Source: Minisyncoccota bacterium (lineage in GTDB: Bacteria > Patescibacteriota > Minisyncoccia > Phycocordibacterales > UBA1006). Taken from it: DNA of 64,000 nt. The translations under genes and the position numbers were made by a program. Location: contig JAIPIY010000001.1 in the NCBI GenBank assembly GCA_021734445.1, positions 31,849 through 95,848 on the forward strand, read 5' to 3'. Below, piece after piece: positions 1 to 64,000 of this stretch; the first letter of the stretch is position 1; each line of letters begins with the position of its first letter. The notes under the pieces were generated by a model. That model had not been told where the DNA came from and did not search any database. It saw nothing but the letters and a program-made list of their open reading frames with translations.

Positions 1-476
1 ATACGTTGGCACAGACTCCGTTAGAACCATTGGTTGATGATATTATTACTGAATTCCTTCTCGAAGCACGATCACGAAATATCACCATCAAAACAGAGCA
101 CGAAAACGAAGATACCAACATTCACACCGACCAATCAAAATTACGTATCGTACTACAAAACTTGATTGAAAACGGAATTAAATACACCCCCGAAGGTGGC
201 AATATTATTATCCACACATCAAATGATTCCAGCCATATCATTATCACCGTTTCTGACAACGGTATTGGAATTCCCAACACAGATCATGAGCAAATTTTCA
301 GTAAATTCTTTCGTGCATCCAATGCAGAAAGCCGACATGCACATGGAACAGGATTAGGGTTATTTACTGCAAAGAAAATCATTCAAAAACTAGGTGGAAC
401 CATAACATTTACCAGCAAAGAAGGTGACGGTACTGTATTTACCATTACACTTCCCAAAAAATCTTTGCATGAATAA
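1..476 (+). CDS. Sensor histidine kinase, C-terminal HATPase_c domain (5' end outside window)
   Basis: The translation ends with ...GIGIPNTDHEQIFSKFFRASNAESRHAHGTGLGLFTAKKIIQKLGGTITFTSKEGDGTVFTITLP, the typical G1/G2 ATP-lid motifs of histidine kinases. The frame is open to the window start. Confidence 0.8.
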   Translation, partial: TLAQTPLEPLVDDIITEFLLEARSRNITIKTEHENEDTNIHTDQSKLRIVLQNLIENGIKYTPEGGNIIIHTSNDSSHIIITVSDNGIGIPNTDHEQIFSKFFRASNAESRHAHGTGLGLFTAKKIIQKLGGTITFTSKEGDGTVFTITLPKKSLHE

Positions 477-492
477 CAGTACATGCTATAGT
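465..492 (+). promoter_or_regulatory. Candidate sigma70-like promoter for the receiver gene (TTGCAT-16-TATAGT)
   Basis: TTGCAT at 465-470, a 16-nt spacer, TATAGT at 487-492, 35 nt upstream of the ATG at 527. Sequence only. Confidence 0.3.
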
Positions 493-526
493 ATACAAAG
501 AACAAGAGATAATATATAATAATTTT

Positions 527-904
527 ATGAACGAACAAAAACACATTTTAATGGTTGAGGACGATGACTTTCTACGAGGTCTGGCTGTTACTAAATTACA
601 AGCATCTGGCATGAAAGTAGACACTGCACCTGATGGTGAAGCTGCTATTACCTATTTAACTACACAGGCTCCTGATTTGATTCTGTTGGATCTTATGCTA
701 CCCAACATGAGCGGTTTTGAAGTATTGGAAAAAGTACGTAAAATGGAAAATCAAAAAAACACCAAAGTTATTATCTTTTCTAATCTAGGAGACGAAGCAG
801 ATATTTTGAAAGGACAACAACTGGGCGCTGATGATTACCTGGTAAAAGCCAGCTTTACATTGGATGAATTGGTTGAAAAAATAAACGGAATGATTACTGC
901 ATAG
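527..904 (+). CDS. Stand-alone response regulator receiver (CheY-like) domain
   Basis: ILMVEDDDFLRGL...DLILLDLMLPNMSGFEVLEKVRK: conserved acidic pocket (DD...D) and K of REC domains. 125 aa with no output domain. Confidence 0.8.
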   Translation: MNEQKHILMVEDDDFLRGLAVTKLQASGMKVDTAPDGEAAITYLTTQAPDLILLDLMLPNMSGFEVLEKVRKMENQKNTKVIIFSNLGDEADILKGQQLGADDYLVKASFTLDELVEKINGMITA

Positions 905-926
905 TCGCTCCATATTTTCTTGTTAT

Positions 927-958
927 AAAAGCCTTCGATAACCGAAGGCTTTTATCGT
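927..958 (+). terminator. Rho-independent terminator
   Basis: AAAAGCCTTCG-ATAAC-CGAAGGCTTTTA hairpin plus a T-run directly after the receiver gene stop. Confidence 0.5.
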
Positions 959-988
959 ATGTATATCATGATATACTAATACCATACT

Positions 989-3166
989 ATGCAAACCAAC
1001 TACACATGGAAAACTCCTATTGATTCTTTGTATCGATTGCGCGAACCCCAGACAAAGGCCTTATTGAAATTAGGAATACAGACATTACACGACATACTGT
1101 ATCATTTCCCTTCGCGATATGCGGATATGGGTGGAATAAAAACCATACAGTCATTACAAGATGGAGAATACGCCAGCATCATTGTAAAGATAAAAAAGAT
1201 TGCAACAAAAAAAACATTCAAAAGCAACATCCCCGCAACCGAAGCCACAGTAGAAGATCCCACAGGAACCATGAAGGTAACCTGGTTGCATCAACCCTAT
1301 ATCGCAAAAACACTATTTCCGGAATCGATAGTAAAATTATCAGGAAAAATCAGTATCGCAAAAGGTGTTCCCACTATATTCAATCCATCTCATGAGCCAG
1401 CTGATACCGACATGATGGGCGTTGGATTATTTTCAGAAACTAACGAAATCAAAGAAACGATTATTCCCCTGTACAAAGAAAGCAAAGGCATCACCTCGTT
1501 ATGGTTTCGACACGCATTGGAAAGAATATTCCTTTCTGGTTTTTTAGATACCATTGTAGATCCATTGCCAGAACATATTTTACAGGCGTACAATTTACCT
1601 TCATACAAAACAGCATTTTTGTGGATACACCGACCTCGCGACAGTAAACAATATCAAAGCGCAAAAAAGAGATTTTCTTTTGAAGAAATATTTTTCATCC
1701 AATTAAAATGTCAACAAGACAAAGCGTTGTATGCATCATTGCCAACCTATACGATTGATGTACCAGAAAAATCTATTACTGAATTTGTTGGAACTTTTCC
1801 CTTTACACCTACCGATTCACAAATGAACGCCATATCACAAAGTGTGAATGATTTTCATAAAAACCAACCCATGCTCCGTCTTATCGAAGGTGATGTTGGT
1901 TCGGGAAAAACATTTGTGGCAGCAACATTATCACACGCTATTGTAACCAACAGACCAGCTGGGCAAAATTTTGGAACACTACAGGTGGCGTACATGGCAC
2001 CAACCGAAGTTCTGGCAATGCAATTATTTGAAAACTTTGTGCAATATTTTAAATATTCAGGTATCCAAATTGGTTTAATTACCGGATCAGGATGTCGTAA
2101 ATTCCCCACCAAAGTAGCATCAGCACAACAACCATGGACCAGTATTTCTCGTCCTCAATTATTGAAATGGGTAAAAAGCGGAGAAATTGCCATTGTGGTT
2201 GGGACGCATGCGTTGATACAAAAATCTGTTGCGTTTAAGCATTTGGCATTGGTTATTATTGATGAGCAACATCGGTTCGGAACACAGCAACGATTATCAT
2301 TGGCAAAAAAGGAAGGTCGTGCTCCACATTTTCTGTCCATGACCGCAACACCCATTCCCCGCACATTAGCATTAACCATGTACGGAGATTTAGATTTATC
2401 AGTAATAGACCAAATGCCATCCGGTAGAAAGCAAGTAGAGACGAAAATCATTACTCCAAATAAACGTGAAGACGTATACAAAGCAATCCGATCAGAATTA
2501 CAACAAGGTCGTCAGTTGTATGTTATTTGCCCACGTATCGACGAACCAGATGAAACTGTGGCAACTACGTTACAATTAAAATCCGTAAAAGAAGAAGCTA
2601 AACGACTGCAACAAAATATCTTTCCTGAATATACTGTAGATATCATGCACAGTAAAATGACCCCAGCGGACAAAGAAGAAACCATGAAACAGTTTTCCAA
2701 TCATGACATCGATATTTTGGTGTCTACATCGGTTGTCGAAGTGGGTGTAAACGTACCTAACGCAACCATGATTATCATCGAGGGTGCCGAACGATTTGGA
2801 TTGGCACAATTGCATCAGTTGCGCGGACGTGTGCAACGTAGCGAACATCAACCCTATTGTTATTTATTTACCTCTGAATCAAATGGAAAAAACCAAAAAA
2901 CATCCGATCGGCTGCAAGCATTTTTAAAAGCCAAAAATGGTTTTGAATTAGCTGAATTAGATTTGGAATTGCGTGGTACAGGAGATTTAATTGGATCAAA
3001 ACAATGGGGTATTTCTGATATTGGTATGGATGCAATCAAAAATATCAAAATGGTAGAAATCGCCCGTGAAGAAGCGAAAAAAATTATAGAACAAGATACC
3101 CATCTGCAACAGCACCCCCTATTGCGAGAAAGATTAGAAAATAAAAAAGAAATGCATTTTGAATAA
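989..3166 (+). CDS. recG: ATP-dependent DNA helicase RecG
   Basis: 725 aa. N-terminal wedge region, Walker A GDVGSGKT, DEQH box (IIDEQHRFG), helicase C-terminal motifs (QLHQLRGRVQR). Confidence 0.9.
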   Translation: MQTNYTWKTPIDSLYRLREPQTKALLKLGIQTLHDILYHFPSRYADMGGIKTIQSLQDGEYASIIVKIKKIATKKTFKSNIPATEATVEDPTGTMKVTWLHQPYIAKTLFPESIVKLSGKISIAKGVPTIFNPSHEPADTDMMGVGLFSETNEIKETIIPLYKESKGITSLWFRHALERIFLSGFLDTIVDPLPEHILQAYNLPSYKTAFLWIHRPRDSKQYQSAKKRFSFEEIFFIQLKCQQDKALYASLPTYTIDVPEKSITEFVGTFPFTPTDSQMNAISQSVNDFHKNQPMLRLIEGDVGSGKTFVAATLSHAIVTNRPAGQNFGTLQVAYMAPTEVLAMQLFENFVQYFKYSGIQIGLITGSGCRKFPTKVASAQQPWTSISRPQLLKWVKSGEIAIVVGTHALIQKSVAFKHLALVIIDEQHRFGTQQRLSLAKKEGRAPHFLSMTATPIPRTLALTMYGDLDLSVIDQMPSGRKQVETKIITPNKREDVYKAIRSELQQGRQLYVICPRIDEPDETVATTLQLKSVKEEAKRLQQNIFPEYTVDIMHSKMTPADKEETMKQFSNHDIDILVSTSVVEVGVNVPNATMIIIEGAERFGLAQLHQLRGRVQRSEHQPYCYLFTSESNGKNQKTSDRLQAFLKAKNGFELAELDLELRGTGDLIGSKQWGISDIGMDAIKNIKMVEIAREEAKKIIEQDTHLQQHPLLRERLENKKEMHFE

Positions 3167-3170
3167 ATAA

Positions 3171-3197
3171 TAAAACCACCCTTCCTGGGTGGTTTTA
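3171..3197. terminator. Bidirectional terminator between convergent genes
   Basis: AAAACCACCC-TTCCT-GGGTGGTTTT. Confidence 0.5.
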
Positions 3198-3215
3198 TTA
3201 TTGTTATTTATTTTG

Positions 3216-4022
3216 TTATTGAAGAAAAATGGGACTGGCGTCAGTACAACCATTTGCAAGTTGATACACTGTCCATGTTCCATCTGGTCTAAATTCTCCT
3301 TTTACACATTTTCCATTATACCAACCAGAAATTGCTAGTACGCTAATATTCACAGGCTTATCCAGGGTAGTTAATTTATTTACAACATCCGGTTTAGCTA
3401 TTGCATTCACACCAGGGATATCTTTACTCCATGAAGTACCATAAAATGCAACTAATGTTTTTGGACCTAATATTCCGTCAGCTACTAATCCTTTTGATTG
3501 CTGAAATGCAGAAACAGCAGCAGACATTCCTCGTCCATAAATTCCATCTAATGTTCCGCTATAAAATCCATTTGATTGAAGAAATTTTTGTATTGAAAGA
3601 ACCCGATCACCACGTGCACCTGGACGCAATGTTTCTATAGAATCAGATGTTGCCATATCTATAACAACATTAACAGAAGGATTTATAGGAGATGCAGTTC
3701 GGCTCATGATTGTCCACGATGGACAATCTGTTGGATGATTATTACATTCAATTTCGGTTACAATATCACCAACACAAATACTATTCACGACAGTGCCAGT
3801 ACAATAGGTCAATCCAGTTGATGATTCTGGTGGTACAGAAACTGTTGTCTGAGTAGTTGTTTGGTTCGCTACTAACCCACCCAATTGTATACGAATAGAT
3901 TCTATTTGATTAGCTATGGATTGCAACACACTTGCTTCGGTATTAGATTCTGCCAAAGCAATACCTCCATATGAAAATAAAAATACAAAAACGAGAAAAC
4001 TTGTACATATAATTTTTTTCAT
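3216..4022 (-). CDS. Secreted Cys-rich protein with peptidoglycan-binding (PG_binding_1) domain
   Basis: Signal peptide MKKIICTSFLVFVFLFSYGGIALA (start at the internal Met; the ORF track extends to 4103). PG-binding repeat ...GARGDRVLSIQKFLQSNGFYSGTLDGIYGRGMSAAVSAFQQSKGLVADGILGPKTL. Confidence 0.6.
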   Translation of the reverse strand: MKKIICTSFLVFVFLFSYGGIALAESNTEASVLQSIANQIESIRIQLGGLVANQTTTQTTVSVPPESSTGLTYCTGTVVNSICVGDIVTEIECNNHPTDCPSWTIMSRTASPINPSVNVVIDMATSDSIETLRPGARGDRVLSIQKFLQSNGFYSGTLDGIYGRGMSAAVSAFQQSKGLVADGILGPKTLVAFYGTSWSKDIPGVNAIAKPDVVNKLTTLDKPVNISVLAISGWYNGKCVKGEFRPDGTWTVYQLANGCTDASPIFLQ

Positions 4023-4106
4023 ACTTTTTAAATTATTAAACTCATAAAAGCACCAATATGTATAGTATACCGTCAATAGAGAAACAAAGCTAATCCTATA
4101 CAAGGA

Positions 4107-4499
4107 TTATTTCTTTAACGAATCCCGGATTTCACGTAATAATAGAGTATCTTCAGCTGGTGTTTTTTGCTGATTTAATTCTACGTGTTTCAATTTATTG
4201 ATACCTTTTACCAAAATAAAAATAGCAAAAGCGACAATCACAAATTGAATAGAAGTATTTAAAAACATTCCGTAATTCAAAGAAATAGCTGCATTAGTTT
4301 CTGTCGCTTGTTTCAAAATAATCACTTTGTCAGAAAAATCAACATTTCCTGATAATAAACCCAAGGGTGGCATAATAATATCATCTACTAATGAAGTTAC
4401 AATTTTCCCAAAAGCACCACCAATAACCACCCCGACAGCCAAATCAATAGCATTACCTTTTACTGCGAACTTTTTGAATTCTTCTATAAAATTTTTCAT
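4107..4499 (-). CDS. mscL: Large-conductance mechanosensitive channel MscL
   Basis: [49 protein letters not shown]: canonical MscL N-terminus and TM1. 130 aa. Confidence 0.85.
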
Positions 4500-4539
4500 A
4501 CCTTTACAATAAGGGATTGCATTTCAAAAGTCAAAGTGA

Positions 4540-4860
4540 TATTGTATTTACAAGTGAATATTTGTTCGTTCATTGACAGTTACTTGCGTCAAATTGGTTC
4601 TTGGCGATGACAAAGAGGTAATCTTTCCTTTCTGGCCCAGGTACGCCCGCTAAGTACTTAATGTATTCACGGGAAACTACTTCGTTGTCAAAATTTTGAA
4701 CCACACAAACCAACTAAACCTCGAAATGAGGTAGGATTTCGGATTAGATTCATGTGACACATAGGTAATCCTCCGTTACGCCAAACAAACGCCCCAGCCT
4801 TTGCTGACATGTTCCCCGCGAACATGATTCCGCAAGGTGGGGTCTTTTTTTTTATTGAAA
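4540..4860 (+). ncRNA. Candidate structured non-coding RNA of unknown family, ending in an intrinsic terminator
   Basis: A 390-bp ORF-free gap. The plus strand ends with nested hairpins (CATGTTC-CCCGC-GAACATG inside CCCCAGCCTTTGC...GCAAGGTGGGG) followed by T9 at about 4790-4858. I found no match to tmRNA, RNase P or SRP consensus by eye. Confidence 0.25.
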
Positions 4861-4890
4861 AATAGGATACAATCATTATGTTCTTTATTT

Positions 4891-4964
4891 CCGCCCTTAG
4901 CTCAGTTGGTTAGAGCACAGAGCTTATACCTCTGGGGTCCATGGTTCGAGTCCATGAGGGCGGA
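4891..4964 (+). tRNA. tRNA-Ile with anticodon UAU (tRNA-Ile2 lineage, CAU->UAU)
   Basis: Cloverleaf: acceptor CCGCCCT/AGGGCGG, D-arm GCTC-AGTTGGTTA-GAGC, anticodon stem CAGAG/CTCTG with loop CTTATAC (U33, anticodon T34-A35-T36, A37), T-arm CATGG-TTCGAGT-CCATG, discriminator A. The D-arm and acceptor closely resemble E. coli tRNA-Ile2. No CCA is encoded. Confidence 0.8.
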
Positions 4965-5072
4965 CAAAGCATAGGACATCTTGTCCGATCCATAGCGTGA
5001 CGACGCGAGACGGGCTCGCGCAAAAATTCACCAGAATTTTATATGTGAGAGCAAACAAATACTACTAATCAT

Positions 5073-5100
5073 AAAAACCGCCAGATATCTGGCGGTTTTT
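5073..5100. terminator. Bidirectional terminator (tRNA / ftsH)
   Basis: AAAAACCGCCAGAT-ATCTGGCGGTTTTT, a perfect palindrome. Confidence 0.6.
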
Positions 5101-5109
5101 ATGATTGTA

Positions 5110-7035
5110 TTAATCTTTTTTCACAGCATCTTCTTTCTTCTCTCGTTTTTTAGGATGAATCCCATGTGCACGAATGATTGTATCATATGCATCTTGTTCC
5201 AGTGTTTCTACATCCAACAATGCTTCGGCAACTGCATCTAATGCTTTTCGATGTTCGGTTAACACCATCTGTGCACGTGCCATTGCTTCGGACATGATGC
5301 GAGATACTTCGGAATCAATAATCGATTCTGTTCTTTCAGAATGTGGTCGTCCGTCAACTCCGGGACCAAATAAGGCACGCCCATCATTTCCTTCTAATGC
5401 AATTGGACCAATCAAATCTGACATACCCCATTTAGTAACCATACTACGTGCCAAACGTGATGACACTTGTAAATCATTTGATGGACCAGTAGTTACATCT
5501 CCAAAAATCATTTTTTCAGTAACATACCCGCCTAATGACATTGCAATATCATCTAAAAATTCTGCGCGTTTTTGTAATTTCTTTTCTTCAAGTGGTAATT
5601 TCATGGTGTACCCACCTGCGCGACCACGTGCCACAATAGATACCTTGTGGACAGGGTCAGCATCTGGTAATACTGATGCAACAATTGCGTGCCCTGCTTC
5701 GTGATATGCAGTGATTCTTTTTTCTTCTGGAGAGAACAGATGGCTTTTTCGTTCTGGACCAATCATAACCTTTTCGATAGAGCGAATCAAATCAAACTGA
5801 GATACCTGGGTTCGCTCTTCACGTGCCGCTAAAATAGCACCTTCGTTCATCAATGAATACAAATCCGCCCCAGAAAATCCTGGTGTTCTTTCTGCGATCA
5901 CCACCAAATTTACATCTTCTGCTAGTGGCTTTTTACGTGCATGAATATTTAATATTTCTTCGCGGTCTCGTCGGTCTGGAAGATCCAACATAACGCGTCG
6001 ATCAAAACGCCCTGGTCGTAATAATGCAGGATCCAATACATCTCCACGGTTGGTTGCTGCTATAACGATTACTTTTTCGTTTGGATCAAAACCATCCATT
6101 TCTACCAAAATTTGGTTCAATGTTTGTTCACGTTCATCATTTCCACCCCCTGTTCCCACACCACGAGACCGCCCTACGGCATCGATTTCATCGATAAAAA
6201 TAATTGAAGGAGAAGCTTTTTTTGCCATAGCAAATAAATCACGAACACGACTGGCACCAACACCAACAAACATTTCTACGAATTCAGAACCAGACAAATG
6301 GAAAAACGGAACTTTTGCTTCGCCAGCAACTGCACGCGCCAACAATGTTTTTCCTGTTCCAGGATCCCCCATCAACAAAACACCTTTTGGAATTTCTGCA
6401 CCAATATCAAGAAATTTCTTTGGGTTTCGCAAAAAATCAACAACTTCTTCTAATTCTTGTTTTGCTTCGCGATTACCTGCAACATCTTTGAATGTGATTT
6501 TTTGTTTCGATGGGTCTGTGATGCGAGCCTTTGATTGACCAAATGTAAACGCTTGCATTCCCCCTGCACCTTTTACCTGACGTGATAAAAACCAAAAGAT
6601 TAATAAAATAAAAATAATTGGGAATAAGATTGGTGCCAAATTCATCAACCAGTATCCAAACCCGCTTTCATTTTTTACTTCAATAACTACGTTTTCCAAA
6701 TCATCTTGGGATACGCCATAATTAACCAGCGTTTCTGACAATGATGATTCACGTTCTTTTTTTGCAACTGCCTCTGTTTCATCTGCTAATGTTACCGATA
6801 ATTTATCACCCTGCACGATGATTTTTTCTACTTCCCCAGAGCGCACTTGTTGTGCTACCCATGATACAGAAACTTCTTCGGGTTTATTTTGTTCGCCTCC
6901 GAATGTTGTGTATAAAAATGATAACAGCACAAAAAATACTAAAATTGAAAGAAAATGTTGAAGAAAATTAATACCAGGTTTCCCTGGACCCTTCTTTTTC
7001 TTCATATTCTTATTGATGTTATTAAAAAATTTCAT
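5110..7035 (-). CDS. ftsH: ATP-dependent zinc metalloprotease FtsH
   Basis: 641 aa. N-terminal TM helices, Walker [27 protein letters not shown] region, zinc motif HEAGHA. Confidence 0.95.
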
Positions 7036-7086
7036 ATAGGGTTCATTATACGCTGAACCGATAACAAAGACAAATTATAAATTCTC

Positions 7087-7094
7087 TGTATAAT
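7087..7094 (+). promoter_or_regulatory. Extended -10 element (TGTATAAT) immediately upstream of smpB; possibly a leaderless transcript
   Basis: TGTATAAT at 7087-7094. The smpB ATG at 7102 lies about 7 nt downstream and there is no SD. Confidence 0.3.
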
Positions 7095-7101
7095 AGAGAA
7101 G

Positions 7102-7548
7102 ATGACAACGTTTATCAACCACAAACAAGCCGGCTTTCATTATGAAATATTGGAAACCTTTGAAATGGGTATCCAACTGGTGGGTACCGAAGTAAAAGCT
7201 ATCAAAAAAGGTCATGGCAGATTAACTGGTTCGCATGTATCGTTTTTGGGAAACGAGGTTTTTTTGATTGGGGCAGATATCCCAGCATGGCAGATTAACA
7301 ATGCGCCTGCTGGATATAATCCCCTTCGCCCCCGTAAATTATTGTTACGCGCAAAAGAAATTCAAAGATTGCAAAAATTAAAACAATCTCAGGGTTTGAC
7401 ATTGATACCAATTTCAATGTATAATAAAGGAGATCTCGTAAAGATATCTATTGCGTTGGCACGTGGAAAGAAAAAACATGATAAACGTGAATCAATCAAA
7501 AAACGAGATACCGAACGAGATATAGGAAGAAAACTGAAAGGACGTTAA
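7102..7548 (+). CDS. smpB: SsrA-binding protein SmpB
   Basis: 148 aa. GFHYEILETFEMGIQLVGTEVKAI...GADIPAWQ...GYNPLRPRKLLLRAKEIQRL, a typical SmpB, with a basic C-terminal tail. Confidence 0.9.
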   Translation: MTTFINHKQAGFHYEILETFEMGIQLVGTEVKAIKKGHGRLTGSHVSFLGNEVFLIGADIPAWQINNAPAGYNPLRPRKLLLRAKEIQRLQKLKQSQGLTLIPISMYNKGDLVKISIALARGKKKHDKRESIKKRDTERDIGRKLKGR

Positions 7549-7560
7549 CAACTACATATT

Positions 7561-7941
7561 GGGGATGATCGGTATTGACAGGAGGATTCGTTGCATATGC
7601 TGCGTATCGAGCTCGTCTAACTCGTATAACTGGACGAACACTTCAAGTGCAAACTCACTTGGTATCAAATCTCCGTATTTCGCGGGATTTGCTCCAGCGT
7701 ACGCATAATCGCGATGGCTGGTGTCGACACAAACAAGAGTCTCATAGTTTGTCGTTCGGCATAATATTCTGAGGCTGTGTCTATGTACGCGCTTTGATAC
7801 ATAGTCAAGATATAAAAGCTCGATGTGTGCATGTTTTGTCTGTTTCGGACATGTACATATTTAAATTAAAGAAATAGACTACATACTGTAGATTGTATGT
7901 GCACACCTACCTACACGGGGGTTCGATTCCCCCCATCTCCA
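7561..7941 (+). ncRNA. ssrA: tmRNA (ssrA)
   Basis: 5' GGGGATGATCGGTATTGACAGG (compare E. coli GGGGCTGATTCTGGATTCGACGG). 3' tRNA-like end GGGGGTTCGATTCCCCCCATCTCC-A: acceptor GGGGATG/CATCTCC with a G3-U70 pair, T-arm GGGGG-TTCGATT-CCCCC. Candidate resume codon GCA at 7649 (nt 89), ORF GCA AAC ... GCA TAA. Located directly after smpB. Confidence 0.85.
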
Positions 7942-7946
7942 CGAGT

Positions 7947-7977
7947 TAAAAAAGAAACGCGAAAGCGTTTCTTTTTG
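7947..7977. terminator. Bidirectional terminator after ssrA
   Basis: AAAAAAGAAACGC-GAAA-GCGTTTCTTTTT. Confidence 0.55.
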
Positions 7978-7986
7978 TTTACGAGT

Positions 7987-8277
7987 GCGAGATGGGGGGA
8001 ATCGAACCGAGGGTGCGCGAAGCCGGACGATAGTCCGTGCACCCGAGTGGGGGTCGAGCGAATGAGATGTTTTATAATCCGCCAACTGGCGGAGAAATAA
8101 AATATCCATGAGAGTGACCGATTCCCTTTTATTTACTTTCGAGGGGAATCGAAAGGCGTAGGTCGCGAAGCCAATTTTCGTAGAAAATTGATGACCGAGC
8201 CAGGGTCGTGAGCACATATTTTTAACGAACGAAGAGAGTATAAAAATAGTGACTCCTGACCGATTTCCCCACTCTTT
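7987..8277. repeat. Cluster of degenerate copies of the ssrA 3' end (two inverted, two direct); possible relic att sites
   Basis: Minus-strand copies: ...CACCCTCGGTTCGATTCCCCCCATCTCGCA (plus 7989-8016) and ...CGCGACCTACGCCTTTCGATTCCCCTCG (plus 8141-8170), each next to a GGCTTCGCG(C)ACC unit. Plus-strand copies GTGACCGATTCCCTTTT (8114-8130) and GACCGATTTCCCCACTC (8258-8276). Compare the genuine ssrA end GGTTCGATTCCCCCCATCTCC. No ORF is supported here; the ORFs 7879..8310 (-) and 7897..8100 (+) overlap these RNA-like repeats. Confidence 0.45.
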
Positions 8278-8710
8278 ATAACCGTTTACAAAAACCGCCC
8301 TCTCCTCCAAACAAACTTGAAATAGAAGAACACATATACGAAGGTTTATACCAATTTAATTGCGTATTTATCCATGAAGCTGGTCTCATATAAAAATTAA
8401 GTGCGGAATTCTCCGTAATTTTATCAATTTCTACTTTATTCTTTTCATAGTTTTCTTTAGATAAATAACAACCCATTGGGGTCTGTATCTTACGACCTCC
8501 AGTTGTCGCCCCTTTATAATATCCATTCATCTCATTACAAATCTCTCGATGTCCATGGCTTTGAATTAAACTGATGACAAGTACAAGAAAAAATAAGCAA
8601 AAAAACATAAAACAAAAAGATTGTATAATTTTCTGTCTTCTTGAAAGCCCGGCGAACCATACTTTACATTCTCTAATAAATGACGTTTCCATATATTTAT
8701 ATGGTAGCAC
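8276..8710 (-). CDS. Hypothetical small membrane protein
   Basis: ORF with one hydrophobic helix (FCFMFFCLFFLVLVISLI). Its 3' end overlaps the repeat cluster and the start is uncertain. Confidence 0.3.
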   Translation of the reverse strand: MLPYKYMETSFIRECKVWFAGLSRRQKIIQSFCFMFFCLFFLVLVISLIQSHGHREICNEMNGYYKGATTGGRKIQTPMGCYLSKENYEKNKVEIDKITENSALNFYMRPASWINTQLNWYKPSYMCSSISSLFGGEGGFCKRL

Positions 8711-8770
8711 TAGAATGACTTTTTTTCTATTACACTAGAAATCCAAATCAAAAAATGTATAATACTATCA

Positions 8771-9184
8771 ATGAAATCACTAATCTTGCATTGCTCAAAA
8801 TTCAATTCAGAATTCAAGAGTCTTGCCACAAGACCAAAGAATATAGAACCGGAAACGGTTAACCAAACAAAATGGGAACACAATGAATCTGTGGTTGCCC
8901 TTATTACTGTAGAAAAAGAAGACAATATAGAAACCATTTCTAGCCAGATGGCTGAAGAACTTAAAAATATTCTTAAAGATTTAGGTAAAGAAAGTTTAGT
9001 TATTGTTCCATTTGCACATCTCTCAAATAATATAGCAGACCATAGAAGTGCCTTGAGTTTTTTAGATTTATTGGAAGATAAATTAAAAGGATTTAAAATA
9101 TCACGCGTTCATTTTGGATCGCATAAATCGCTATTACTAGATATACCTGGTCATGTCGGTAATGTAAGATTTAGAGAATTTTAA
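8771..9184 (+). CDS. Hypothetical protein
   Basis: 137-aa ORF. Its stop overlaps the start of the downstream methyltransferase (TAATG), suggesting translational coupling. Confidence 0.4.
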   Translation: MKSLILHCSKFNSEFKSLATRPKNIEPETVNQTKWEHNESVVALITVEKEDNIETISSQMAEELKNILKDLGKESLVIVPFAHLSNNIADHRSALSFLDLLEDKLKGFKISRVHFGSHKSLLLDIPGHVGNVRFREF

Positions 9185-28373: not shown

Positions 28374-28802
28374 TTAAGCGAAAGATCCTCCTAGTGCTTC
28401 TATTTTCTGTCGTGCAGAAGCCGAAGCAGTACAGCCTTCGATAACAAGTTTTTTAGATAATTCCCCACGACCTAGTATTTTTACACCCAAAGTCATAGCT
28501 TGACGTGGTACCAAAGATTTTTGTATTAATGTTTCAAAAGTTACTTTTTCACCATCAGAAAATGCAAGATTCAAATCTGAAAGATTTACTTCACATGCAG
28601 GTTTTCTTGGAGAAGAAAATCGATATCCTCGTAATTTTGGTAGTTTTTTGATCATGTCTCGAACAGCTGGTCGAGTACTGTTTCCAGCACGCGCGTTTTG
28701 TCCTTTGTGGCCACGTCCTGAAGTTTTTCCACGAGTACCCCCACGTCCAACAACCTTCTTTGTTGTATTTTTTGTTTTTCGTTGTAATGTTCCTAAGTGC
28801 AT
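28374..28802 (-). CDS. rplO: 50S ribosomal protein L15
   Basis: MHLGTLQRKTKNTTKKVVGRGGTRGKTSGRGHKGQNARAG N-terminus. Confidence 0.9.
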   Translation of the reverse strand: MHLGTLQRKTKNTTKKVVGRGGTRGKTSGRGHKGQNARAGNSTRPAVRDMIKKLPKLRGYRFSSPRKPACEVNLSDLNLAFSDGEKVTFETLIQKSLVPRQAMTLGVKILGRGELSKKLVIEGCTASASARQKIEALGGSFA

Positions 28803-28812
28803 ATAATTATGA

Positions 28813-29511
28813 TTATGCTTCTACTTTTTTAGCTCGTGGTGATCGCGACCGAAAATCACCTGGTTTTGAAGTTCTATTTGGCTTTTCTGCTACTTTTTCT
28901 TCTTTTGCAATTACAGAAACAGTTCCTGGTAATTTTTTAAATGCAAGAATAGTAGCTTGTGCGTTATTTAACATGTTTTTACTTCCAGAGAATACTTTTG
29001 CAGTAATATCTTTTAGTCCAGCCATTTCAACCAACATACGAACAGAACTTCCTGCTACTGTACCACGTCCATAGTTAGGCATCAAAGTAACCCGAGAGCT
29101 ACAGAATTTTGCTTCGACATGGTGTGCAATAGATCCTTCTTTTGTAATGGGAACAGTAATCATATTTTTCTTTGCATCTCGAAAAGCTTTTTGCATCGCT
29201 AATGCAGTATCAGAAGCTTTTCCTAGTCCAACCCCAATAGATCCTTTTTTGTTTCCAATAATCATCGCAACACTAAAAGAGAATCGTCGTCCTCCTGCCA
29301 TAACACGAGTTACACGACGAATAGAGATTGCCTTTTGTTCAAATTCTGGTTTTTCTCGTTCTCGAAAACCACCATCACGACGGTCTCTGTTTCCCGCTCC
29401 TGCACCTGGACGGAAATTTCTTTTTCCACGCATCGGTGACTGAGTGATACCAACATCCTGAGTTCCTGCTGTTGGAGTATTTATTGTTTTGTTTTCTTCT
29501 ATTTCAGACAT
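28813..29511 (-). CDS. rpsE: 30S ribosomal protein S5 with an R/G-rich N-terminal extension
   Basis: ...ISIRRVTRVMAGGRRFSFSVAMIIGNKKGSIGVGLGKA...VPITKEG, the S5 dsRBD and C-domain, preceded by a ~60-aa low-complexity extension. Confidence 0.9.
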   Translation of the reverse strand: MSEIEENKTINTPTAGTQDVGITQSPMRGKRNFRPGAGAGNRDRRDGGFREREKPEFEQKAISIRRVTRVMAGGRRFSFSVAMIIGNKKGSIGVGLGKASDTALAMQKAFRDAKKNMITVPITKEGSIAHHVEAKFCSSRVTLMPNYGRGTVAGSSVRMLVEMAGLKDITAKVFSGSKNMLNNAQATILAFKKLPGTVSVIAKEEKVAEKPNRTSKPGDFRSRSPRAKKVEA

Positions 29512-29529
29512 ATGTAAATTACACTTAAA

Positions 29530-29880
29530 TTAAAATTGCAAACCAGCTTGTCTTGCAGAATCTGCTAATGCTTGAATACGACCAATGTACATAAATCCAC
29601 CACGGTCAAAGACAACTTTTGCAATACCGGCTTTGATACCCATTTCTGCAATAGCTTTTCCAACACGTTCTGCTCGTTCTTTTTTTGTTCCTGCTGTTTC
29701 TTTTACATCATTTGCCGAAGCCAATGTTACTGCATTTTCATCATCAATAAGCTGAGCGTAGATATATTGATTTGAACGGAATACAGAAAGTCGAGGCAAA
29801 GAAGCCGTTCCCGAAACCTTTGCTCGGATTCTTTTGTGTCGATGTACTCGTTTTTCTTGTTTTGTTTGTTTTGTGTTCAT
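29530..29880 (-). CDS. rplR: 50S ribosomal protein L18
   Basis: [28 protein letters not shown]...[28 protein letters not shown]. Confidence 0.9.
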
Positions 29881-29899
29881 ATATTTTATCTACAAAAAA

Positions 29900-30433
29900 C
29901 TATACCGACTTCTTACCTTGTTTTCGTAATATAACTTCGTCGCTGTATCGGAATCCTTTTCCTTTGTATGGTTCTGGTTTCTTTAACCCACGTACCATAG
30001 CAGAAAAACTTCCCACAGATTCTTTATCAATACCTACAACAGTAATGTTATTTTTTTCTGCAGTTACTGTCAATCCCGCTGGGATAGGAACAACCACAGG
30101 ATGAGAAAATCCAAGGGCAAGTTTCAGATCTGTACCTGCAACTTCTGATTTGAATCCTACTCCTTCGAGTATTAATTTCTTTTGATAGGGCGTATTTACA
30201 CCAGCAATCATGTTTTTTACATGAGATGCATAGGTTCCCACAAGAGCTCGTGCGAATACACTTTTTTTATTCTGAGTTACTGCTATGGTGTTGTTTTCAA
30301 CCACCAAAGAGATTTCGTCTCGGAAGAAACGAGAAAGTTTTCCATGAGGACCAGAAACAGTCAATACACCGTTTTCAAAAGTAACGTCTGTTTTTGATGG
30401 TATTTCTATTGGTTGTTTTGCAATTCTTGACAT
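29900..30433 (-). CDS. rplF: 50S ribosomal protein L6
   Basis: MSRIAKQPIEIPSKTDVTFENGVLTVSGPHGKLS; duplicated L6 fold; 177 aa. Confidence 0.9.
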   Translation of the reverse strand: MSRIAKQPIEIPSKTDVTFENGVLTVSGPHGKLSRFFRDEISLVVENNTIAVTQNKKSVFARALVGTYASHVKNMIAGVNTPYQKKLILEGVGFKSEVAGTDLKLALGFSHPVVVPIPAGLTVTAEKNNITVVGIDKESVGSFSAMVRGLKKPEPYKGKGFRYSDEVILRKQGKKSV

Positions 30434-30443
30434 ACGTTATTTC

Positions 30444-30833
30444 TTACCACATTTCGAATAAAATTTCTCCTCCGACCATTTCTTTTTTCGCTTCTTTTCC
30501 AGCAAGAATTCCTTTTGGTGTTGAAAGCATCAAAATTCCATACCCTTGCTTTACAGAATAAATATCATGCACCCCAGCGTATACACGTCGAGATGGTTTT
30601 GATACACGTTTTGCACCTTGAATTTTTGCGTTCCCTTCTGCATCGTATGCCAATTCGATTTCGATTTCAGTACCTACTTTCTTGTTTTTACGAGCATATG
30701 ATTTAATGTACCCTTTTTGGAACAAAGCTTGTGCAATAGCAAAGCGAAGATTTGATCCAGGTACGACTACGATGTCTTTTTTAACGCGAGATGCGTTCAA
30801 CAGAGATGTAATCATGTTTCCAGTAGTATCCAT
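30444..30833 (-). CDS. rpsH: 30S ribosomal protein S8
   Basis: MDTTGNMITSLLNASRVKK...GGEILFEMW (S8 C-terminal signature). Start at the internal Met; the first 26 residues of the ORF-track version do not fit S8. Confidence 0.9.
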   Translation of the reverse strand: MDTTGNMITSLLNASRVKKDIVVVPGSNLRFAIAQALFQKGYIKSYARKNKKVGTEIEIELAYDAEGNAKIQGAKRVSKPSRRVYAGVHDIYSVKQGYGILMLSTPKGILAGKEAKKEMVGGEILFEMW

Positions 30834-30858
30834 ACAACAATATATTAATAAATAAAAA

Positions 30859-31128
30859 TTACCAAGATGATTTGCGAACGCCAGGGATCTTACCTTCGTT
30901 TGCAAGTTCACGAAATTCTATACGATCGATTCCAAAATCTCGCATATATCCTTTTGCTCGACCACTGAGGAAACTTCGGTTTTTAATACGGGTCGGAGAT
31001 GAGTTTTTTGGTAATTTTTGCAAACCAAAAACATCACCCTTTGCCTTGAGTTCTTCACGCTTTACTGCAAATTTTGCAACAAGCTTCTTGCGCTTTTCAT
31101 TTCGCGCTATTACTGATTTTTTTGCCAT
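30859..31128 (-). CDS. rpsN: 30S ribosomal protein S14
   Basis: [20 protein letters not shown]...[21 protein letters not shown]...[17 protein letters not shown]. Confidence 0.85.
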
Positions 31129-31237
31129 AATATATATACGGTCTTTTCATGCGCAATATCGCGTGGTTTTTCTTGTAATTTCATAAAAAAACAACAAGAA
31201 AGAACACGGATTAAACGTATGTATCTGACCAGAAATG

Positions 31238-31265
31238 AGTATATCATATAGGGATTAAATGTCAA
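31238..31265 (-). promoter_or_regulatory. Consensus sigma70-type promoter (TTGACA-16-TATACT) in front of the rpsN-secY block
   Basis: The minus strand reads TTGACATTTAATCCCTATATGATATACT, about 100 nt upstream of the rpsN start. No L5/L24/L14 genes lie upstream. Confidence 0.45.
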
Positions 31266-31277
31266 CGATTTGGTTGG

Positions 31278-31335
31278 CGTTGTATAAAAAATACCCCGCA
31301 ATTCAATCAAAAAGATTAAACTACGGGGGGGGTAA
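31278..31335 (-). terminator. Imperfect long hairpin plus T-run, terminating the upstream hypothetical gene
   Basis: The minus strand reads CCCCCCCCGTAGTTTAATC-TTTTT-GATTGAATTGCGGGG-TATTTTTTAT. Confidence 0.4.
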
Positions 31336-31348
31336 TCAAATACTGTGC

Positions 31349-31873
31349 TTACTCAAAAATTTTATTCTCATCTGACAAGAACTGGTAATTAGTGCTTCTT
31401 TTACCAAGAAAAAACCAACCCGCCAATCCCCATAAACCAGTTGAAGCCGAGTAAAAACAAAAAATATAGAACACGCTTCGGTTCTTGAGTCGAAATCTAC
31501 CAATAAAATTTCCATTTCCGTCATCAAGAAGATTATGAGATATTCCGTTGGTCTGATTCTGTATTTCCAGTTTAAGGAAATTTAACCTTTTGCGGGCCTC
31601 TATACAACCGGCACGAGTAGTAAGATCAATAAGCTTCTTATCTACAGCCGGCACAAAACCTCCAATACTATTTTCGCTTATGATATTTTTATGCCAAAAA
31701 TAAGTAGCCTTTTCTTCTGGTGAGTTCTTATTTCCCAAAAAGGCGTCATTGAGAAATCTATAACCCTCGAAATAATCGATGTTCATTTTTGGATGTTCAA
31801 AAAAGAAATCTCTCAACTGTGAACATGGAAGATGCAAGGTTATTTCTTTTATACTAGGAGTTAAACTTTTCAT
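31349..31873 (-). CDS. Hypothetical protein sitting where rplE would normally lie
   Basis: 174-aa ORF with no recognisable motif. It occupies the position upstream of rpsN normally held by L5. Confidence 0.4.
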   Translation of the reverse strand: MKSLTPSIKEITLHLPCSQLRDFFFEHPKMNIDYFEGYRFLNDAFLGNKNSPEEKATYFWHKNIISENSIGGFVPAVDKKLIDLTTRAGCIEARKRLNFLKLEIQNQTNGISHNLLDDGNGNFIGRFRLKNRSVFYIFCFYSASTGLWGLAGWFFLGKRSTNYQFLSDENKIFE

Positions 31874-32037
31874 GATTTTAGGTTTTTAAAAGGGCTTTCC
31901 ACCCTTTTTGTGAGAAAATAGGTGGATTGATCTGAACACAATATGTCATAGGTCAGATATAAAGTCAATCAATATGCTTAAACCTGGACTTGAATTACTT
32001 TTTATAGTATTGTTACATAAACTATAAACATAACGCC

Positions 32038-32226
32038 ATGTGTTTCTTTGTAAAGTTCTTCCAAACAAAAGACGAACGTCAACCGAATAAGAAAACTTCG
32101 TACGGGGGCGGAATAATCATGCCCCAACCTTGTACATGCAAAAAGTATCAACCCATTTCAACATCGGGTTTTATAGATCTACGATGTAAAAACTGCGGAA
32201 GGAAAAAATCAGAACCTATGTTTTGA
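32038..32226 (+). CDS. Possible small zinc-ribbon protein
   Basis: 62-aa ORF with a CxC...CxxC arrangement (PCTCKK...CKNCGRKK). Weak support. Confidence 0.2.
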   Translation: MCFFVKFFQTKDERQPNKKTSYGGGIIMPQPCTCKKYQPISTSGFIDLRCKNCGRKKSEPMF

Positions 32227-32318
32227 ATTACTCTCATTCACCCAACAGCCACCCTATCAACCAGGGTAGCGTTTTTTATAAAAAATTTATTATTAAGATA
32301 AACTACAAAAACTCTTTG

Positions 32319-32885
32319 TTATTTATTCCAATCAACACCCTTCAAAAACTCTTCTATTTTTTCATGCAATGCATCCAATGTGCCATCATTCTGTATTACC
32401 ACATCAGCCAGTCTGATACATGCGGACAAATTTTGTCGCCCCGGATCAATGGATTGCATTTCTTTTTCTTCGTCGGCAATAAATTCTTCCATGGTCACAC
32501 CATCTGTGCTGGACCCCCGAGAAACAATTCGTTTGTAACGAATCTGTCTGTCGGCATCTACTGCAACAATACTGCAATGATCAGTATTTCGTAATAATGC
32601 TATTTCGGCAACAGTTCGTAACGATTCAAAAATAACCAGTTCATCCCCCTGGGTCATTGCCTGTTTGTATAGCTGTTCAATAATATATGCGGGACCATAT
32701 TGTTTTCGAAATTCATTTGCAACTAATGACATATTTTCACGAACTGGTTCTAATCCACGTCGTGTTATTTCTTGTAACAAAAAATCACGCACAGAATAAT
32801 GTCGTGCGTTATATTGGGCAACTAAATAATCTACTACAGCACCCTTGCCTGCACCGACGGTTCCGGTTAATCCAATAATATACAT
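32319..32885 (-). CDS. P-loop nucleotide/nucleoside kinase (dephospho-CoA kinase-like)
   Basis: MYIIGLTGTVGAGKGAVVDYL, a CoaE-like N-terminus but with GKGA instead of GKS/T. 188 aa. Confidence 0.45.
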   Translation of the reverse strand: MYIIGLTGTVGAGKGAVVDYLVAQYNARHYSVRDFLLQEITRRGLEPVRENMSLVANEFRKQYGPAYIIEQLYKQAMTQGDELVIFESLRTVAEIALLRNTDHCSIVAVDADRQIRYKRIVSRGSSTDGVTMEEFIADEEKEMQSIDPGRQNLSACIRLADVVIQNDGTLDALHEKIEEFLKGVDWNK

Positions 32886-32930
32886 AAACTGCAGTATATC
32901 GCAGATTGAGATTCTTGTGCACCTGTAAAT

Positions 32931-33368
32931 CTATAAATGGTGTTGTATAATATCGAGAGATTTGTTATACAATGCATATGATTCTGTATACGTCAGTGTT
33001 TTTGCAACATCTGCCAAACTGCACCACCATGCACGCACAACGTCCGGTAATTCTGGTTGCAGCTCTGTGTCATGCATAGGTGCAGATCCTATCCAAAAGA
33101 GAACTTCTTTTTCATATTTTATACCATCTGTTTTAAAACTATACCGTTCTACCAATGGTTCGGCATCAACCAAAACCACATCAGTAATTCCTGTTTCTTC
33201 TTTTACTTCACGTCTCATGGCGATTATGGTGTCTTCATCCCCTTCTTTGTGTCCTTTAGGAAAAGCAATATGCCCACTGGCATGGTGCACCAAAACAACA
33301 TGGGTAGGATTTTGTATATCATTAAATATAATACATCCGTATGCGTAATCTTTTTTATTTTGATGCAT
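32931..33368 (-). CDS. NUDIX hydrolase
   Basis: Nudix box GHKEGDEDTIIAMRREVKEETGITD. Start taken at the internal Met. Confidence 0.7.
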   Translation of the reverse strand: MHQNKKDYAYGCIIFNDIQNPTHVVLVHHASGHIAFPKGHKEGDEDTIIAMRREVKEETGITDVVLVDAEPLVERYSFKTDGIKYEKEVLFWIGSAPMHDTELQPELPDVVRAWWCSLADVAKTLTYTESYALYNKSLDIIQHHL

Positions 33369-34659
33369 AGACAAGATCTGGCACCAACGAGATAATATCA
33401 CCTGCCCCTGTTAAACAAACTACGTAATCATGATTAAAATTATTTTTAATTTCTGGAACCAAAGATTCCAACGAATCAAATGCTGTTGCCGAAACACCGC
33501 GTTCACGCAATGTATTCGCCAAAGGTTCTGAAGAGACATTTTGATTATCTGATTCACGGGCAACATAAATCGGAGCCAACAGAATTTCATCTGCCCGCGC
33601 CAAACTGTCCACAAATGCATCAAACAAAGATTCGGTACGACTGATCAAATGGGGTTGGAATACTAAAACTATTTTTTTATCTGGATATTGTTCACGAAAT
33701 GCATCTATTAATGCAGAAACTTTTTGTGGATTATGTGCATAGTCATCATACAGTAGCGCACCTTTTTCCGTTGTGCCATGCAATTGAAAACGTCTTTGTG
33801 TACCACCAAACTGCAACAATGATGTTCGTACCTGTGTATCTGATACACCAACATGTCGTGCCATAGCATATGCCAAACGTGCATTTGATCGGTTGTGTTC
33901 ACCAGGTAACGATGTTTGAATATCTGTGTGCAATGTGTAATCAATTATTGGAAGAGATGTGTTTTGAATCACAGGTACAATATGGGCATCAGTGGGATTG
34001 GTAATAACACAACCATCTTGTTGTGTCTGAGAAACCAATGATTGAAAAGCGTTTTGAATATCCGCTAAATCTTTGTAGTAATCCAAATGATCTGCATCAA
34101 TATTATTAATTCCCAAACACCATGGATGATATTGTAAAAATGCGCGACGATATTCGTCTGCTTCAATAACTACATGTTCACTGTTCCCCACACGAACATT
34201 TGATCCAATATCTGCCATGACTGATCCTACAATAATAGTCGGATCCAAGCCAGCATCAACAAGAATTTTTCCCAGCATAGCAGTCGTGGTGGTTTTTCCA
34301 TGCGTTCCCGAAACTGCCAGTATTTTTTTTGTATCAAATAGAATTCCCAATGTTTCTGGATAAGAAATTACTGAAGGAAAAGCATCCTGTAATTTTTGTA
34401 ACAATTCTGGCTCAGCAACAGCCAACGCCTGTGAATAGATAATACAATCTGTATCAGCAGGAACCGATGCAAATGATTGACCAATGGTAACCGAAATGCC
34501 TTCGTTTTGTAATTCATGTACTGTTTCACTGTCTGATCTGTCACACCCCGAAACATCTTTTCCCTGCATGTGAAACAACCTGGCAATAGCAGAAACACCA
34601 CTGCCACCAATGCCAAAGAAGAATATTTTTTGAGTTTTTTCGAGGTTAATGTTATTCAT
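33355..34659 (-). CDS. murC: UDP-N-acetylmuramate--L-alanine ligase
   Basis: N-terminal FFGIGGSGVSAIARLF Rossmann and AVSGTHGKTTTTAML ATP-binding motif of Mur ligases. 434 aa. Confidence 0.9.
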   Translation of the reverse strand: MNNINLEKTQKIFFFGIGGSGVSAIARLFHMQGKDVSGCDRSDSETVHELQNEGISVTIGQSFASVPADTDCIIYSQALAVAEPELLQKLQDAFPSVISYPETLGILFDTKKILAVSGTHGKTTTTAMLGKILVDAGLDPTIIVGSVMADIGSNVRVGNSEHVVIEADEYRRAFLQYHPWCLGINNIDADHLDYYKDLADIQNAFQSLVSQTQQDGCVITNPTDAHIVPVIQNTSLPIIDYTLHTDIQTSLPGEHNRSNARLAYAMARHVGVSDTQVRTSLLQFGGTQRRFQLHGTTEKGALLYDDYAHNPQKVSALIDAFREQYPDKKIVLVFQPHLISRTESLFDAFVDSLARADEILLAPIYVARESDNQNVSSEPLANTLRERGVSATAFDSLESLVPEIKNNFNHDYVVCLTGAGDIISLVPDLVYASK

Positions 34660-34660
34660 A

Positions 34661-35446
34661 TTATCTTAATTTTTTAATCCATGCATCCAAAATATTCCCA
34701 AGCTCTGCTAAATGCTCGGGTGTTCGAAACGTATGCGGTGCACCTTTAATAATGTGAAACTCTCTCTCTGTCAATTCTGGTAGTGCATCGTGAAATATCT
34801 TTTGATGATCAGATGGACAAGGCCCATCATTTTCTCCAACCACAAATAAAACAGGCATGGTCAAATTTAATACTTTTAGATATAGATTATGAGCCAATCT
34901 TTCTTTCATATGAGACCAAGGTAGTTTCATTTCTATTCCTGGTTTAGAATTACTTGTACGGTAAGTCCAACCAGTTTCTTCCCAATTTTTCAATTTTTCA
35001 GACTCAAATCTTTCTGTGGCTTCAAAACTCTGTTCTCCTGAATATACGGCGGCAAACGGAAAGACTGCCTTTATTTTATCAGGATATTCTTCTGCATATT
35101 TTGCAACCGCAAAGCCTCCCAAACTATGACCCGCCAAAATAAACGGTTCTTGATACCAATTCTGGGTCTTTGTCCATTCAACCACATCCACCAAATCTTC
35201 ATAATGCTTTTGCATTGTCGCATTCTCATATTTTCCTTCGCTCTCACCAATAGAATTAGTAGCGTCAAAATTCACAACAATATAATTATTATTTAAAAAA
35301 GTATTTGAAATAACTTGAATATGGTCTTGCTCTTTGAAACCACCTAAACCATGTAGAACAAAAGCAAGCCCAACTGGATTTTGTGGAATATGTAACAGCC
35401 CAACAATATTCAGTCCATATCTATTAGTAATAGTAAATTTTTCCAT
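34661..35446 (-). CDS. Alpha/beta-hydrolase (esterase/lipase-type) embedded in the mur cluster
   Basis: Nucleophile elbow GHSLGG, upstream HGLGG oxyanion region. 261 aa. Confidence 0.7.
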   Translation of the reverse strand: MEKFTITNRYGLNIVGLLHIPQNPVGLAFVLHGLGGFKEQDHIQVISNTFLNNNYIVVNFDATNSIGESEGKYENATMQKHYEDLVDVVEWTKTQNWYQEPFILAGHSLGGFAVAKYAEEYPDKIKAVFPFAAVYSGEQSFEATERFESEKLKNWEETGWTYRTSNSKPGIEMKLPWSHMKERLAHNLYLKVLNLTMPVLFVVGENDGPCPSDHQKIFHDALPELTEREFHIIKGAPHTFRTPEHLAELGNILDAWIKKLR

Positions 35447-35447
35447 A

Positions 35448-36785
35448 CTATTTCAGACTTTCTATCTCATGTATAAACTGATCATTTCTGTCATATTCAT
35501 TCTTGAAAATTCCAAACGAAGCAAATGCCGGAGAAAAAAGAATCACATCACCTGCTGTTGTTTTTTCAAATGCATTTGCAACAGCATTTTTCATAGAAGA
35601 AACAATTATATGAGGTACAGATAATGGATGTTTGTCTAAAAATTCTTTTGTACCTGTTCCATCTAAAAATACAACAAATTTACATTTTGATTCAATCTCT
35701 GTATGTAATTTTTTCATAGAAAGACCCTTGTCTGCACCACCAGCAATTAAAATAATATTTGCATGATCTACTGAAACATCCCCCACTGATCGTAATGCTA
35801 CTATGGTTGCATCGGCTGTTGTGGCATTGTTGTCATTATAGACTGGAATACCGTGAATTTCTTTGATGAATTCCAGTCGTCCTGCAACTGCGCGAAAAGA
35901 TTCTATTCCTTTTTTTTGATCTTCTATTGAAATACCCAAAGACTGCACAGCCAGCAATGCACATGCAATATTTTCTTTGTTATGTTCTCCTGGAATTGGT
36001 AGAACAAAATTTTCTGGCACACAAGAAGCGTGTGCAACATGTACCGTGCTTTGAATATTGACAACATCACGAACAAAAGATTCTGCCTGGGGGCCAACAA
36101 TGAGAATATCATCTTTTTTCTGGTGTCGAAAAATATGTGATTTGTCATAAAAATACAAATCTCGTGAACCACCATAATAATTTAGATGATCATCAAGAAA
36201 CGTAGTGAACACAGAAACATGCGGAGAAATACGAGATTCACCAAAACCCTGTAACTGCCATGATGATAATTCCATAACTACATAATCACCTTTTTTAATT
36301 TTTGAAAGTAATGGCAATGTTGCAATCCCACGGATATTCCCTGCCAGATGAGATCTTTTTCCGCATAATTCTAAAATATGGTGGATTAATGTTGCAACAG
36401 TTGTTTTTCCACGTGTCCCCGTAACACCAATAATGGTGACATCCTGGGCCAATTTTGCAAACAATGATTCGTCCATCTCAATGGGAATATCATTATCCCG
36501 TGCGTGTTCAATAAACAAAGAATCCAATGCAACCCCTGCCCCCTTTAAAATAAAATCTCGATCTTGAAAATCTTCTAATTCATGATGACCCAAACGATAG
36601 GTAATATTTTTACATAAAGATAATTGATCTGATGATACAGCCAGTTCTTCTTTGGTTTTTATATCAGTCACAATCAATTCTGCGCAATGTTCAGAAAGAA
36701 ACAGCGCATCACCAACCCCACGACCCAATAACCCGAGACCCATTTGAGTAACCTTTTTATCTTTAAAAAACTCTTTCCATTTCAT
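35448..36785 (-). CDS. murD: UDP-N-acetylmuramoylalanine--D-glutamate ligase
   Basis: VTQMGLGLLGRGVGDALFL N-terminus and IIGVTGTRGKTTVATLI P-loop. 445 aa. Confidence 0.85.
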   Translation of the reverse strand: MKWKEFFKDKKVTQMGLGLLGRGVGDALFLSEHCAELIVTDIKTKEELAVSSDQLSLCKNITYRLGHHELEDFQDRDFILKGAGVALDSLFIEHARDNDIPIEMDESLFAKLAQDVTIIGVTGTRGKTTVATLIHHILELCGKRSHLAGNIRGIATLPLLSKIKKGDYVVMELSSWQLQGFGESRISPHVSVFTTFLDDHLNYYGGSRDLYFYDKSHIFRHQKKDDILIVGPQAESFVRDVVNIQSTVHVAHASCVPENFVLPIPGEHNKENIACALLAVQSLGISIEDQKKGIESFRAVAGRLEFIKEIHGIPVYNDNNATTADATIVALRSVGDVSVDHANIILIAGGADKGLSMKKLHTEIESKCKFVVFLDGTGTKEFLDKHPLSVPHIIVSSMKNAVANAFEKTTAGDVILFSPAFASFGIFKNEYDRNDQFIHEIESLK

Positions 36786-36827
36786 ATAGGTAGTATATCA
36801 CAAATGATATACAGGGAAAAATAATGA

Positions 36828-38279
36828 TTATTTGTTATTCAAAAATTCTTCAATGATTTCCTTGTCATCAAAATGATGTTTTACGCCCTGTATATCTTGA
36901 TAGGTTTCATGACCTTTTCCTGCAACCAAGACAACATCATCAGATTTTGCACATTGTAATGCATACAAAATTGCTTCTTTTCTATCCAGAATAATTGTAG
37001 CTTTTTTAATATCATTATCAGAAACACCGGCATATATTTCTTCGGTAATACGAATAGGATCTTCAAACCTTGGGTTATCAGATGTGATAATGGTATGGTC
37101 TGACAATTGCGCACCAATACGACCCATCAGGGGTCTTTTCCCGCGGTCTCTATCTCCCCCACAACCCATCACACAAATGATTCTTCCCGCACCTTTTTTA
37201 AATCCATGAATTGTAGTTAAAATATTTTTCAAAGCATCTGGTGTGTGTGCATAATCTACAATTGCGGTTATATTATTTCCACCTGAAATAATTTCACATC
37301 TTCCACGTGCACCAGCAACACGACCTAATACGGAAATAATTTCCCCTTCATCAAAACCTAATTGTCGTAGACATCCAAAAACAGCCAAAAGATTATAGAT
37401 ATTAAAACTACCCACCAATGGTGTCGTGATAACCTTACCATCAATAATCACAGTACTACCAGAAACATCTGACGATCGTATTTGTGCTTGTAAATCTCCC
37501 GATTGTATACCATACGTAACAACGGATGATTTGGTACCAGATATCATAACCTGATAAGCTTCGTCATCCGCATTAACCAAAGAAAAGGATTTTTCATCTA
37601 ACATGGAAAATAGCATTTTTTTTGCATTTGCATAATGATCCATAGTTCCATGAAAATCCAAATGATCCTGGGTCAGATTGGTAAAAATTCCACCAGTAAA
37701 ATGTGTCCCCAAAACACGACCACGTATTAATGCGTGACTGGATACTTCCATAAATACATAGGTACATCCTGCATCACACATATCAGCAAACAAGGATTGC
37801 AATGTAATAGCGTCTGGAGTTGTATGCGTAGAAGGAATAATTTCTTTTCCTATACAATTATGCACTGTAGAAATCAAACCTGATTTTTTCCCTAATTCGG
37901 AAACTGCATGATATAACAATGTCGCAACGGTTGTTTTTCCATTGGTTCCTGTGACCCCAACTATGTTCATATTTTGTGATGGGTTACCAAAAAATGCACT
38001 GGCGACGTTCCCAACAATCTGTTCTGTGTTTTTCACATGTAGGTAGGTTACTGCACCGCTTCTTTCTTGTGGAATTTCTTCACAGACAATACAGATAGCA
38101 CCACGAGAAATTGCATCTTCGATATAGTCATGTCCATCATGTATGGACCCATGCACAGCAAAAAACATATCACCAGGGGTGATCTTTTTAGAATCCAGTT
38201 TCAATCCCGTGATATCAATAGATTCTGGACCAATAATGCCAAGCGCCCCTATATCTTTAATAAGCTGATCAAGTTTCAT
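36828..38279 (-). CDS. murE: UDP-N-acetylmuramoyl-tripeptide ligase
   Basis: VGVTGTNGKTTVATLL and a DNPR motif (SDNPRFEDP) characteristic of MurE. 483 aa. Confidence 0.9.
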   Translation of the reverse strand: MKLDQLIKDIGALGIIGPESIDITGLKLDSKKITPGDMFFAVHGSIHDGHDYIEDAISRGAICIVCEEIPQERSGAVTYLHVKNTEQIVGNVASAFFGNPSQNMNIVGVTGTNGKTTVATLLYHAVSELGKKSGLISTVHNCIGKEIIPSTHTTPDAITLQSLFADMCDAGCTYVFMEVSSHALIRGRVLGTHFTGGIFTNLTQDHLDFHGTMDHYANAKKMLFSMLDEKSFSLVNADDEAYQVMISGTKSSVVTYGIQSGDLQAQIRSSDVSGSTVIIDGKVITTPLVGSFNIYNLLAVFGCLRQLGFDEGEIISVLGRVAGARGRCEIISGGNNITAIVDYAHTPDALKNILTTIHGFKKGAGRIICVMGCGGDRDRGKRPLMGRIGAQLSDHTIITSDNPRFEDPIRITEEIYAGVSDNDIKKATIILDRKEAILYALQCAKSDDVVLVAGKGHETYQDIQGVKHHFDDKEIIEEFLNNK

Positions 38280-38311
38280 AAAAATAGTATACCATATCCT
38301 AAATACACGAT

Positions 38312-39457
38312 TTAAATAAAAATCCTTGGAATATTCATATTCACATGAATAGCAACACGTGTTGGGATTTCATAATTAATTGTATCTGCCCATGATGCAA
38401 ATTGTTCACTGGTAATTTCTCCATTACCCTGTTTTCCAAGGAGAACTATTTCATCTTCAAGCTTCACATCAGGAATGTCGGTTATGTCAATCACTATGTT
38501 ATTCATCGACACTCGCCCCAACAAAGGTGCCTGATGCCCATGCACCAGTACATATGATTTTCCTGATAATGACCGCGCATATCCATCAGAATATCCAATC
38601 GGAACCACCGCCATCGTAGTTGGCTTATCAGTCTGATAGGTACAACCATATCCAACAAATTTTCCTGCTGGAATTTTTTTTATCTGTGCAATACGCGCTT
38701 TCCAATTAAAAGCGGGTTGTAATTTAAAATCAGTATCCGGGAATTTTTTATGAAATGATGCTTTTAATATCTGAGAGGGCCACATACCATACAATGTGAC
38801 TCCAAATCGCACCATATCAAAATGTGATTCTGGAAATAATAATGCGGCCCCAGCTGCAGCGCAATGTTTTATTAAATTCGTGAATCCTTTTTCTTCTAGT
38901 ATTTGCACTGCGGTATTAAATTCACCCAATTGTTCTTCGTAATATTCGGGATGCGTAGTATCTTCGATATTGGCAAAATGCGTCGAGATGCCTTCGATAA
39001 TAATATTTTTGTATTGTAAAAGATAATCAATAAAATCAGGTAATTCGGAAATTAATACACCCTGACGATGAGTTCCTGTTTCAACTTTGATATGCACACG
39101 CACATCAGTATCTAATTTCCCCAATGCATCCAATGTTTCGTTATTATAAACAATCATTCGACAATCCAATTTTGGAATGCGTGGTATATCCACCAATGCA
39201 ATATATCCAATGATATATATTGGCGCTGTAATTCCTGCATCACGCAACACCTGTGCTTCTTCGATACTGTGTACAGCCAGCCAATCTGCCCCAGCATCAA
39301 GAAAAATCTTTGCACATGGCACAATACCGTGACCATAGGCATTTGCTTTTACCACGGCACATAGTTTTGTTTTTGGAGAAAGTATTTTTTTACAAGCTCT
39401 GGTATTGTGTACCAAAGCTTGTGTATCAATTTCTACCCAAGAAAGTTTTTCTGACAT
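38312..39457 (-). CDS. alr: Alanine racemase
   Basis: PLP-lysine motif AVVKANAYGHG. 381 aa, with the C-terminal beta domain. Confidence 0.9.
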   Translation of the reverse strand: MSEKLSWVEIDTQALVHNTRACKKILSPKTKLCAVVKANAYGHGIVPCAKIFLDAGADWLAVHSIEEAQVLRDAGITAPIYIIGYIALVDIPRIPKLDCRMIVYNNETLDALGKLDTDVRVHIKVETGTHRQGVLISELPDFIDYLLQYKNIIIEGISTHFANIEDTTHPEYYEEQLGEFNTAVQILEEKGFTNLIKHCAAAGAALLFPESHFDMVRFGVTLYGMWPSQILKASFHKKFPDTDFKLQPAFNWKARIAQIKKIPAGKFVGYGCTYQTDKPTTMAVVPIGYSDGYARSLSGKSYVLVHGHQAPLLGRVSMNNIVIDITDIPDVKLEDEIVLLGKQGNGEITSEQFASWADTINYEIPTRVAIHVNMNIPRIFI

Positions 39458-39491
39458 GTATAGCAGTATACCAAATTTAATAAGAAACCCA

Positions 39492-40250
39492 CTATTTCTT
39501 TCCCAAAAGAATACGTTCCGCTATATCACGATGTTCCGGGGTGTTAACTCCTATCCCTTCTTCTGGTGTTATTGGAGATGATGTGACTATTTGACCTTCT
39601 AATACTGCGATGGAAACAAATTTAGTAAGATAATATTCACCAGCGATATTATTATTATCAATACTAGGTAATCGATCACACATCCAACGTGTATCAAAAC
39701 AAAAATAGTTAGGATTCACTTCTTTTATATTTAATTGATCTACCGATGAATCTTTTACTTCGATAATTTGCTGTATATTTCCGTTAGTATCACGAATAAT
39801 GCGACCCCAACTTTCAAATGGCGTATACCAATCACCATACGATGGAACAGTAACAACACCTAATGTAATGGTAGCTTTTTTGCTATCGTGTTCTTTCAAT
39901 AACCTCAAAAGCATATTAGCTGAAATAGTAGGATGATCTCCATTTAATACAATCGTTGGTTTTTTTAGATCCAATAGATGACATGCGGATTTTACAGCAT
40001 GAGCGGTCCCCAGCTGTTGTTCTTGGATCGCAAATTGATACGATTCGCCAATAATCTCTTTAAAGAAATCGATGTTATCAGGACTGACCACAATAATAGG
40101 ATTTTCACAAATTCCTGATTCTTGCACCGCTTCTAAAATATATTGAATCATCGGTTTTCCTGCAACTTCTAAAAGAGGCTTTGGCCGGTCTGCATTCATG
40201 CGTTTTCCATGACCCGCTGCCATGATGACGATATTTACTTTATTTTCCAT
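39492..40250 (-). CDS. Sugar-1-phosphate nucleotidyltransferase (GlmU N-terminal-domain-like)
   Basis: VIMAAGHGKRMNADRPKPLLEVAGKPMIQYILE, a G-x-G-x-R nucleotide-binding loop. 252 aa, no acetyltransferase domain. Confidence 0.6.
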   Translation of the reverse strand: MENKVNIVIMAAGHGKRMNADRPKPLLEVAGKPMIQYILEAVQESGICENPIIVVSPDNIDFFKEIIGESYQFAIQEQQLGTAHAVKSACHLLDLKKPTIVLNGDHPTISANMLLRLLKEHDSKKATITLGVVTVPSYGDWYTPFESWGRIIRDTNGNIQQIIEVKDSSVDQLNIKEVNPNYFCFDTRWMCDRLPSIDNNNIAGEYYLTKFVSIAVLEGQIVTSSPITPEEGIGVNTPEHRDIAERILLGKK

Positions 40251-40311
40251 ATAGGGACTATGATAGCAAAAAATAGGTCAAAAGTCACCCTTAGAAGAGC
40301 CAGGAAAAGGA

Positions 40312-43300
40312 CTATTCTGTAGTAGGTGCTTCGCCTGAATCACTACTTTCTGATTCCGAAGATTCTCCAGGTTGACCCTCATTTGAACTTTCCTCTGCTG
40401 ATTCTTTGGATTCATTAGATTCTTCTACTGTATCTTCTTGTGGTTCTTCATTTACATTTGATTCATCGGGTGCATTTCCAATATTTTCAGCGTTATCAGT
40501 ATCATCAGTATCATCAGTGTTTACATTTGATTCATTTGAAGTATTTTCAGTAGTATCATCTATTATTTCAGATTCATTATTTTCTTCATCCGAGCCATTT
40601 GCATCATCTATATCATCTGTATTATCAGAAGAAGAATTGTAATATATGGTAGAAATATTTTGATTTTGTAGTAATTGTTGTAACTGATCTTTTGTTACAC
40701 AAACATCTTCGATACAAAGCTCGTTAGTTTGAACTTTGTCAGATCGAATTATTTGTACAAACAATTCGCCTATTCCATTCCCCGCATCAGCAAACCAGTT
40801 TCGGATTCTTGAAAGAAATGTTTCATCTGAAAGATTTTGAATATCCAATATTTTCAAGTCAATTTCTTTGATTGCAGCAACAAGTACAGGTGTAATTTGT
40901 GAATAATAAACAGATTTGAGACCTTTTTCATTAGTTGCTACAAGTTCTGGGAAATATTGCTCAAGGTCTTGAGCAAGGAATCCAATTTGTGCATCTGTAT
41001 TTGGTCTGTCATTCCAGTTATACGTAACAGTTTTTAGTTGGAGTACTTTATCTAAGATATTTGTCATATCTTCGATATTTGTTTTTAATCGTTCATCTGA
41101 TGAACATGCGATACCGGTACCGGTGGTAATAGTACACTCTGTAGTGGCTGCTTGGATGCGTACGGATTCAATTGATCCTGTTGCCAAGGTTGAACCAATC
41201 ATGAGTTGATTAGTTGCTGTGTTAGTTGCCCCTTTACCCAATGCGATACTGTTAGAGAATCCTCCGGTTGAAGTGTCGTCACCGATTAAGATAGAGTGGA
41301 AATCTGCGGTGAAGTTGTTAAGGGTAAAGTCTGCTGTTTTATATCCTGCATTGTTTCCAATGAAGATGGAGTTGTTAGAGTTTTGAGAGCCGGTGTCTAC
41401 TCCATTGGATGCTCCAGCAAGATAGCCAATGAAGGTGGAGTTGTATGAGTTAGCCGCCGCAGAGCCAGCATTTTGTCCAAAGAAATTTGAATTAGAAGCA
41501 GAGGTTGCCGAAGCACCAGCATTCTGCCCAAAGAAGTTTGAGTTATTAGCATCGGTTGCCGAACTACCAGCGAAGGTACCAAAGAAGTTTGAGTTATTAG
41601 CATTAGCTGAAAAATTTCCTGAATATTCTCCAAAAAAATTTGAATGATAAACACTTGAAGAACTCGCCCCAGCAAAACGACCCAAAAAATTTGAATGGTG
41701 TGCATTAGTTGAATTTTGACCAGCATATTGACCTAAAATAATATTACCACCTGAACTAGTCGATCCCTGCTCCGCTCCTGTTAGTCCAGAAGAATATAGG
41801 GTATTACCTGCTGTTCCAACAGAAATTGGAGAAGATGTTTGTGCCGCCCAACTCATCACCCCTGCATTAGTTGATGAAAGTACATATCCATTTGTCCCAG
41901 GATATGCTGTTGGTAAAGTATATGATTCACCTTGGAATTTCCACGTAGTAATACTGTCTGGAAGTGCAAATTGGTTTGAAGCAGCGATAGCGCCGAAACC
42001 GAGAGCAATGGCATTCGAGGTATTACCTGTTGAAACATCTGCAAATGAACCGATAAGTGTGTTATTTATACCGGTAAGATTAGTGTACCCCGTACGATAT
42101 CCTAAAGCAGCATTATCAGACCCAGAAATAGTTTGAGAAAGTGATTGAAACCCATTAGCCGTGTTTCGGTTATTTGTTACTGCTTCAAGTGCTGCGTATC
42201 CAAATGCTGTGTTAAAAGACCCTGTTTGATTAAAGGCTATAGTTTGGTAACCATGCCCTGTATTATATTCACCGGTTGTGTTTGAAAATAATGACTTATA
42301 ACCAGTAGCAGTATTAAAAGACCCTGTGGTATTAAAACGAAGAGCGTAGGCTCCATGTGCAGTATTATAAAACCCTGTGGTATTAGCAAAAAGCGATTCC
42401 AGCCCAGTTGCAGTATTATTATTCCCTGTAGTATTAGAATACCCTGACTGATATCCAATAAATGTATTAGCATTTGGTCCAGAGTTATTTAACCCTGCAT
42501 CTATCCCTAGAAATGTATTGTTATTTTCGGTAAGACCCGTAAGTGATGTAGTTGTTTCCCACGATAATTGCCCAGCCCCATCAGTAGTCAAAATTTCTCC
42601 ATTCCCACCATCAGCTCGTGGGAATGTGTACCCTGAGGTTCCATCAAAATCAAATGTTATTCCAGAAGCATAATTTAAAAGTATCTTGGAATAATCTCCA
42701 GTGGAAGAATTACCCGCATTTAAATCAAAACCATCCTCTGTTATAGTAAATACATTTTGCATATCATCTCCGAATGAATCTTCTACCTGGAGTCGCATTT
42801 CGATACTCTCAGGTTCAAAGCTAGCAAATGAAAGGTAATTATTATCAAAATCAAGATATCCAACAAGTGTTGTTTGATCAGACAACCCAACACCACTGGC
42901 ATCTCCATTAAAAATGAGATTCATACCAGCAGATGGTCCACTATCGGGAACGTGTATCATCCCAGAACCAATGAAAAATTCATTTTCTAAAACATCATCT
43001 ACGAATACACCTGTGATATATCCAGGAACTAATGTTGCTGTTCCTACAAGGAAACGATCCTCATTTCGGAAGAATAATTCATCCGTCGTAATATCCCCAT
43101 TCCCATCTAAATACAAAACACTGTTTGGATCTAATCCGTCATACAGACTAATAGCACATGCTGGATCGGTTGGACCAGTACACAGAGTGTCCCCTACAGG
43201 ATCCAATGTTTCTCCTGGTGCAATAGCAGAAACCACAATACCACCATAGATAGTGAGAGCGACTACAACAAACAAAAAGAGACTATATTTTTTACATACT

Positions 43301-43314
43301 TCAAAAAATTTCAT
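40312..43314 (-). CDS. Giant secreted tail-fibre-like repeat protein with C-terminal peptidase-S74 intramolecular-chaperone domain and acidic tail
   Basis: Signal peptide (MKFFEVCKKYSLFLFVVVALTIYG; start at the internal Met). About 40 short NT..G/NTA.G repeats (NTATGLESLFANTTGFYNTAHGAYALRFNTTGSFNTATGY...). C-terminal SSDERLKTNIEDM...VTYNWNDRPNTDAQIGFLAQDLEQYFPELV matches the endosialidase/tail-spike S74 auto-cleaving chaperone domain. Terminal ~110 aa are D/E/S/N-rich. Confidence 0.6.
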   Translation of the reverse strand: MKFFEVCKKYSLFLFVVVALTIYGGIVVSAIAPGETLDPVGDTLCTGPTDPACAISLYDGLDPNSVLYLDGNGDITTDELFFRNEDRFLVGTATLVPGYITGVFVDDVLENEFFIGSGMIHVPDSGPSAGMNLIFNGDASGVGLSDQTTLVGYLDFDNNYLSFASFEPESIEMRLQVEDSFGDDMQNVFTITEDGFDLNAGNSSTGDYSKILLNYASGITFDFDGTSGYTFPRADGGNGEILTTDGAGQLSWETTTSLTGLTENNNTFLGIDAGLNNSGPNANTFIGYQSGYSNTTGNNNTATGLESLFANTTGFYNTAHGAYALRFNTTGSFNTATGYKSLFSNTTGEYNTGHGYQTIAFNQTGSFNTAFGYAALEAVTNNRNTANGFQSLSQTISGSDNAALGYRTGYTNLTGINNTLIGSFADVSTGNTSNAIALGFGAIAASNQFALPDSITTWKFQGESYTLPTAYPGTNGYVLSSTNAGVMSWAAQTSSPISVGTAGNTLYSSGLTGAEQGSTSSGGNIILGQYAGQNSTNAHHSNFLGRFAGASSSSVYHSNFFGEYSGNFSANANNSNFFGTFAGSSATDANNSNFFGQNAGASATSASNSNFFGQNAGSAAANSYNSTFIGYLAGASNGVDTGSQNSNNSIFIGNNAGYKTADFTLNNFTADFHSILIGDDTSTGGFSNSIALGKGATNTATNQLMIGSTLATGSIESVRIQAATTECTITTGTGIACSSDERLKTNIEDMTNILDKVLQLKTVTYNWNDRPNTDAQIGFLAQDLEQYFPELVATNEKGLKSVYYSQITPVLVAAIKEIDLKILDIQNLSDETFLSRIRNWFADAGNGIGELFVQIIRSDKVQTNELCIEDVCVTKDQLQQLLQNQNISTIYYNSSSDNTDDIDDANGSDEENNESEIIDDTTENTSNESNVNTDDTDDTDNAENIGNAPDESNVNEEPQEDTVEESNESKESAEESSNEGQPGESSESESSDSGEAPTTE

Positions 43315-43348
43315 ATGACTATAGTATAGCATGTTTTTTTTAAAAAGA

Positions 43349-44689
43349 TTACAGAATTTTATGAATCCAATCTTGTGCTTGTTCTTTTGTTGGAGCTTCG
43401 GCAAAAAACCGAACAATAGGTTCTGTGTTTGATGCCCTAACATGCAACCAACCGTTGTCAAAATTCACCTTGATACCATCAGTTTCATCTATAGAGAATT
43501 CTGAAAATATTGTTTTCACTTTTTCAAGATACATTTCAACTTCCTGTCGTGAAGAAACTTCTATTTTGTCTTTTACAATTTCATATTTGGGAATTTCAGC
43601 AACCAATTCGGATAACGTTTTTCCTGTTACCGCAAGCATTTCTAAAATTAATGCAATACCCACATAAGAATCCCGAACATATCCAATTTCTGGCCAAATA
43701 ATACCACCATTCCCTTCTCCACCGAACACAGCCTGATTTTCTACCATTGCATTCGCGACATGAATTTCTCCAATTTGCGTTCGCATGATTTTGCAACCAA
43801 ATTCATTTGCGACATCATCAAACATTTTTGATGTCGAAAGATTTGCAACTACTGGACCCCCTTGTTTTTCTGTACGTGTTTGCAAATAATGACGCATTGC
43901 CAATACTAATGTATATTCTTCCCCAATGGGATTTCCCTTCTCGTCAACAATGGCCAACCTGTCCGCATCAGGATCCTGGGCAAAACCAACCTGTGCACCA
44001 GTTTCGCGAACCTTTTGACCCAATACATCTAAAAATTCTGGCAACGGTTCTGGGTTTCGTTCAAATTCTCCCTCTATTTTTTCATGCAGATATATTGCGT
44101 CAATACCCAATTGCGCCATCATGTATGCATCCGCGTCAATCCCCGCCCCATTTCCCATATCTATAACAGTTGTTAATTTTGCATTTTTTATTACATCCAC
44201 CTGAACATGTTTCAAAATCTTATCAATATGATTTTTACCAGCGTCATCTTTTTTTACAACAGAGCCAGGTGTAGTATCCAACAAAGGATTCTCGCCAGAT
44301 TCATATTGTTTGATAATCTGATTCATAACAGATGGGTCTAAAAATAATCCAAGAGGGGTAAAAAACTTTAATCCATTCCAGGGTGCAGGATTATGACTGG
44401 CGGTGATCATAATACCAGCATCAGCGGATTCTGTGCGAACAGTAAATGCTAATGTAGGAGTTGCGGTGATCCCACAATGAATCACCGTGCAACCATATTC
44501 CCGCAATACACGTATTACAATTTCAGAAATCTCATTACGGCTTTTACGTGTATCAGTACCCAATATTACCTTTTTTGGTTTTACCACATCTAAAAATATT
44601 TTTATGATCTGTTCTGTGTTTTCAGGCAATAATGATTTACCCCAAATACCTCGAATACCTGAAATACCCAGCTTTAATGTGTTTTGCAT
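43349..44689 (-). CDS. Phosphohexomutase (phosphoglucosamine/phosphomannomutase)
   Basis: Active-site ITASHNPAPWNGLKF (phospho-Ser loop), metal-binding DPDADR, sugar-binding GEEYT-like loop. 446 aa. Confidence 0.85.
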   Translation of the reverse strand: MQNTLKLGISGIRGIWGKSLLPENTEQIIKIFLDVVKPKKVILGTDTRKSRNEISEIVIRVLREYGCTVIHCGITATPTLAFTVRTESADAGIMITASHNPAPWNGLKFFTPLGLFLDPSVMNQIIKQYESGENPLLDTTPGSVVKKDDAGKNHIDKILKHVQVDVIKNAKLTTVIDMGNGAGIDADAYMMAQLGIDAIYLHEKIEGEFERNPEPLPEFLDVLGQKVRETGAQVGFAQDPDADRLAIVDEKGNPIGEEYTLVLAMRHYLQTRTEKQGGPVVANLSTSKMFDDVANEFGCKIMRTQIGEIHVANAMVENQAVFGGEGNGGIIWPEIGYVRDSYVGIALILEMLAVTGKTLSELVAEIPKYEIVKDKIEVSSRQEVEMYLEKVKTIFSEFSIDETDGIKVNFDNGWLHVRASNTEPIVRFFAEAPTKEQAQDWIHKIL

Positions 44690-44747
44690 ATGTCATCATT
44701 GTACCAAGAAAAAACACCTCTTGCGAGATGTTTTTTCTTGATATCTA

Positions 44748-46490
44748 TTATCCTTCACAACTGATACATACATTTTCATCACCTGAAGAATTGTGCACTT
44801 TAATTTCTTCAGCATCTTTTTTCTTGTGCTCCATTTCTTGTAGTTTTTTACGTCCAAATTGTTGTGCAGCATTCATACTGTGTTGATAGTATAATGTTTT
44901 GATTCCTTTTTCCCATGCGTATAGATAGAGAGAATTTAAATCTTTAGTAGAGATAGTTGGATCAATCATAATATTCAATGACTGAGCCTGGTCGATATGT
45001 TTCTGACGTGCAGCAGCCTGGTCGATAATAATTTTTTGATCAATTTCACTAAACGTACGAAACACCATTTTTTCATGGTGAGTAAGAAAATCCAAATGCT
45101 GTACAGAACCATCATTGTCTCGAATATTATTCCATACATCAGTGGTGTTCATACCTTTTTCTTCTAACAGTGCTTCTAATGAAGGATTTTTTATTGTCAC
45201 TTTCATTTTATCAACATCTTTTACAAAGGCATTCGACATAAATGGTTCGATACTTTGTGATACTTGACCCAAAATAAATGCTGACGACGTTGTTGGAGCA
45301 ACAGCCAACAAGGTTGTGTTACGACGGCCATACCCTTTTAATATTTCTGGTTCGCCATATTCTTTTGCTAATTGCACCGATGCTGCATATGAACGTTCAT
45401 GAATAGTTTTAAATATTTCTTCGTTCAAATGCATTGCTTTGTCGCTTTCAAATGCAATATTATTTTCTTGCAGAAATGAATGCCATCCTAAAACTCCTAA
45501 TCCTAATGCACGATGTTCTTTTGCAAATTTATATGCTCGTTGCATAAAATAAAAAGCAGATTGTTTTTGCGGATCAGCACTGTCTCGTAGTGATTCCAAT
45601 CGAACCAAAAAGTCTGAAATAACGGTATCCAAAAACATAACCAATGTTTCCACCGCATCAGTATCTCTCCATTCGTTATAATGTTTTAGATTCATGGATG
45701 ACAAACAACATACAAATGAAATATCATCATTGGTTGGTAAACAGATTTCTGAACAAAGATTACTACCATGAATTTTCATTTCTTTGTCTTTGTATACATC
45801 AACCGTATTATTATTTACGGTGTCTGAAAAAAGAATATACGGATATCCAATTTCTGTTCTTCGTTGAATAACCTTTGCCCAAACTCTTCGTTTATCTTGA
45901 TCTCCATCAATCATGTCTTGTAACCAGTTGTCTGTAACGGTAACTGCATAGGTTGATTCTTGGATGGGGTGACCTTCTTTACCGATATCAAGAAATTCTT
46001 CGATATCACCATGTTCCAAAGGTAAATAAGGAGCAAAGTGCCCACGTCGGACAGTTCCCTGACTAACGATATTAATCAAATTATCAAACAATTCCATAAA
46101 ATGTACAGCCCCTGAAGAATGACCGTTGTCAGAAATAACTGAACCGCGAGGACGTAATCCAGCAAAATGACCAGCGGTTCCCCCACCATATTTTGTCATC
46201 ATACCTACTTCGGCATGGGTATACAAAATACGAGACATATCATCAGCAACATAACTAGAAAAACAACTAATTGGTAGACCACGAGTCAACCCGTAGTTTG
46301 ACCAAACAGGAGATGCCAAAGAATAAAATCCTTTGGACATATAATCATAAAATTTATCAGCAAATCCTGGTTTATTCAGATACTTTTCGGCAATATCTGC
46401 GATTTCTCGGATACGTTCTTCGGCAGTTACACCATCACGCAAATATCCTTTTGCTAAAAATTTTCTACTGTTTTCGTTAAGCCAATACAT
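44748..46490 (-). CDS. nrdA: Class I ribonucleotide reductase alpha subunit lacking an ATP-cone
   Basis: ISCFSS, GGGTAGHFAGLRPRGS, SSGAVHFM, NLCSEI (catalytic Cys/Glu) and a C-terminal CISCEG redox tail. Only 580 aa, with no N-terminal ATP-cone. Confidence 0.8.
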   Translation of the reverse strand: MYWLNENSRKFLAKGYLRDGVTAEERIREIADIAEKYLNKPGFADKFYDYMSKGFYSLASPVWSNYGLTRGLPISCFSSYVADDMSRILYTHAEVGMMTKYGGGTAGHFAGLRPRGSVISDNGHSSGAVHFMELFDNLINIVSQGTVRRGHFAPYLPLEHGDIEEFLDIGKEGHPIQESTYAVTVTDNWLQDMIDGDQDKRRVWAKVIQRRTEIGYPYILFSDTVNNNTVDVYKDKEMKIHGSNLCSEICLPTNDDISFVCCLSSMNLKHYNEWRDTDAVETLVMFLDTVISDFLVRLESLRDSADPQKQSAFYFMQRAYKFAKEHRALGLGVLGWHSFLQENNIAFESDKAMHLNEEIFKTIHERSYAASVQLAKEYGEPEILKGYGRRNTTLLAVAPTTSSAFILGQVSQSIEPFMSNAFVKDVDKMKVTIKNPSLEALLEEKGMNTTDVWNNIRDNDGSVQHLDFLTHHEKMVFRTFSEIDQKIIIDQAAARQKHIDQAQSLNIMIDPTISTKDLNSLYLYAWEKGIKTLYYQHSMNAAQQFGRKKLQEMEHKKKDAEEIKVHNSSGDENVCISCEG

Positions 46491-46516
46491 ATGTCTTTAA
46501 TATAAATAATGAATAA

Positions 46517-47818
46517 TTAAAATAAATCTTCGCTGGTAATACTCTTACTTTTTTTATTATAATTGATAGACCTCTTGTTAAAGAAATCCCCATGTTTTGT
46601 AGCAATTACCTCATCATAGAACCAATCAGACTCTTTCAAAAAAGTTGCATCGGTAGAAAAAATCTTCTGAATGCCAATACTTTCTAATGACCTATTAAAC
46701 CGATCTTTAATAAATTCCAGCACTACTACTTTTGACATAAAATCCAATTCCCCTTCTTCAAAAATCCATTCCACAACCCCTTTTTCTGCTTCAAATGCTT
46801 CATGGCACAGTTTAACAACCTGTTCATGAAATTCATCGTCAAACCATTCAGGATGTTCTTCTTTGATAATGAGAATTAAATCAATACCAAACAAACCATG
46901 AATTTGCTCTTCTTTTGATGTTGCCTCTACAGCATTTGAAATACCTTTAAATAAATTTTTGTGTTTATTAAAGGACATCATGATCAAGAACTGAGAAAAC
47001 AACGAAACATGTTCGATGAACAATGCAAACAATAAAATAGATTGACTATATTCCCGATTATCGTCACTGCGTGCATTTTTCAAAGCCTTATCAAGATATG
47101 AAACACGATTGATTAACGCAGGAAACTTTTGAATATTTTGAAATTCTTCATTTAACCCTAAAATTTCAAGCAGGTGTGCGTACGCATCTGTGTGACGCAC
47201 TTCACTTTCCGCAAAAGTTGCCCCCACTGCCCCTATTTCTGGTTTTGGCATTTTTTTGTACAAATCCCCCCAAAATGTTTTTACTGCAACTTCAATCTGC
47301 GCAATCGCAAGCATACAATTTTTGATCACATTTCTTTCTTTTTCACTCACGTTCACTCGGAAATCTTGGACGTCGCTTACAAAATTAAATTCTGTATGAA
47401 TCCAATAGGAATGTCGGATTGCATGCAAATATTCATATAATTCTGGATATTCGTAAGGTTTTAGATACACACGTTTTTTAAAGATATCTCTTTTTCTTTC
47501 TTGTGCACGTTGTTGACGATAGAGAATGTAGGATTTTGCTGTTTTTGCAAAATTAAGCTCGATCAATACCATTTCAACATAATCTTGGACTATTTCTACA
47601 TGAGAAATACAATCAGTAACACCCTGAGACACCGCAGATTCAAGTAATTTATCTACCACCCGCTCTGTTATTTTTTTTGCATCATCTTCACCGCCTTCCC
47701 CTACGGAATGCATTGCCTTCATGATTGCATGAGTAATACGATCCATATCAAATGGTACGATTTCGCCATTTCGCTTTTGGATGTTATCAAGAATTACTTT
47801 GGTTTTATCTAAAGACAT
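46517..47818 (-). CDS. nrdB: Ribonucleotide reductase beta subunit (NrdB) with an N-terminal ATP-cone
   Basis: N-terminal VILDNIQKRNGEIVPFDMDRITHAIMKA (ATP-cone). Ferritin-like core with ESEVRHTDAY (E-x-x-H plus the radical Tyr four residues later) and EEQIH (second ExxH). Confidence 0.8.
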   Translation of the reverse strand: MSLDKTKVILDNIQKRNGEIVPFDMDRITHAIMKAMHSVGEGGEDDAKKITERVVDKLLESAVSQGVTDCISHVEIVQDYVEMVLIELNFAKTAKSYILYRQQRAQERKRDIFKKRVYLKPYEYPELYEYLHAIRHSYWIHTEFNFVSDVQDFRVNVSEKERNVIKNCMLAIAQIEVAVKTFWGDLYKKMPKPEIGAVGATFAESEVRHTDAYAHLLEILGLNEEFQNIQKFPALINRVSYLDKALKNARSDDNREYSQSILLFALFIEHVSLFSQFLIMMSFNKHKNLFKGISNAVEATSKEEQIHGLFGIDLILIIKEEHPEWFDDEFHEQVVKLCHEAFEAEKGVVEWIFEEGELDFMSKVVVLEFIKDRFNRSLESIGIQKIFSTDATFLKESDWFYDEVIATKHGDFFNKRSINYNKKSKSITSEDLF

Positions 47819-47845
47819 ACAAGGATATACAAAATAAAAACTAAT

Positions 47846-47915
47846 AATGTGTGTATGAACGTTTTTTTAAATTCATCTCATCCGAACAGTGAACAATGTG
47901 TGTATACAGTATACA
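47846..47915. promoter_or_regulatory. Two copies of AATGTGTGTAT, one overlapping a 15-bp palindrome, upstream of nrdBA (candidate operator)
   Basis: AATGTGTGTATGAAC at 47846-47860 and AATGTGTGTATACAGTATACA at 47895-47915 (TGTATAC-A-GTATACA palindrome), 30-100 bp upstream of the nrdB start. Confidence 0.3.
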
Positions 47916-48065
47916 AAGGATGCAATCATACAACAAGTTTTTTGCTGTTTTTCTACCATTACGAAACGAAAACTACTACCAATCAAACGACACCCCAGAA
48001 AAATCCTACTCTCAGCCGTCAAATATGATTCTTGGTGAAAAAAATTCTTATACGGCAGATAAAAA

Positions 48066-48100
48066 ATAAAACCCTGTTACATCTAGTAAGCAGGGTTTTA
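48066..48100 (-). terminator. Terminator downstream of the VIT-family gene
   Basis: AAAACCCTG(C)TTA...TAACAGGGTTTT hairpin with flanking A/T runs. Confidence 0.4.
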
Positions 48101-48116
48101 TTTTTTATCTTTTTTA

Positions 48117-48650
48117 TTAAATTACCAATCCAGATAATAACGATCCAACACCATAAGCAACCAAAGCAGCAAAAGAACCGACAAATAATGTCTCAAATAT
48201 TGATGCAATAACACCATGTCCTGATATTTTACTTTTCAATAGACCTAATACAGCCAAAGTTAATGCAGTACATACCGATGCCATGGTAAAACTATCAAAT
48301 GCCAAACCTGGGAACCATCGTGCGACCAAAAAAACGATCAATGGCATAAACCCAAAGAAACAAAACGATAAAAACGTCGCCATACCATTTTTCAAAGGAA
48401 TCATAAAATGGGTTCTATCTTCTTTTGTTTCACCTGAAGCGCGTTCATAGTCTTCTTCTGCCCGTGAGGATAAATAATCCCCAGAACCCATAGAAACACC
48501 GTCGGCCAACAGATTTGCCAATCCAAGGACAATAATCAACCCTGCAGGGGCTCCTGCACCCACCGCACTGGCAATAACTGCAAATGTAGTAATAATTCCA
48601 TCAAGACCGCCATAGACGATGCTTTTAATATATTTTCCCAACATAGACAA
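48117..48650 (-). CDS. VIT1/CCC1-family iron/manganese transporter
   Basis: [19 protein letters not shown] and multiple TM helices. 177 aa. Confidence 0.6.
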
Positions 48651-48667
48651 AAAATTTAAGATAATAA

Positions 48668-51600
48668 TTATTTTGATTCAGTTTCAAACGCTGTATCAAT
48701 GATCCCCTTTGTAACAGAAAACGGCTCAGAAGTAAATACAGGAGTATATGATTCATCTGCATTTTTTGCTTCGATGGTAATATAATAGTTTCCATTTGCT
48801 ATCAAACAATAATATCTTCCTCTTTCATCAATAATTACGTGCTTGATTTCTTTTTGCAGTTTTGCAGAAAATACACGAATAATTCCAAATGACAATGGAA
48901 CACCACGATGCGTAACCGTTCCATGCGGATGTGGTTTTAATAACGTAACACGAACAAAAAAGATGAGAATATATGCGACAAATACAATAATATTTAATGT
49001 TGACGGTAATACAAACAATGTCCATGTTGCAATTCCAAAACCAATCCAAAAGAATAGGCTGGCTATTTTAACCAATATGGCTTCATGTTTCACATCAAAA
49101 CTCATGACACCCATTTCTTTTTTCGCAAATTCATTCCAATTAAATTTCAATGGATCCATGGGAATATTGTGTTTGATTACTTGCCCTTCTTCGGTGATGA
49201 TTATCTGTCCTCCAAAATACAGATTGTCATATACTGCGTCTTTTGTAGTATTTGCCAGTTTTTGTGATGGGAATTGATAATCTGTTTTGTGAATCACAAG
49301 GGTATAGGTTCCTGGTTTCACCAAAAATCCATACCGACCATCCAAATCAGTAATAGAAGTTGCTACTTCGTTACCGTTTACATCCATCAACATCACATAT
49401 GCTGGATCAAGAGGTTGTTTGGTTACTGCATCATATACAACCCCCCATTTTTCTACTTTTTTCTTGAGACCAAGACCCGACAGTAGGAAATTCCACAATC
49501 GCATAGGTACCGTAGATAACTGTGGTAACAATGCCATGCCTGCGGTTGCAATACCGGCAACACTGGCCAAGATACCTAATGTGGTCATTGTTTTACCAGT
49601 AGTGCTTTGCACAAAATCAGTTACAGAAGCAACTATTTCTTCAATGAAATCAGTGAATCCTGATGATGAGCCATCTGACCCCTGATTATCCGTAGTTGAT
49701 GATAAGGTATCTTCATTATCATCAAAAGGAAAATCTTCAAATTCCTCTTCAGTATCTTCCATATCTTCTTCATCTATGGGCTCATCTTCGTCTACCGGGT
49801 CTTCGGTTGGTGATTCTGGGGTTGGAGTATTTGGTGAATCAGTAGGCTCTCCTGTTGTTGGTGGCTCACCGGTAGATGTAGTTGTTGGAACAATAATAGC
49901 CGAACCTCCAGAAGAAGATGTGCTATCTGTATTTGAATCTTCTTCCTCATCTTCTGGCTCTACTGCTTGAGTAATAGCAAATGATGAAAAAGAGGTGGCA
50001 TTAAAAATACATCGATTTTTACTATCAATAGTACACTGAGTTAACGCAGACCAAGAGCTTGATTCTGGGGATTTGTGAAATACTGTATATGTTTCTCCTA
50101 TGATAATTCCGGGTATATTTTCAAGCTGAATTTCAACAGACTGAGAAGCCTGTAAATTACTGTTTGGTAATCCAAAAGAAAAACTACGCAGAACTTCTTG
50201 ATTATCAATACCGGGTAGTGTAGTAAGGCCCAAATCATCTATTAACGTCAGGGCTTCAAAATTTGTTTTACCTAAATATCTAAATTCAGTCCCTGCATCA
50301 ATCGTAATTCGATCATTAATAGAAATTGAATCAAAGACAATAGCATTATTAAACAATGCGCGTATACCATTTGTTCCTTCGAATCTCTCTCCCCAACCCT
50401 CATTCAGGGGTTCATATATTCCTGATCTATACAAAGACCAAACAAGATCATCTCCAGAAACAGTGTAAGAATTAGTTGCATCAAGCCAAGAAATTTGAGA
50501 ATTATCAACAGCATTAGGGTTCATATACCCATATCCATATCCATACGTGAATTCATTCCCAGGAGCAGAAGATCCACCAGATGTATCATATTTTGAAACT
50601 TCTAATTTCCATCCAGCAGAAGGGGCCGTATCTATATGAAGCACATGCGGAACATCTTCAGATAATACAAAATCCAACCCATACATGCTCGTAAAAGAGT
50701 CTCCTAATAAATCCATTCGAAACCAAGCACTACCATCTACAAGCCTTTCAACTGATGTATTATAATTCAATGGATTACCATCATCCGAATATGCCACATA
50801 CAATACTCCATCCGAATCAGCTTCCATTTTAATATATTGAGGAGCATGACTTGAAAAACCTTGTGCGCCGACAAAAACACCTCCACCAGAAGAAACATCT
50901 TTTACAGAAACATGCCCGCCTCCATATGCATAGTCCTGATATGCAATATACAAACTATCATCGACAGATACCATATCAAAAGAACCCGATATAGTTGTAT
51001 ACAATGGATGTAATAGAATTGATTCCCACTCTAATGCCAAAGTTTTCACATCAATACGATACAAAGAACCATCATAATATTTATAAGCAACATAGAGATC
51101 ATCATTATCATCAATAGAAAAACTCAATACTGACATAGCCCCGGTAGCAACAACCTCTGTTGTTGGTCCTTCTACATTTTCCCAATCAGGTCCATTGTCA
51201 TATTTTAAAACACGCAGAGTTCCCGTATCATTAATAGCAACATGAACAACGTCCTGTGAATCCAGAGCGATTGCATGATCATACATAGTAGCAAGAGTCA
51301 TAATAGGACCAGCACCAATCACTTGCCAAGAACCACCAACCAATTTAATCACCGTGGGCCCAGTAGTTCCCTGGAATAAAACATAGGGCACATCCTGAGA
51401 ATCCAAAGCAATCTTTGGTCGGGAACCCGTAAATCCCGTTTCCTGAAATGTATTCCATGACCCCTCTGTGTATCCAACAACTTTTATGGCACCTGAAAAA
51501 TTATCCACATACGCCACAGCAATTTTATCATCTGAACCTCTTGCCATGGAAAACCCTTGTGCCAGACCAACCGATGTAGTAGGAAAAATATTTTCTGAAA

Positions 51601-51838
51601 TATCAACCCATACTGGATTTGAAACCATTCTATATCCCGCTAACTGTCCCAAATCCCAACCATATCCGTATCCATAACCATATCCATAGCCATATCCCCA
51701 ACCAACAGACCCTGTTTGCCGTGCAAACTGAGCAAAAGCAACACCCGAACTGGCAATCAATCCAATAATCAGAATAGCAATGAAACTTTGTTTTTTTGTA
51801 ACGAAAAAATTGTGTATTTTTTTTATGTGCTGGATCAT
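48668..51838 (-). CDS. Giant (1056 aa) surface protein: N-terminal GY-repeat module, beta-propeller-like repeats, acidic linker, TM segments, C-terminal carboxypeptidase-regulatory-like domain
   Basis: Signal peptide then [28 protein letters not shown]; a second GYGYGY block; repeated ...LYVAY/LYIAY blade-like motifs; D/E/T/S-rich linker; hydrophobic helices; C-terminal [39 protein letters not shown]. Confidence 0.6.
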
Positions 51839-51894
51839 AATGATTTTTTTATAGTAATAGCTTGCGTCCTATAGTATACTATACACACAAAAAT

Positions 51895-53376
51895 ATGCAT
51901 AGAGTATCTTCTTTTCTACAACAACATAGTGTGACCATTATTTTATTTGGTATTCTTATCTTTGGAGGATATATCCGACTACACAATCTTGGTGAACCAT
52001 CGCTATGGATTGACGAAGGTTATTCCATCAATGCTGCACAACAGATTTTAAAACACGATGTACCATTGTTGGAATCTGGTCAGATGTATACCAACCAACC
52101 CCTGGCATCATATATTGTTGCCGGGTCAATAAAGATTTTTGGCTTTGATCCTTATTCCCCATGGAGCGCGCGATTACCCTTTGCATTATTTGGAATATTC
52201 AATATTCTTATGGTTTTTTTGTTAACCAAGAGATTATTTGATGACCAATGGATTGCGTTAGGGGCTGCATTTTTTACTGCCTTTTTCCCATGGGAAATTG
52301 CATGGGCCAGACAAGCCCGAGGATACAGCATGTTGCAATTCTTTCTCTTGCTTTCTTTTGATCATGTAATTGGATTTATTCAAGAAAGAAAAACCTATCA
52401 TGCACTATTAGCCAGCATTTCTTTTCTATTTGCTTATTTCAGTCATAATCTCGCTATTGCTTTTTTACCGGGATTATTTTTGGTTCTTGGGCTATGGATG
52501 TTATTGGGCATTCAAAAAATATCTTGGAGAAAATCTTGGCCATTTTTATTATTATCCATTGCCGCAATAGCAGTCGGGCAATCGTGGTTGCAAAATCTTG
52601 ACATTATTAATTATATAGAATTTTATAATCGATTTATTATCGAAAATATGCCATGGATATTTGGATTTGGATTCATAGGATTTATTTTGGCGATTTTTCA
52701 AAAAAGATATATCGTATCAGGTATTCTTTTATTAGGAACCACCACTATTGCCTATGTTATTATTGCGTCATATGGAGTAACATTACAATATCGATATCTT
52801 GTGCCCCTGATCCCCTTTTTAGGAATTGGATGTATTTATTTTTTATATGATATTTTTCATAAAATAATCAGTGCGACAAAAAGGTATTCATTACATACTA
52901 TTGTTTCCCCTATTGTGTGTATTATTTTTTGTATCTTACTGGTTATAACAAATCAATCTGTATTTCACCCAACATCGCAACTAGATACCGGTTCCCCACA
53001 GCCAGATTTTAAACATGCCTACGAATATATTAAAGAAAATAAAAATCCTTATGACGTAGTTGTCTCTCCTTATGCACATTTAACAAATATCTATTTAGGT
53101 TATCCTGAAACACTATTACCCATATCATTAACTGGACGAACACAAGAATTTAATCTCACCATAACAAAAGAAAATACTGATTATTATACAAATGCCCCTA
53201 TTGTACAACAAGATGAATTTTTAAATTTCATACATAACAATAATGGATATATTATTCTAGACAGCATGGCAATTTCAAGAATTCCAGAAATAATGCAGAC
53301 AATTCAGTCACAAAAACTGCAATTAGTATTTTTGAAATATCAAAATACGCTAGGAATTTGGGTTTTTAAATTTTAA
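51895..53376 (+). CDS. GT39/ArnT-like (PMT_2 family) polyprenyl-phosphate-sugar-dependent glycosyltransferase
   Basis: Multi-TM. SLWIDEGYSINAAQ, FGFDPYSPWSARLPFALFG, FPWEIAWARQARGYSMLQFFLL. Start taken at ATG 51895 (the track starts at TTG 51862). A paralog lies at 62901. Confidence 0.7.
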   Translation: MHRVSSFLQQHSVTIILFGILIFGGYIRLHNLGEPSLWIDEGYSINAAQQILKHDVPLLESGQMYTNQPLASYIVAGSIKIFGFDPYSPWSARLPFALFGIFNILMVFLLTKRLFDDQWIALGAAFFTAFFPWEIAWARQARGYSMLQFFLLLSFDHVIGFIQERKTYHALLASISFLFAYFSHNLAIAFLPGLFLVLGLWMLLGIQKISWRKSWPFLLLSIAAIAVGQSWLQNLDIINYIEFYNRFIIENMPWIFGFGFIGFILAIFQKRYIVSGILLLGTTTIAYVIIASYGVTLQYRYLVPLIPFLGIGCIYFLYDIFHKIISATKRYSLHTIVSPIVCIIFCILLVITNQSVFHPTSQLDTGSPQPDFKHAYEYIKENKNPYDVVVSPYAHLTNIYLGYPETLLPISLTGRTQEFNLTITKENTDYYTNAPIVQQDEFLNFIHNNNGYIILDSMAISRIPEIMQTIQSQKLQLVFLKYQNTLGIWVFKF

Positions 53377-53641
53377 CTTTTTGTAAAATAACATAAAACT
53401 CCAAAGCATTACGAACTGTTGGATATATGTGAACAATTTTTAATGATTCTAAAAAGATACCCGGGGTTAATTTCCAACAGTGAATATTGAAACGCAATTA
53501 AATATCATAAAATGCGATAATATTTTTACCCTATTTCTTGTAATATTCTTTTTCATTATATCTTTAGTGATCTTTTATAATTTCGCACTGATTAAAATCT
53601 TGTAGGTTTGGTTTATTTTTTTATAGATTAATTATTTATTT

Positions 53642-54853
53642 TTATAGACCTAATATCGATTCGACGAAGAGAAAAGAATCTTCAAATGTCTTTTCCCAAC
53701 TGGTTTCCATGTTATTTGCACGGTAGTTTTCATATCTTCCTTCGGGGTTTTGTGCCAACATAACTGCTTGTTTGAAATATATATCCACAAAATCATCCCG
53801 TATAATATCTCCACATATAATATTTTTTGAATAATGTGCATTCGTCCTCTTTTGATAGGTATTTGTTAATGCAACACCACCACTGGATGCGATATCCATG
53901 GGCATATATCCAGGATGTGGTGTCCATAATAATGAAAACCCAAGATCCACTTTTTTTAAAAAGTCTGAATATTCTTCCCATGTCATTTTACCTAATACAT
54001 GCGGAATAACACCATTAAAAAAATGAGGTGGATCAATATTCTCTCCGGCAAAATAAATTTTCCATTTTTCTTTTTCTAAAACTTTTTTTTGAAAAGCTTC
54101 TTCAATCAATTTTAAACCTGTATAGTATAAATTGCGAGGCGTATTCGGGCGTGCATAAAAGAGCAATACATAGGTATCCTTCGGAAGAAATGCATTCTTA
54201 TTCGGTTGATATAAATGTGAAGTAAATGCGGGTTCGAAATAAATACTATTATGTTTGATATTTTCAAAAGATGAGTTTTGAAAATATTCAAATAAAATCC
54301 TAGAATTTACAATATATTTTACTCTTGGATTCGCTAATACTTTTTCACACCAATATGCATCATCGCCGTTATTATAGAATACAACTTCTGATTCTTGAAT
54401 AATGTGAAAAAAGTTTTCCATAAGACACACCTTATTAACAAGATAGGAAGACCACCAAGATGTTGCAACAAATATATCTTTTTCAGATATTTCCAAGGCA
54501 GTATTATATGATTCTGCAGTATAAGTACTAAAAAACTCTACCTGTATAGGCTTTTCTATGTTCATAGATTTTAAAAAGTTTTCATATGCAACTGGTTGTG
54601 CTTCCTCATCTCGTATAATAATTCGTAATACATAACCCGTACGTAGCGCAAAAAGAGTTGCAAATATAATCACTGTTGCTACCCCTCCAAAAACATACTT
54701 ATCTTGTAGTGAATCCAGCACAAGATTGATTCGATAAGAATCACGAGACACCCTCTTTGTTTTCCAAACAGGCAAATATGCTAATTTTGTATACATAAGA
54801 TGTTGAACGGATTGCATATTATTTTTGATCAAAAAAATCTTTTGTATAATCAA
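53642..54853 (-). CDS. Hypothetical protein, possibly a glycosyltransferase (N-terminal TM anchor)
   Basis: 403-aa ORF with one N-terminal TM helix and a soluble domain; no clear family motif. Its location in the glycan locus is the only functional hint. Confidence 0.35.
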   Translation of the reverse strand: MIIQKIFLIKNNMQSVQHLMYTKLAYLPVWKTKRVSRDSYRINLVLDSLQDKYVFGGVATVIIFATLFALRTGYVLRIIIRDEEAQPVAYENFLKSMNIEKPIQVEFFSTYTAESYNTALEISEKDIFVATSWWSSYLVNKVCLMENFFHIIQESEVVFYNNGDDAYWCEKVLANPRVKYIVNSRILFEYFQNSSFENIKHNSIYFEPAFTSHLYQPNKNAFLPKDTYVLLFYARPNTPRNLYYTGLKLIEEAFQKKVLEKEKWKIYFAGENIDPPHFFNGVIPHVLGKMTWEEYSDFLKKVDLGFSLLWTPHPGYMPMDIASSGGVALTNTYQKRTNAHYSKNIICGDIIRDDFVDIYFKQAVMLAQNPEGRYENYRANNMETSWEKTFEDSFLFVESILGL

Positions 54854-57800
54854 TATTTAAATCAGTGTTTACCCCAACTTTTTTCTTTTCACCCTGACCA
54901 ATCCACATCTCGCATTCCAGGCGGTACGATTCAAACTCCCACCCACGCTTATCTTTTCTATCATGCAATTGTAATTCTCTTTTTTGTATAGAAGGTAATG
55001 TTCTTATATATACACTTTGAGCCCACCAAAAATTACCTGAAAAATGAGAGTGTGTATGCACAGAAAATGGTTGTCGTATAGAATTATCAACAGGATGTTC
55101 TTTCCATCCACAACCAGCAATATCACAACCTTTGTTTAAAAAAGATATACACTTTTTATATTCTTTTATATTTTTTTCCACAAGCCGTTCTCTCCATTTT
55201 ATTTTTACAGAATCATTTGATTGTGACACCCCTTTTGTATGACAATAAAAAATATACGCATCTTGTGTATGTGAAAATTCTTGCAAATAGGTTAACAATG
55301 GATATTCTACTTCGGTAATATCGGGACTAGTATATACACATTTCATTTTTTTATATGTTTTTAATAAAAGCAAAAAAGAATCGGTTGGATCCCCAAGCAG
55401 TGCATAGTATATTTCTTCGCATTCATCATATAATCCTGAATCTTGCATGGATTGTATCATCGTATGCACAATTTCAGCATAATTATATATACAACAAATA
55501 TGAAAAAATACATATATTTTTTTTGTTTTTTGGATACTGTAATTATCTGGGATCAAAGTAATAAAATCATAGCTATATCGATTTTGAGGATATTCATATA
55601 TCACCCTTCCTGCGTCATATACTAATTTACCCACATATCTCTCTAGCCCATGAATAACAGTTCCATTCTCAACATATCCCATAGGTTGCTCTTTTTCTAA
55701 AAAACTAATAAACTTTTGAGAAATTATTTTTTCAAGAATATCATAGCGAACCCAAAAAATACTTCCAGATATCCAGGAATATTGAGTGTGTTGTTCATCT
55801 GTATGGGCATAGATTTTTTCAATAGAAGGTTCATATACTTCATCTGAAGAAAAAATATTTCCCAATGCACCAACATGACTACCCCCTATCATACCTGCAT
55901 CTGAATATTCTAAGTTATGCAAAATTGCATTGACTGTTTTTTCATCATGCAACACATGATCCATAAGATCATAAAACCATTTCGCACCCATAGATGGATC
56001 ATACAAAGATTTTTTAGTATGCACTTTCAAGATAAATTGAGTATCTTTTGGGACATGAGCTAGCGCCTTTACAAAAGGTAATATATCTAATCCTTGATTT
56101 TCATATGTAAAAATCTTTACATCAGGGTATGCATTTTTAACTTTTTTTATAAAGCTTTTTGAATAATGACCCTGTGTCAAGGTGATAATAATATGAAATG
56201 GCTCTTCTATATATTGCAACCGTTTATAAATTTCTTCCCACATATCTTCATAAAAAATATGCGCAATAACCGTAATACGAGGATGCTTCGTGTCTTTCTG
56301 TGTTACAAGCGGGGTATACAAGAATTTTGTTTTGCGACGCAAGAAATATTTTTCAAAAAATTTCTTTGGATTATATATTGCCCAAATTATCTGTGGGTAG
56401 GTTGGCATAGATCTCCAAACATGCTTTTTGAGAAATTTTAAAGGGTGTAAAATAACCCAACGAATTTGTGGATAAGTAGGAAACCCTTGCCACACGTTTT
56501 TTTTCAAAAAACGAAGAGGGTGATGTAATGCCCACCGTATTCGTATATACAGATTTTTCATTTTTGCCAAAAGAGAATTCGATTGTATATGCATAAGAAG
56601 ATTTTCTTTTTGTTGCAATACCTGCTGTGTTGTTTGCAAAGCAAGTTGGATAGACTGAATATGATCTTGCAATGATGCAATATATCGGTCTTTTTCAATA
56701 ACACCTTGAGAAAGAAAATCTTTTTCTAACATAGTAACATCTATTTGTTTTTCTTTTTCCTGAACAAGGTTCTGCAATTCCAATTCTTTTTGTTGTTTTT
56801 TCTCTAGCAATTGAATCAAGGCAAATGTTTTTTCACGATAGTTTTTTTCTATTTTTTCTAATCTTGCAATTACAGCTTGTTGTCTATCATCATGAGAATG
56901 TTGATCTATATGCATCTTTTCAAGAATATCCTGCTTTGACGTAGAAATATTTTTTTGAATAGCTTCAATGTCTTTATTTTGTTGTTCTAAGTAGGTGCAT
57001 TGATTTTCCAAAACCTGTATCTGCTGTAGATAGGTTGCCTTCTCTTTGTCAAAATCTTTTTCTAACCAGTCGTGTAACATGGATGCATCACGCAACATCA
57101 TGGCTGAAAACCCTATTTCTGACATATCATAATCAGAAACCATATACCCAGACATGTCTAAATTTCGATATAACCGAATATCAAATAATTTAACTACAAA
57201 TTCTTTTTTTTCTTGATATTGTTGTGCTAAAAAACCAAAAGGATCGGCATCAACGAATTTCTCTACTTCTCTTTGAAAATTCGCGTGTAATAGATTATAC
57301 GAAACGTAGATATTTTTTTTATTATGGATACATTCCTGTATTGAAGAATAGGTTCGAGACCACAGAGAAAAGAAATTTTTTACTGCTGTAATATTTTTTC
57401 TTTTCTGTAGTGAGTATATAATTTCTATTGGATTACGGTAGGTAATAATATAACAAGTATTCTCTGGTAAATACTCTTGCCATAATGGCAACGTAATTGG
57501 CATACGAGGGTCTTTTATACCCCATACAGCTTTTTGTGATTGCATGTCATGAATAAATGATTCAATACGATCACGAATAGAATTTAATCGTACATCTTTT
57601 TGCCAACCATATTGCAATATGGGAATAGTATCCCAGGTACCACCAAATACTGACAAAATATCATCATTTATGGACATGACCTTGTTGTTTTCAAAATACC
57701 CATATGGATTTTCAACTGTTTGCGACAGCATGTCTTCTTCTCTGCCAAGAAAAACACCTAATTTAGACAATATACCAGAAACAAGGGATGTCCCACTGCG

Positions 57801-57878
57801 ATGCATCCCTAATACAATATAACAGGTATGTTTTTGATTCATTGTGCACAATATATAGGTTTTTCTGTTGAAATACAA
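54819..57878 (-). CDS. WbbB-like multidomain glycan assembly protein: Stf0-type sulfotransferase, ~160-aa coiled coil, tandem repeats, RgpF-like glycosyltransferase, second GT-like domain
   Basis: aa 18-260: sulfotransferase motifs MHRSGTS (5'-PSB) and TYRNPIEIIYSLQKR (3'-PB). aa ~270-435: heptad-rich Q/E/K coiled coil. aa 440-516: three tandem copies of R(W)xxxHPLxFLKKxVW...PTYPQI. aa ~530-770: AHIFYEDMWEEI...KVHTKKS, RgpF (rhamnan synthesis F)-like. aa ~785-1019: a second nucleotide-sugar-transferase-like region (...FYCHTKGVS...GNFWWAQ). Confidence 0.6.
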   Translation of the reverse strand: MYFNRKTYILCTMNQKHTCYIVLGMHRSGTSLVSGILSKLGVFLGREEDMLSQTVENPYGYFENNKVMSINDDILSVFGGTWDTIPILQYGWQKDVRLNSIRDRIESFIHDMQSQKAVWGIKDPRMPITLPLWQEYLPENTCYIITYRNPIEIIYSLQKRKNITAVKNFFSLWSRTYSSIQECIHNKKNIYVSYNLLHANFQREVEKFVDADPFGFLAQQYQEKKEFVVKLFDIRLYRNLDMSGYMVSDYDMSEIGFSAMMLRDASMLHDWLEKDFDKEKATYLQQIQVLENQCTYLEQQNKDIEAIQKNISTSKQDILEKMHIDQHSHDDRQQAVIARLEKIEKNYREKTFALIQLLEKKQQKELELQNLVQEKEKQIDVTMLEKDFLSQGVIEKDRYIASLQDHIQSIQLALQTTQQVLQQKENLLMHIQSNSLLAKMKNLYIRIRWALHHPLRFLKKNVWQGFPTYPQIRWVILHPLKFLKKHVWRSMPTYPQIIWAIYNPKKFFEKYFLRRKTKFLYTPLVTQKDTKHPRITVIAHIFYEDMWEEIYKRLQYIEEPFHIIITLTQGHYSKSFIKKVKNAYPDVKIFTYENQGLDILPFVKALAHVPKDTQFILKVHTKKSLYDPSMGAKWFYDLMDHVLHDEKTVNAILHNLEYSDAGMIGGSHVGALGNIFSSDEVYEPSIEKIYAHTDEQHTQYSWISGSIFWVRYDILEKIISQKFISFLEKEQPMGYVENGTVIHGLERYVGKLVYDAGRVIYEYPQNRYSYDFITLIPDNYSIQKTKKIYVFFHICCIYNYAEIVHTMIQSMQDSGLYDECEEIYYALLGDPTDSFLLLLKTYKKMKCVYTSPDITEVEYPLLTYLQEFSHTQDAYIFYCHTKGVSQSNDSVKIKWRERLVEKNIKEYKKCISFLNKGCDIAGCGWKEHPVDNSIRQPFSVHTHSHFSGNFWWAQSVYIRTLPSIQKRELQLHDRKDKRGWEFESYRLECEMWIGQGEKKKVGVNTDLNIDYTKDFFDQK

Positions 57879-57881
57879 GAA

Positions 57882-58535
57882 CTAGAGTAAATCTCTATAT
57901 AATTCTACATCTTGTGTATTATAAGACCGTATTTTTTCTTCGTTGTGCAGACCTTTTATGGGAGTAATATTTTCTGATATACCATTCCAATGAAATCCTA
58001 GATTTTGTACATCTTTATGAAATTGTTCTGTGCGACAAATAATAAGATCTGGAAAAGAAATATCAATAGACCGAGATAGCATGTTTTGAGATCTTATATA
58101 ATGATCATCTGTTATTTCATTAATGCCCCAGTGAACCTTATAGTGATCTAACTCTGACATTACTCGATCAATAGGATCGCGGACAAAAGCGAGTGTGGTA
58201 ATGTGAAAAAAATGAGAATCAAGTTTTCTTAGCATGTGCCATGTGATCTCTTTTTCAAAATGACCATGAATCGCATAAATATTATTTTCTTTAATATACG
58301 CAATAACATCCTCTATCAAGATTCCTTTAGATTCATGTATCATGTCATGAATACCTTGTAGGGTGTGGTGTATAACAAAACGACTTGCATCATTTTCACA
58401 TGGATATACATACAAGAATGAATCACCAAATGAATCTGCTAAAATTTTCCCAAATGTAGTTCCACCTGTTTTAGGAATATGCACAGAAAGTAAAAATGTT
58501 TCTTTTGTATCTATTTTTTCTTTTAAATTTTTCAT
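57882..58535 (-). CDS. Stand-alone sulfotransferase
   Basis: 5'-PSB HIPKTGGTTF and 3'-PB FVRDPIDRVMSE motifs. 217 aa. Confidence 0.7.
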   Translation of the reverse strand: MKNLKEKIDTKETFLLSVHIPKTGGTTFGKILADSFGDSFLYVYPCENDASRFVIHHTLQGIHDMIHESKGILIEDVIAYIKENNIYAIHGHFEKEITWHMLRKLDSHFFHITTLAFVRDPIDRVMSELDHYKVHWGINEITDDHYIRSQNMLSRSIDISFPDLIICRTEQFHKDVQNLGFHWNGISENITPIKGLHNEEKIRSYNTQDVELYRDLL

Positions 58536-58537
58536 AT

Positions 58538-59761
58538 TTATTCAGACCAACGATGTGGCATGTGAACCAAACCATTTCGTTTATCGCCTGGAATTACCTT
58601 GAAATATGCTTGATGTTCCGACCCCAGATACATGTCATAAAATACCTGTTCGCCATTTTCTTTTTCAGAAAATAAACTAGTATTAATAACAAATTCACCT
58701 TTATGAAACAAAGCTTCGGGGAATGTTAACACTATCCTATTTTTTCCTTTTTTCCATGGATGTTGATATGTTTCATACAACGTATTATTGCCACACACCC
58801 ACGCATCTGTTTTTTTATCCAATATTCCCAAACCAACATGCAACTGTTGTGAAATATCTTTGATATCATAATTAATTTCAATACGTATTGTTTCTCTAGA
58901 TTCAAAAACTGATGTTTCTATGTTTCTATCATTATACAACCGAACATCAACGATTGAGTTTTTCTTTTTTTTTGTATCTGAAACAGTTTCATCCTGCTGT
59001 TCCTGCATTAATAATTTTTGATATGCAAAAAGAGATTTTGCGGCGGTATCTATGATATGCATCCGACCATGATCCAAAATTAATACCCTATCTGCAAAAT
59101 CTCGTACAGACTGTTCTCCGTGGGAAACTAATATAATAGTTTTTCCCATACGTTTCAAACGACGCAATTCCGCAAGACATTTTTCTTGAAATGGTGCATC
59201 CCCAACTGCCAACACTTCATCCATTAACAATACCTCTTTGTTAGCATGAATGGCCACAGAAAAAGCTAACCGCATATACATCCCCGAAGAATAGTTTTTT
59301 ACCTTTTGATCAATAAATCTTTCTAATTCAGAAAAATTAATAATGGCATCGATTTTTTCATCAATTTCTTTTTTAGACAAACCCAATACGGTTGCATTTA
59401 AATAAATATTATCACGTCCTGACAATTCACCATGAAACCCAATACCCAACTCTAGAAAAGGAGATATTCCACCTGATACGATTACTGAACCTGAATCCTG
59501 TTCATACACACCAGCAAGAATCTTTAACAGAGTTGATTTTCCGCTACCATTTCGCCCCATAATAGCAAAAAATTCACCTTGATAGACATCAAAAGAAATA
59601 TCGTCCAATGCATGCAATACATCATGGGTTCTTTTTTTCATCATGTGTACAAACATGCCCCGCAACGTTTGTATCTTTTCATGAGGAATAATAAATTTTT
59701 TATTCAGATTACGTACCGACACAGCAACGGTGGTATTTTTTTGTTCTGTACTTTTTTTCAT
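58538..59761 (-). CDS. wzt: Polysaccharide ABC exporter ATP-binding protein (Wzt/TagH type) with C-terminal glycan-binding domain
   Basis: Walker A GRNGSGKSTLLKILAG, signature LSGG-like, Walker B LLMDEVLAVGD. An extra ~150-aa C-terminal beta-rich domain, as in Wzt. Confidence 0.8.
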   Translation of the reverse strand: MKKSTEQKNTTVAVSVRNLNKKFIIPHEKIQTLRGMFVHMMKKRTHDVLHALDDISFDVYQGEFFAIMGRNGSGKSTLLKILAGVYEQDSGSVIVSGGISPFLELGIGFHGELSGRDNIYLNATVLGLSKKEIDEKIDAIINFSELERFIDQKVKNYSSGMYMRLAFSVAIHANKEVLLMDEVLAVGDAPFQEKCLAELRRLKRMGKTIILVSHGEQSVRDFADRVLILDHGRMHIIDTAAKSLFAYQKLLMQEQQDETVSDTKKKKNSIVDVRLYNDRNIETSVFESRETIRIEINYDIKDISQQLHVGLGILDKKTDAWVCGNNTLYETYQHPWKKGKNRIVLTFPEALFHKGEFVINTSLFSEKENGEQVFYDMYLGSEHQAYFKVIPGDKRNGLVHMPHRWSE

Positions 59762-60537
59762 ATATATTCTGCAATACGTCGTGATGTTTTTTTAAACAAA
59801 AGAATGCTGAGAACCAGAAATCCTATACAAGCCAATACCATAATAATAACATGATGTGTTTGTGCAAATAAATCAGAAATGAGTCCCTGTTTAGAAAAAT
59901 GAATAATAAATGCAAGAGGACTGACAAGTAACCATCGGTGCAAATATTCTGGTAACATCACCAGTGGATACACGATAGGTGATGCATACATTAATATCGA
60001 TACAAGAACCTCCCATATCATAGAAACATCCCGAAACCGAACAAATAAAGGGGCTAAAATAAATGAACAGGCAAGAATGAAAATATACAATAAAATAATA
60101 GAACCCAAAAAGAATATTATTCCACCTACGCTTGGCATTTTTCCATAATAGATAAAAAATCCAACTACCACGACCAAATTAGTAATAAATACTAACAAAG
60201 AATGTAATGTTGACGATACAACCAATGTCCATCGGGGCAAAGCAATTTTGGTTACCAATTGTCCTTTTGATAACAATGCAGACATTCCCGATGATGTTCC
60301 CTCTGCAAAAAAATTAAACATTAAAAATGCGGTTAACAATTCCAGGGTATAAAAAGGAGTACCCATGTTTTTAAAATTAAAAATAGAACTGAAAACAAAA
60401 TTTAATACCAAAAAAAACAACAGCGGTTTCAATAATGCCCAAATATACCCCAGCCAAGAATTTTGATATCGCAAAAGAAAATCCGTCTTTGCAAGACGTA
60501 TAATTAATTCTTTATAAGTAAACAATGAAGATAACAT
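59758..60537 (-). CDS. wzm: ABC-2 family polysaccharide exporter permease (Wzm)
   Basis: 6 TM helices, ABC-2 topology. Start overlaps the wzt stop by 4 nt. Confidence 0.75.
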   Translation of the reverse strand: MLSSLFTYKELIIRLAKTDFLLRYQNSWLGYIWALLKPLLFFLVLNFVFSSIFNFKNMGTPFYTLELLTAFLMFNFFAEGTSSGMSALLSKGQLVTKIALPRWTLVVSSTLHSLLVFITNLVVVVGFFIYYGKMPSVGGIIFFLGSIILLYIFILACSFILAPLFVRFRDVSMIWEVLVSILMYASPIVYPLVMLPEYLHRWLLVSPLAFIIHFSKQGLISDLFAQTHHVIIMVLACIGFLVLSILLFKKTSRRIAEYI

Positions 60538-60543
60538 ATATGA

Positions 60544-61677
60544 TTAACAAAGATACTTTTCCAGTATACCAGAAATTACTGATCGGTGAGTAACGGTAAT
60601 CTCTCCTGTTCTTTCTTTAATGTTCTCTGTCAGAGATACATTTTTCACCATAAGAAGATGTTTCAAAGATTCTCTGCTATATCCAATAGGAAACAAGTCC
60701 TGGGTATACCACATATTCGTATCAGTATTTTGTGTAATAATGGGTACACCATAGATCATTGCATTTACAATCTTACCACTACCCTGCAGAGAATCTTTTT
60801 GCTTTGGATCGATACACACACCGGCAATTGATAACAGTTCAGATAAGGTATTTGCTGATAACGGACTTATGACAGTGTATGCATCTTTAGGGATATCATT
60901 TGGAATGAGTAACATTTTCGCAGGACCACCTGCAATGACCCAAAACACATCTTTATTTTCTCGTATCATATTCCAGACAGCAGATACATTTTTATCAAAT
61001 GAAAACCCTCCTGCATATACAACAATAGGTACATCAGATGGAAGATGATATTTTTGATATATAGTATTTTTGTCATGTGTGTGCAATTCTACAGATGGCA
61101 CATCAGGTAAAAATACCACCCGATCTATACGAAATTCTTGTATATGCGCCATTAATTCTAATGAACTGGTCGTACACAGGGCTGGCAATGTATATATCCA
61201 TGCCTCGATTCGAGATACTATTTTTTTCACTATATTATTATGTATATTGAGTTCTTTTACCAACCCTCCATGAAAATCACCAATGATTTCAATATTTTTC
61301 CAAAAAAATATTCTTTTACACAGCCAACCAATACATACACCCTCGTAAAGATGTGCATAGATACAAATATTTTTTTGCTGTGATTGTATAATATTTTTAA
61401 TCAACGTATTTAATAACAAAACATCAAATAAAAAACGTGACCAATGAAAACCCATTGGCAGTGTATTGATCCAAAACAAAGGATTCCAACATCTGACAAC
61501 AGAAATATGTTTCGGTGTTTCCCCAAAAGGATACGTGTATACCGTAGCATTATATCCCAAATCCAAAAGTGTTTTTACAAAAGCATACACACGAAAAGAA
61601 GTCCCTCGAGATGAAAGAAATACCGTCGGGGCAACCACAAATATAGAGGTATTTTTTTTCATCTCTTTTTGCTTCAT
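60544..61677 (-). CDS. GT-B fold glycosyltransferase (GT4-like)
   Basis: Two Rossmann-like halves; IVVYAGGFSFDKN...IAGGP; C-terminal IYGVPIITQNTD. 377 aa. Confidence 0.5.
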   Translation of the reverse strand: MKQKEMKKNTSIFVVAPTVFLSSRGTSFRVYAFVKTLLDLGYNATVYTYPFGETPKHISVVRCWNPLFWINTLPMGFHWSRFLFDVLLLNTLIKNIIQSQQKNICIYAHLYEGVCIGWLCKRIFFWKNIEIIGDFHGGLVKELNIHNNIVKKIVSRIEAWIYTLPALCTTSSLELMAHIQEFRIDRVVFLPDVPSVELHTHDKNTIYQKYHLPSDVPIVVYAGGFSFDKNVSAVWNMIRENKDVFWVIAGGPAKMLLIPNDIPKDAYTVISPLSANTLSELLSIAGVCIDPKQKDSLQGSGKIVNAMIYGVPIITQNTDTNMWYTQDLFPIGYSRESLKHLLMVKNVSLTENIKERTGEITVTHRSVISGILEKYLC

Positions 61678-61751
61678 ATATATAATATGAATGATTATAT
61701 ACTATATTTTTAAATATATCTCATCTATACCAAAATTCACCATAGGTAAAA

Positions 61752-61782
61752 AATAAAAGCAACAGAGGTTGCTTTTATTTTT
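61752..61782. terminator. Bidirectional terminator
   Basis: AAAAGCAAC-AGAG-GTTGCTTTTATTTTT. Confidence 0.5.
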
Positions 61783-61804
61783 AGTACTATCTGTGATGTA
61801 GATA

Positions 61805-62860
61805 TTATCTACCCAATAATGCTTTTATAACTGCAAGAGTTTTTGGACCAACGATACCATCTACAGTAAGTCCATGTTTTTCTTGGAATTTTTTTACTGC
61901 TGCATCTGTCAAGGGACCAAAATATCTTGTTTCGTTTCCAGGTGATCCGGCACCAACTACTGCAAGTTGTGTCGCAGGGTCACTGTTAAGGAATTGTTGA
62001 AGTTTCAGAACATCATCTCCTAACATGGAAATACGTAATGTTCTTTCAAGTATTTCTGATAGATTCATATCACCCCCCAGAGATTGTAATTGAGCTTGAA
62101 GAATTGCAACCATATGGAGCAATAATCCACGTAGTTGATTTTGCAATGTTGGAACATCAGATGATAATAGTATTGGATTAATAGCTGAACTACTTCCTCC
62201 TGAAGAACCACCTCCGCCACCAGAACTACATGCAGAAGTTGATTTAGTTGTAGCGTTATTATTCCATATATTTCCACCAGCATCTTCAGATAATACACGA
62301 ACATCATATTCAGTACCACAAGTAAGACCGGTAATAGTTACCGTATATTCATCAGCTGTTTCTAATTCAGGATCAGTAGATGCATCATAGTCACCTTCAC
62401 CATATTCTACAGAGTTTGTTGCAGTATAGGTTGTTGTATAGGTAACAGCAAGAGTTGTTTTTGTTGTATCAATAGAATTAATCACTGCAGATCCATCGTC
62501 TCCAAAGAATCCATAGTCACTGTAATTATTTACACCAGATTTAAAACTGTAACCATATCCATATCCATCACCATTATCATAACCATAACCATAACCATAA
62601 CCAAACTCCAACAGAGGAAGTGTTGTTCGATAGAACTGTGCATAGGCAACAGCACCGCCGGCAAATGCAAAAATCATACCTAATACAAGCATTTTTTGTA
62701 TTGAAATATTTAGCCCACGTAATGTATTTTTAATATTCATAATCTTTTTCTTTATATTGTTATTAATGGCACTTTGCACAAGATACTTATAGTATAGGCA
62801 ATTTTTGAATATAAAACAAGAAGTTATCCACAGTTTTGCATAAAACAAAATTAACCCCAA
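61805..62860 (-). CDS. Secreted GY-repeat protein with Gly/Ser linker and C-terminal peptidoglycan-binding domain
   Basis: Signal peptide then [35 protein letters not shown]; central beta-rich domain; SSGGGGGSSGGSSS linker; C-terminal PG_binding_1 (TRYFGPLTDAAVKKFQEKHGLTVDGIVGPKTLAVIKAL). Confidence 0.55.
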   Translation of the reverse strand: MGLILFYAKLWITSCFIFKNCLYYKYLVQSAINNNIKKKIMNIKNTLRGLNISIQKMLVLGMIFAFAGGAVAYAQFYRTTLPLLEFGYGYGYGYDNGDGYGYGYSFKSGVNNYSDYGFFGDDGSAVINSIDTTKTTLAVTYTTTYTATNSVEYGEGDYDASTDPELETADEYTVTITGLTCGTEYDVRVLSEDAGGNIWNNNATTKSTSACSSGGGGGSSGGSSSAINPILLSSDVPTLQNQLRGLLLHMVAILQAQLQSLGGDMNLSEILERTLRISMLGDDVLKLQQFLNSDPATQLAVVGAGSPGNETRYFGPLTDAAVKKFQEKHGLTVDGIVGPKTLAVIKALLGR

Positions 62861-62900
62861 AACTACAATAAATCATAAAAAAGTGTATACTAAAAACGCA

Positions 62901-64000
62901 ATGAGTACACAACACCAATCATGGCATACCTATGTATTTCTCATCCTCTTTTTCTTGATATTGGTCGGAGGGGCTTTTTTACGTTTTTACAAATTAGGAC
63001 ATCAGTCATTATGGATTGACGAAGGGTATTCCATCAACGCCAGTCAGGCAGTACTAGACCATGGATACCCGACATTGGATTCCGGTGAAAATTATACTGG
63101 TCATATATTCTCCACCTACATCATTGCGGGTTCTATGCAATTATTTGGTTTTGAACCCTATTCCCCATGGAGCGCCCGATTACCTTCGGTGTTATTTGGC
63201 ATCGGCGTTATATTCATGACCTACATGTTTGCCTACCGATTAACAGAAAACCGCTGGGTCGCATTGGGGGCAATGTTATTTGTCGCATTTTTGCCCTGGG
63301 AAATTGCCTGGTCACGTCAAGCCCGCGGATATGTGATGTTACAATTTTTCCTTCTTTTGACATTTGATAAACTGATATACATTATCAAAAGCATTCATAC
63401 AGATGATTTTAAAAATAAATTACAGCATCTGGGATTATTATTATTGTATGCCATTTTAGGTTTTCTCAGTCACGGAATCGGTATCGCATTTATTATACCC
63501 ATTGTCATACTATTGGGAATAGTAGTATATACACAGAGAAAAAATAGCTCACCTTGGTTATGGATGACAACCGCGATTATGGGTGCTTATGTTTTGTATC
63601 GTGGAATTAAATATGTATTTAATGTATCTCTTGAAAATTATTTTTCTTCTTATGCGCATTTTCTGCTACAACAGTATCCACTAGAAACAGTGTTTACCAT
63701 TGTTGGTATTATCAGCATGTTTTTCTTTGCCCAGAAAAAAATCAACGCCGTATGTATTACCGCAGGCATTGGTATTCCTGTTATTGTTTTGTCTTTGTAT
63801 ACATCAATACAGATGCGCTATTTAGTACCCTTGATACCCTTTTTAGGTAGTATGATTTCTTATGGAATATATAATACGATTGATCTATCTCAAAAAACAT
63901 TCTTTCCTGATTTTAATAGAAAACATATAATTGGATGCATCAGCATGGTTGGGATTATTCTATTATTGGTATTACAGCCTGCATCATTTATCCCCCAATC
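62901..64000 (+). CDS. GT39/ArnT-like glycosyltransferase paralog (3' end outside window)
   Basis: MSTQHQSWHTYVFLILFFLILVGGAFLRFYKLGHQSLWIDEGYSINASQ...FGFEPYSPWSARLPSVLFG...LPWEIAWSRQARGYVMLQFFLL: a clear paralog of 51895..53376. The frame is open to the window end and it is absent from the ORF track. Confidence 0.7.
   Translation, partial: MSTQHQSWHTYVFLILFFLILVGGAFLRFYKLGHQSLWIDEGYSINASQAVLDHGYPTLDSGENYTGHIFSTYIIAGSMQLFGFEPYSPWSARLPSVLFGIGVIFMTYMFAYRLTENRWVALGAMLFVAFLPWEIAWSRQARGYVMLQFFLLLTFDKLIYIIKSIHTDDFKNKLQHLGLLLLYAILGFLSHGIGIAFIIPIVILLGIVVYTQRKNSSPWLWMTTAIMGAYVLYRGIKYVFNVSLENYFSSYAHFLLQQYPLETVFTIVGIISMFFFAQKKINAVCITAGIGIPVIVLSLYTSIQMRYLVPLIPFLGSMISYGIYNTIDLSQKTFFPDFNRKHIIGCISMVGIILLLVLQPASFIPQ

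What the first reader, a model, noticed from the sequence alone, without database searches (positions are those of the whole stretch)
4891..4964. tRNA-Ile of the Ile2 (lysidine) lineage that carries a genomically encoded UAU anticodon
The tRNA body (acceptor GCCC.., D-arm UAGCUCAGUUGGUUAGAGCA) is very close to bacterial tRNA-Ile2, which normally has CAU modified to lysidine by TilS. Here the anticodon is U34-A35-U36. Reading AUA with an unmodified or differently modified UAU anticodon is rare in bacteria; Mycoplasma mobile and a few others do this and lack tilS. It has consequences for AUA versus AUG discrimination in this AT-rich genome.
Basis: seen in the sequence. Interest (0 to 1): 0.55.

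Follow-up and report, generated by a model that had tools for sequence, protein, structure and literature searches.

The report
Lysidine-free AUA-reading isoleucine tRNA, CPR-wide
This is a real isoleucine tRNA with a gene-encoded UAU anticodon, and the same tRNA sits next to the ftsH gene in a large branch of the ultra-small "candidate phyla radiation" bacteria, where it appears to replace the lysidine enzyme TilS that textbooks treat as nearly universal and essential.

Summary
Window 4891-4964 (+) is a canonical tRNA with anticodon UAU at 4925-4927 (ARAGORN; Rfam 67.7 bits).

It is not a one-off. The same tRNA was found in at least 120 species-level genomes, almost all Patescibacteria/CPR. 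Across 88 distinct sequences the cloverleaf is 99.8% paired, with double-sided changes in every unconstrained pair.

It lies directly downstream of ftsH in 61 of 61 genome loci. It does so in 18 of 20 CPR-like metagenome loci that were chosen by FtsH alone.

CPR lineages that keep TilS (Southlakia, Kazan, Moranbacteria, Doudnabacteria and others) carry tilS directly upstream of ftsH. Three of the lineages read here, and Southlakia, also have three CAU tRNA genes beside it. None has this tRNA. The two states never co-occur.

AUA is common in the window (19.3 per 1000 codons). It aligns with Ile/Val/Leu in E. coli orthologues and never with Met.

Best reading (about 0.75): this is the lineage's AUA decoder, replacing TilS plus tRNA-Ile2(CAU).

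Not tested:
- genome-wide absence of tilS
- the IleRS type in this organism
- the modification state of U34

The "Ile2 lineage" claim cannot be settled from sequence identity. I found no paper linking CPR to this system.

The parts
4891..4964 (+). tRNA-Ile(UAU) gene, 74 nt. It has a C1-G72 first pair and A73, and no CCA is encoded.
   Evidence: ARAGORN; Rfam RF00005 at 67.7 bits; covariation in 88 homologues.
4925..4927 (+). Anticodon T34-A35-T36 in the loop C32-U33-UAU-A37-C38 (window 4923-4929).
   Evidence: Sequence, ARAGORN position 35 and the Rfam alignment. Loop CUUAUAC occurs in 99 of 119 CPR copies.
4855..4882 (+). Sigma-70-like promoter match (TTGAAA-16-TATGTT) ending 8 nt before the tRNA. 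This is a weak consensus match only.
   Evidence: The number of such matches in the region is no higher than in shuffles, so this is only a candidate.
5066..5107 (.). Long GC-rich hairpin with T-runs on both strands. It is a likely bidirectional terminator shared by the tRNA transcript and the convergent ftsH.
   Evidence: 19-pair stem; terminator-like sites: 5 found against 0.9 expected.
5110..7035 (-). ftsH, the conserved syntenic partner. The tRNA lies just past its 3' end (convergent here, co-directional in most relatives).
   Evidence: NCBIfam TIGR01241 at 779 bits. The tRNA is downstream of ftsH in 61 of 61 genome loci, median gap 97 bp, and in 28 of 80 FtsH-selected metagenome loci.
7102..7548 (+). 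smpB, which occupies the position upstream of ftsH where TilS-bearing CPR lineages carry tilS.
   Evidence: NCBIfam SmpB. Among 43 genome loci with upstream sequence, smpB is upstream of ftsH in 34 and TilS in none. tilS lies directly upstream of ftsH in the TilS-bearing CPR lineages.

Best explanation
The gene encodes a functional elongator tRNA-Ile whose unedited UAU anticodon reads the abundant AUA codons. In this organism, a Paceibacteria/Parcubacteria-type member of the CPR near 'Nomurabacteria', it takes the place of the usual bacterial device of tRNA-Ile2(CAU) plus the lysidine synthetase TilS.

Shown: the tRNA is real and under strong structural selection. It is inherited with ftsH across one large CPR clade. 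AUA is frequent and means an aliphatic residue (Ile/Val/Leu positions), not Met. TilS and this tRNA are mutually exclusive at the ftsH locus across CPR.

Inferred:
(a) tilS and tRNA-Ile2(CAU) are absent from the rest of this genome.
(b) The tRNA is charged by a type-2 (archaeal/eukaryal-type C-terminus) IleRS. That class reads position 34 through a conserved arginine and accepts U34. The one cultured Paceibacteria-class relative has this type.
(c) A37 carries t6A.
(d) Misreading of AUG through U34-G wobble is held down by competition with tRNA-Met plus a tRNA- or ribosome-encoded device. The derived C38 and the unusual C1-G72 pair are candidates on the tRNA side.
For: The tRNA is real.

Six carry a tRNA 73/74 identical to the window's.

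Synteny: downstream of ftsH in 61 of 61 genome loci.

Sample chosen by FtsH alone: of CPR-like loci with both flanks at least 1 kb, 18 of 20 have the tRNA and 0 of 20 have TilS. Over all 80 loci, 28 have the tRNA only, 4 have TilS only and none has both. E. coli TilS does detect the four TilS genes (E 1e-14 to 1e-22), which serves as a positive control.

No TilS hit and no SGGxDS PP-loop motif occurs in any ORF of at least 80 aa in the window or in 855 kb of tRNA-bearing loci.

Ten further loci taken from named or unnamed CPR TilS proteins all show tilS directly upstream of ftsH. The eight scanned with ARAGORN have no tRNA-Ile(tat).

The fully annotated Saccharibacterium Southlakia has TilS next to FtsH (scored essential in 2 of 3 analyses), three 'tRNA-Met' genes clustered beside it and a single tRNA-Ile.

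In Moranbacteria the order is tilS-ftsH-tRNA-Val(gac). In tRNA-bearing lineages it is ftsH-tRNA-Ile(tat)-tRNA-Val(gac).

In Shapirobacteria-type loci the cluster is fMet-Met-Ile(UAU), where TilS-bearing lineages have fMet-Met-Ile2(CAU).

In an FtsH neighbour-joining tree, all but one of the 81 tRNA-bearing loci fall in one contiguous block and all TilS-bearing loci fall outside it; L176 is the exception, sitting among the TilS-bearing loci.

Codons: ATA is 19.3 per 1000 and 24% of Ile codons. In 13 genes aligned to E. coli, ATA positions align to I/V/L at 23% each and to M at 0%, whereas ATG positions align to M at 24%.

IleRS: Minisyncoccus archaeiphilus IleRS carries PF19302/DUF5915. The archaeal/eukaryal-type C-terminus recognises G34, I34, U34 and pseudouridine-34 through a conserved Arg (PMC11685878). 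The tilS-less Bifidobacterium and Neorickettsia also have eukaryote-type IleRS (PMC3575796).
Against: No complete genome of a tRNA-bearing lineage could be searched, so a tilS gene elsewhere on the chromosome is not excluded. Some bacteria (L. casei, L. plantarum, Cyanothece, Ferrimonas) carry both systems.

The complementary pattern rests on about 10-20 kb around ftsH, and on lineages that are not phylogenetically independent.

The IleRS of this organism was not seen. The M. archaeiphilus annotation table is truncated at about half the genes, so its tilS status is unknown.

Nothing here says whether U34 is modified.

The window's own ftsH uses only 2 ATA in 43 Ile codons. AUA may therefore be avoided in some highly expressed genes.
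Confidence: 0.75

Rival explanations
1. Redundant decoder. The genome still has tilS and tRNA-Ile2(CAU) somewhere outside the window, and the UAU tRNA is a second, parallel AUA reader. This is the 'transition state' proposed for Lactobacillus casei/plantarum.
For: Bacteria with both systems exist (PMC3575796). Only about 64 kb of this genome and 8-20 kb of each relative could be read. 'Doudnabacteria' includes both a TilS-bearing contig (L217) and a tRNA-bearing contig (L104), so the two states are evolutionarily close.
Against: In every CPR TilS context retrieved, tilS is directly upstream of ftsH: ten loci fetched from TilS proteins, four FtsH-selected loci (three of them CPR-like) and Southlakia. 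That slot is empty in 0 of 43 and 0 of 24 tRNA-bearing or CPR-like loci. TilS and the tRNA never co-occur in any of more than 200 loci. The named hits among the best 120 relatives of a CPR TilS profile and of a Moranbacteria TilS are Moranbacteria, Kazan, Gracilibacteria, Doudnabacteria and 'Patescibacteria group', plus a few non-CPR bacteria. None of the Nomura-, Kaiser-, Taylor-, Adler-, Yonath-, Uhr- or Falkow-bacteria labels that carry the tRNA appears. Most hits are unnamed.
Confidence: 0.17
2. The system is the same, but fidelity depends on a modified U34 (pseudouridine as in eukaryotic tRNA-Ile(UAU), or a new modification) rather than on an unmodified U34 as in Mycoplasma mobile.
For: Yeast type-2 IleRS charges the pseudouridine-A-pseudouridine form 40-fold better than the unmodified UAU transcript. 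An unmodified U34 reads AUG on E. coli ribosomes. CPR genomes encode pseudouridine synthases (TruB at window 12313-13053) and MnmA.
Against: No candidate enzyme is linked to the tRNA. MnmE and MnmG are not annotated in Southlakia. The eukaryotic pseudouridine-34/36 formation depends on an intron, and this gene has none. In M. mobile, U34 is demonstrably unmodified.
Confidence: 0.35
3. Genetic-code deviation. The tRNA is charged with methionine (or another residue) and AUA is not isoleucine, as in many mitochondria.
For: ARAGORN names the amino acid from the anticodon alone. CPR relatives (Gracilibacteria, Absconditabacteria) are known for a code change; this last point is my own knowledge.
Against: In 13 conserved genes, ATA codons align to E. 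coli I/V/L (11 each of 47) and never to M, like ATT and ATC. ATG aligns to M in 24% of cases. The tRNA has A73, A35-U36, A37, C4-G69 and U12-A23, as in E. coli tRNA-Ile identity sets (the identity set is from memory of Nureki et al. 1994).
Confidence: 0.02
4. Dispensable passenger: a pseudogene, or a tRNA brought in by a phage or mobile element.
For: Accessory tRNAs with odd anticodons are common on mobile elements. A tmRNA gene, a frequent integration site, lies 2.6 kb away.
Against: The position next to ftsH is fixed across a whole clade. The cloverleaf is perfect with compensatory evolution. The anticodon loop is invariant. No integrase or repeat flanks the gene.
Confidence: 0.02

Closest known systems
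Mycoplasma mobile tRNA-Ile2(UAU) system (Taniguchi et al. 2013, PMC3575796)
   Same: A gene-encoded UAU anticodon reads AUA. There is no lysidine. A37 is available for t6A. The same AUG-misreading problem arises.
   Different: M. mobile keeps a bacterial-type IleRS that adapted by a Trp-to-Arg change (R865) in the Zn-binding domain. CPR relatives appear to have type-2 IleRS without that domain. M. mobile is a single species-level loss, whereas here a whole clade is involved. The window tRNA has C1-G72 and C38. The state of U34 is unknown here.
Bifidobacterium and Neorickettsia: tilS-less, tRNA-Ile(TAT), eukaryote-type IleRS (PMC3575796 discussion)
   Same: This is the closest match in logic: type-2 IleRS plus tRNA-Ile(UAU), without TilS.
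   Different: These are different phyla with independent origins. The IleRS type of the window organism is inferred from relatives and was not seen. The ftsH linkage and the C1-G72/C38 features have not been described for these organisms.
Canonical TilS + tRNA-Ile2(CAU to lysidine), including the CPR members that keep it (Southlakia, Kazan, Moranbacteria, Gracilibacteria, Doudnabacteria)
   Same: Same job (AUA = Ile) and the same chromosomal neighbourhood (ftsH). Several copies share the acceptor-stem pattern (GGGCGCG..CGCGCCC in L174 Ile2-like and in L086/L089 UAU).
   Different: The anticodon is TAT, not CAT, so the tRNA cannot be a TilS substrate. No tilS sits at the conserved position. C38 replaces A38.
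Lactobacillus casei/plantarum, Cyanothece, Ferrimonas: tRNA-Ile(TAT) together with tilS
   Same: They carry a tRNA-Ile(TAT) gene.
   Different: In those organisms TilS is present. Here no co-occurrence was seen in any locus.
Archaeal and eukaryotic tRNA-Ile(UAU): Nanoarchaeum equitans and Korarchaeum, which lack TiaS (references 16 and 17 of PMC3575796; my own knowledge), and yeast tRNA-Ile with the pseudouridine-A-pseudouridine anticodon
   Same: A UAU anticodon is read by an archaeal/eukaryal-type IleRS. The setting is again an ultra-small episymbiont with a reduced genome (N. equitans).
   Different: The domain of life differs. The yeast tRNA needs an intron for its pseudouridines, and this gene has no intron.

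Membership tests
Bacterial TilS-independent AUA decoders (tRNA-Ile with UAU anticodon) | A canonical tRNA gene with a genomically encoded TAT anticodon | tested here: met
   ARAGORN and Rfam place UAU at positions 34-36. The cloverleaf covaries in 88 homologues.
Bacterial TilS-independent AUA decoders (tRNA-Ile with UAU anticodon) | AUA codons are used and translated as isoleucine | tested here: met
   ATA is 19.3 per 1000 codons. ATA positions align to I/V/L and never to M in 13 conserved genes. This is indirect: it rests on alignment, not proteomics.
Bacterial TilS-independent AUA decoders (tRNA-Ile with UAU anticodon) | Isoleucine identity elements outside position 34 (A35, U36, A37, A73, C4-G69, U12-A23, C29-G41, A38 in E. 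coli) | tested here: inconclusive
   A35, U36, A37, A73, C4-G69 and U12-A23 are present. Positions 29-41 are G-C rather than C-G, and position 38 is C rather than A. The E. coli rule set may not apply to a type-2 IleRS.
Bacterial TilS-independent AUA decoders (tRNA-Ile with UAU anticodon) | No tilS and no tRNA-Ile2(CAU) in the genome | tested here: inconclusive
   Neither gene is in the 64-kb window. tilS is absent from its conserved CPR position upstream of ftsH here and in all relatives. The two states are mutually exclusive in more than 200 loci. The whole genome was not available.
Bacterial TilS-independent AUA decoders (tRNA-Ile with UAU anticodon) | An IleRS able to accept U34 (Arg/Lys in place of Trp in the Zn domain, or a type-2 C-terminal domain) | not testable with these tools
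   ileS is not in the window or in any fetched locus. The hits to E. coli IleRS turned out to be ValRS. Relatives do show it: M. archaeiphilus IleRS has DUF5915, and Southlakia IleRS has no Zn-finger Pfam hit.
Bacterial TilS-independent AUA decoders (tRNA-Ile with UAU anticodon) | U34 unmodified (the M. mobile case) | not testable with these tools
   This needs mass spectrometry of the tRNA.
tRNA-Ile2 (lysidine) family | A CAT anticodon that TilS converts to k2C-A-U | tested here: not met
   The anticodon is TAT in the window and in all 148 homologues found by ARAGORN.
tRNA-Ile2 (lysidine) family | A body closer to Ile2 than to Ile1 or Met tRNAs | tested here: inconclusive
   Window against E. 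coli: ileX 67%, ileT 66%, metT 64%. CPR UAU copies are 64-81% identical to CPR Ile2-like tRNAs and 65-78% to CPR Ile(GAU).
Eukaryotic-type tRNA-Ile(UAU) (pseudouridine-A-pseudouridine) | An intron that directs pseudouridine-34/36 formation | tested here: not met
   The gene is a continuous 74-nt cloverleaf with no intron.

The most novel reading that the evidence does not exclude
A major branch of the CPR, and with it a sizeable share of bacterial diversity, gave up lysidine long ago and reads AUA with a U34 tRNA inherited vertically with ftsH. It would avoid Ile-for-Met errors at AUG by a device not yet described. Candidates are the derived C32/C38 loop, the tRNA-specific C1-G72 pair, an unknown U34 modification, or a ribosomal adaptation shared by the clade.
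Probability: 0.3. Interest if true: 0.8.

Novelty: new member of a known kind. Interest (0 to 1): 0.6.

Why it matters
TilS is described as present in about 98% of bacterial genomes, evolutionarily stable and essential. tRNA-Ile(UAU) is described as a rare exception: nine tilS-less species in 2013, and still 'rare cases' in a 2026 preprint.

If the pattern seen here holds genome-wide, a whole radiation of bacteria is an exception. Both states occur in neighbouring lineages and at the same locus.

That would supply three things:
- a natural series for asking how TilS can be lost
- a test of whether a type-2 IleRS is the enabling pre-adaptation
- a way to study how AUG misreading by U34 is prevented

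It also bears on annotation, because CPR genomes would be wrongly scored as 'missing' an essential gene. It bears on proposals to treat TilS as a universal antibacterial target.

Tried and rejected
- Source genome. Looking up the window's SmpB found only a 3-kb Logan contig, so no whole-genome check was possible.
- IleRS. E. coli IleRS against all fetched loci gave hits in L109, L053, L022 and L013, but these are ValRS. The 80 metagenome loci had none.
- tilS in a cultured Paceibacteria-class genome. The M. archaeiphilus annotation table holds no tilS, lysidine or K04075 entry, but it is stored only up to about MNSC_06xxx of 1305 CDS. It is therefore uninformative.
- The supplement of Taniguchi 2013, which lists species, is not held. 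The supplement of the mBio 2026 patescibacterium paper had no relevant entries.
- Ile2 versus Ile1 origin from pairwise identity: not discriminating.
- AUA = Met reassignment: rejected.
- AUA usage in ftsH of tRNA-bearing versus TilS-bearing lineages: no clear difference once GC3 is matched.
- Rfam at a permissive threshold on 4400-5150 returned only the tRNA (the next-best match, Plastid-ycf2, is its antisense image) and chance-level hits.
- L176, which sits among TilS-bearing FtsH sequences but carries the tRNA, does not share the Moranbacteria gmk-tilS neighbourhood. It is not a clean 'deletion' example.
- Literature searches combining CPR, Patescibacteria, Parcubacteria or Saccharibacteria with tilS, lysidine, anticodon or AUA returned nothing relevant.

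Full report
**1. The observation**

ARAGORN finds two RNA genes in the window: tRNA-Ile(tat) at 4891-4965 (+) and a tmRNA at 7561-7942. Rfam's tRNA model matches 4891-4964 end to end at 67.7 bits (gathering score 29) and puts UAU in the anticodon position of the loop CUUAUAC.

Read directly, the gene is CCGCCCU-UA-GCUC-AGUUGGUUA-GAGC-A-CAGAG-CUUAUAC-CUCUG-GGGUC-CAUGG-UUCGAGU-CCAUG-AGGGCGG-A. U34-A35-U36 fall at window 4925-4927. The first pair is C1-G72, the discriminator is A73, and no CCA is encoded.

A weak promoter-like match (TTGAAA-16-TATGTT, 4855-4882) ends 8 nt upstream. A 19-pair bidirectional terminator (5066-5107) is shared with the convergent ftsH.

**2. The organism and the surroundings**

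The window is 32-40% G+C. Its annotated genes are:
- left of the tRNA: a histidine kinase, a response regulator, recG, a peptidoglycan-binding protein and mscL
- right of it: ftsH (5110-7035, minus strand), smpB (7102-7548) and the tmRNA
- further on: a free-standing archaeal-type ThrRS editing domain, a SET-domain protein, truB, infC, rplT, ndk and a beta-CASP RNase
- a TraD-like ATPase, map, adk, secY with ribosomal proteins, the mur genes, and three proteins of over 1000 aa with no family match

This is a typical CPR/Patescibacteria gene set. The tRNA and FtsH comparisons below place the window among Paceibacteria/Parcubacteria, near genomes labelled Nomurabacteria.

The window contains no TilS, no PP-loop (SGGxDS) protein and no IleRS.

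**3. The tRNA is a clade-wide gene, not a one-off**

I used my single scan of the species-representative genome collection on a pattern that fixes only the D-arm, the CUUAUA loop and parts of the variable and T arms.

Almost all hits carry CPR names: Nomura-, Taylor-, Kaiser-, Adler-, Yonath-, Uhr-, Falkow-, Doudna-, Shapiro- and Peri-bacteria, Nanosyncoccus, Paceibacterota and 'Patescibacteria group'. The exceptions are records labelled 'Gammaproteobacteria' or 'archaeon' and one labelled Flavobacterium. For L007 ('Gammaproteobacteria') the label looks wrong, because its tRNA cluster matches that of Shapirobacteria L056.

Six genomes have a tRNA 73/74 identical to the window's.

In an alignment of 88 distinct sequences, the cloverleaf is paired in 99.8% of cells. 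All 15 pairs that the pattern did not fix show changes on both sides. The covariation score is 0.649, against 0.147 for shuffles and at most 0.133 for slid partners.

A73 is invariant (119/119). The loop is CUUAUAC in 99 of 119 copies, with A38 in 13 and U38 in 7. The first pair is C1-G72 in 66 of 119. Among roughly 90 other elongator tRNAs in the same loci, nearly all start with G, so C1 is peculiar to this tRNA.

**4. Linkage to ftsH, and complementarity with TilS**

In the 61 genome loci that hold a near-complete ftsH, the tRNA is always just downstream of it. The median gap is 97 bp. It is co-directional in 43 loci and convergent, as in the window, in 18.

Upstream of ftsH, 34 of 43 loci have smpB and none has TilS.

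Those loci were selected for having the tRNA. I therefore spent the one metagenome scan on the window's FtsH protein, which returned 80 loci chosen without regard to tRNAs.
- 28 carry tRNA-Ile(tat) downstream of ftsH.
- 4 carry a TilS gene upstream of ftsH. E. coli TilS detected these at E 1e-14 to 1e-22, so the method can see TilS.
- None carries both.

Among loci whose FtsH is at least 60% identical to that of a named CPR genome, and with at least 1 kb on both sides, 18 of 20 have the tRNA and 0 of 20 have TilS.

I then searched the protein database with a profile of three of those TilS sequences and with a Moranbacteria TilS. The close relatives that carry names are Moranbacteria, candidate division Kazan, Gracilibacteria, Doudnabacteria and 'Patescibacteria group'. 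A few more distant named hits are non-CPR bacteria.

I fetched genomic context for seven of these proteins. Every one has tilS directly upstream of ftsH. The loci scanned with ARAGORN have no tRNA-Ile(tat) within 10 kb.

In the Kazan-type, L211-type and L174 loci, three CAU tRNA genes lie just upstream of tilS:
- an Ile2-like gene (GGGxxCG...CCCCUCAUAAGGG)
- an initiator (CGCGGGG...)
- an elongator Met (GCCAGCG...)

The published annotation of the Saccharibacterium Southlakia epibionticum shows the same picture for a complete genome. TilS (294 aa) is next to FtsH and MviN and is scored essential in two of three Tn-seq analyses. Three 'tRNA-Met' genes cluster beside it. There is a single tRNA-Ile, and no MnmE or MnmG is annotated (PMC10633639 supplement).

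Two positional comparisons sharpen this.
- Moranbacteria have tilS-ftsH-tRNA-Val(gac). Several tRNA-bearing lineages have ftsH-tRNA-Ile(tat)-tRNA-Val(gac).
- Shapirobacteria-type loci have a cluster fMet-Met-Ile(UAU). TilS-bearing lineages have fMet-Met-Ile2(CAU).

In a neighbour-joining tree of 137 FtsH sequences, the tRNA-bearing loci form one contiguous block of 80, interrupted only by six loci with short flanks. All 11 TilS-bearing loci lie outside that block, and one further tRNA-bearing locus (L176) sits among them. This suggests an old origin followed by vertical inheritance. The tree is a distance tree only, and L176 is an exception.

**5. What AUA means here**

In 60 non-overlapping ORFs (19,242 codons), ATA occurs 19.3 times per 1000 codons. 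That is 24% of Ile codons, and about as frequent as ATG at 20.9.

In 13 conserved genes aligned to their E. coli orthologues, 47 ATA codons align to I, V and L (11 each) and never to M. ATT and ATC behave the same way.

AUA is therefore an ordinary aliphatic/Ile codon and needs an efficient decoder.

**6. Mechanism: what is shown and what is inferred**

Shown:
- A conserved, structurally constrained tRNA with UAU.
- Heavy use of AUA with an Ile-like meaning.
- Mutual exclusion with TilS at a conserved locus.

Inferred:
(a) tilS and tRNA-Ile2(CAU) are absent genome-wide. I put this at about 0.75-0.8.
(b) Charging is by a type-2 IleRS. The cultured Paceibacteria-class species Minisyncoccus archaeiphilus has an IleRS with PF19302/DUF5915 and no Zn-finger domain. 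Southlakia's IleRS also lacks a Zn-finger hit. The archaeal/eukaryal-type C-terminal domain reads the 4-carbonyl of U34 through a conserved arginine and also accepts lysidine (PMC11685878). The previously known tilS-less Bifidobacterium and Neorickettsia have this IleRS type too. A type-2 IleRS in the CPR ancestor would make loss of TilS tolerable.
(c) A37 carries t6A. TsaD and TsaE are present in M. archaeiphilus.
(d) Protection against AUG misreading is unknown. In M. mobile, U34 is unmodified and the ribosome provides the discrimination.

On the tRNA side, C38 is derived: the Ile2-like CAU genes of TilS-bearing CPR lineages have A38. The 32-38 pair is known, from my own recollection of Uhlenbeck-lab work, to tune A-site affinity. 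That makes C38 a candidate, but I did not test it.

**7. Comparison with what is known**

The kind of system is known: AUA reading by tRNA-Ile(UAU) without lysidine. In logic the closest case is Bifidobacterium/Neorickettsia (type-2 IleRS). M. mobile is the only experimentally dissected case.

The literature I could search still treats this as exceptional:
- nine tilS-less species in three clades (2013)
- 19 species with TAT genes in tRNADB-CE (2014)
- TilS in about 98% of genomes and 'evolutionarily stable' (2018, 2025)
- 'rare cases' (2026 preprint)

Six searches combining CPR names with tilS, lysidine, anticodon or AUA found nothing relevant. Subscription-only papers are not covered.

I therefore file the window's gene as a new member of a known kind. 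The clade-wide distribution, the ftsH linkage, the complementarity with TilS inside CPR, and the C1-G72/C38 features appear to be unreported.

**8.

The core is right: a genuine UAU tRNA-Ile, a TilS-independent mode, and relevance to AUA/AUG discrimination.

The claim of special closeness to tRNA-Ile2 is not borne out by identity: 67% to ileX against 66% to ileT and 64% to metT. Context favours replacement of Ile2.

**9. Verdict**

This is a real feature and a functional tRNA. It is very probably the AUA decoder of a lysidine-free lineage.

Interest is 0.6. The gene itself is an expected member of a known class. Its phylum-scale context contradicts a widely repeated generalisation and offers a tractable system for an open question, namely how U34 avoids reading AUG.

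Noticed in passing
window 4891 and 4963 (tRNA positions 1 and 72); loci L002-L206: The tRNA starts with a C1-G72 pair. C1 occurs in 74 of 148 CPR tRNA-Ile(UAU) copies, while nearly all other elongator tRNAs in the same loci start with G. This is a tRNA-specific feature of unknown function.
   Followed up: partly
window 5004-5050: A conserved ~45-nt motif (CGAGNCGGGNNCGCGCAAAAATTCANNAGAATTTTATNTGTGA) lies between the tRNA and the terminator. It is also found downstream of the tRNA in L011 and L110, and elsewhere in L116 and L006. The AAAAUUC/GAAUUUU hairpin keeps pairing through double changes. It occurs once in the window and has no Rfam match.
   Followed up: partly
window 4560-4856: This ORF-poor stretch upstream of the tRNA ends in a + strand terminator (4826-4844 plus T9). 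It folds better than shuffles (z = -2.35). It has no Rfam match and no homologue in the fetched loci. It may be an unannotated small RNA or a leader.
   Followed up: partly
window 8771-9184: A free-standing 137-aa protein matches the archaea-specific ThrRS editing domain (PF08915, E=6.5e-21). This would be a trans-editing factor of archaeal type in a bacterium.
   Followed up: no
window 16255-17658: A beta-CASP/MBL ribonuclease resembles archaeal aCPSF1 and the 'type VII Cas14' model (373 and 294 bits, both below their cut-offs).
   Followed up: no
window 11311-11706: A SET-domain protein (PF00856, E=1.5e-25), uncommon in bacteria.
   Followed up: no
window 40312-43461, 48668-51838, 54819-57878, 23909-26392: Four very large ORFs (827-1056 aa) have no NCBIfam match at E<=1e-10. 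A 921-aa TraD/TrwB-like coupling-protein homologue lies at 18961-21726.
   Followed up: no
window 7561-7944: A tmRNA with tag peptide ANSLGIKSPYFAGFAPAYA sits directly after smpB. An ORF at 7879-8310 (minus strand) overlaps its 3' end and has no family match.
   Followed up: no
L208 7924-9843, L211 4627-5350, L174 4021-4849: In TilS-bearing CPR lineages the three CAU tRNA genes (Ile2-like, initiator, elongator Met) cluster with divIC directly upstream of tilS-ftsH-murJ. The Southlakia annotation shows the same layout.
   Followed up: yes
L007, L013, L017, L024, L029, L041, L089: These public records are labelled 'Gammaproteobacteria', 'archaeon' or 'Flavobacterium' yet carry this tRNA. For L007 the tRNA cluster matches Shapirobacteria L056, so the label looks wrong. 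The Flavobacterium contig (L041, 5 kb) has a divergent copy and may be contamination or a separate case.
   Followed up: partly
L176 5806-8145: This metagenome locus has an FtsH that groups with the TilS-bearing lineages, yet it carries tRNA-Ile(tat) downstream and tRNA-Arg(cct) upstream of ftsH. It may mark an independent switch, or it may be an artefact of the distance tree.
   Followed up: partly
window 5110-7035: The window's own ftsH uses only 2 ATA among 43 Ile codons, although ATA is 24% of Ile codons window-wide. AUA may be avoided in some highly expressed genes.
   Followed up: no

Follow-up and report, generated by a model that had tools for sequence, protein, structure and literature searches.

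A Candidatus Pacebacteria gene for a probable phage-type, self-maturing surface fibre and its mosaic family in Patescibacteria

The fibre gene and its genomic setting

The window (the whole 64-kb stretch of DNA that was analysed) carries core genes, such as those for ribosomal proteins, SecY, Mur ligases, Alr, RNR and FtsH, and its annotated ORFs are all cellular. Among these is a complete gene for a protein of 1000 aa, whose position and minus-strand frame had been given correctly by an earlier reading of the DNA made without database searches (the sequence-only reading). Three features of the region are considered first:

40312..43314, minus strand: fibre precursor gene, complete (1000 aa plus stop; ATG at 43314, stop at 40312)
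43323..43331, minus strand: extended -10-like element TGCTATACT, 8 nt upstream of the ATG (read from sequence)
48668..51838, minus strand: gene for a 1056-aa membrane protein with a CarboxypepD_reg domain (PF13620, E 7.8e-11)

Position 43314 is a sensible start because the longer, TTG-started ORF, which reaches 43461, would run into the PGM/PMM gene upstream, whose end is at 43349. The NCBI entry of the identical protein (P0001) is titled 'MAG: tail fiber domain-containing protein [Candidatus Pacebacteria bacterium]', and the tail-fiber naming is not new. NCBIfam has no model for the protein.

The PGM/PMM gene upstream is GlmM-like, and downstream lie an NTP_transferase gene (GlmU N-domain-like), Alr and three Mur ligases, in agreement with the proposal of the sequence-only reading that the fibre gene sits between genes for cell-wall precursors. 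Its further statement that phage genes are missing from the vicinity also held: no capsid, terminase, portal, tail, baseplate, integrase or lysis genes occur in the 64-kb window.

A Shine-Dalgarno sequence is absent ahead of the ATG, and TGCTATACT may be the gene's own promoter, producing a leaderless or near-leaderless mRNA. An almost identical copy of the element precedes the homolog of relative L029, and similar TGnTAnAnT elements precede those of L001 and L004. The element was not among the sites listed by a consensus promoter scan, and the numbers of sites found in the promoter and terminator scans were no higher than in shuffled sequences.

In four other metagenome or MAG contigs with relatives of the gene, the neighbours that carry Pfam labels are those for ribosomal proteins, EF-G/EF-Tu or GrpE/DnaK, and homologs were found between rplB and rpsS, after fusA, and between grpE and dnaK. 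In 24 of 66 Patescibacteria loci, the fibre gene has a gene of the ribosomal superoperon no more than five genes away, family genes occupy at least seven different junctions in or beside ribosomal-protein operons, and 82% of their immediate neighbours are co-directional. Simple co-transcription of the fibre genes with the ribosomal operon was considered, and is weakened by two relatives (L001 and L029), where terminator-like hairpins upstream of the homologs, shown by folding, stand before the cassette and promoter-like sites follow it. In 12 of the 66 loci, a homolog of the CarboxypepD_reg membrane protein is no more than two genes away from the fibre gene, making the 1056-aa protein a possible partner of the fibre, through a gene neighbourhood that is seen in relatives only.

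Architecture of the precursor

From the N-terminus to the C-terminus, the precursor is divided as follows:

43225..43314, minus strand: N-terminal Sec-type signal sequence, aa 1-30, a cleaved peptide or signal anchor (hydrophobicity, AF2)
43156..43218, minus strand: Cys-loop motif PGETLDPVGDTLCTGPTDPAC, aa 33-53 (Cys45, Cys53), conserved in the family
42529..43224, minus strand: beta-rich N-terminal domain, aa 31-262, presumed cell-proximal (AF2 confidence low to moderate)
42013..42519, minus strand: repeat block 1, aa 266-434, 10 units of 17 aa, NTxxGxxxLxxNTTGxx (period 17)
41755..41979, minus strand: junction segment, aa 446-520, with a second copy of a YT(F/L)P...G..(V/I)L....G.(L/M)SW motif (read from sequence)
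41335..41745, minus strand: repeat block 2, aa ~524-660, ~8 units of 17 aa, SNFFGxxAGxxAxxAxN (period 17)
41101..41334, minus strand: predicted distal tip of the mature fibre, aa 661-738, with a Cys727...Cys737 loop ending one residue short of the predicted cut
40840..41100, minus strand: S74 intramolecular chaperone core and start of a long helix, aa 739-825 (PF13884, AF2, Foldseek)
41083..41100, minus strand: catalytic motif S739-D-E-R-L-K744, with the predicted scissile bond between Ser738 and Ser739
40645..40839, minus strand: post-chaperone module, aa 826-890 (WFADAGNGI..., Cys867-x4-Cys872 hairpin, short helix; AF2 pLDDT 50-63, low)
40315..40644, minus strand: polyacidic low-complexity tail, aa 891-1000 (39 D+E, 1 K+R)

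The N-terminus has a basic n-region, a hydrophobic stretch (aa 11-33) and an AF2-predicted helix (aa 4-24), and the sole hydrophobic window of the whole protein is at aa 4-34. The signal peptide suggested by the sequence-only reading was recovered as a signal-like N-terminus, which may be a cleaved peptide or an uncleaved anchor. A possible signal-peptidase site is VSA30↓I31, while cleavage at AIA↓P is disfavoured because of the Pro at +1; homologs show canonical AxA sites (e.g., AYA↓TPP, VFA↓AQL). Of 48 complete family ORFs, 23 have a motif of the GETLDPxCxPGxxxC type after the signal peptide, as do P0003, P0006, P0007 and P0009. The domain at aa 31-262 is common to close relatives only, with identities of 62% (L001, L004) and 36% (L029). 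A BLASTP comparison of this domain with L086, an S74 protein of Bdellovibrio sp. whose membership of the MAT fibres is unverified, gave a best E of 0.41. The precursor has three closely spaced Cys pairs, every one within the exported part, and genes for DsbB and thioredoxin-fold proteins occur near homologs, both of which fit export of the protein.

The shaft repeats are real, but the count of about 40 NT..G pseudo-repeats made from the sequence alone was replaced by two blocks totalling ~18 units of 17 residues (~36 half-units). In its strict form, N[TS]..G, the pattern was counted 10 times, compared to 2.4 +/- 1.5 times in shuffles. Block 1 is modelled by AF2 at pLDDT 70-82, with short strands each 8-9 residues, and matches a virion structural protein family (phrog_23837, E 1.4e-28) as well as tail spike and tail fibre PHROGs. 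Across aa 232-791, the fibre shares 28% identity with a Roseobacter phage tail protein. Similarity to phage virion and tail-fibre proteins is found in block 1, but not in the N-terminal domain or the region following S74. Block 2 is common to 43 related loci. The junction segment is 86% identical over 44 aa to that of P0002/L004 while the flanking repeats differ, indicating a mosaic origin. At the tip, the pattern C-x(8-16)-C-[ST]-S-D is kept in many homologs. The full-length monomer model (mean pLDDT 59) was used for secondary-structure periodicity only; its fold search gave no significant match, the best, a weak one, being the Bdellovibrio Bd2133 fibre.

A chaperone domain of the S74 type had been proposed from the sequence alone, and PF13884 matches aa 739-792 with an E of 8.5e-18 and 64.8 bits, against a cut-off of 22. 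The Ser-Lys dyad (S739 and K744, five residues apart in SDxxxK) is invariant in an alignment of 28 sequences, where the invariant columns are S739, D740, K744, G778, A781 and Q782. Profile matches in the PDB comprise tail-fibre chaperones (6f45, 8jov, 8hqz), MyRF (7dc3) and GA-1 (3gud), with SDxRxK aligned. The core is modelled at pLDDT 86-97, and the top 11 Foldseek matches of the model are to 7dc3, 3gud and 3gw6, all of them intramolecular chaperones (7dc3 is the best, E 8e-5). L086 shares 47% identity with the protein in the S74 core. In T5 pb1, the cut lies at Thr1263-Ser1264 and the lysine is Lys1269 (PMC4690869). By these similarities, the S74 domain of the present protein is predicted to homotrimerise and to be released by autoproteolysis.

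A mosaic family with a conserved C-terminal module

The protein is a member of a large, undescribed, mosaic family of Patescibacteria, in which the ends are conserved and the middles have been swapped; the distribution within Patescibacteria was taken from record titles. At the N-terminal end are the signal peptide and the GETLDPxCxPGxxxC loop, and at the C-terminal end the S74 domain is followed by the Cys-hairpin module and a tail nearly free of K and R. All five subfamily features (signal and GETLDP loop, Cys loop before the cut, S74, hairpin module and K/R-poor tail) are present in the fibre protein. Mosaicism across the family is strong in the middle and distal parts, and there are several paralogs per genome. 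A total of 2998 homologs was found, and Bacteroidota make up many of the named ones. PF26696 is listed for the Bacteroidota relatives.

The acidic tail of 110 aa was described as unusual in the sequence-only reading, and its composition was confirmed; such tails are conserved in the Patescibacteria subfamily and absent from the Bacteroidota and viral relatives. In the family, the median tail length is 90 aa, and the mean fractions of D+E and K+R are 0.18 and 0.008, respectively. It is the composition that is conserved, and not the sequence. An ordinary homolog search with the post-chaperone profile returned three fragments only, while an exhaustive search (E <= 1e-3) gave 2154 cluster representatives; two Cys and one Asn of the module are invariant. 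The module was found in 59 genomic loci and in 0 of 80 viral loci, and no relative was present in IMG/VR (2.9 million viral contigs). Two module-bearing contigs with non-CPR labels (L072, L084) may be mis-binned.

Among the best 143 of the 2154 representatives, S74 lies upstream of the module in 115, and another 15 are fragments whose length does not allow a decision. Of the 13 longer proteins in this set that lack S74, about 8 have a Peptidase_G2-like motif in common, and in at least one protein the module is preceded by a Peptidase_G2-type chaperone. A general C-terminal sorting signal, carried by many unrelated proteins, was rejected given the 115 with S74, and the motifs upstream tie the module to self-cleaving fibres. 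In P0197 and P0264, a Bact_surface_Ig-like domain follows the module in place of the acidic tail, so the C-terminal fragment may be more than a discarded propeptide.

Maturation, function and related systems

We consider it probable (about 0.7) that this chromosomal Candidatus Pacebacteria gene encodes the precursor of a phage-tail-fibre-like surface fibre that is Sec-exported, trimeric and self-maturing. A cellular fibre with a phage-derived folding module had been suggested by the sequence-only reading; the present results support this and extend it, since repeat block 1 also matches phage families. A cellular origin is favoured because the 64 kb consists of core genes, relatives lie in housekeeping operons, and the module is absent from viral loci.

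Domains of the S74 family trimerise and nucleate the folding of fibres. In the proposed pathway, the N-terminal signal sequence would direct the precursor through Sec, and the S74 domain, the last part to emerge, would trimerise outside the cell and nucleate folding of the shaft of 17-residue repeats. Once a correct trimer has formed, Ser739, activated by Lys744, would cut between Ser738 and Ser739, as the conserved residues and fold suggest. This would free a very acidic propeptide of 262 aa and 29 kDa (chaperone, Cys-hairpin module and K/R-free tail) and unmask the disulfide-looped tip (Cys727-Cys737) on a mature subunit of ~73 kDa. The N-terminal end, via the GETLDPxCxPGxxxC loop or an uncleaved anchor, would keep the fibre anchored on the outside of the cell. 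Its most likely role, judged by analogy to the receptor-binding fibres of phages and the MAT fibres of Bdellovibrio, is attachment to a host cell, as in an epibiont, or to other surfaces.

The fibre could instead be a general component of the envelope or coat (a spacer, protection, phage decoy or biofilm matrix) and not a specific host adhesin. Placement in housekeeping operons with mostly co-directional neighbours fits the constitutive expression expected of such a component, the CarboxypepD_reg membrane protein recurs beside the fibre gene, and no ligand-binding domain was recognised at the tip. It is nevertheless an unlikely role, as a mosaic centre and tip and several paralogs are the pattern of receptor-binding proteins under diversifying pressure, and release of S74 unmasks a binding site in both T5 and Bdellovibrio (PMC4690869, PMC10769870).

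There is a small chance that S74 only trimerises, or that it cleaves while the C-terminal fragment still functions, making the module the business end (e.g., a wall- or cation-binding anchor) of a fibre that is released or presented differently. The module is widespread and conserved, as seen in its 2154 representatives, it can carry the Ig-like domain in place of the tail, and in MyRF the part following the S74-type domain is the membrane anchor (PMC3742443). Against this, neither a transmembrane segment nor a known anchoring motif was found C-terminal to the S74 domain of the fibre protein, the catalytic dyad is strictly conserved, the tail is conserved in composition only, and occurrence of the module after a Peptidase_G2 chaperone fits a role linked to a propeptide.

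That the product is a secreted, unattached enzyme or toxin of the tailspike kind, acting on the host envelope, is highly improbable: a signal sequence is present, and S74 is frequent on phage depolymerase tailspikes (e.g., endosialidase), but Pfam, PHROGs and NCBIfam gave no enzymatic domain, and the body is made of short fibre repeats without a large right-handed beta-helix catalytic domain. A tail fibre of an ordinary prophage, prophage remnant or tailocin lodged in the chromosome, to which the phage homology of S74 and repeat block 1 would point, is already largely refuted and scarcely credible, given a 64-kb setting free of phage structural, integrase and lysis genes, a Sec-type signal sequence, unnecessary for virion fibres that assemble in the cytoplasm, relatives that occur singly within ribosomal and chaperone operons, and a post-chaperone module without a relative in the 2.9 million viral contigs.

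Building on the surface fibre reading, a tentative and rather doubtful extension is that Sec-exported phage-type fibres, lineage-specific propeptide control and cassette genes together make up host-recognition organelles across the phylum. The disposable propeptide may consist of an S74 or G2 self-cleaving chaperone, a disulfide-stapled hairpin and a K/R-free polyanionic tail, and this tail might keep subunits from trimerising too early, while still in the cytoplasm, or power the final stage of translocation. Insertion into ribosomal-protein operons may have been as self-contained terminator-promoter cassettes. How the ultrasmall Patescibacteria recognise and hold their hosts is poorly understood except in a small number of cultivated Saccharibacteria, for which type IV pili and some adhesins have been implicated. 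If the extension is true, fibres would recognise hosts in non-Saccharibacteria CPR epibionts, instead of or beside type IV pili. A literature search returned no paper connecting Patescibacteria or the Candidate Phyla Radiation with Peptidase_S74; tail fibers are never mentioned in the Patescibacteria epibiont literature that it found. A mosaic, multi-copy family of phage-like fibres offers concrete candidates for host-range determinants that can be tracked in metagenomes, and the N-terminal Cys-loop motif and post-chaperone module are possible handles for expression, antibodies and probes. Fibre genes within the near-universal ribosomal-protein operons are an unusual genome architecture, with rplB-fibre-rpsS the clearest case.

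Among known systems, the ICA domain of eukaryotic MYRF (7DC3) is the best structural match and an example of a cellular protein capturing an S74 domain. Cleavage of MYRF releases a transcription factor from a transmembrane anchor that lies C-terminal to the ICA, a segment the fibre lacks. Some relatives are named trimeric autotransporter adhesins (YadA-like) by JGI, and YadA_head was found in two Bacteroidota relatives (P0091, E 2.6e-10, above the cut-off; P0016, below it). The fibre protein itself has no Pfam match at E <= 1 to YadA_head or Hep_Hag repeats or to the YadA anchor beta-barrel; its repeat period is 17, against 14 in YadA-like heads, and it ends in S74 and an acidic tail.

The Bacteroidota 'tail fiber domain-containing proteins' resemble the fibre in their 17-residue NTAxGxxALxxNTTGxx repeats and S74 domain. 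Most end 100-160 residues past the catalytic Ser with a coiled coil only, and some carry an extra domain after S74 (PF18962), a T9SS C-terminal sorting domain. The GETLDP Cys-loop, Cys-hairpin module and acidic tail are all missing from these proteins, whose secretion route is the T9SS of diderm cells.

Phage fibres and tailspikes (K1F endoNF, 3GW6; T5 pb1, 4UW8/8HQZ; S16 gp37, 6F45; GA-1 gp12, 3GUD) share the S74 sequence, fold and Ser/Lys dyad, and the repeat shaft is homologous to phage fibre families. Their chaperone is likewise at the distal C-terminus, where its release unmasks the tip (PMC4690869). The present protein differs in having a secretion signal, no virion context, an N-terminus that is not a virion-attachment domain, and ~175 extra residues after the chaperone, which are absent from viral contigs.

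The closest studied counterparts are the prey-binding fibres of Bdellovibrio. The concept of a cellular S74 fibre is not new, as the MAT fibres are a proven precedent: they are surface-located, have a signal peptide, conserved N-domain, variable fibre and S74 domain, and their cleavage is stopped by an S782A mutation (PMC10769870). The S74 subgroup (e.g., Bd3182) and the present protein are both cellular, signal-bearing fibres (the location being predicted here) with a C-terminal S74 domain containing SDxxxK, a conserved N-terminal end, a mosaic variable shaft and tip, and several paralogs per genome. They differ in that the N-terminal domain here has no detectable similarity (in the comparison with L086, not a verified MAT member), the shaft is built of 17-residue NTxxG/NTTG repeats, a Cys-hairpin module and polyacidic tail follow S74, the organism is presumably monoderm and the protein would be Sec-exported, and the genes lie within ribosomal and housekeeping operons and are known from sequence alone. 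Bdellovibrio lives on other bacteria, and the tiny Pacebacteria cell that carries the fibre gene is probably host-dependent; the MAT precedent is thereby extended, and bacteria living on bacteria seem to reuse the receptor-binding hardware of phages.

Domain structure of the fibre protein

The features of the fibre gene, its product and a possible partner gene are listed by position.

43314 (ATG) to 40312 (stop), minus strand: fibre gene, 1000 residues
43323-43331, minus strand: extended -10-like element TGCTATACT, 8 nt before the fibre ATG
aa 266-434: repeat block 1, 10 units of NTxxGxxxLxxNTTGxx, period 17
aa ~524-660: repeat block 2, ~8 units of SNFFGxxAGxxAxxAxN, period 17
48668-51838, minus strand: CarboxypepD_reg membrane protein, 1056 aa, homolog of a protein that recurs beside fibre genes

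The start at 43314 proposed in the sequence-only reading is retained: with a TTG start, the longer frame would run into the upstream gene (ending at 43349), and it was rejected. The gaps to the two neighbouring genes are 34 and 61 nt. No Shine-Dalgarno sequence precedes the fibre ATG. TG-extended -10-like elements 8–9 nt before the ATG, again without a Shine-Dalgarno sequence, are seen at both the fibre gene (43323-43331, minus strand) and the next gene (40260-40288, minus strand), and this pattern hints at leaderless transcripts in the source organism.

The protein is a true S74-domain protein, as had been claimed from its C-terminal region. Pfam gives a match to PF13884 (Peptidase_S74, the intramolecular chaperone domain) at aa 739-792 (E 8.5e-18, 64.8 bits, cut-off 22) and no other significant match in the protein. 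In the stretch S739-D-E-R-L-K744, Ser and Lys are spaced as in the family (Ser-(x4)-Lys) and, in an alignment of 28 C-terminal regions, S739, D740, K744, G778, A781 and Q782 are invariant. The profile of this alignment matches the solved tail-fibre chaperones 6f45 (9e-19), 8jov (6e-18) and 8hqz of T5, as well as MyRF (7dc3) and GA-1 (3gud), with SDxRxK aligned. Modelled with AF2, aa 700-895 adopt the chaperone fold, with pLDDT values of 86–97 across aa ~740-825; each of the best 11 Foldseek matches in the PDB is to an intramolecular chaperone domain (7dc3, 3gud, 3gw6). The acidic tail of 110 residues noticed after the domain is equally real, with 39 D+E and 1 K+R in aa 891-1000. The NT..G repeats are also present, but the estimate of about 40 is too high, the two blocks holding ~18 units of 17 residues (~36 half-units).

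The N-terminus consists of a basic n-region followed by a 20-residue hydrophobic stretch, with a helix predicted at aa 4-24. A signal-peptidase site at VSA30-I31 is plausible, and canonical AxA sites are present in the N-termini of homologs; from its sequence, the signal could be read either as a cleaved peptide or as an uncleaved anchor.

In characterised proteins, the C-terminal S74 domain trimerises and nucleates the fibre. Once the trimer is correctly folded, and only then, the chain is cut on the N-terminal side of the catalytic Ser, unmasking the distal binding tip (PMC4690869, PMC10769870). The precursor of the window protein would be exported via Sec and assembled extracellularly, and a cut at Ser738-Ser739 would yield a mature subunit of ~73 kDa and an acidic propeptide of 29 kDa. 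Three short disulfide loops are predicted (Cys45-53, Cys727-737 and Cys867-872). The N-terminal end would retain the fibre at the cell, where it may function in attachment.

Relatives and the post-chaperone module

At least 2998 proteins match the fibre protein at E <= 1e-3, and Bacteroidota 'tail fiber domain-containing proteins', whose 17-residue repeats are the same, account for many of the named relatives. The nearest relatives of full length (P0002-P0009) have distinctive common ends. A signal peptide is followed by a G(E/D)TLDPxCxPGxxxC loop, and a Cys-x(8-16)-Cys loop finishes just ahead of the catalytic Ser. Beyond this come, in order, the S74 domain, a long helix, a Cys-hairpin module (aa 826-890 of the fibre protein; consensus WFADxGNGIxxFFAxE...C(x4-10)C(V)T.D(Q/E)L) and a low-complexity acidic tail. 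The Bacteroidota relatives end 100–160 residues past the Ser or have, in place of module and tail, a T9SS sorting domain. The window protein is 62% identical to P0002 and P0004 over the N-terminal 230 residues and 86% identical over a 44-residue junction, and unlike them in repeat content and length; judged from these sequences, the middle of the family proteins is mosaic.

In GTDB, scanned with one genome per species, 435 relatives were found, and the best 80 were used for taxonomy and loci. Among these, matches reaching through the module come almost only from Patescibacteria (labelled Nomurabacteria, Paceibacterota, Taylorbacteria, Woesebacteria, Minisyncoccia and 'Saccharibacteria' MAGs), and several genomes carry two or three family copies. 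Most loci with non-CPR labels (Gammaproteobacteria, Planctomycetes, Bacteroidales, Micavibrio, Bdellovibrio) match the S74 core only. Two exceptions, L072 and L084, are short contigs binned as Alphaproteobacteria and Anaerolineaceae in which the module is present; this could reflect mis-binning or rare transfer.

The module was also searched for in viral contigs. IMG/VR holds 428 relatives of the fibre protein, the best 80 of which match the S74 core only and have no module in their loci, and a direct scan of IMG/VR with the module profile found no relative. An exhaustive search with the same profile returned 2154 cluster representatives at E <= 1e-3 (815 at <= 1e-10), and in the 150 representatives listed the module sits C-terminally in proteins of up to 3688 aa. 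The S74 core lies ~100 residues upstream of it in 115 of the best 143; 15 of the others are fragments and 13 are without an S74 domain. About eight of these 13 have the motif GVVST.PG..LG...VALAGRVPVKVN in common, and one of the eight (P0260) scores above the Pfam threshold for Peptidase_G2, the second known type of self-cleaving chaperone in phage appendages. The module stands behind a Peptidase_G2-type domain instead of S74 in P0260, P0264, P0197, P0137, P0146 and P0208; in P0197 and P0264, it is followed by a Bact_surface_Ig-like domain in place of the acidic tail. Beyond the module, the median length of the family tails is 90 residues, with mean D+E of 0.18 and mean K+R of 0.008. Since the module follows two unrelated self-cleaving chaperones, viral contigs do without it and the tail has almost no basic residues, one may speculate that module and tail serve export or assembly control, specific to a fibre that crosses the membrane unfolded.

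Genomic setting of the fibre genes

The fibre gene is the only S74 gene in the window, and all other annotated ORFs of the 64 kb are cellular, in agreement with the earlier remark that phage genes are absent around it; its identity as a prophage fibre was rejected on this context. The genes include those for RecG, FtsH, TruB and IF3; RNase J-like, NDK, TraG/VirD4-like ATPase, MAP, PyrH-like and Adk proteins; SecY, L15, S5, L6 and S8; three Mur ligases, Alr and NTP_transferase; PGM/PMM mutase, both RNR subunits and VIT1; and a glycan and ABC (Wzt/Wzm) cluster. The spc operon lacks its usual L5...S8 continuity, as the fibre-containing gene block lies upstream of S8. In a run of ~36 kb (15663-51838), the large ORFs listed are all on the minus strand, that of the fibre gene, except one (26517-27089, plus strand), with ribosomal, cell-wall, nucleotide and surface-protein genes interspersed.

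Several other genes of the window may be mentioned. A 921-aa TraG/VirD4-like type IV coupling protein (18961-21726, minus strand) closes the ribosomal/SecY/Adk block, directly after the MAP gene; in locus L074 of Taylorbacteria, MAP and the homologous coupling-protein gene are separated by two genes, one of them an S74 fibre gene. PG_binding_1 domains occur in three proteins (3216-4103, 23909-26392 and 61805-62860, all minus strand), one of them of 827 aa and encoded between the genes for Adk and a cytidylate-kinase-like protein; all three are probably surface proteins associated with the wall. A stand-alone protein of 137 aa (8771-9184, plus strand) matches the archaea-type threonyl-tRNA synthetase editing domain (PF08915, E 6.5e-21), and a 131-aa SET-domain protein (11311-11706, plus strand; PF00856, E 1.5e-25) is encoded in this bacterial genome.

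Family fibre genes are found in otherwise conserved operons (L001, 8001-11300; L004, 7001-11089; L006, 4833-8588; L003, 8001-12338). With neighbours labelled by Pfam, the P0004 and P0002 genes lie between rplB (L2) and rpsS (S19) within the S10 operon, that of P0009 directly after fusA, and that of P0006 between grpE and dnaK. Neighbours were then labelled in 80 loci, 66 of them from Patescibacteria, by BLASTP against Pfam-identified references. A ribosomal-superoperon gene lies within five genes of the fibre gene in 24/66 Patescibacteria loci (36%), a count inflated by shared ancestry, and within two genes in 18/66. A random gene would be as near a ribosomal cluster ~5–8% of the time, as estimated from general genome sizes. 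Immediate neighbours are co-directional with the fibre gene in 86 of 105 cases. The junctions differ (L2-fibre-S19, S7-fibre-EF-G, EF-G-fibre, fibre-EF-Tu, MAP-fibre and fibre-S8), and this variety argues for repeated relocation of the fibre genes.

A strong terminator-like hairpin lies ahead of the fibre gene in L001 (-20.5 kcal/mol, z -6.8) and L029 (-21.3 kcal/mol, z -7.8), and a promoter-like site (TTGACA-16-TACTAT) follows it, ahead of rpsS, in L001 and L004. These sequence signals suggest that the fibre in such loci is an insulated cassette. The window copy differs from L001 and L029 in that folding revealed no hairpin upstream of it.

One gene order recurs: fibre, CarboxypepD_reg membrane protein, rpsL-rpsG-fusA. 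In 12/66 Patescibacteria loci, a homolog of the membrane protein is found within two genes of an S74 fibre gene, and this protein may be a functional partner of the fibre. In the window, its gene is 5 kb upstream of the fibre gene on the same strand. The product has a signal or TM segment, GYGYGY runs, an acidic linker, several TM segments and the CarboxypepD_reg domain.

Comparison with known systems

The domain has already been flagged automatically: the identical NCBI protein, on a 252-kb contig, is named 'MAG: tail fiber domain-containing protein [Candidatus Pacebacteria bacterium]'. In the literature searched, no paper connects Patescibacteria with proteins of the S74 or tail-fibre-like kind. 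At the family level, the propeptide module, the cassettes embedded in operons and the candidate partner protein are worth pursuing.

A trimeric autotransporter and a MYRF-type protein were both rejected as identities for the window protein. Of the features of membership in the mosaic adhesive trimer (MAT) fibres of Bdellovibrio, one was compared, the shared N-terminal domain, and in a comparison with one Bdellovibrio sp. S74 protein it was not found in the fibre protein. The window protein would nonetheless work in the manner of the MAT family, which is the nearest characterised system: its members are surface-located, 13 of the 21 end in S74, and self-cleavage has been proven (PMC10769870).

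Follow-up and report, generated by a model that had tools for sequence, protein, structure and literature searches.

A class Id ribonucleotide reductase operon with an ATP-cone on its radical-generating subunit in a Paceibacteria genome, and a candidate control element in its leader

Results

Organization of the nrdB-nrdA locus

The window, by which we mean the whole 64 kb stretch of DNA that was analysed, comes from a bacterium of the Paceibacteria (CPR) and contains the genes for both subunits of a class I ribonucleotide reductase (RNR). A sequence-only reading of this DNA had placed nrdB ahead of nrdA, and the ORF calls agree with it in gene order and coordinates, with both genes on the minus strand (Table 1). 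The 465-residue annotation of protein P0003 probably has an over-extended start. The hairpin upstream of the nrdB promoter is an inverted repeat with 100% complementary arms, and the hairpin 3' of nrdA has an MFE of -24.7 kcal/mol (z -8.42). We consider it very likely that nrdB and nrdA constitute a self-contained two-gene operon for a class Id RNR, bounded by these two strong terminator hairpins and headed by the promoter and the conserved box described below. The upstream hairpin separates the operon from a gene of the VIT1 (Fe/Mn transporter) family. A general pairing of such a transporter gene with Mn-dependent RNRs was considered and rejected, as the two are neighbors only in the window and at two related loci, L001 and L081.

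Table 1. Features of the nrdB-nrdA locus, listed in the direction of transcription (positions refer to the window)
Feature	Position	Strand	Description
Terminator hairpin	48057..48110	.	20-bp perfect, bidirectional; separates the VIT1 gene upstream from the nrdB promoter
Predicted -35 hexamer TTGTTG	47931..47936	-	17-nt spacer to the -10
Predicted -10, TTTG-TATACT	47908..47917	-	gene-proximal arm region of the palindrome; invariant in five close relatives
7-1-7 palindrome TGTATACAGTATACA	47901..47915	.	tandem TGTATAC; the -10 forms one arm, and the second arm is window-specific
11-mer copy 1, ATACACACATT in gene sense	47895..47905	-	begins 3 nt downstream of the -10; spans the predicted transcription start
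Predicted 5' leader	47819..47903	-	~85 nt; rich in A/U, unstructured, lacking a Shine-Dalgarno sequence
11-mer copy 2	47846..47856	-	final 3 nt (ATT) open the ATTATTAG box; remainder not conserved
RNR box ATTATTAG	47841..47848	-	starts 30 nt ahead of the nrdB ATG; conserved leader element
nrdB	46517..47818	-	class Id (NrdBi) radical-generating subunit with N-terminal ATP-cone, 433 aa
ATP-cone of NrdB (aa 12-105)	47504..47785	-	match to Pfam PF03477 that covers profile positions 2-87 of 88, E 7.3e-20
Metal-binding R2 core of NrdB (aa 116-390)	46649..47473	-	PF00268 Ribonuc_red_sm, E 3.7e-57
Intercistronic spacer nrdB/nrdA	46491..46516	-	26 nt; contains the degenerate RNR box copy ATTATTCA
nrdA	44748..46490	-	class Id (NrdAi) catalytic subunit without ATP-cone, 580 aa, C-terminal CISC cysteine pair
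Intrinsic terminator hairpin	44702..44743	.	19-bp, flanking A and U runs; directly 3' of nrdA, closes the operon

Subunit architecture and expected cofactor

Pfam models matched NrdA only as Ribonuc_red_lgN and lgC, and the ATP-cone model PF03477 gave no match in this protein at E values up to 0.01, in keeping with the proposal that the alpha subunit lacks a cone. Among solved structures NrdA matches 6DQX (E 1.7e-213) and 6DQW (E 1.8e-178) best, in alignments that start at query residues 1-2. Class I RNRs carry a catalytic Asn-x-Cys-x-Glu motif, a YY pair for radical transfer and a C-terminal Cys pair, and the NrdA translation contains NLCSE (within SNLCSEI), the YY pair of TLYYQ and the C-terminal CISC (CxxC) of CISCEG.

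Domain annotation likewise placed an ATP-cone ahead of the core of the beta subunit, where the sequence-only reading had put it. The whole of NrdB can be aligned with the NrdB of Leeuwenhoekiella blandensis (5OLK, E 1.4e-175), and the first 217 core residues are 75% identical between the two. NrdB is 100% identical to a protein from a Candidatus Pacebacteria MAG. The segments ESEVRHTDAY (aa 204-213) and EEQIH (aa 303-307) had been read as parts of a di-iron/Tyr-radical core. NrdBi proteins are defined by a Glu rather than an Asp as the most N-terminal metal ligand and by a strictly conserved Trp, with a Lys three residues before it in the characterised subgroup; a Tyr is retained at the radical position and is kept off the metals by a conserved Thr (PMC6754362). 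When the signature residues of the R2 core were mapped on the 5OLK alignment, they fell on E176, K180, W183, E206/H209, Y213, E269, T300 and H307 of NrdB. The first ligand, Glu176, is aligned with Glu170 of the L. blandensis protein and is not an Asp; Trp183 and Lys180, within IEVAVKTFW, are the equivalents of Trp177 and Lys174; and Tyr213 and Thr300 occupy the aligned positions of Tyr207 and Thr294. In the characterised NrdBi enzymes these signature residues accompany a Mn2(IV,III) cofactor and no tyrosyl radical (PMC6754362). Since every NrdBi signature residue is present, the cofactor of NrdB is expected, by analogy with homologues about two-thirds identical to it, to be Mn2(IV,III), and the assignment as a di-iron/tyrosyl radical protein did not stand against E176, K180, W183, Y213 and T300.

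The inhibition of an RNR through a cone on its beta subunit has been described for L. blandensis, where it proceeds by way of a beta4 tetramer, and the residues of the cone-cone tetramer interface or phosphate contacts are Asp73, Met80, Lys89, Ile92, Ile93, Arg95 and Arg102 (PMC5794259). Five of these residues (Asp73, Lys89, Ile92, Arg95 and Arg102) are identical in NrdB (D79, K95, I98, R101 and R108), and M80 and I93 are conservatively changed to I86 and L99; the extension of this allostery to NrdB has to be read with the identity of the two cones as a whole, which is only 41%. Taken together, the sequence comparisons support a class I RNR with an alpha subunit that lacks the ATP-cone and a beta subunit that carries it, of which the L. 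blandensis enzyme is the closest known relative.

Allosteric control by an ATP-cone on the radical-generating subunit has been known, and structurally solved, since 2018 (PMC5794259). The sequence-only reading had called the arrangement rare, which did not prove to be the case in this lineage. The cone and the R2 core are both present in all 120 of the listed NrdB homologues, and a genome scan found 80 Patescibacteria species genomes that encode a relative, with nrdB before nrdA in each of the 79 whose sequence extends far enough downstream and contains nrdA. On these counts of predicted proteins and loci, the beta-borne cone and the nrdB-nrdA order are standard in this bacterial group and neither is unusual.

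Predicted promoter and leader of nrdB

A Shine-Dalgarno-like sequence precedes none of the genes in the window (0/59). Hexamers resembling a -10 are typical of gene starts here, and a strict -10 hexamer ends 4-11 nt before the start codon of 17 of the 59 genes. The predicted nrdB promoter has a -35, TTGTTG, that matches TTGACA at only 3/6 positions and was therefore missed by a consensus scan. The strongest motif common to the nrdB upstream regions of 83 loci was TTTTTGTATA(A/C)T, which is placed 20-24 nt or ~50 nt from the ATG in relatives. TTGTTG is identical, and the ATTATTAG box invariant, in the window, L144 (a locus obtained by a protein-based scan), L001 and L081, and L082 has TTGTTC as its -35. 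The four closest loci share the -35, the -10 and the box without change, while the identity of the spacers is 64-76%. An exact search for the promoter pattern in metagenomes returned 0 hits. From this conservation, transcription would start ~7 nt after the TTGTTG-17-TATACT promoter, at about 47899-47903, and would yield a leader of ~85 nt that is A/U-rich and unstructured; the genome is otherwise without Shine-Dalgarno sequences and rich in leaderless genes.

Several other features of the leader were considered and rejected. A short upstream reading frame, MNLKKRSYTHY, which ends at the TAG of the box, has no equivalent in L001 or L081. The ATTATTAG box could be translated as part of an N-terminal extension of NrdB in the window, where it is in frame; it is out of frame in L001. 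A proximal promoter, TATATC, lies 5 nt before the ATG, too near the start codon, and is missing in L001.

The 11-mer repeat and the palindrome

Both elements from which the sequence-only reading had built a repressor operator were found. The 11-mer, AATGTGTGTAT on the plus strand, occurs exactly twice in the window, 49 bp apart, and a 7-1-7 palindrome adjoins the copy at 47895-47905 (copy 1 in Table 1). GTATAC is self-reverse-complementary, and the palindrome is simply TGTATAC in tandem. A second TATACT-ATACACAC stands at 51875-51888, before another gene. The window contains 16 exact direct repeats (11 nt or longer, copies no more than 100 nt apart), the 11-mer pair being one of them, versus 3-4 in Markov-shuffled versions, and 44 palindromes (arms of 7 nt, gaps of 0-3 nt) versus 30.6 expected (maximum 49). 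The two genes are overwhelmingly beyond chance; the case for the 11-mer repeat being so is weak, and the palindrome is not beyond chance in a window of this size.

In the four closest relatives, copy 1 matches at 8, 9, 8 and 4 of its 11 positions, which is about the level of the surrounding spacer, and copy 2 matches at 5, 5, 6 and 4, which does not exceed the spacer average in any of them. The right arm of the palindrome is altered in L144, L001, L081 and L082, and neither copy of the 11-mer is conserved even in a relative with a 94% identical NrdB. With the motif not conserved upstream of nrdB in relatives, the reading as an operator finds no support; the suggested repressor site consists mostly of the promoter plus a repeat that close relatives are missing. 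Its parts would be the -10 as one arm of the palindrome, the start-site region as copy 1, and an unconserved copy 2 abutting ATTATTAG. Two further patterns in the region were discarded. Fur-type operators are 7-1-7 inverted repeats of the form TGATAAT-n-ATTATCA; the geometry here is alike, and only 3/7 positions per half-site match this consensus, with the second arm unconserved. Covariation between genomes was suspected for a triple GT(G/T)C repeat, and L144, which has GTGC, GTTT and GTTC, breaks the pattern.

A conserved box upstream of nrdB and nrdA

The pattern TTAT[TC]AG precedes nrdB at 23/83 loci versus 8/392 other genes and, for AT-rich loci, at 16/50 versus 2/212 (Fisher p 4e-11). A similar pattern, ATTA-N-Y-A-R, precedes nrdA at 34 of 50 loci of AT-rich relatives versus 13 of 212 other genes. 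These statistics count related loci and not independent events. The copy of the box before nrdA in the window, ~26 nt from the ATG, is degenerate and has no strict match to ATTA-N-Y-A-R. The box was also found before a few other genes (rplJ, nusG and mscL). In relatives the box recurs ahead of the nrdB start codon and, at a comparable spacing, ahead of that of nrdA, which points to a role in the mRNA, that is in translation, rather than in the promoter. As judged from this conservation, the candidate control element of the leader is the ATTATTAG box and not the 11-mer. Tentatively, and as a possibility that we rate as rather less probable than its opposite, ATTA-N-Y-A-R at ~22-32 nt before the nrdB and nrdA starts across Paceibacteria may be an undescribed post-transcriptional control or ribosome-recruitment element that is used mainly before RNR genes, in genomes without Shine-Dalgarno sequences and with many leaderless genes. 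The 11-mer copy 2 would then be its variable 5' flank, and more distant relatives would exert the same control through an undescribed structured leader RNA that ends at this box.

Alternative explanations for the upstream region

The exact 11/11 identity of the two 11-mer copies, found in this genome alone, is left unexplained by the promoter reading. An operator for an NrdR-independent repressor, made up of the two ATACACACATT copies and the palindrome with sites over the -10/start and 49 bp downstream, would be consistent with the overlap of the 11-mer with the -10/start region, with its exact occurrence only here in the window, with the moderate retention of copy 1 in three relatives (8-9 of 11), and with the closer resemblance of the two copies to each other than to their counterparts in relatives. 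We nevertheless consider such an operator unlikely, given the 4-6 of 11 matches of copy 2 in relatives, the 94% identical NrdB included, the unconserved right arm of the palindrome, the frequency of both elements, which is within chance for a 64 kb window, and the lack of the 11-mer at any other window promoter; a distance of 49 bp corresponds to ~4.7 helical turns and therefore would put the sites on different sides of the helix. The direct repeat may instead be a scar without function, left when an insertion or duplication made the leader longer in this small clade, like a target-site duplication, and kept or re-homogenised only in this genome. In a clade whose NrdB is ~70% identical, ~20-25 nt hold the -10, an ACAC/ACAT start region and TTATTAG, compared with ~60-70 nt in the clade of the window, and the two 11-mers flank exactly that extra, poorly conserved segment. 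The 38 nt between the copies, however, are unlike any mobile element and no other copy was found, and relatives have the long leader without the repeat, so that a single old event would need later homogenisation in this genome. A scar is conceivable and rather unlikely.

Control by NrdR through diverged boxes is very improbable. The boxes bound by NrdR as a rule overlap the promoter/start region of RNR genes (PMC9110341), and canonical boxes do stand upstream of nrdB at three CPR loci, L048, L069 and L073. The same search that recovers those three boxes found no C-w-A-n-A-T-n-T-w-G core within 250 nt upstream of nrdB with one mismatch allowed, bearing out the remark in the sequence-only reading that the motif differs from the canonical NrdR box, and the odd 7-1-7 palindrome contrasts with the even 16-bp palindrome of such a box. 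A phmmer search of all six-frame ORFs of the window for NrdR (a Zn-ribbon plus ATP-cone protein) or a second ATP-cone returned NrdB alone, and only through the NrdB-cone query, the other query, an E. coli NrdR sequence, having failed to detect even the cone of NrdB itself; the same search of the flanks of the 83 loci returned none. A leader that acts as a riboswitch or attenuator sensing nucleotides has a parallel in more distant relatives, in which an unannotated, covarying, structured leader RNA lies upstream of nrdB (MAFFT misaligned its helix P1, and the covariation of P1 was therefore tabulated by script). In the window, by contrast, the leader folds worse than shuffled sequences (MFE -6.8 kcal/mol, z +1.54; 192/200 shuffles fold at least as well), and an alignment fold with its relatives gave only 5 weak pairs and no covarying structure. 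A covariance model of the RNA of the more distant relatives had no match, at E values up to 1, in the window or at L001, L081, L082 and L144. Rfam 15 at gathering thresholds reported only tRNA and tmRNA, with no leader family, and at E values up to 10 no match fell in the leader, all but two of the weakest matches lying on the terminator hairpin upstream of the promoter, which gives rise to the weak hairpin-type hits. An RNA sensor in this leader is hence hardly to be expected.

Discussion

The enzyme of the window adds little by itself. What it shares with its relatives is of mild interest, as the cone-on-beta architecture is the norm among a large group of uncultured bacteria with small genomes. 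An RNR that depends on manganese and on superoxide or oxygen would also inform on the oxygen exposure of bacteria that are often called fermenters. The regions upstream of these RNR operons show varied solutions, namely leaderless starts, a leader that contains the box, NrdR boxes and structured RNA, and this variety makes them a good system in which to study gene control without Shine-Dalgarno sequences. The most promising lead is the structured leader RNA of the more distant relatives, which lies outside the window.

Comparison with known systems

The standard transcriptional control of RNR operons is by NrdR with tandem boxes (PMC9110341). Those boxes overlap the promoter or start site, which is where the motif of the sequence-only reading lies. 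They are, however, 16-bp palindromes with a C...G 9 bp apart, arranged as a pair ~31 bp apart, whereas the window has no core or box pair and instead a direct repeat 49 bp apart.

With respect to the enzyme itself, the class Id structures without a cone include the closest solved relatives of NrdA, 6DQX and 6DQW, and the core of the beta subunit matches at E values of about 1e-93. We take 6CWO to be the Flavobacterium johnsoniae class Id beta subunit, and 6DQX and 6DQW to be the alpha subunits of Actinobacillus ureae and F. johnsoniae, respectively; the PDB tables for the three entries hold generic molecule names only. The beta subunit of these systems is without an ATP-cone and therefore without overall activity control through beta, unlike that of the window. 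The Grx-ATP-cone-NrdB of Facklamia ignava (PMC6187632, PMC6754362) is, like the window protein, an NrdBi with the cone on beta, and its Mn2(IV,III) cofactor has been demonstrated to be catalytically relevant (PMC6754362). It differs in an extra N-terminal glutaredoxin domain, whereas the window NrdB begins directly with the cone. If the window enzyme behaves like those of L. blandensis, F. ignava and F. johnsoniae, Mn2(IV,III) would be assembled with superoxide and without a tyrosyl radical, ATP would leave beta as a dimer that forms an active alpha2beta2 complex, and dATP bound to the cone would drive beta into an inactive beta4 tetramer.

The closest match is the NrdAi/NrdBi system of L. blandensis (5OLK, 6SF4; PMC5794259), which like the window has a beta subunit with the cone followed by the R2 core and an alpha subunit without a cone. 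All signature residues and most cone-cone interface residues of L. blandensis NrdBi are retained in the window NrdB. According to the 2018 study, all species then known to have an NrdB of the L. blandensis type also had another RNR (PMC5794259). L. blandensis is a flavobacterium whereas the host of the window is a CPR bacterium, and the cones of the two enzymes are only 41% identical, with M80 and I93 replaced by I86 and L99.

Organization of the nrdB-nrdA operon

The two minus-strand ribonucleotide reductase (RNR) genes are separated by 26 nt. A perfect hairpin lies between the operon and the upstream VIT1 gene and a second hairpin, with a U-run, lies 3' of nrdA; with hairpins at both ends, nrdB and nrdA therefore form an independent two-gene operon. 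The VIT1-family (Fe/Mn transporter) gene is located immediately 5' of this predicted Mn-dependent RNR operon, an adjacency that no relatives other than the closest, L001 and L081, have kept (L-numbers denote loci of relatives that carry an ATP-cone nrdB). Two proteins of ~1050 aa, probably surface proteins, flank the region; one of them contains low-complexity acidic linkers and, close to the N-terminus, a run of 12 residues. The window also encodes a tmRNA with the tag ANSLGIKSPYFAGFAPAYA and a tRNA-Ile whose UAU anticodon is uncommon among bacteria.

Coordinates of features in the window
Feature	Position	Strand	Remark
tRNA-Ile	4891-4965		anticodon UAU
tmRNA	7561-7942		
Flanking protein	40312-43461	minus	~1050 aa
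Hairpin 3' of nrdA	44702-44743		19 bp, z -8.4
nrdA	44748-46490	minus	580 aa
Region of the nrdA box copy	46491-46516		ATTATTCA
nrdB	46517-47818	minus	433 aa
Box before nrdB	47841-47848		ATTATTAG
11-mer, copy 2	47846-47856		
11-mer, copy 1	47895-47905		
Palindrome	47901-47915		tandem TGTATAC
Hairpin 5' of nrdB	48057-48110		20 bp
VIT1-family gene	48117-48650	minus	
Flanking protein	48668-51838	minus	~1050 aa
TATACT-ATACACAC	51875-51888	plus	14 nt before an ATG

The upstream repeat and the predicted nrdB promoter

In the sequence-only reading, the 11-mer ATACACACATT, present twice upstream of nrdB, and the palindrome adjoining one copy were taken for a repressor operator. Both elements were found, and neither is significant by itself. 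Perfect direct repeats that are 11 nt or longer and no more than 100 nt apart occur 16 times in the window versus 3-4 times in shuffled windows, and there are 44 palindromes with arms of 7 nt separated by 0-3 nt, versus 30.6 expected. The tandem TGTATAC is automatically an inverted repeat because GTATAC is self-complementary.

We compared the upstream region with that of four close relatives. The −35 and −10 elements and the box, a short element nearer the nrdB ATG, are largely preserved, and on the basis of this conservation TTGTTG/TATACT is the predicted nrdB promoter. A consensus promoter scan did not call it because the −35 matches the consensus at only three of six positions. The gene-proximal arm of the palindrome is the −10 element, and copy 1 of the 11-mer starts 3 nt past this element and spans the predicted start site (47899-47903). 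The second palindrome arm is changed in all four relatives, and the matches to copy 2 include three from the ATT that opens the box; copy 2 is a poorly conserved stretch beside the box. The operator interpretation is not supported. Over 83 loci, the top shared upstream motif was TTTTTGTATA(A/C)T, located either 20-24 nt (leaderless nrdB) or ~50 nt before the ATG.

Conservation of the nrdB upstream region in close relatives (11-mer columns, matching positions of 11)
Locus	NrdB identity	Entire upstream region	−35	−10 (preceded by TTTG)	Box	Copy 1	Copy 2
Window			TTGTTG	TATACT	ATTATTAG		
L144	94%	76%	TTGTTG	TATACT	ATTATTAG	8	5
L001	91%	66%	TTGTTG	TATACT	ATTATTAG	9	5
L081	87%	64%	TTGTTG	TATACT	ATTATTAG	8	6
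L082	85%	46%	TTGTTC	TATACT	ATTATCAA	4	4

The two 11-mer copies are alike over 14 nt with one mismatch and differ from their counterparts in the relatives. In a clade whose NrdB is ~70% identical, a stretch of ~25 nt contains the −10, a start region of ACAC/ACAT and TTATTAG; the window clade has an extra, poorly conserved 40-50 nt between these elements, flanked by the two 11-mers. The simplest account of the pair would be a scar left by a duplication or insertion and homogenised afterwards in this genome. Another TATACT-ATACACAC precedes a different gene, which suggests that ATACACAC is start-site context rather than an operator. The ATG at 51895 that follows it is in frame with a 504-aa ORF, for which a TTG at 51862 is listed as the start, probably too far upstream, and the site (51875-51897) belongs to a palindrome, TATAGTATACTATA, within a region of divergent promoters. 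Another start is probably mis-called in L081:3001-4398 (protein P0003, 465 aa), since the 32 residues by which this protein exceeds its relatives traverse the conserved non-coding leader, including the box.

The motif had also been said to differ from the canonical NrdR box, and indeed no NrdR-box core was detected within 250 nt upstream of nrdB with one mismatch allowed. The same search was positive elsewhere: clear cores, such as CCACTATATATAGTGG, precede cone-bearing nrdB in three other CPR lineages (L048, L069 and L073), and NrdR control and a cone on the beta subunit can therefore coexist. Neither the window nor the flanks of the loci yielded an NrdR-like ORF (approximate E. coli NrdR query, which also missed the cone of NrdB itself) or a second ATP-cone ORF.

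A conserved box before nrdB and nrdA

None of the 59 called genes in the window has a Shine-Dalgarno-like sequence at −18 to −5, and 17 of them have a strict −10 hexamer ending 4-11 nt before the start codon. Leaderless genes thus appear to be common in this genome, and the predicted 85-nt nrdB leader is unusual. In 23/83 loci the sequence TTAT[TC]AG occurs 21-38 nt upstream of the nrdB ATG, versus 8/392 other genes, several of which are nrdA; these box counts, like those below, are drawn from related loci and are not independent events. Among AT-rich loci, TTAT[TC]AG precedes nrdB in 16/50, nrdA in 6/50 and other genes in 2/212 cases (Fisher p = 4e-11, nrdB versus other), and the form ATTA-N-Y-A-R precedes nrdB in 12/50, nrdA in 34/50 and other genes in 13/212 (p = 4e-20, nrdA versus other). 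In the window and in loci L001-L052 the box (ATTA-N-Y-A-R / TTAT[TC]AG) is located ~22-32 nt upstream of the nrdB and nrdA start codons, the nrdA copy in the window being degenerate. Because the distance is similar at both cistrons, one of which is inside the operon, we infer that the box is more likely to act on the mRNA than on a promoter. The box also precedes rplJ, nusG and mscL in single loci.

A structured leader RNA in relatives

The leader in the window has no match among Rfam families and folds worse than its own shuffles (z +1.54), and no conserved structure was detected in the leaders of its clade. In CPR clades with 58-65% identical NrdB, the nrdB leader is GC-rich and conserved (for example L061:5859-5997, L053:5781-5997 and L132:1337-1500, all outside the window). 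A covariance model built on its first two hairpins had 52 matches (20 in genome loci and 32 in metagenome loci), all upstream of nrdB and on its strand, 106-585 nt from the ATG where this distance was measured. Helix P1 occurs in at least eight sequence versions with pairing kept in all, including CACACGA/UCGUGUG, CGCACGA/UCGUGCG, CACUCGA/UCGAGUG and GCAAGAGAAG/CUUCUCUUGU. Helix P2, GUGUC[GGAGG..]GACAC, is nearly invariant with a UA, UG or CG closing pair. The leader of the Kaiserbacteria type has a folding energy of −40 kcal/mol (z −3.8) and can alternatively form a long-range helix extending to the sequence immediately 5' of the box. No Rfam match was obtained at E values up to 1, and the searchable literature yielded no mention of an RNR-associated RNA from these bacteria. 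This leader looks like an undescribed cis-regulatory RNA and is a candidate riboswitch or attenuator of a new kind for RNR; the model had no match in the window clade.

Distribution of the ATP-cone NrdB

The NrdB in the window is 100% identical to a protein of a Candidatus Pacebacteria MAG. Both the cone and the R2 domain are present in 120/120 of the best homologue clusters listed, and among species-representative genomes a scan recovered 80 loci, every one of them from Patescibacteria. Wherever the downstream sequence was long enough (79/79 loci), cone-bearing nrdB is directly followed by nrdA. Neither the cone on the beta subunit nor the gene order is therefore exceptional in the lineage; the nrdB-nrdA order described as reversed is real, but it is the shared arrangement, and the claimed rarity of a cone on the beta subunit does not hold there. 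A 2018 count listed 93 such NrdB proteins in RefSeq, mostly from Flavobacteriales, and every species then known to have one also had another RNR (PMC5794259). The NrdB core in the window is 75% identical to that of the flavobacterial protein 5OLK, and many CPR relatives are 58-75% identical overall. A flavobacterial core that equals or surpasses many CPR relatives in identity suggests that the operon may have moved horizontally between phyla.

Enzyme identity and comparison with characterised NrdB proteins

Pfam annotation bore out the domain assignment of the sequence-only reading. NrdB has an ATP-cone (PF03477, residues 12-105, E = 7e-20) followed by a small-chain RNR domain (residues 116-390), and for NrdA Pfam detected the all-alpha and barrel domains alone and no ATP-cone. 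Among solved structures, NrdA is closest to 6DQX and 6DQW, both class Id alpha subunits, and these alignments begin at its first residues; therefore, no N-terminal domain is missing.

The peptide motifs reported for NrdB are present, but the di-iron/Tyr-radical core read from them is most likely wrong. All signatures of NrdBi (Rozman Grinberg et al., 2019; PMC6754362) were found, namely Glu176 as first metal ligand in place of Asp, Lys180, the strictly conserved Trp183, and Tyr213 with Thr300, which would hold it. Although a Tyr is thus also there, characterised NrdBi members carry a Mn2(IV,III) cofactor at this site without a tyrosyl radical (PMC6754362). The enzyme is an RNR of a known type, and the earlier description was right in kind, wrong on rarity and most likely wrong on the cofactor.

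NrdB aligns with Leeuwenhoekiella blandensis NrdB (5OLK), the enzyme in which ATP-cone control via the radical-generating subunit was discovered (PMC5794259), from residue 12 to the C-terminus (E = 1.4e-175); the cones are 41% identical and the first 217 residues of the cores 75%. By homology, ATP would favor an active alpha2beta2 complex and dATP an inactive beta4. The window NrdB shares most residues of the interface of the dATP-induced beta4 tetramer of the L. blandensis protein: D79, K95, I98, R101 and R108 of this cone-cone interface are retained and two further positions have conservative replacements.

Follow-up and report, generated by a model that had tools for sequence, protein, structure and literature searches.

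Glycosyltransferase genes of the GT-C fold are paired with genes of exported proteins that carry a short GYG tag, and the pairing recurs across 134 non-redundant genome and metagenome loci. This points to an undescribed protein-glycosylation system, in which the tyrosine tag is the likely recognition or attachment site. Our preferred reading, towards which we lean by a modest degree, is that each GT-C glycosylates its GYG-tagged neighbor outside the membrane, probably on tyrosine, with a polyprenyl-phosphate-linked sugar. No curated family or paper describing the GT-C/GYG pairing was found. The window analyzed here is a 64-kb stretch (64,000 nucleotides) of a Minisyncoccota bacterium contig.

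Two head-to-head gene pairs were identified within the window from the ORFs and their translations. In pair 1, GY1 (48668-51838, minus strand) is divergent from GT-C1 (51895-53376, plus strand). In pair 2, GY2 (61805-62740, minus strand) is divergent from GT-C2 (62901 to the window end, plus strand). Both pairs had been reported in a sequence-only reading of this DNA, and both are present. The 56-bp intergenic region of pair 1 (51839-51894) contains overlapping TATAGTATA elements on both strands. The element occurs in 10 copies in the contig, with 0.7 expected, and is a general promoter-like motif of the contig and not specific to the pairs. GY1 and GY2 are the only ORFs of the whole window with an N-terminal GY run.

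GT-C1 is a PMT_2-type GT-C glycosyltransferase of 493 aa from the ATG, or 504 aa from a TTG at 51862, and is identical to P0001. GT-C2 is cut by the window end, and the first 366 of its 504 aa (P0013) are covered. The two enzymes are 42% identical over 318 aa (E 9e-75), and the motifs quoted in the sequence-only reading are present in both. Its description of the enzymes as paralogs holds, and this divergence indicates that they are old paralogs.

The enzyme family was further analyzed by profile and structure comparison. GT-C1 matched Pfam PMT_2 (2e-10, 41.5 bits, cut-off 26.1), and GT-C2 matched Pfam PMT (PF02366; 6.7e-6, 26.3 bits, cut-off 22.7). The Pfam assignment is thus PMT_2/PMT and not the YfhO family. 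MIR and PMT_4TMC gave no Pfam match in the enzymes at E <= 0.01, and no NCBIfam family matched the GT-C enzyme within its cut-off. An Asp-Glu pair in the first outer loop of GT-C1 (D40-E41, "SLWIDEG") is invariant across 31 homologs and is placed after the first helix in the AF2 model. It is followed by the motif "WEIAWxRQARGY", and the C-terminal ~130 aa form an alpha/beta domain. Foldseek showed that the AF2 model (pLDDT 91) matches STT3/AglB/PglB and ArnT better than Pmt1/2. The ArnT match had an E of ~1e-8 and a TM of ~0.6 at an identity of only 13-14%, and the Pmt1/2 match was partial (246 columns, E ~1e-4). ArnT 5ezm was also the sole PDB sequence relative found by profile search (E 3e-6). 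The invariant DE, the confident model and the matches to ArnT and to STT3/AglB/PglB, which modify peptides, suggest that the enzyme is an active GT-C. The earlier GT39 label is retained as far as the Pfam PMT_2/PMT match goes, but this is a clan label only, the MIR and PMT_4TMC domains are lacking, and the fold is nearer to STT3/AglB/PglB and ArnT. Sequence and model together identify the enzymes as predicted members of the generic GT-C fold with a PMT_2 match, not bona fide GT39. The family comprises 931 representatives at 50% identity (E <= 1e-30) and is widespread in Patescibacteria, with some members in archaea.

GY1 (1056 aa) begins with a signal peptide or anchor, which is followed by a (GY)6 tag and a repeat-rich ectodomain. 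Hydropathy and composition show an acidic S/T/P stalk at about aa 600-750, and this is followed by a TM helix (753-771), a Pfam CarboxypepD_reg domain (799-857) and further TM helices (920-966). The (GY)6 run (51662-51697, minus strand) is located 16 aa past the hydrophobic region and is the proposed recognition or acceptor tag. GY1 is 66% identical to the ortholog adjoining the GT-C in L001, a syntenic relative of the window, and the (GY)6 run is nearly identical in the L001, L079 and L080 orthologs. A second, internal GY run (50528-50545, minus strand; about aa 432-438) is kept in the L001 ortholog and in three tandem paralogs of L012. GY2 has 311 aa from the ATG at 62740, so the earlier term "giant" does not apply to it. 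Its signal peptide is followed by two GY runs, an FN3-like domain and a G/S linker, and PG_binding_1 forms the C-terminal domain. Its GY runs (62549-62602, minus strand) also start 16 aa past the hydrophobic region, and no Ser/Thr is present within 6 aa of the first run. GY2 orthologs adjoin GT-C2 orthologs in L159 and L161, and related GY/PG_binding_1 proteins adjoin GT-Cs in L003 and L009. The proposed shared N-terminal module of GY1 and GY2 is confirmed for about 55 aa, comprising the signal peptide, 'A(F/Y)AQF' and (GY)n, but BLASTP found nothing beyond this stretch and the two partners are not paralogs.

The neighborhoods of the enzyme relatives were compared in 78 genome loci and 56 independent metagenome loci. 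Immediate neighbors were compared with the other ORFs, and a protein was counted as tagged when a hydrophobic N-terminus was followed by GYG. The tag was present in 46 of 143 immediate neighbors and in 13 of 885 other ORFs of the genome loci (Fisher p = 3e-31), and five of these 13 ORFs lie two or three genes off in the same cluster. Similarly, 22 of 95 neighbors and 0 of 195 others were tagged in the metagenome loci (p = 4e-12). When both flanks were at least 1.5 kb, 36 of 47 bacterial loci were positive. L040 and L073 have a tagged protein that was overlooked by the strict neighbor rule, and L029 and L066 have degenerate tags. Across 1.18 Mb of flanks, runs of (GY)n with n >= 3 are practically confined to these proteins. 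The sequence-only reading had asked whether the GT-C relatives are consistently adjacent to GY/GYG proteins in other genomes, and this adjacency was found.

Each window pair has its own orthologous pairs, in L001/L079/L012 for pair 1 and in L159/L160/L161 for pair 2. Enzyme clade A has a divergent neighbor, clade C has a co-directional downstream neighbor with the tag 'xYGYGYGYG', and clade D has a divergent neighbor with the tag 'AFGYGGGGG'. The enzyme clades track the tag type and the gene orientation, and this is a co-diversification over deep divergence. The tagged neighbor is absent from one enzyme sub-clade (L002, L005, L013, L014, L016 and L021), and most archaeal members lack an N-terminally tagged neighbor. 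In L002 and L005, the enzyme adjoins an ArnC-like GT2 and Wzm/Wzt lie a few kb away, as is usual where polysaccharide side chains are decorated.

The tag is [F/Y/W]-G-Y-G, lengthened either by further GY units, as (GY)n, or by poly-Gly after GYG. Across 79 tags, the gap from the hydrophobic region to the tag was 1-25 aa (median 12), and the residue before the tag was aromatic in 59. The tag is the sole feature common to the neighbors, which range from about 100 to 1543 aa. Their linkers vary freely, and their passenger domains are unrelated (PG_binding_1, Big_1, beta-propellers or nothing recognizable). Such a pattern is expected of a substrate tag, not of an enzyme subunit. In ortholog alignments, the GY runs, internal ones and those of GY2 included, are among the best-conserved columns. 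The conserved element is therefore the N-terminal tag and not the S/T-rich tracts that had been named as the partner feature. Some S/T is found within 6 aa of 70 of the 79 tags, and tags of the GYG plus polyG type often precede Ser-rich stretches; therefore, Ser/Thr acceptors are possible. The other nine tags, GY2 included, have no S/T within this distance.

Of the 47 loci that extend 9 kb or more downstream, 30 have a full-length ArnC/GtrB/PgfS-like GT2 within 10 kb of the enzyme. L001 is among them, and no other gene is linked as consistently. These GT2 proteins score over their full length against the NCBIfam PgfS and ArnC models. No ArnC-like GT2 is present within the 64-kb window; a GT2 of this type may lie beyond the window end. 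Other arn genes are absent from the window locus and from L018.

An ABC-transporter-type glycan locus lies between the two pairs (53642-61677, minus strand), as shown by Pfam and the translations. It encodes a WsaF-like GT (53642-54853; WsaF_C 5e-36, WsaF_N 1e-14), an RgpF/sulfotransferase fusion (54819-57878; RgpF 2e-25), a Sulfotransfer_2 protein (57882-58535), a Wzt ATPase (58538-59761), a Wzm ABC-2 permease (59758-60537) and a GT4 (60544-61677), all on the minus strand; Wzt and Wzm were assigned by sequence and the GT4 by Pfam. The earlier description of the glycan as sulfated rests on the above-threshold Sulfotransfer_2 match and on a weak, sub-threshold Sulfotransfer_3 match in the fusion. 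No Wzy_C domain or priming phosphoglycosyltransferase was found by Pfam among the window-locus genes. The locus is syntenic in L001, and the same genomic slot in L159 is occupied by a Wzx-type locus. A glycan-assembly locus of some kind is often adjacent to the enzyme. Wzm/Wzt near the enzyme were found in only 3 of 78 loci and are confined to the closest relatives of the window, so the suggestion that the GT-C ligates a Wzm/Wzt-exported glycan onto its partner does not generalize. The further suggestion of an S-layer-like glycoprotein system was not borne out: the GY partners have no S-layer or SLH signature, no SLH match was found by Pfam in nine proteins of the region, and the locus has no Wzy_C O-oligosaccharyltransferase.

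The gene neighborhood and the motifs suggest the enzyme-substrate relation, the acceptor and the donor as follows. The [F/Y/W]-G-Y-G tag would mark the substrate protein. With a median of 12 residues separating it from the N-terminal hydrophobic helix, it would be held at the membrane surface during export, near the GT-C active sites. No hydroxyl residue of the tag other than tyrosine is invariant, and the tyrosine hydroxyl is therefore the most probable acceptor. The donor would most likely be a polyprenyl-P-sugar made by the ArnC/GtrB/PgfS-like GT2, usually from the same gene cluster; alternatively, a lipid-linked oligosaccharide or polymer from the adjacent variable glycan locus may be used. 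Comparative genomics, through the conserved adjacency and the separate orthologous pairs, gives good support to the earlier proposal that each enzyme has its partner as substrate. We know of no tyrosine-glycosylating GT-C enzyme. Tyrosine O-glycosylation is known in bacterial S-layer proteins, where it is assigned to predicted Wzy_C-type transferases (PMC2943079). In streptococci, GtrB/PgtC2 and PgfS/PgfM1 glycosylate extracytoplasmic protein regions, and the pgf cluster encodes its own substrates (doi 10.1101/2024.05.05.592596). As a tentative and bolder proposal, this Patescibacteria and archaeal GT-C family may O-glycosylate exported proteins at the tyrosine of a minimal [F/Y/W]-G-Y-G sequon located immediately outside the membrane. 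If true, the family would, as far as known, be the first GT-C glycosyltransferases to act on tyrosine, and no protein-glycosylation sequon would have been defined earlier for the candidate phyla radiation.

Two similar arrangements within 15 kb might be a chance arrangement or a recent local segmental duplication with no functional link, a negligible prospect. The enzyme divergence, partners unrelated outside the tag, the separate orthologous pairs, the neighbor statistics over all loci and the match of clade and tag refute it, and the recent duplication raised as a caveat in the sequence-only reading is not what is seen. An unlikely but more substantial alternative is that the GT-C acts as an O-oligosaccharyltransferase and moves the lipid-linked glycan of the adjacent locus en bloc onto the tagged protein, which corresponds to the second suggestion of the sequence-only reading. 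For the window, this would mean a rhamnan-like and possibly sulfated polymer, exported by Wzm/Wzt and linked to tyrosine as in Paenibacillus or Thermoanaerobacter S-layers. In the window and in L001, L018, L159 and L161, the pair borders a locus of glycan assembly, and the change of locus type among close relatives at the same slot would be expected if the transferase had relaxed glycan specificity. The missing Wzy_C and priming enzyme, the fold likeness to STT3/AglB/PglB, and the WsaF- and RgpF-like enzymes, as in S-layer glycan clusters, also fit, and ABC-transporter pathways do build Tyr-linked S-layer glycans (PMC2943079). However, an exporter (Wzx or Wzm) was found in only 12 of 47 long-flank loci, a lower bound because Wzx detection by tblastn is insensitive, and Wzm/Wzt are rarer still. 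The sequence likeness to ArnT and PMT_2, users of polyprenyl-P-monosaccharide donors, and the linked ArnC/GtrB-like GT2 also argue against it.

It is also conceivable, though improbable, that the tag serves only for docking or recognition and that the sugar is placed on Ser/Thr in nearby disordered regions, as by PMT, PgfM1 and PgtC2; this corresponds to the first suggestion of the sequence-only reading. To our knowledge, all characterized O-glycosylating GT-C enzymes target Ser/Thr, and the acidic S/T/P-rich stalk of GY1 and the G/S-rich stretches directly after the tag in GY2 and in many GYG plus polyG proteins could provide such sites. Against this, S/T tracts are conserved among the neighbors neither in where they lie nor in whether they are there at all, some tags have no S/T nearby, the small clade C (GY)n proteins consist of little besides the tag, and the internal GY runs are themselves conserved. 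Slightly less probable again is a non-protein acceptor, in which the GT-C decorates a lipid, a polymer akin to teichoic acid or a side chain of a cell-wall polysaccharide, and the GYG proteins, as co-regulated proteins of the envelope, bind or organize the product via the aromatic-glycine segment and PG_binding_1. Aromatic/Gly repeats are able to bind glycans, PG_binding_1 is frequent in the neighbors, and the L002/L005 arrangement, with no tagged protein, resembles streptococcal rhamnopolysaccharide side-chain systems. A single GYG plus poly-Gly is nevertheless unlikely as a glycan-binding module, the tag type tracks the enzyme clade over deep divergence, and the fixed short distance from the membrane helix to the tag fits an acceptor better than a lectin.

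Patescibacteria (CPR) form a large share of bacterial diversity, and their envelope biochemistry is almost unknown because they are mostly host-attached and uncultured. The conserved enzyme-plus-tag module gives a testable handle on the decoration of CPR surface and wall-binding proteins, and any protein carrying the tag is a predicted substrate, recognizable directly from its sequence. If tyrosine is the acceptor, GT-C chemistry would be widened beyond Asn, Ser/Thr, Trp and lipid acceptors, and a very short peptide tag would be available for glyco-engineering. In close relatives, different glycan loci beside the same pair in the same slot suggest diversifying surface glycans, which are relevant to host or phage interactions.

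Several known systems are comparable with the pairing. The slg clusters of Geobacillus stearothermophilus and Paenibacillus alvei share Wzm/Wzt export and a WsaF-type rhamnosyltransferase with the window locus, and they attach their glycans to protein by O-linkage, which in P. alvei is to tyrosine (PMC2943079). They differ in having a predicted Wzy_C-domain O-OTase (WsaB/WsfB), in their S-layer/SLH partners, and in a Wzm/Wzt linkage that is here restricted to the nearest relatives. The PMTs (CAZy GT39), with Ppm1/Dpm1, share the GT-C fold, the first-outer-loop Asp-Glu and Pfam PMT/PMT_2, and probably also the polyprenyl-P-sugar donor and the action on proteins during export, both predicted here. 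In contrast, the present enzymes have about 500 aa, a different C-terminal alpha/beta domain and no MIR or PMT_4TMC, their structural match to Pmt1/2 is weaker than that to ArnT or STT3, and PMTs target Ser/Thr. ArnT (GT83), the undecaprenyl-P-L-Ara4N:lipid A transferase, is alike in its 5ezm sequence match, fold and ArnC-type GT2 partner, whereas it has a lipid A phosphate acceptor and an arn operon (ArnA, B, D, E, F) in place of a conserved tagged-protein neighbor. We know of no LPS synthesis in Patescibacteria. In Pseudomonas aeruginosa with group IV pilins, the GT-C TfpW is encoded beside its substrate PilA and uses a polyprenyl-P-monosaccharide donor to modify Ser/Thr of the type IV pilin; TfpW belongs to another enzyme family than the GT-Cs here, and its substrate carries another signal.

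In the streptococcal GtrB/PgtC2 system and the S. mutans Pgf system (PgfS-PgfM1-PgfE-PgfM2), a GtrB/ArnC-type GT2 makes the polyprenyl-P-sugar, as is predicted here. Protein regions outside the cytoplasm then receive the sugar from a GT-C whose catalytic loop faces outward, and the same is proposed for the present enzymes. The substrates of the pgf cluster are Cnm, CnaB and CbpA (doi 10.1101/2024.05.05.592596), encoded beside the GT-C, as the conserved adjacency suggests for the tagged neighbors. The differences are that the Pgf GT-C is of the YfhO type and the one here of the PMT_2 type in a Patescibacteria host, that the window is without such a GT2, and that the mark is an N-terminal [FYW]GYG/(GY)n tag in place of poly-Ser/Thr disordered regions.

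Two head-to-head gene pairs are found in the window, each joining a secreted protein with N-terminal GY runs to a PMT_2/PMT-type membrane glycosyltransferase. In pair 1, GY1 (48668-51838, minus strand, 1056 aa) has VIT1 (48117-48650, minus strand) as its left neighbour and is divergent from the enzyme GT-C1 (51895-53376, plus strand). In pair 2, GY2 (61805-62740, minus strand, 311 aa) is divergent from GT-C2 (62901 to the window end, plus strand). The genes between the pairs (53642-61677, all on the minus strand) encode, in this order, a WsaF-like GT, an RgpF/sulfotransferase fusion, a Sulfotransfer_2 protein, Wzt, Wzm and a GT4. Housekeeping genes for ribonucleotide reductase, phosphoglucomutase, Mur ligases and alanine racemase lie upstream of VIT1.

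The homology between GY1 and GY2 is limited to the first ~55 residues, which comprise a basic n-region, a hydrophobic helix, the motif 'A-(F/Y)-A-Q-F', about 10 more residues and a run of GY dipeptides. The runs are (GY)6 in GY1 and (GY)4 plus (GY)3 in GY2, and an N-terminal GY run was found in no further ORF of the 64-kb window. GY1 is a large membrane protein: its ectodomain is rich in repeats, a second GY run lies internally, and besides an acidic S/T/P stalk it has a TM helix, a CarboxypepD_reg domain and additional TM helices. The small GY2 has PG_binding_1 as its C-terminal domain. The sequence-only reading had described two paralogous pairs with giant surface proteins. The pairs and the paralogy of the enzymes were confirmed (42% identity over 318 aligned residues, E 9e-75, with the quoted motifs present), but the description of the partners as giant paralogues was not, since GY2 is small and the two proteins are not homologous past the tag region. 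Separately, the C-terminal ~315 aa of GY1 (48668-49620) consist of a TM helix, the CarboxypepD_reg domain, 2-3 TM helices and a C-terminal domain. This module is about 95% identical to that of the orthologue in locus L001 from another genome, versus only about 50-55% in the ectodomain, a difference suggesting that the module serves a membrane or cytoplasmic function under strong constraint, distinct from the variable outer part.

The pairing recurs in other genomes. A total of 78 loci with relatives of the enzyme were collected from species-representative genomes, mostly of Patescibacteria and about a dozen of archaea. ORFs with (GY)>=3 adjoin the enzyme in 24 loci. Elsewhere in 1.18 Mb they are almost absent; the exceptions are two more in L012, which are tandem paralogues, and a single one in L070 at a distance of 777 bp from the enzyme. 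Many of the other loci have a neighbour whose N-terminal helix leads straight into a related tag, 'A-F-G-Y-G-G-G-G-G'. One rule was applied to all loci, namely GYG within the first 130 residues and a 15-residue hydrophobic window at most 40 residues before it. The immediate neighbours were tag-positive in 46/143 cases, compared with 13/885 other ORFs (p = 3e-31), and 5 of these 13 belong to the same cluster, two or three genes off. The 56 non-duplicate metagenome loci gave 22/95 neighbours versus 0/195 (p = 4e-12). Among the 47 bacterial loci with flanks of 1.5 kb or more on each side, 36 were positive; the strict neighbour rule overlooked a tagged protein in L040 and in L073, and the tags of L029 and L066 are degenerate. 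The N-terminal tag of GY1 (79 aa), a query too short and of too low complexity, gave only three short matches in a set of 5.8 billion proteins. The adjacency of such enzymes to GY-tagged proteins in related genomes, and with it the proposal that each enzyme serves its partner, is thus upheld in both genome and metagenome loci.

The partners have only the tag in common. Their lengths range from about 100 to 1543 aa, and the passengers are PG_binding_1 (frequent), Big_1/invasin, beta-propellers or nothing recognisable. Among 79 non-identical tagged N-termini, the tag takes the form (GY)n>=2 in 41, GYG plus polyG in 29 and another form in 9. The residue preceding GYG is F, Y or W in 59/79, and the gap from the hydrophobic helix is 1-25 residues (median 12). 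The GY runs rank among the best-conserved segments in orthologue alignments, and NCBIfam has no model for the tag.

The enzyme is a distinct GT-C family inside the PMT_2 clan and not a bona fide GT39. This is indicated by several results together. Pfam assigns the two enzymes to PMT_2 or PMT, and a profile of 31 homologues reached only ArnT among solved structures (E 3e-6). The confident AlphaFold model (pLDDT 91) best matches STT3/AglB/PglB and ArnT (E about 1e-8, TM 0.55-0.6), and the matches to Pmt1/2 are partial and weaker. The MIR and PMT_4TMC domains are absent from the enzyme, and no NCBIfam model claims it. The GT39 label of the sequence-only reading was therefore dropped. Membership in Agl23 (TIGR03663) was also rejected, with NCBIfam scores of 28-48 bits versus a cut-off of 126. 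D40-E41 of 'WIDEG', R93 and the 'WxxxWxxQxRxY' block are invariant in the alignment, and the family counts 931 representatives (50% identity clustering, E <= 1e-30).

A neighbour-joining tree divides the enzymes into clades, each with its own tag type and gene order. The clade of the window has a divergent neighbour with its own 16-letter tag type, a second clade has a co-directional downstream small protein with 'xYGYGYGYG', and a third has a divergent neighbour with 'AFGYGGGGG'. The archaeal clade is mostly without an N-terminal tag. Two of its members, from ANME-2 and Methanolobus, adjoin genes (L055 5190-6539, minus strand; L078 5301-6668, minus strand) with internal GY/GF-rich runs at ~aa 117-175 in place of an N-terminal tag; no such neighbour was found in the other Methanosarcinales loci. 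In the 'AFGYGGGGG' clade, the GT-C is followed by two further genes (L018 11551-14422, plus strand; likewise L022, L024, L029, L030, L034, L035, L040, L047, L052, L057, L066, L071, L073 and L076). The first, found by tblastn in 17/78 loci, encodes a conserved ~360-aa protein without Pfam or NCBIfam match; after its single TM helix comes 'NFLPFGY(N/D)KTF', again FGY just outside the membrane. The second encodes a 600-800-aa multi-TM protein, likewise without family match. One sub-clade (L013, L014, L021) has no GYG-tagged neighbour. Next to its GT-C genes lie genes for an ArnC-like GT2 and for small secreted proteins in which a PDZ-like motif, 'KAGxRxGMxI', occurs; these enzymes may have a different acceptor.

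Each pair is conserved separately. Pair 1 is present in L001 with the same flanks (enzyme 69% and partner 66% identical) and also in L079, L080 and L012. Pair 2, absent from L001, is present in L159/L160 and L161 (enzymes 84% and 51% identical), each time with a PG_binding_1 protein of the same tag as partner. The context of GT-C2 (P0013) was compared through P0011, its 84% identical orthologue. Recent segmental duplication, a possibility considered from the start, was rejected: the enzymes are only 42% identical, the partners are alike only at the N-terminus, and pair 2 has separate orthologues. In L159, pair 2 directly follows VIT1, the slot of pair 1 in the window, and is followed by a Wzx-type glycan locus in place of the Wzm/Wzt locus. 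What varies is the glycan locus beside the pair. When window 48117-61677, L159 8160-21515 and L001 6253-21456 were compared, the left flank was common (NTP transferase, PGM, large and small RNR subunits, VIT1); to its right, pair 1 with the Wzm/Wzt locus occurs in the window and L001, and pair 2 with the Wzx locus in L159. In these close relatives, the region right of VIT1 appears to be a hot spot at which surface glycans are replaced.

Other features of the region were also recorded. The GT-C2 orthologues at L159 and L161 are directly followed by a second, larger PMT_2-type GT-C of 690-783 aa (L159 11525-13597, plus strand; L161 3039-5390, plus strand), and such a gene probably lies just past the window end at 64000. 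The fusion at 54819-57878 (minus strand, 1019 aa) has at its N-terminus a region resembling sulfotransferases (Sulfotransfer_3, E 0.001, below cut-off); a long middle part, rich in Q/E/K and coiled-coil-like, is followed by an RgpF domain and another C-terminal domain. Its L001 counterpart (1611 aa) appears to have absorbed the WsaF-like gene too. A 1049-aa ORF (40312-43461, minus strand), in which Peptidase_S74 (endosialidase intramolecular chaperone) matches aa 788-841, is a self-cleaving fibre module of tailspike-like type inside a cellular CPR contig, and L159 encodes an 846-aa protein at the matching position. The motif TATAGTATA has 10 copies in the window versus 0.7 expected from shuffles (487, 4061, 18079, 26425, 43320, 51870/51875, 54121, 61698 and 62788), mostly intergenic and upstream of genes. 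Both pairs have it in their divergent intergenic regions, but its window-wide occurrence indicates a general promoter-like element rather than a pair-specific regulatory motif; it is probably the -10-type promoter element of the organism.

The findings are read most economically as a three-part module for extracytoplasmic protein glycosylation. Polyprenyl phosphate would be charged by a GtrB/ArnC-like GT2, and the GT-C enzyme would move the sugar at the outer membrane surface. The substrate would be the product of the adjacent gene and would bear the [FYW]GYG tag as its mark; a still membrane-embedded signal sequence would keep this tag near the membrane. Of 47 loci with long downstream flanks, 30 have a full-length ArnC/GtrB/PgfS-like GT2 (polyprenyl-phosphate sugar synthase) no more than 10 kb away, among them L001 (20470-21456). 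None is inside the 64-kb window; related loci predict that one may lie past its right end. En-bloc transfer of the locus-encoded glycan is rather unlikely as an alternative. In L018, L159 and L161, the pair does border a locus with Wzx, GT2/GT4 enzymes and an ArnC-like GT2, and no gene of the window locus has a Pfam match to a priming phosphoglycosyltransferase or the Wzy_C family. A flippase of the Wzx type could be detected at about 12 loci, and Wzm/Wzt is close to the enzyme only in L001, L002 and L005 among the 78.

We slightly favour the view that the tagged neighbour is glycosylated by the enzyme, either on the tag itself or by way of it. Tyrosine, the sole hydroxyl residue invariant in the tag, is a tentative candidate for the acceptor. 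The tag could instead be a docking site with Ser/Thr as acceptors, which we consider improbable: Ser/Thr is absent within 6 residues in 9/79 tags, that of GY2 among them. The same count, and the tag being all that the partners share, speak against the S/T tracts first proposed as the determinant, and the S-layer analogy likewise does not hold up. The least probable of these readings is an acceptor other than protein, the tagged proteins then being envelope proteins with a linked function; the enzyme sub-clade without tags, to which L002 and L005 belong, speaks for it. Sulfation of the tyrosines in the GY runs by sulfotransferases of the locus was rejected as a general explanation: outside the window these enzymes are confined to its closest relatives, and one of them is part of a fusion with an RgpF-type glycan enzyme, which is cytoplasmic.

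Tyrosine O-glycosylation is established in bacterial S-layer glycoproteins, where it is assigned to predicted Wzy_C-type transferases (PMC2943079). No paper was found in the literature linking GY/GYG tags to GT-C enzymes or to Patescibacteria, and nothing on the pairing of GT-C with GYG-tagged proteins. The GT2 plus GT-C logic was demonstrated experimentally in streptococci for GtrB/PgtC2 and PgfS/PgfM1, and the pgf cluster encodes its own substrates (doi 10.1101/2024.05.05.592596). As read here, the system belongs to this known kind, GtrB plus GT-C protein glycosylation with an adjacent substrate, but its GT-C family, its phylum and its substrate signal set it apart.

Follow-up and report, generated by a model that had tools for sequence, protein, structure and literature searches.

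A sulfotransferase-spacer-polymerase fusion protein in an ABC-exported glycan operon of an ultrasmall bacterium points to a probable sulfate-capped chain

A published rule places the terminating enzyme on a coiled coil, at the end away from the polymerase, and adds a carbohydrate-binding module on Wzt (PMC11231755). In Escherichia coli O9a and Klebsiella O3, terminator and polymerase are the separate proteins WbdD and WbdA; a coiled-coil molecular ruler carries the catalytic terminator, a kinase plus methyltransferase, at its far end and a membrane-binding element at its near end, the terminator gene comes straight after wzt, and export needs the cap (PMC11231755). Klebsiella pneumoniae O7 ORF6, its O12 counterpart and Raoultella WbbB instead unite an N-terminal terminator, an extended coiled coil and two C-terminal glycosyltransferase (GT) modules in one protein whose partner Wzt bears a carbohydrate-binding module; O7 chains are capped by methyl-phosphate and O12 chains by beta-Kdo (GT99), and the two modules of O7 ORF6 are GT-A (GT2) enzymes adding rhamnose (PMC11231755). 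In the monoderm Geobacillus stearothermophilus NRS 2004/3a, the slg cluster runs wzm, wzt, the gene for a protein with an N-terminal terminator and two GT domains (WsaE), and wsaF; the WsaE methyltransferase makes a 2-O-methyl cap, the capped end is the predicted ligand of Wzt, and a surface protein finally carries the glycan (PMC2943079). Among characterized systems, Geobacillus WsaE/WsaF or Klebsiella O7 ORF6 comes closest to the locus described here, ahead of WbbB.

Streptococcal RgpF/GacG rhamnans are monoderm wall polysaccharides exported by an ABC-2 transporter (RgpCD), and we know of no terminator or ruler for RgpF. In mammals, LARGE1 is a dual-GT-A co-polymerase, and matriglycan synthesis is stopped when the terminal sugar is sulfated by the HNK-1 sulfotransferase, a member of the Sulfotransfer_2 family; these eukaryotic enzymes work in the Golgi lumen, with no coiled-coil ruler between them and no ABC exporter.

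Open reading frame (ORF) and Pfam analysis of the 64-kb window, i.e., the whole stretch of DNA analyzed, revealed a tight minus-strand operon at 53642-61677 for an ABC-exported surface sugar polymer of an ultrasmall bacterium (Pacebacteria/CPR). The ORFs named in an earlier note on this DNA were all found where it had placed them, on the minus strand. From 61677 down to 53642, the genes encode a GT4-like enzyme, Wzm, Wzt with Wzt_C, a stand-alone Sulfotransfer_2 protein, the fusion protein and a WsaF-type rhamnosyltransferase, and this synteny is kept in three CPR genomes. The features of the operon and its flanks are as follows.

48668..51838, minus: secreted or anchored protein of 1056 aa with an 11-letter motif; CarboxypepD_reg domain at residues 799-857
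51862..53376, plus: PMT/ArnT-like GT-C membrane glycosyltransferase 1 (PMT_2, 41.5 bits)
53642..54853, minus: WsaF-type rhamnosyltransferase, last operon gene (Pfam WsaF_C, 123.9 bits; WsaF_N, 54.9 bits)
54819..57842, minus: fusion protein, 1007 aa, with sulfotransferase, helical spacer, three repeats, GT-A module 1 and GT-A module 2 (Pfam, model, database match)
54822..55583, minus: GT-A module 2, ORF residues 766-1019 (DUF8361/PF27674, precomputed Pfam assignment)
55584..56318, minus: GT-A module 1, RgpF-like, ORF residues 521-765 (Pfam RgpF)
56319..56543, minus: three tandem 25-residue basic/aromatic repeats (W..HP..F.KK)
56523..57119, minus: helical spacer, candidate coiled-coil ruler, ORF residues 254-452 (AlphaFold model)
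57159..57842, minus: sulfotransferase domain, predicted chain terminator, ORF residues 13-240 (motifs, PDB profile search, AlphaFold/Foldseek)
57882..58535, minus: stand-alone Sulfotransfer_2 protein, 217 aa (PF03567, 33.9 bits)
58538..59761, minus: Wzt, ABC ATPase with C-terminal carbohydrate-binding module, 407 aa (ABC_tran, 75.8 bits)
58559..58966, minus: Wzt_C module, Wzt residues 266-401 (PF14524, model positions 8-143 of 143)
59758..60537, minus: Wzm, ABC-2 permease of the glycan exporter, 259 aa (Pfam ABC2_membrane, 50.3 bits)
60544..61677, minus: GT-B/GT4-like glycosyltransferase, 377 aa, first operon gene (weak Pfam matches only)
61805..62860, minus: wall protein of 351 aa with GYGYGY motifs and a peptidoglycan-binding domain (PG_binding_1, 58.9 bits, residues 281-344)
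62901..64000, plus: second PMT-like GT-C paralogue, running off the window (379 open codons up to the window end; Pfam PMT, 26.5 bits)

The ORF of the fusion protein reaches 57878 from a TTG, giving the 1019 aa first assigned to it, but the start is almost certainly M13 (ATG at 57842), yielding 1007 aa, in agreement with both orthologues and with the identical GenBank entry 'MAG: hypothetical protein K9M36_00490 [Candidatus Pacebacteria bacterium]'. Its N-terminal domain is a genuine sulfotransferase fold, Sulfotransfer_3-like. A PDB profile search with this domain returned 40 matches, all of sulfotransferase fold (best E 1.2e-5), and in a Foldseek search with the AlphaFold model (pLDDT 85-98) the best 33 matches were all sulfotransferases, TPST2 first (E 2e-5). 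The Pfam Sulfotransfer_3 score, 19.8-21.2 bits over residues 21-207, is below the gathering cut-off of 27, while 30 of 35 relatives of the domain match that model. Invariant across the family, numbered from M13, are G-HRSGTS, E51, KDPR and R136-x7-S144, so that both PAPS motifs, the 5'-PSB (HRSGTS) and the 3'-PB (R-x7-S in RNPIEIIYS), are included. The sulfotransferase assignment and both motifs thus stand as the earlier note had them, although its 'Stf0-type' label was not exact: profile and fold searches point to TPST, CurM-ST, Stf9, Stf1 and SULTs, with Stf0 absent among the matches listed.

Between this domain and the polymerase modules, the model places helices at residues 242-313 (72 residues) and 324-440 (117 residues), and the 199-residue spacer contains no Pro and 2 Gly. 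A coiled coil of about 160 residues had been proposed; a long helical spacer is indeed present, but it is nearer 190 residues, and its heptad periodicity is modest to weak (z = 2.0-2.5 per helix). The model is of a monomer and is compatible with both a parallel coiled coil and a hairpin. Among three CPR orthologues, the spacer has no indels, while its identity is 43-51% compared with 62-68% in the flanking domains. The three tandem repeats that follow are real in the protein and recur every 25 residues exactly (W449, W474 and W499), but are undetectable at the DNA level; they are conserved in P0002, P0003 and P0122 only and are modeled as short helix pairs (pLDDT 57-78). ORF residues 441-520 carry a net charge of +17 and 17 aromatic residues, and no transmembrane segment was found anywhere in the fusion protein. 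The repeats may be a membrane-interface anchor.

The C-terminal half consists of two glycosyltransferase modules, as had been read from the sequence. Module 1 matches RgpF (89.8 bits, E 2e-25, residues 527-757), although only over the C-terminal half of that model (positions 264-502 of 503); it has a GT-A fold (pLDDT about 90) and conserved N-x-G-x-D, HTKK and H..ER motifs. Module 2, the 'second GT-like domain' of the earlier note, is also a GT-A fold (pLDDT 90-98) and a distant paralogue of module 1 (hhalign probability 77%, E 2e-5, 175 columns). In structure comparison, the best matches of this half are the dual-GT-A polymerases PmHS2, K4CP and LARGE1, with the alignment extending across both modules. 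LARGE1 is among its best structural matches and the stand-alone enzyme of this operon belongs to the family of HNK-1 sulfotransferase; this resemblance is an analogy, not pathway homology.

The predicted Wzm/Wzt exporter with an additional Wzt C-terminal domain was likewise borne out. The top NCBIfam match of Wzm is the galactan export permease Wzm/RfbD, and wzm and wzt overlap by 4 nt. The best solved relative of Wzt is the full-length Aquifex aeolicus protein (8dku/7k2t; E 6e-65, residues 40-374 aligned), and its Wzt_C module scores 52.0 bits (cut-off 30.4). The Wzt proteins of the CPR orthologues, 71-78% identical over the whole length, retain this module. We predict that this module recognizes the glycan cap. 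Upstream, the 377-aa glycosyltransferase scores below the Pfam cut-offs (Glycos_transf_1, 22.1 bits; Glyco_transf_4, 19.4 bits), and an equivalent gene precedes wzm in loci L001 (378 aa) and L002; it is probably an adaptor or priming enzyme. The second sulfotransferase reported earlier was also recovered; it has PKTGGTT and RDPxxRxxS motifs, and its only database relatives are itself and the L002 orthologue (63% identity). Its probable role is to attach another sulfate, at the cap or along the chain.

Compared with the Geobacillus slg cluster, the likeness lies in layout and gene order, in a monoderm host, and in the WsaF-type protein, which aligns with solved Geobacillus WsaF (2x0e/2x0d) at E 3e-34 over residues 9-352. 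The differences are a sulfotransferase in place of the 2-O-methyltransferase, about 190 spacer residues plus three basic repeats separating cap enzyme from polymerase, and an extra stand-alone sulfotransferase; moreover, no WsaB-type oligosaccharyltransferase was seen here, and two PMT/ArnT-like GT-C genes flank the operon. The fusion protein shares with O7 ORF6 and WbbB the order of terminator, spacer and two GT modules, but its cap is predicted to be sulfate and its modules are RgpF-C and DUF8361. A phmmer search against PDB chains found no solved relative of the fusion protein and hence no match to any solved WbbB chain. Since the host lacks an outer membrane, the product is not an O antigen, unlike that of Klebsiella and Raoultella. 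While terminator and polymerase are fused here, CPR relatives L009 and L035 come nearer the WbdD format, with sulfotransferase and spacer but one or no GT.

The earlier note had placed this combination outside established models, which was overstated: proteins with an N-terminal sulfotransferase, a helical spacer and GT domains abound across phyla, often beside wzm/wzt, and a 2019 bioinformatic census probably lists them. More than 11,000 cluster representatives make up the sulfotransferase family, with relatives occurring in at least 563 species genomes; the domain is usually N-terminal in multi-GT proteins and often directly follows wzt. In 80 genome loci, wzm and wzt lay within 10 kb in 23, and the sulfotransferase gene came immediately after wzt in 10; some relatives, e.g., L006, had no wzm/wzt nearby. 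Pseudomonas gozinkensis and Desulforhopalus have the same module with Wzm and a Wzt_C-bearing Wzt, and the Desulforhopalus locus has a stand-alone Sulfotransfer_2 gene too.

The best explanation, to which we give a little better than an even chance, is that the sulfotransferase caps the chain. The operon would make a lipid-linked, probably rhamnose-containing surface glycan, with the 1007-aa protein acting as a peripheral membrane 'terminator-spacer-polymerase'. The two GT-A modules and the separate WsaF-type enzyme would elongate the chain at the membrane, where the repeats may hold the polymerase end, while the spacer would keep the PAPS-dependent sulfotransferase off the membrane, to be reached only by chains that are long enough. 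Sulfation of the non-reducing end would block further extension, and the capped end would be bound by the Wzt C-terminal module for export of the finished chain through Wzm/Wzt; the stand-alone enzyme may place further sulfate on the cap or along the chain, and the exported glycan may end up on a wall component, with the flanking GYGYGY-motif proteins as possible acceptors. With layout, sulfotransferase fold, dual-GT polymerase and Wzt_C exporter all present, as the original proposal of a sulfate-stopped, ABC-exported polysaccharide had it, this reading fits the published rule for distal terminators (PMC11231755). We regard sulfate capping as probable and well supported, an interpretation rather than a demonstration; the accessible literature holds no biochemical evidence of sulfate terminating a bacterial glycan, and in Aeromonas salmonicida, which has a sulfotransferase-like gene between wzt and wbbB, no sulfate is known in the O antigen (PMC4483657). 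If true, a known mechanism of length control would here operate with sulfate, in an architecture common in genomes.

Part of that proposal faces a live alternative, doubtful in our judgment but deserving weight, in which the sulfotransferases decorate the chain to give a polysulfated polysaccharide, the helical region only oligomerizes or scaffolds the enzyme complex, and length follows from transporter/polymerase stoichiometry or from another feature read by Wzt_C. The clusters with at least three sulfotransferases (several, e.g., L006 and L035) are as compatible with such a polymer as with a single cap, or more so, this operon itself has two, one family member (L007) adjoins a Wzt without a binding module, a crude coiled-coil measure is only weakly enriched near wzm/wzt (15 of 23 loci against 25 of the 57 without), and terminal modifications without length control are known, such as Klebsiella O1 pyruvate (PMC11231755). 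Against decoration, in every characterized system the enzyme placed distally on a long coiled coil acts as terminator (PMC11231755), the orthologues keep spacer length strictly while the sequence drifts, a sulfotransferase gene holds the wbdD/wsaE position right after wzt in the 10 loci counted above, and Wzt carries the cap-reading type of module. We consider it unlikely that the stand-alone enzyme makes the export-competent cap while the fused one modifies, e.g., the adaptor or the lipid-proximal end. Such a role would parallel that of HNK-1 sulfotransferase, the gene of the stand-alone enzyme does lie between wzt and the polymerase gene, and similar genes accompany the fusion in Desulforhopalus and lie between wzt and wbbB in Aeromonas (PMC4483657); yet the closest relative arranged differently (L001) lost this gene and keeps the fused sulfotransferase, spacer and Wzt_C, and the two-member, lineage-specific protein contrasts with the very large, wzt-linked family of the fused domain.

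Loss of catalysis in the N-terminal domain, or its reuse as a nucleotide-binding, kinase-like or structural head, seems very unlikely; the glycan would then be without sulfate, as would follow if the organism were unable to make PAPS. The subthreshold Pfam score is in keeping with this, as is the kinship of the fold with P-loop kinases (from rank 34 on, the fold search lists gluconate and adenylate kinases), and genes for ATP sulfurylase, APS kinase and CysQ were looked for in vain both in the window and in orthologous loci L001-L003. In this genome, however, the search covered about one-quarter of one 252-kb contig, and 13 of the 80 loci have PAPS-gene motifs no more than 10 kb away. In a Ca. 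Moraniibacteriota genome, one operon encodes Wzm, Wzt_C, APS kinase, a CysQ-like phosphatase and ATP sulfurylase followed by a sulfotransferase-spacer-GT4 fusion, and a similar Ca. Dojkabacteria operon includes ATP sulfurylase and APS kinase, so that the PAPS pathway exists in the radiation. In addition, the domain retains all family-invariant residues, including the R-x7-S that binds the 3'-phosphate, is more conserved among CPR orthologues (65-68% identity) than the rest of the N-terminal half, and neighbors a second sulfotransferase with intact motifs.

Beyond the operon, the orthologue of GT-C 1 adjoins the fusion gene in L001, where a 1047-aa counterpart of the 1056-aa protein adjoins PMT_2. 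Speculatively, GT-C 1 might use the exported glycan or a polyprenyl-P-sugar, and the 1056-aa protein might be a glycosylation target. The second GT-C is 40% identical to the first (E 9e-76).

Six open reading frames (ORFs) lie on the minus strand between positions 53642 and 61677, separated by intergenic gaps of -4 to +6 nt, the one exception being a nominal 35-nt overlap of the fusion gene and the WsaF-type gene at 54819-54853. They are given below in transcription order.

Genes of the operon, with bit scores of their Pfam matches
60544-61677, minus strand: weak GT4-like protein, first in transcription order
59758-60537, minus strand: Wzm, ABC2_membrane 50.3 bits
58538-59761, minus strand: Wzt, ABC_tran 75.8 bits and Wzt_C 52.0 bits
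57882-58535, minus strand: 217-aa Sulfotransfer_2 protein, 33.9 bits
54819-57842, minus strand: fusion protein, RgpF 89.8 bits at residues 527-757
53642-54853, minus strand: WsaF-type glycosyltransferase, WsaF_N 54.9 bits and WsaF_C 123.9 bits

The overlapping wzm and wzt genes thus encode an ABC-2 exporter together with glycosyltransferases. The window Wzt aligned with Aquifex Wzt at an E value of 6e-65 and ends in a Wzt_C carbohydrate-binding module (residues 266-401; 52.0 bits against a cut-off of 30.4). An earlier note on this DNA had placed the ORFs exactly, all on the minus strand, and its reading of a Wzm/Wzt exporter with an extra C-terminal Wzt domain, next to a second, stand-alone sulfotransferase adjoining the fusion gene, was borne out by these matches. 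Its length of 1019 aa for the fusion protein, by comparison, is that of the maximal ORF (to 57878) from an upstream TTG; a start at residue 13 of that ORF (M13) gives 1007 aa. We assign the gene to 54819-57842 because the 1007-aa product is identical to the GenBank entry [quoted passage not shown], encoded on a 252-kb contig, and both close orthologues start at the equivalent of M13. A promoter and terminator scan was uninformative, with promoter-like sites fewer than in shuffled sequence. Altogether, it is close to certain that the region is an ABC-transporter-dependent glycan operon with an enzyme that joins a sulfotransferase, a spacer, and two GT-A modules.

Searching all PDB chains with the whole fusion protein by phmmer returned no solved relative, so that a profile and structure models were needed. 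The match of the window protein to the Pfam model Sulfotransfer_3 (19.8 bits at full length and 21.2 bits for the N-terminal half) fell below the gathering cut-off of 27, but 30 of 35 relatives matched this model at E <= 0.01, the best at 5.8e-15, and 19 of the 35 matched Sulfotransfer_1; the sole further Pfam family matched was Sulfotransfer_4, by one member. Sixteen positions, numbered from M13, are invariant in the 35-sequence alignment that includes the window protein, i.e., G12, H14, R15, S16, G17, T18, S19, N45, G48, E51, K110, D111, P112, R113, R136, and S144; these make up the 5'-phosphosulfate loop and the R-x7-S 3'-phosphate motif. The spacing R15...E51...K110...R136-x7-S144 presumably recalls the catalytic set of TPST2. 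When a profile of the alignment was compared with the PDB, all 40 matches had the sulfotransferase fold, among them SULT1A3 (E 1.2e-5), CurM-ST, TPST, StaL, and Stf9. Consistent with this, the AlphaFold model, with pLDDT 85-98 over residues 1-220, retrieved sulfotransferases as its top 33 Foldseek matches in the PDB, led by TPST2 (E 2e-5) and followed by CurM-ST, Stf9, Stf1, olefin-synthase ST, Teg14, and StaL, while P-loop kinases appeared from rank 34 on and not earlier. Altogether, there is strong family-level evidence that the N-terminal domain is a sulfotransferase, and the PAPS-binding motifs claimed for it are present. It had also been called Stf0-type, a membership that we reject: the Pfam matches were Sulfotransfer_3, _1, and _4 only, the nearest structures were TPST2, CurM-ST, Stf9, and Stf1, and Stf0 was absent from the best 50 fold matches and from the 40 PDB profile matches.

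Along the fusion protein the sulfotransferase (1-230) is followed by helices (242-440), repeats, and the two GT-A modules, which places the sulfotransferase at the spacer end distal to the polymerase modules. The model contains two long helices, 242-313 and 324-440 (72 and 117 residues; pLDDT 74-90), with a low-confidence break between them. The 199-residue spacer has no proline and two glycines and is enriched in Q, L, K, E, and I. Its 3.5-residue hydrophobic periodicity is only modestly above that of shuffled sequence (z of 2.5 and 2.0 for helices 1 and 2). The spacer is thus a probable rather than a certain coiled coil, and the model, being a monomer, would fit either a parallel bundle or a hairpin. 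The coiled coil of about 160 residues proposed earlier thus stands as a long, proline-free helical region but measures about 190 residues, with the heptad signal at z 2.0-2.5. Among the three CPR orthologues the spacer shows zero indels, whereas its identity is 43-51% against 62-68% in the flanking domains; this constant length in a diverged sequence is suggestive of a ruler or spacer role (n = 3). Fully extended, a parallel coiled coil of 190 residues would span about 28 nm by arithmetic (1.5 A per residue).

The spacer leads into three 25-residue tandem units at 56319-56543 (minus strand), with an exact period marked by W449, W474, and W499 and the pattern "W..HP..F.KK". A DNA-level tandem-repeat search of the fusion gene found no relevant repeats, the periodicity being visible in the protein only; at that level the three repeats claimed before are present. 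They are kept in both close orthologues (P0002 and P0003), occur in two copies in the relative P0122, and were seen in none of the other proteins retrieved by then. ORF residues 441-520 contain 18 K/R against 1 D/E, for a net charge of +17, together with 17 aromatic residues, and no transmembrane segment was found anywhere in the fusion protein. WbdD has an amphipathic helix where the window protein has these basic and aromatic repeats (PMC11231755), and we infer from this analogy that the repeats may act as a membrane-interface anchor.

The RgpF match (PF05045; 89.8 bits against a cut-off of 25) covers only model positions 264-502 of 503 and therefore represents one module rather than a full RgpF, so that the RgpF-like polymerizing glycosyltransferase of the earlier note corresponds to the C-terminal half of that model. 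The second glycosyltransferase-like domain was correctly recognized: by precomputed annotation, the final 250 residues belong to a recent family, PF27674 (DUF8361). By hhalign, the two modules matched with a probability of 77% (E 2e-5, 175 columns), and they have in common the motifs HTK(K/G), WR, and G-x-x-FW; MAFFT aligned RgpF-only sequences onto the DUF8361 half, which exposed the paralogy but spoiled the alignment of module 1. The model of residues 521-1019, for which alignment A2 was used, reached pLDDT 90.2 and pTM 0.86. Its best PDB fold match was the bifunctional GT-A/GT-A co-polymerase Pasteurella heparosan synthase 2 (PmHS2; E 1e-10), ahead of Escherichia coli K4 chondroitin polymerase (K4CP), LARGE1, and CHSY3-CHPF, with single GT-A enzymes after these; the co-polymerase alignments span both modules, at 525-680 columns each. 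A canonical DxD was not found among the conserved columns of the GT-A modules. Both modules, encoded at 54822-56318 (minus strand), have a GT-A fold and are distantly paralogous, and the C-terminal half is, as modeled, a dual-GT-A polymerase with two tandem GT-A folds in one chain. Elsewhere, DUF8361 occurs alone or fused to GT25, GT34, GT10, methyltransferase, or sulfotransferase domains. The neighboring WsaF-type protein aligned with the solved Geobacillus rhamnosyltransferase WsaF at E 3e-34. Going by the RgpF and WsaF family names alone, the glycan sugar would be rhamnose; no rml genes lie within the 64-kb window.

Full-length relatives were sought in a collection of 5.8 billion proteins, which yielded only P0002 (67% identity) and P0003 (50%), both in CPR-type contexts. 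The fusion is conserved together with its exporter in these two orthologues; a search of GTDB species genomes for the exact fusion found none. Loci L002/L003 encode Wzm, Wzt(Wzt_C), Sulfotransfer_2, a 1007-aa protein, and WsaF. Locus L001 encodes an epimerase, GT2, an RmlD-like protein, a 378-aa gene product, Wzm, Wzt(Wzt_C), and a 1608-aa protein, which retains the sulfotransferase, spacer, repeats, and both GT-A modules and has gained GT1 and methyltransferase domains; this locus is without a stand-alone sulfotransferase and without WsaF, and its neighbors match those of the window (PMT_2, a 1047-aa protein, VIT1, and ribonucleotide reductase). The stand-alone Sulfotransfer_2 protein retrieved itself and one orthologue only and was barely alignable with its Desulforhopalus counterpart.

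The sulfotransferase domain itself belongs to a far larger family, with 20,168 cluster representatives when the cut-off is E <= 1e-3 and 11,315 when it is E <= 1e-10. In about 105 of the 119 best matches it is N-terminal in a protein of 600-1770 aa that mostly carries GT2, GT4, or RgpF, often with a long helical, coiled-coil-like stretch after the sulfotransferase. Our ad hoc coiled-coil detector over-calls short segments, so only stretches of at least 70-100 residues were counted; its calls were weakly associated with the presence of wzm/wzt. Scanning a single genome of each species for the motif placed the family in at least 563 genomes, from Paenibacillus, Bacillus, Pseudomonadota, Desulfobacterota (Desulfobulbales), Planctomycetota, Actinomycetota, Cyanobacteria, two CPR phyla, and a Bathyarchaeote. 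The last of these (L013, Candidatus Bathyarchaeota, QMXC01000082.1) has the motif [VI][LV]GMHRSGT at 39% identity, and an Aenigmatarchaeota multi-GT protein (P0064) also carries this sulfotransferase. In 80 fetched loci, wzm and wzt lay within 10 kb in 23, with a Wzt of at least 360 aa in 19 of these; the sulfotransferase gene directly followed wzt in 10 loci (gap -4 to +83 nt), and its ORF was at least 800 aa in 26. Pseudomonas gozinkensis, for example, encodes GT2, Wzm, Wzt (470 aa, Wzt_C), a sulfotransferase-spacer-GT1 protein, and GT1+RgpF, with a WsaF-like protein further on, and Desulforhopalus encodes a sulfotransferase+GT1+RgpF fusion, a stand-alone Sulfotransfer_2, Wzm, and Wzt(Wzt_C). 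The fusion type, presented earlier as outside the established models, is therefore one of a large family that recurs beside wzm/wzt. The link to cap-reading transporters is not universal, since at L007:8356-14497 an RgpF-sulfotransferase-spacer-RgpF protein follows a 220-aa Wzt without a carbohydrate-binding module. No exporter lies within 10 kb at locus L006, which carries two additional sulfotransferases.

We examined the supply of the sulfate donor PAPS in the window and in relatives. No ATP sulfurylase, APS kinase, CysD/N, or CysQ was found among the window ORFs scanned against Pfam, and none turned up in the window or in L001-L007 when these were searched by motif and by tblastn, the queries being Sat, CysC, and CysQ of CPR bacteria. 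PAPS-pathway motifs were present in 13 of the 80 family loci. In a Candidatus Moraniibacteriota locus (L009:5488-12322), genes for Wzm, Wzt(Wzt_C), APS kinase, an inositol-monophosphatase-family (CysQ-like) protein, and ATP sulfurylase are followed by a sulfotransferase-spacer-GT4 fusion, GT2, and an epimerase; in a Candidatus Dojkabacteria locus (L035:3687-11089), genes for Wzm, Wzt(Wzt_C), ATP sulfurylase, APS kinase, and two sulfotransferases are followed by a sulfotransferase-spacer protein and a WsaF-like protein. In these operons, reduced genomes have sulfate activation dedicated to a surface glycan, and because PAPS genes are present, enzymes of the family work with PAPS and the pathway can be carried by CPR genomes. 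Overall, the family is linked genetically to PAPS synthesis. Retention of ATP sulfurylase and APS kinase in such operons by two CPR lineages, in one of them with a CysQ-like phosphatase as well, suggests that reduced genomes invest in this chemistry; a paper on the sulfur metabolism of CPR-containing biofilms says nothing on PAPS.

In the textbook account, ABC-transporter-dependent glycans are "made to measure" by a terminating cap acting together with a coiled-coil ruler, and eukaryotes offer a precedent for chain stopping by sulfation in the HNK-1 sulfotransferase acting on LARGE1-made matriglycan. No bacterial case of sulfation as chain stopper was found in the searchable literature, where the caps described as length-controlling terminators are methyl, methyl-phosphate, and Kdo. 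By the published rule, a coiled-coil ruler has the terminator at its distal end, and the cap is read by the Wzt binding module (PMC11231755). On the strength of this rule, we propose that the fusion protein would polymerize at the membrane via its two GT-A modules together with WsaF, that a chain spanning the spacer would receive sulfate at its non-reducing end, and that Wzt would bind the sulfated end for export. The stand-alone Sulfotransfer_2 probably adds a second sulfate; the L001 lineage dispenses with its gene and has a methyltransferase domain instead. The fusion protein would work like Klebsiella O7 ORF6, which comprises a methyltransferase-kinase, a coiled coil, and two rhamnose-adding GT2 modules (PMC11231755), and like WbbB, but without the GT99 beta-Kdo terminator, its own N-terminal domain being a sulfotransferase. 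The description "WbbB-like" thus applies to the terminator-spacer-polymerase layout; membership in the WbbB family was rejected because there is neither a GT99 domain nor a sequence match.

Taken as a whole, the chain of steps from a spacer-measured polymer through a sulfate cap read by Wzt to export is, by analogy, somewhat better than an even prospect. The main rival, in which sulfate is added within the chain and plays no terminating role, we regard as unlikely. When the Wzt modules of sulfotransferase-linked systems were aligned, no common basic pocket was recognizable. An O-antigen as the product was rejected, since the host, a CPR bacterium, is a monoderm.

Among whole pathways, the S-layer glycan cluster of Geobacillus comes closest; in it, WsaE, an N-terminal 2-O-methyltransferase with two rhamnosyltransferase domains, is encoded after wzm-wzt and before wsaF (PMC2943079); wsaE directly follows wzt, as the sulfotransferase gene does in 10 of the 80 family loci. 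The window order is also mirrored in the wb cluster of Aeromonas salmonicida, which adjoins S-layer genes and encodes Wzt, a 216-aa sulfotransferase-domain protein, WbbB, further genes, and an ArnT-like protein; its authors left the sulfotransferase unexplained, as no sulfate was known in the O antigen (PMC4483657). An acid-labile terminal sulfate may have been overlooked there. Two reviews citing a 2019 census of terminator chemistries do not mention sulfotransferases. That census, by Mann, Kimber, and Whitfield, reportedly speaks in its abstract of "predicted new chemistries," and it very likely saw this abundant family. The sulfotransferase-fusion type is not a one-off, has probably been noticed already, and is experimentally unexplored within the literature found. 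Judged by its spread, the family could rank among the commonest unexplored terminators, a sulfate cap would bring charged, PAPS-costly chemistry to the cap repertoire, and cultivable relatives, e.g., Pseudomonas gozinkensis and Paenibacillus, are open to direct testing.

On either side, the operon is flanked by two divergent genes, one for a secreted GYGYGY-motif wall protein and one for a PMT/ArnT-like GT-C glycosyltransferase.

Genes flanking the operon
48668-51838: secreted wall-associated GYGYGY-motif protein, 1056 aa
51862-53376: PMT/ArnT-like GT-C membrane glycosyltransferase
61805-62860: GYGYGY-motif protein, 351 aa, with a peptidoglycan-binding domain (PG_binding_1)
From about 62901, past the window end at 64000: second PMT/ArnT-like GT-C

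The two GT-C proteins are 40% identical. That the pairs bracket the operon and that one is retained in L001 suggests that the GYGYGY-motif proteins are the final acceptors of the exported glycan or of a lipid-linked sugar, and the pairs may be a protein-glycosylation module using the exported glycan. The full extension, in which a length-measured, sulfate-stopped, Wzt-read glycan is attached to these wall proteins via the two GT-C enzymes, we hold to be quite improbable. If true, it would give bacteria their first case of chain length controlled by a terminal sulfate, and ultrasmall CPR episymbionts a route of surface-protein glycosylation not described before. In CPR bacteria, which live attached to host cells, the host interface could plausibly be determined in part by a sulfated wall glycan with a defined length.

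The remaining window encodes ribosomal proteins, SecY, Mur ligases, tmRNA/SmpB, and a VirD4-like protein at a G+C content of about 36%, consistent with a CPR/Patescibacteria chromosome. The VirD4-like product is a 921-aa TrwB/VirD4-like coupling protein (18961-21726, minus strand). On the plus strand are a SET-domain protein (11311-11706), a stand-alone archaeal-type threonyl-tRNA synthetase editing domain (8771-9184), and a tRNA-Ile with a TAT anticodon (4891-4965); most bacteria decode AUA with a lysidine-modified CAT tRNA. A 1049-aa Peptidase_S74 protein (40312-43461, minus strand) is encoded between an NTP-transferase gene and phosphoglucomutase, i.e., in chromosomal context; Peptidase_S74 is the intramolecular chaperone of endosialidase and tail-spike proteins.
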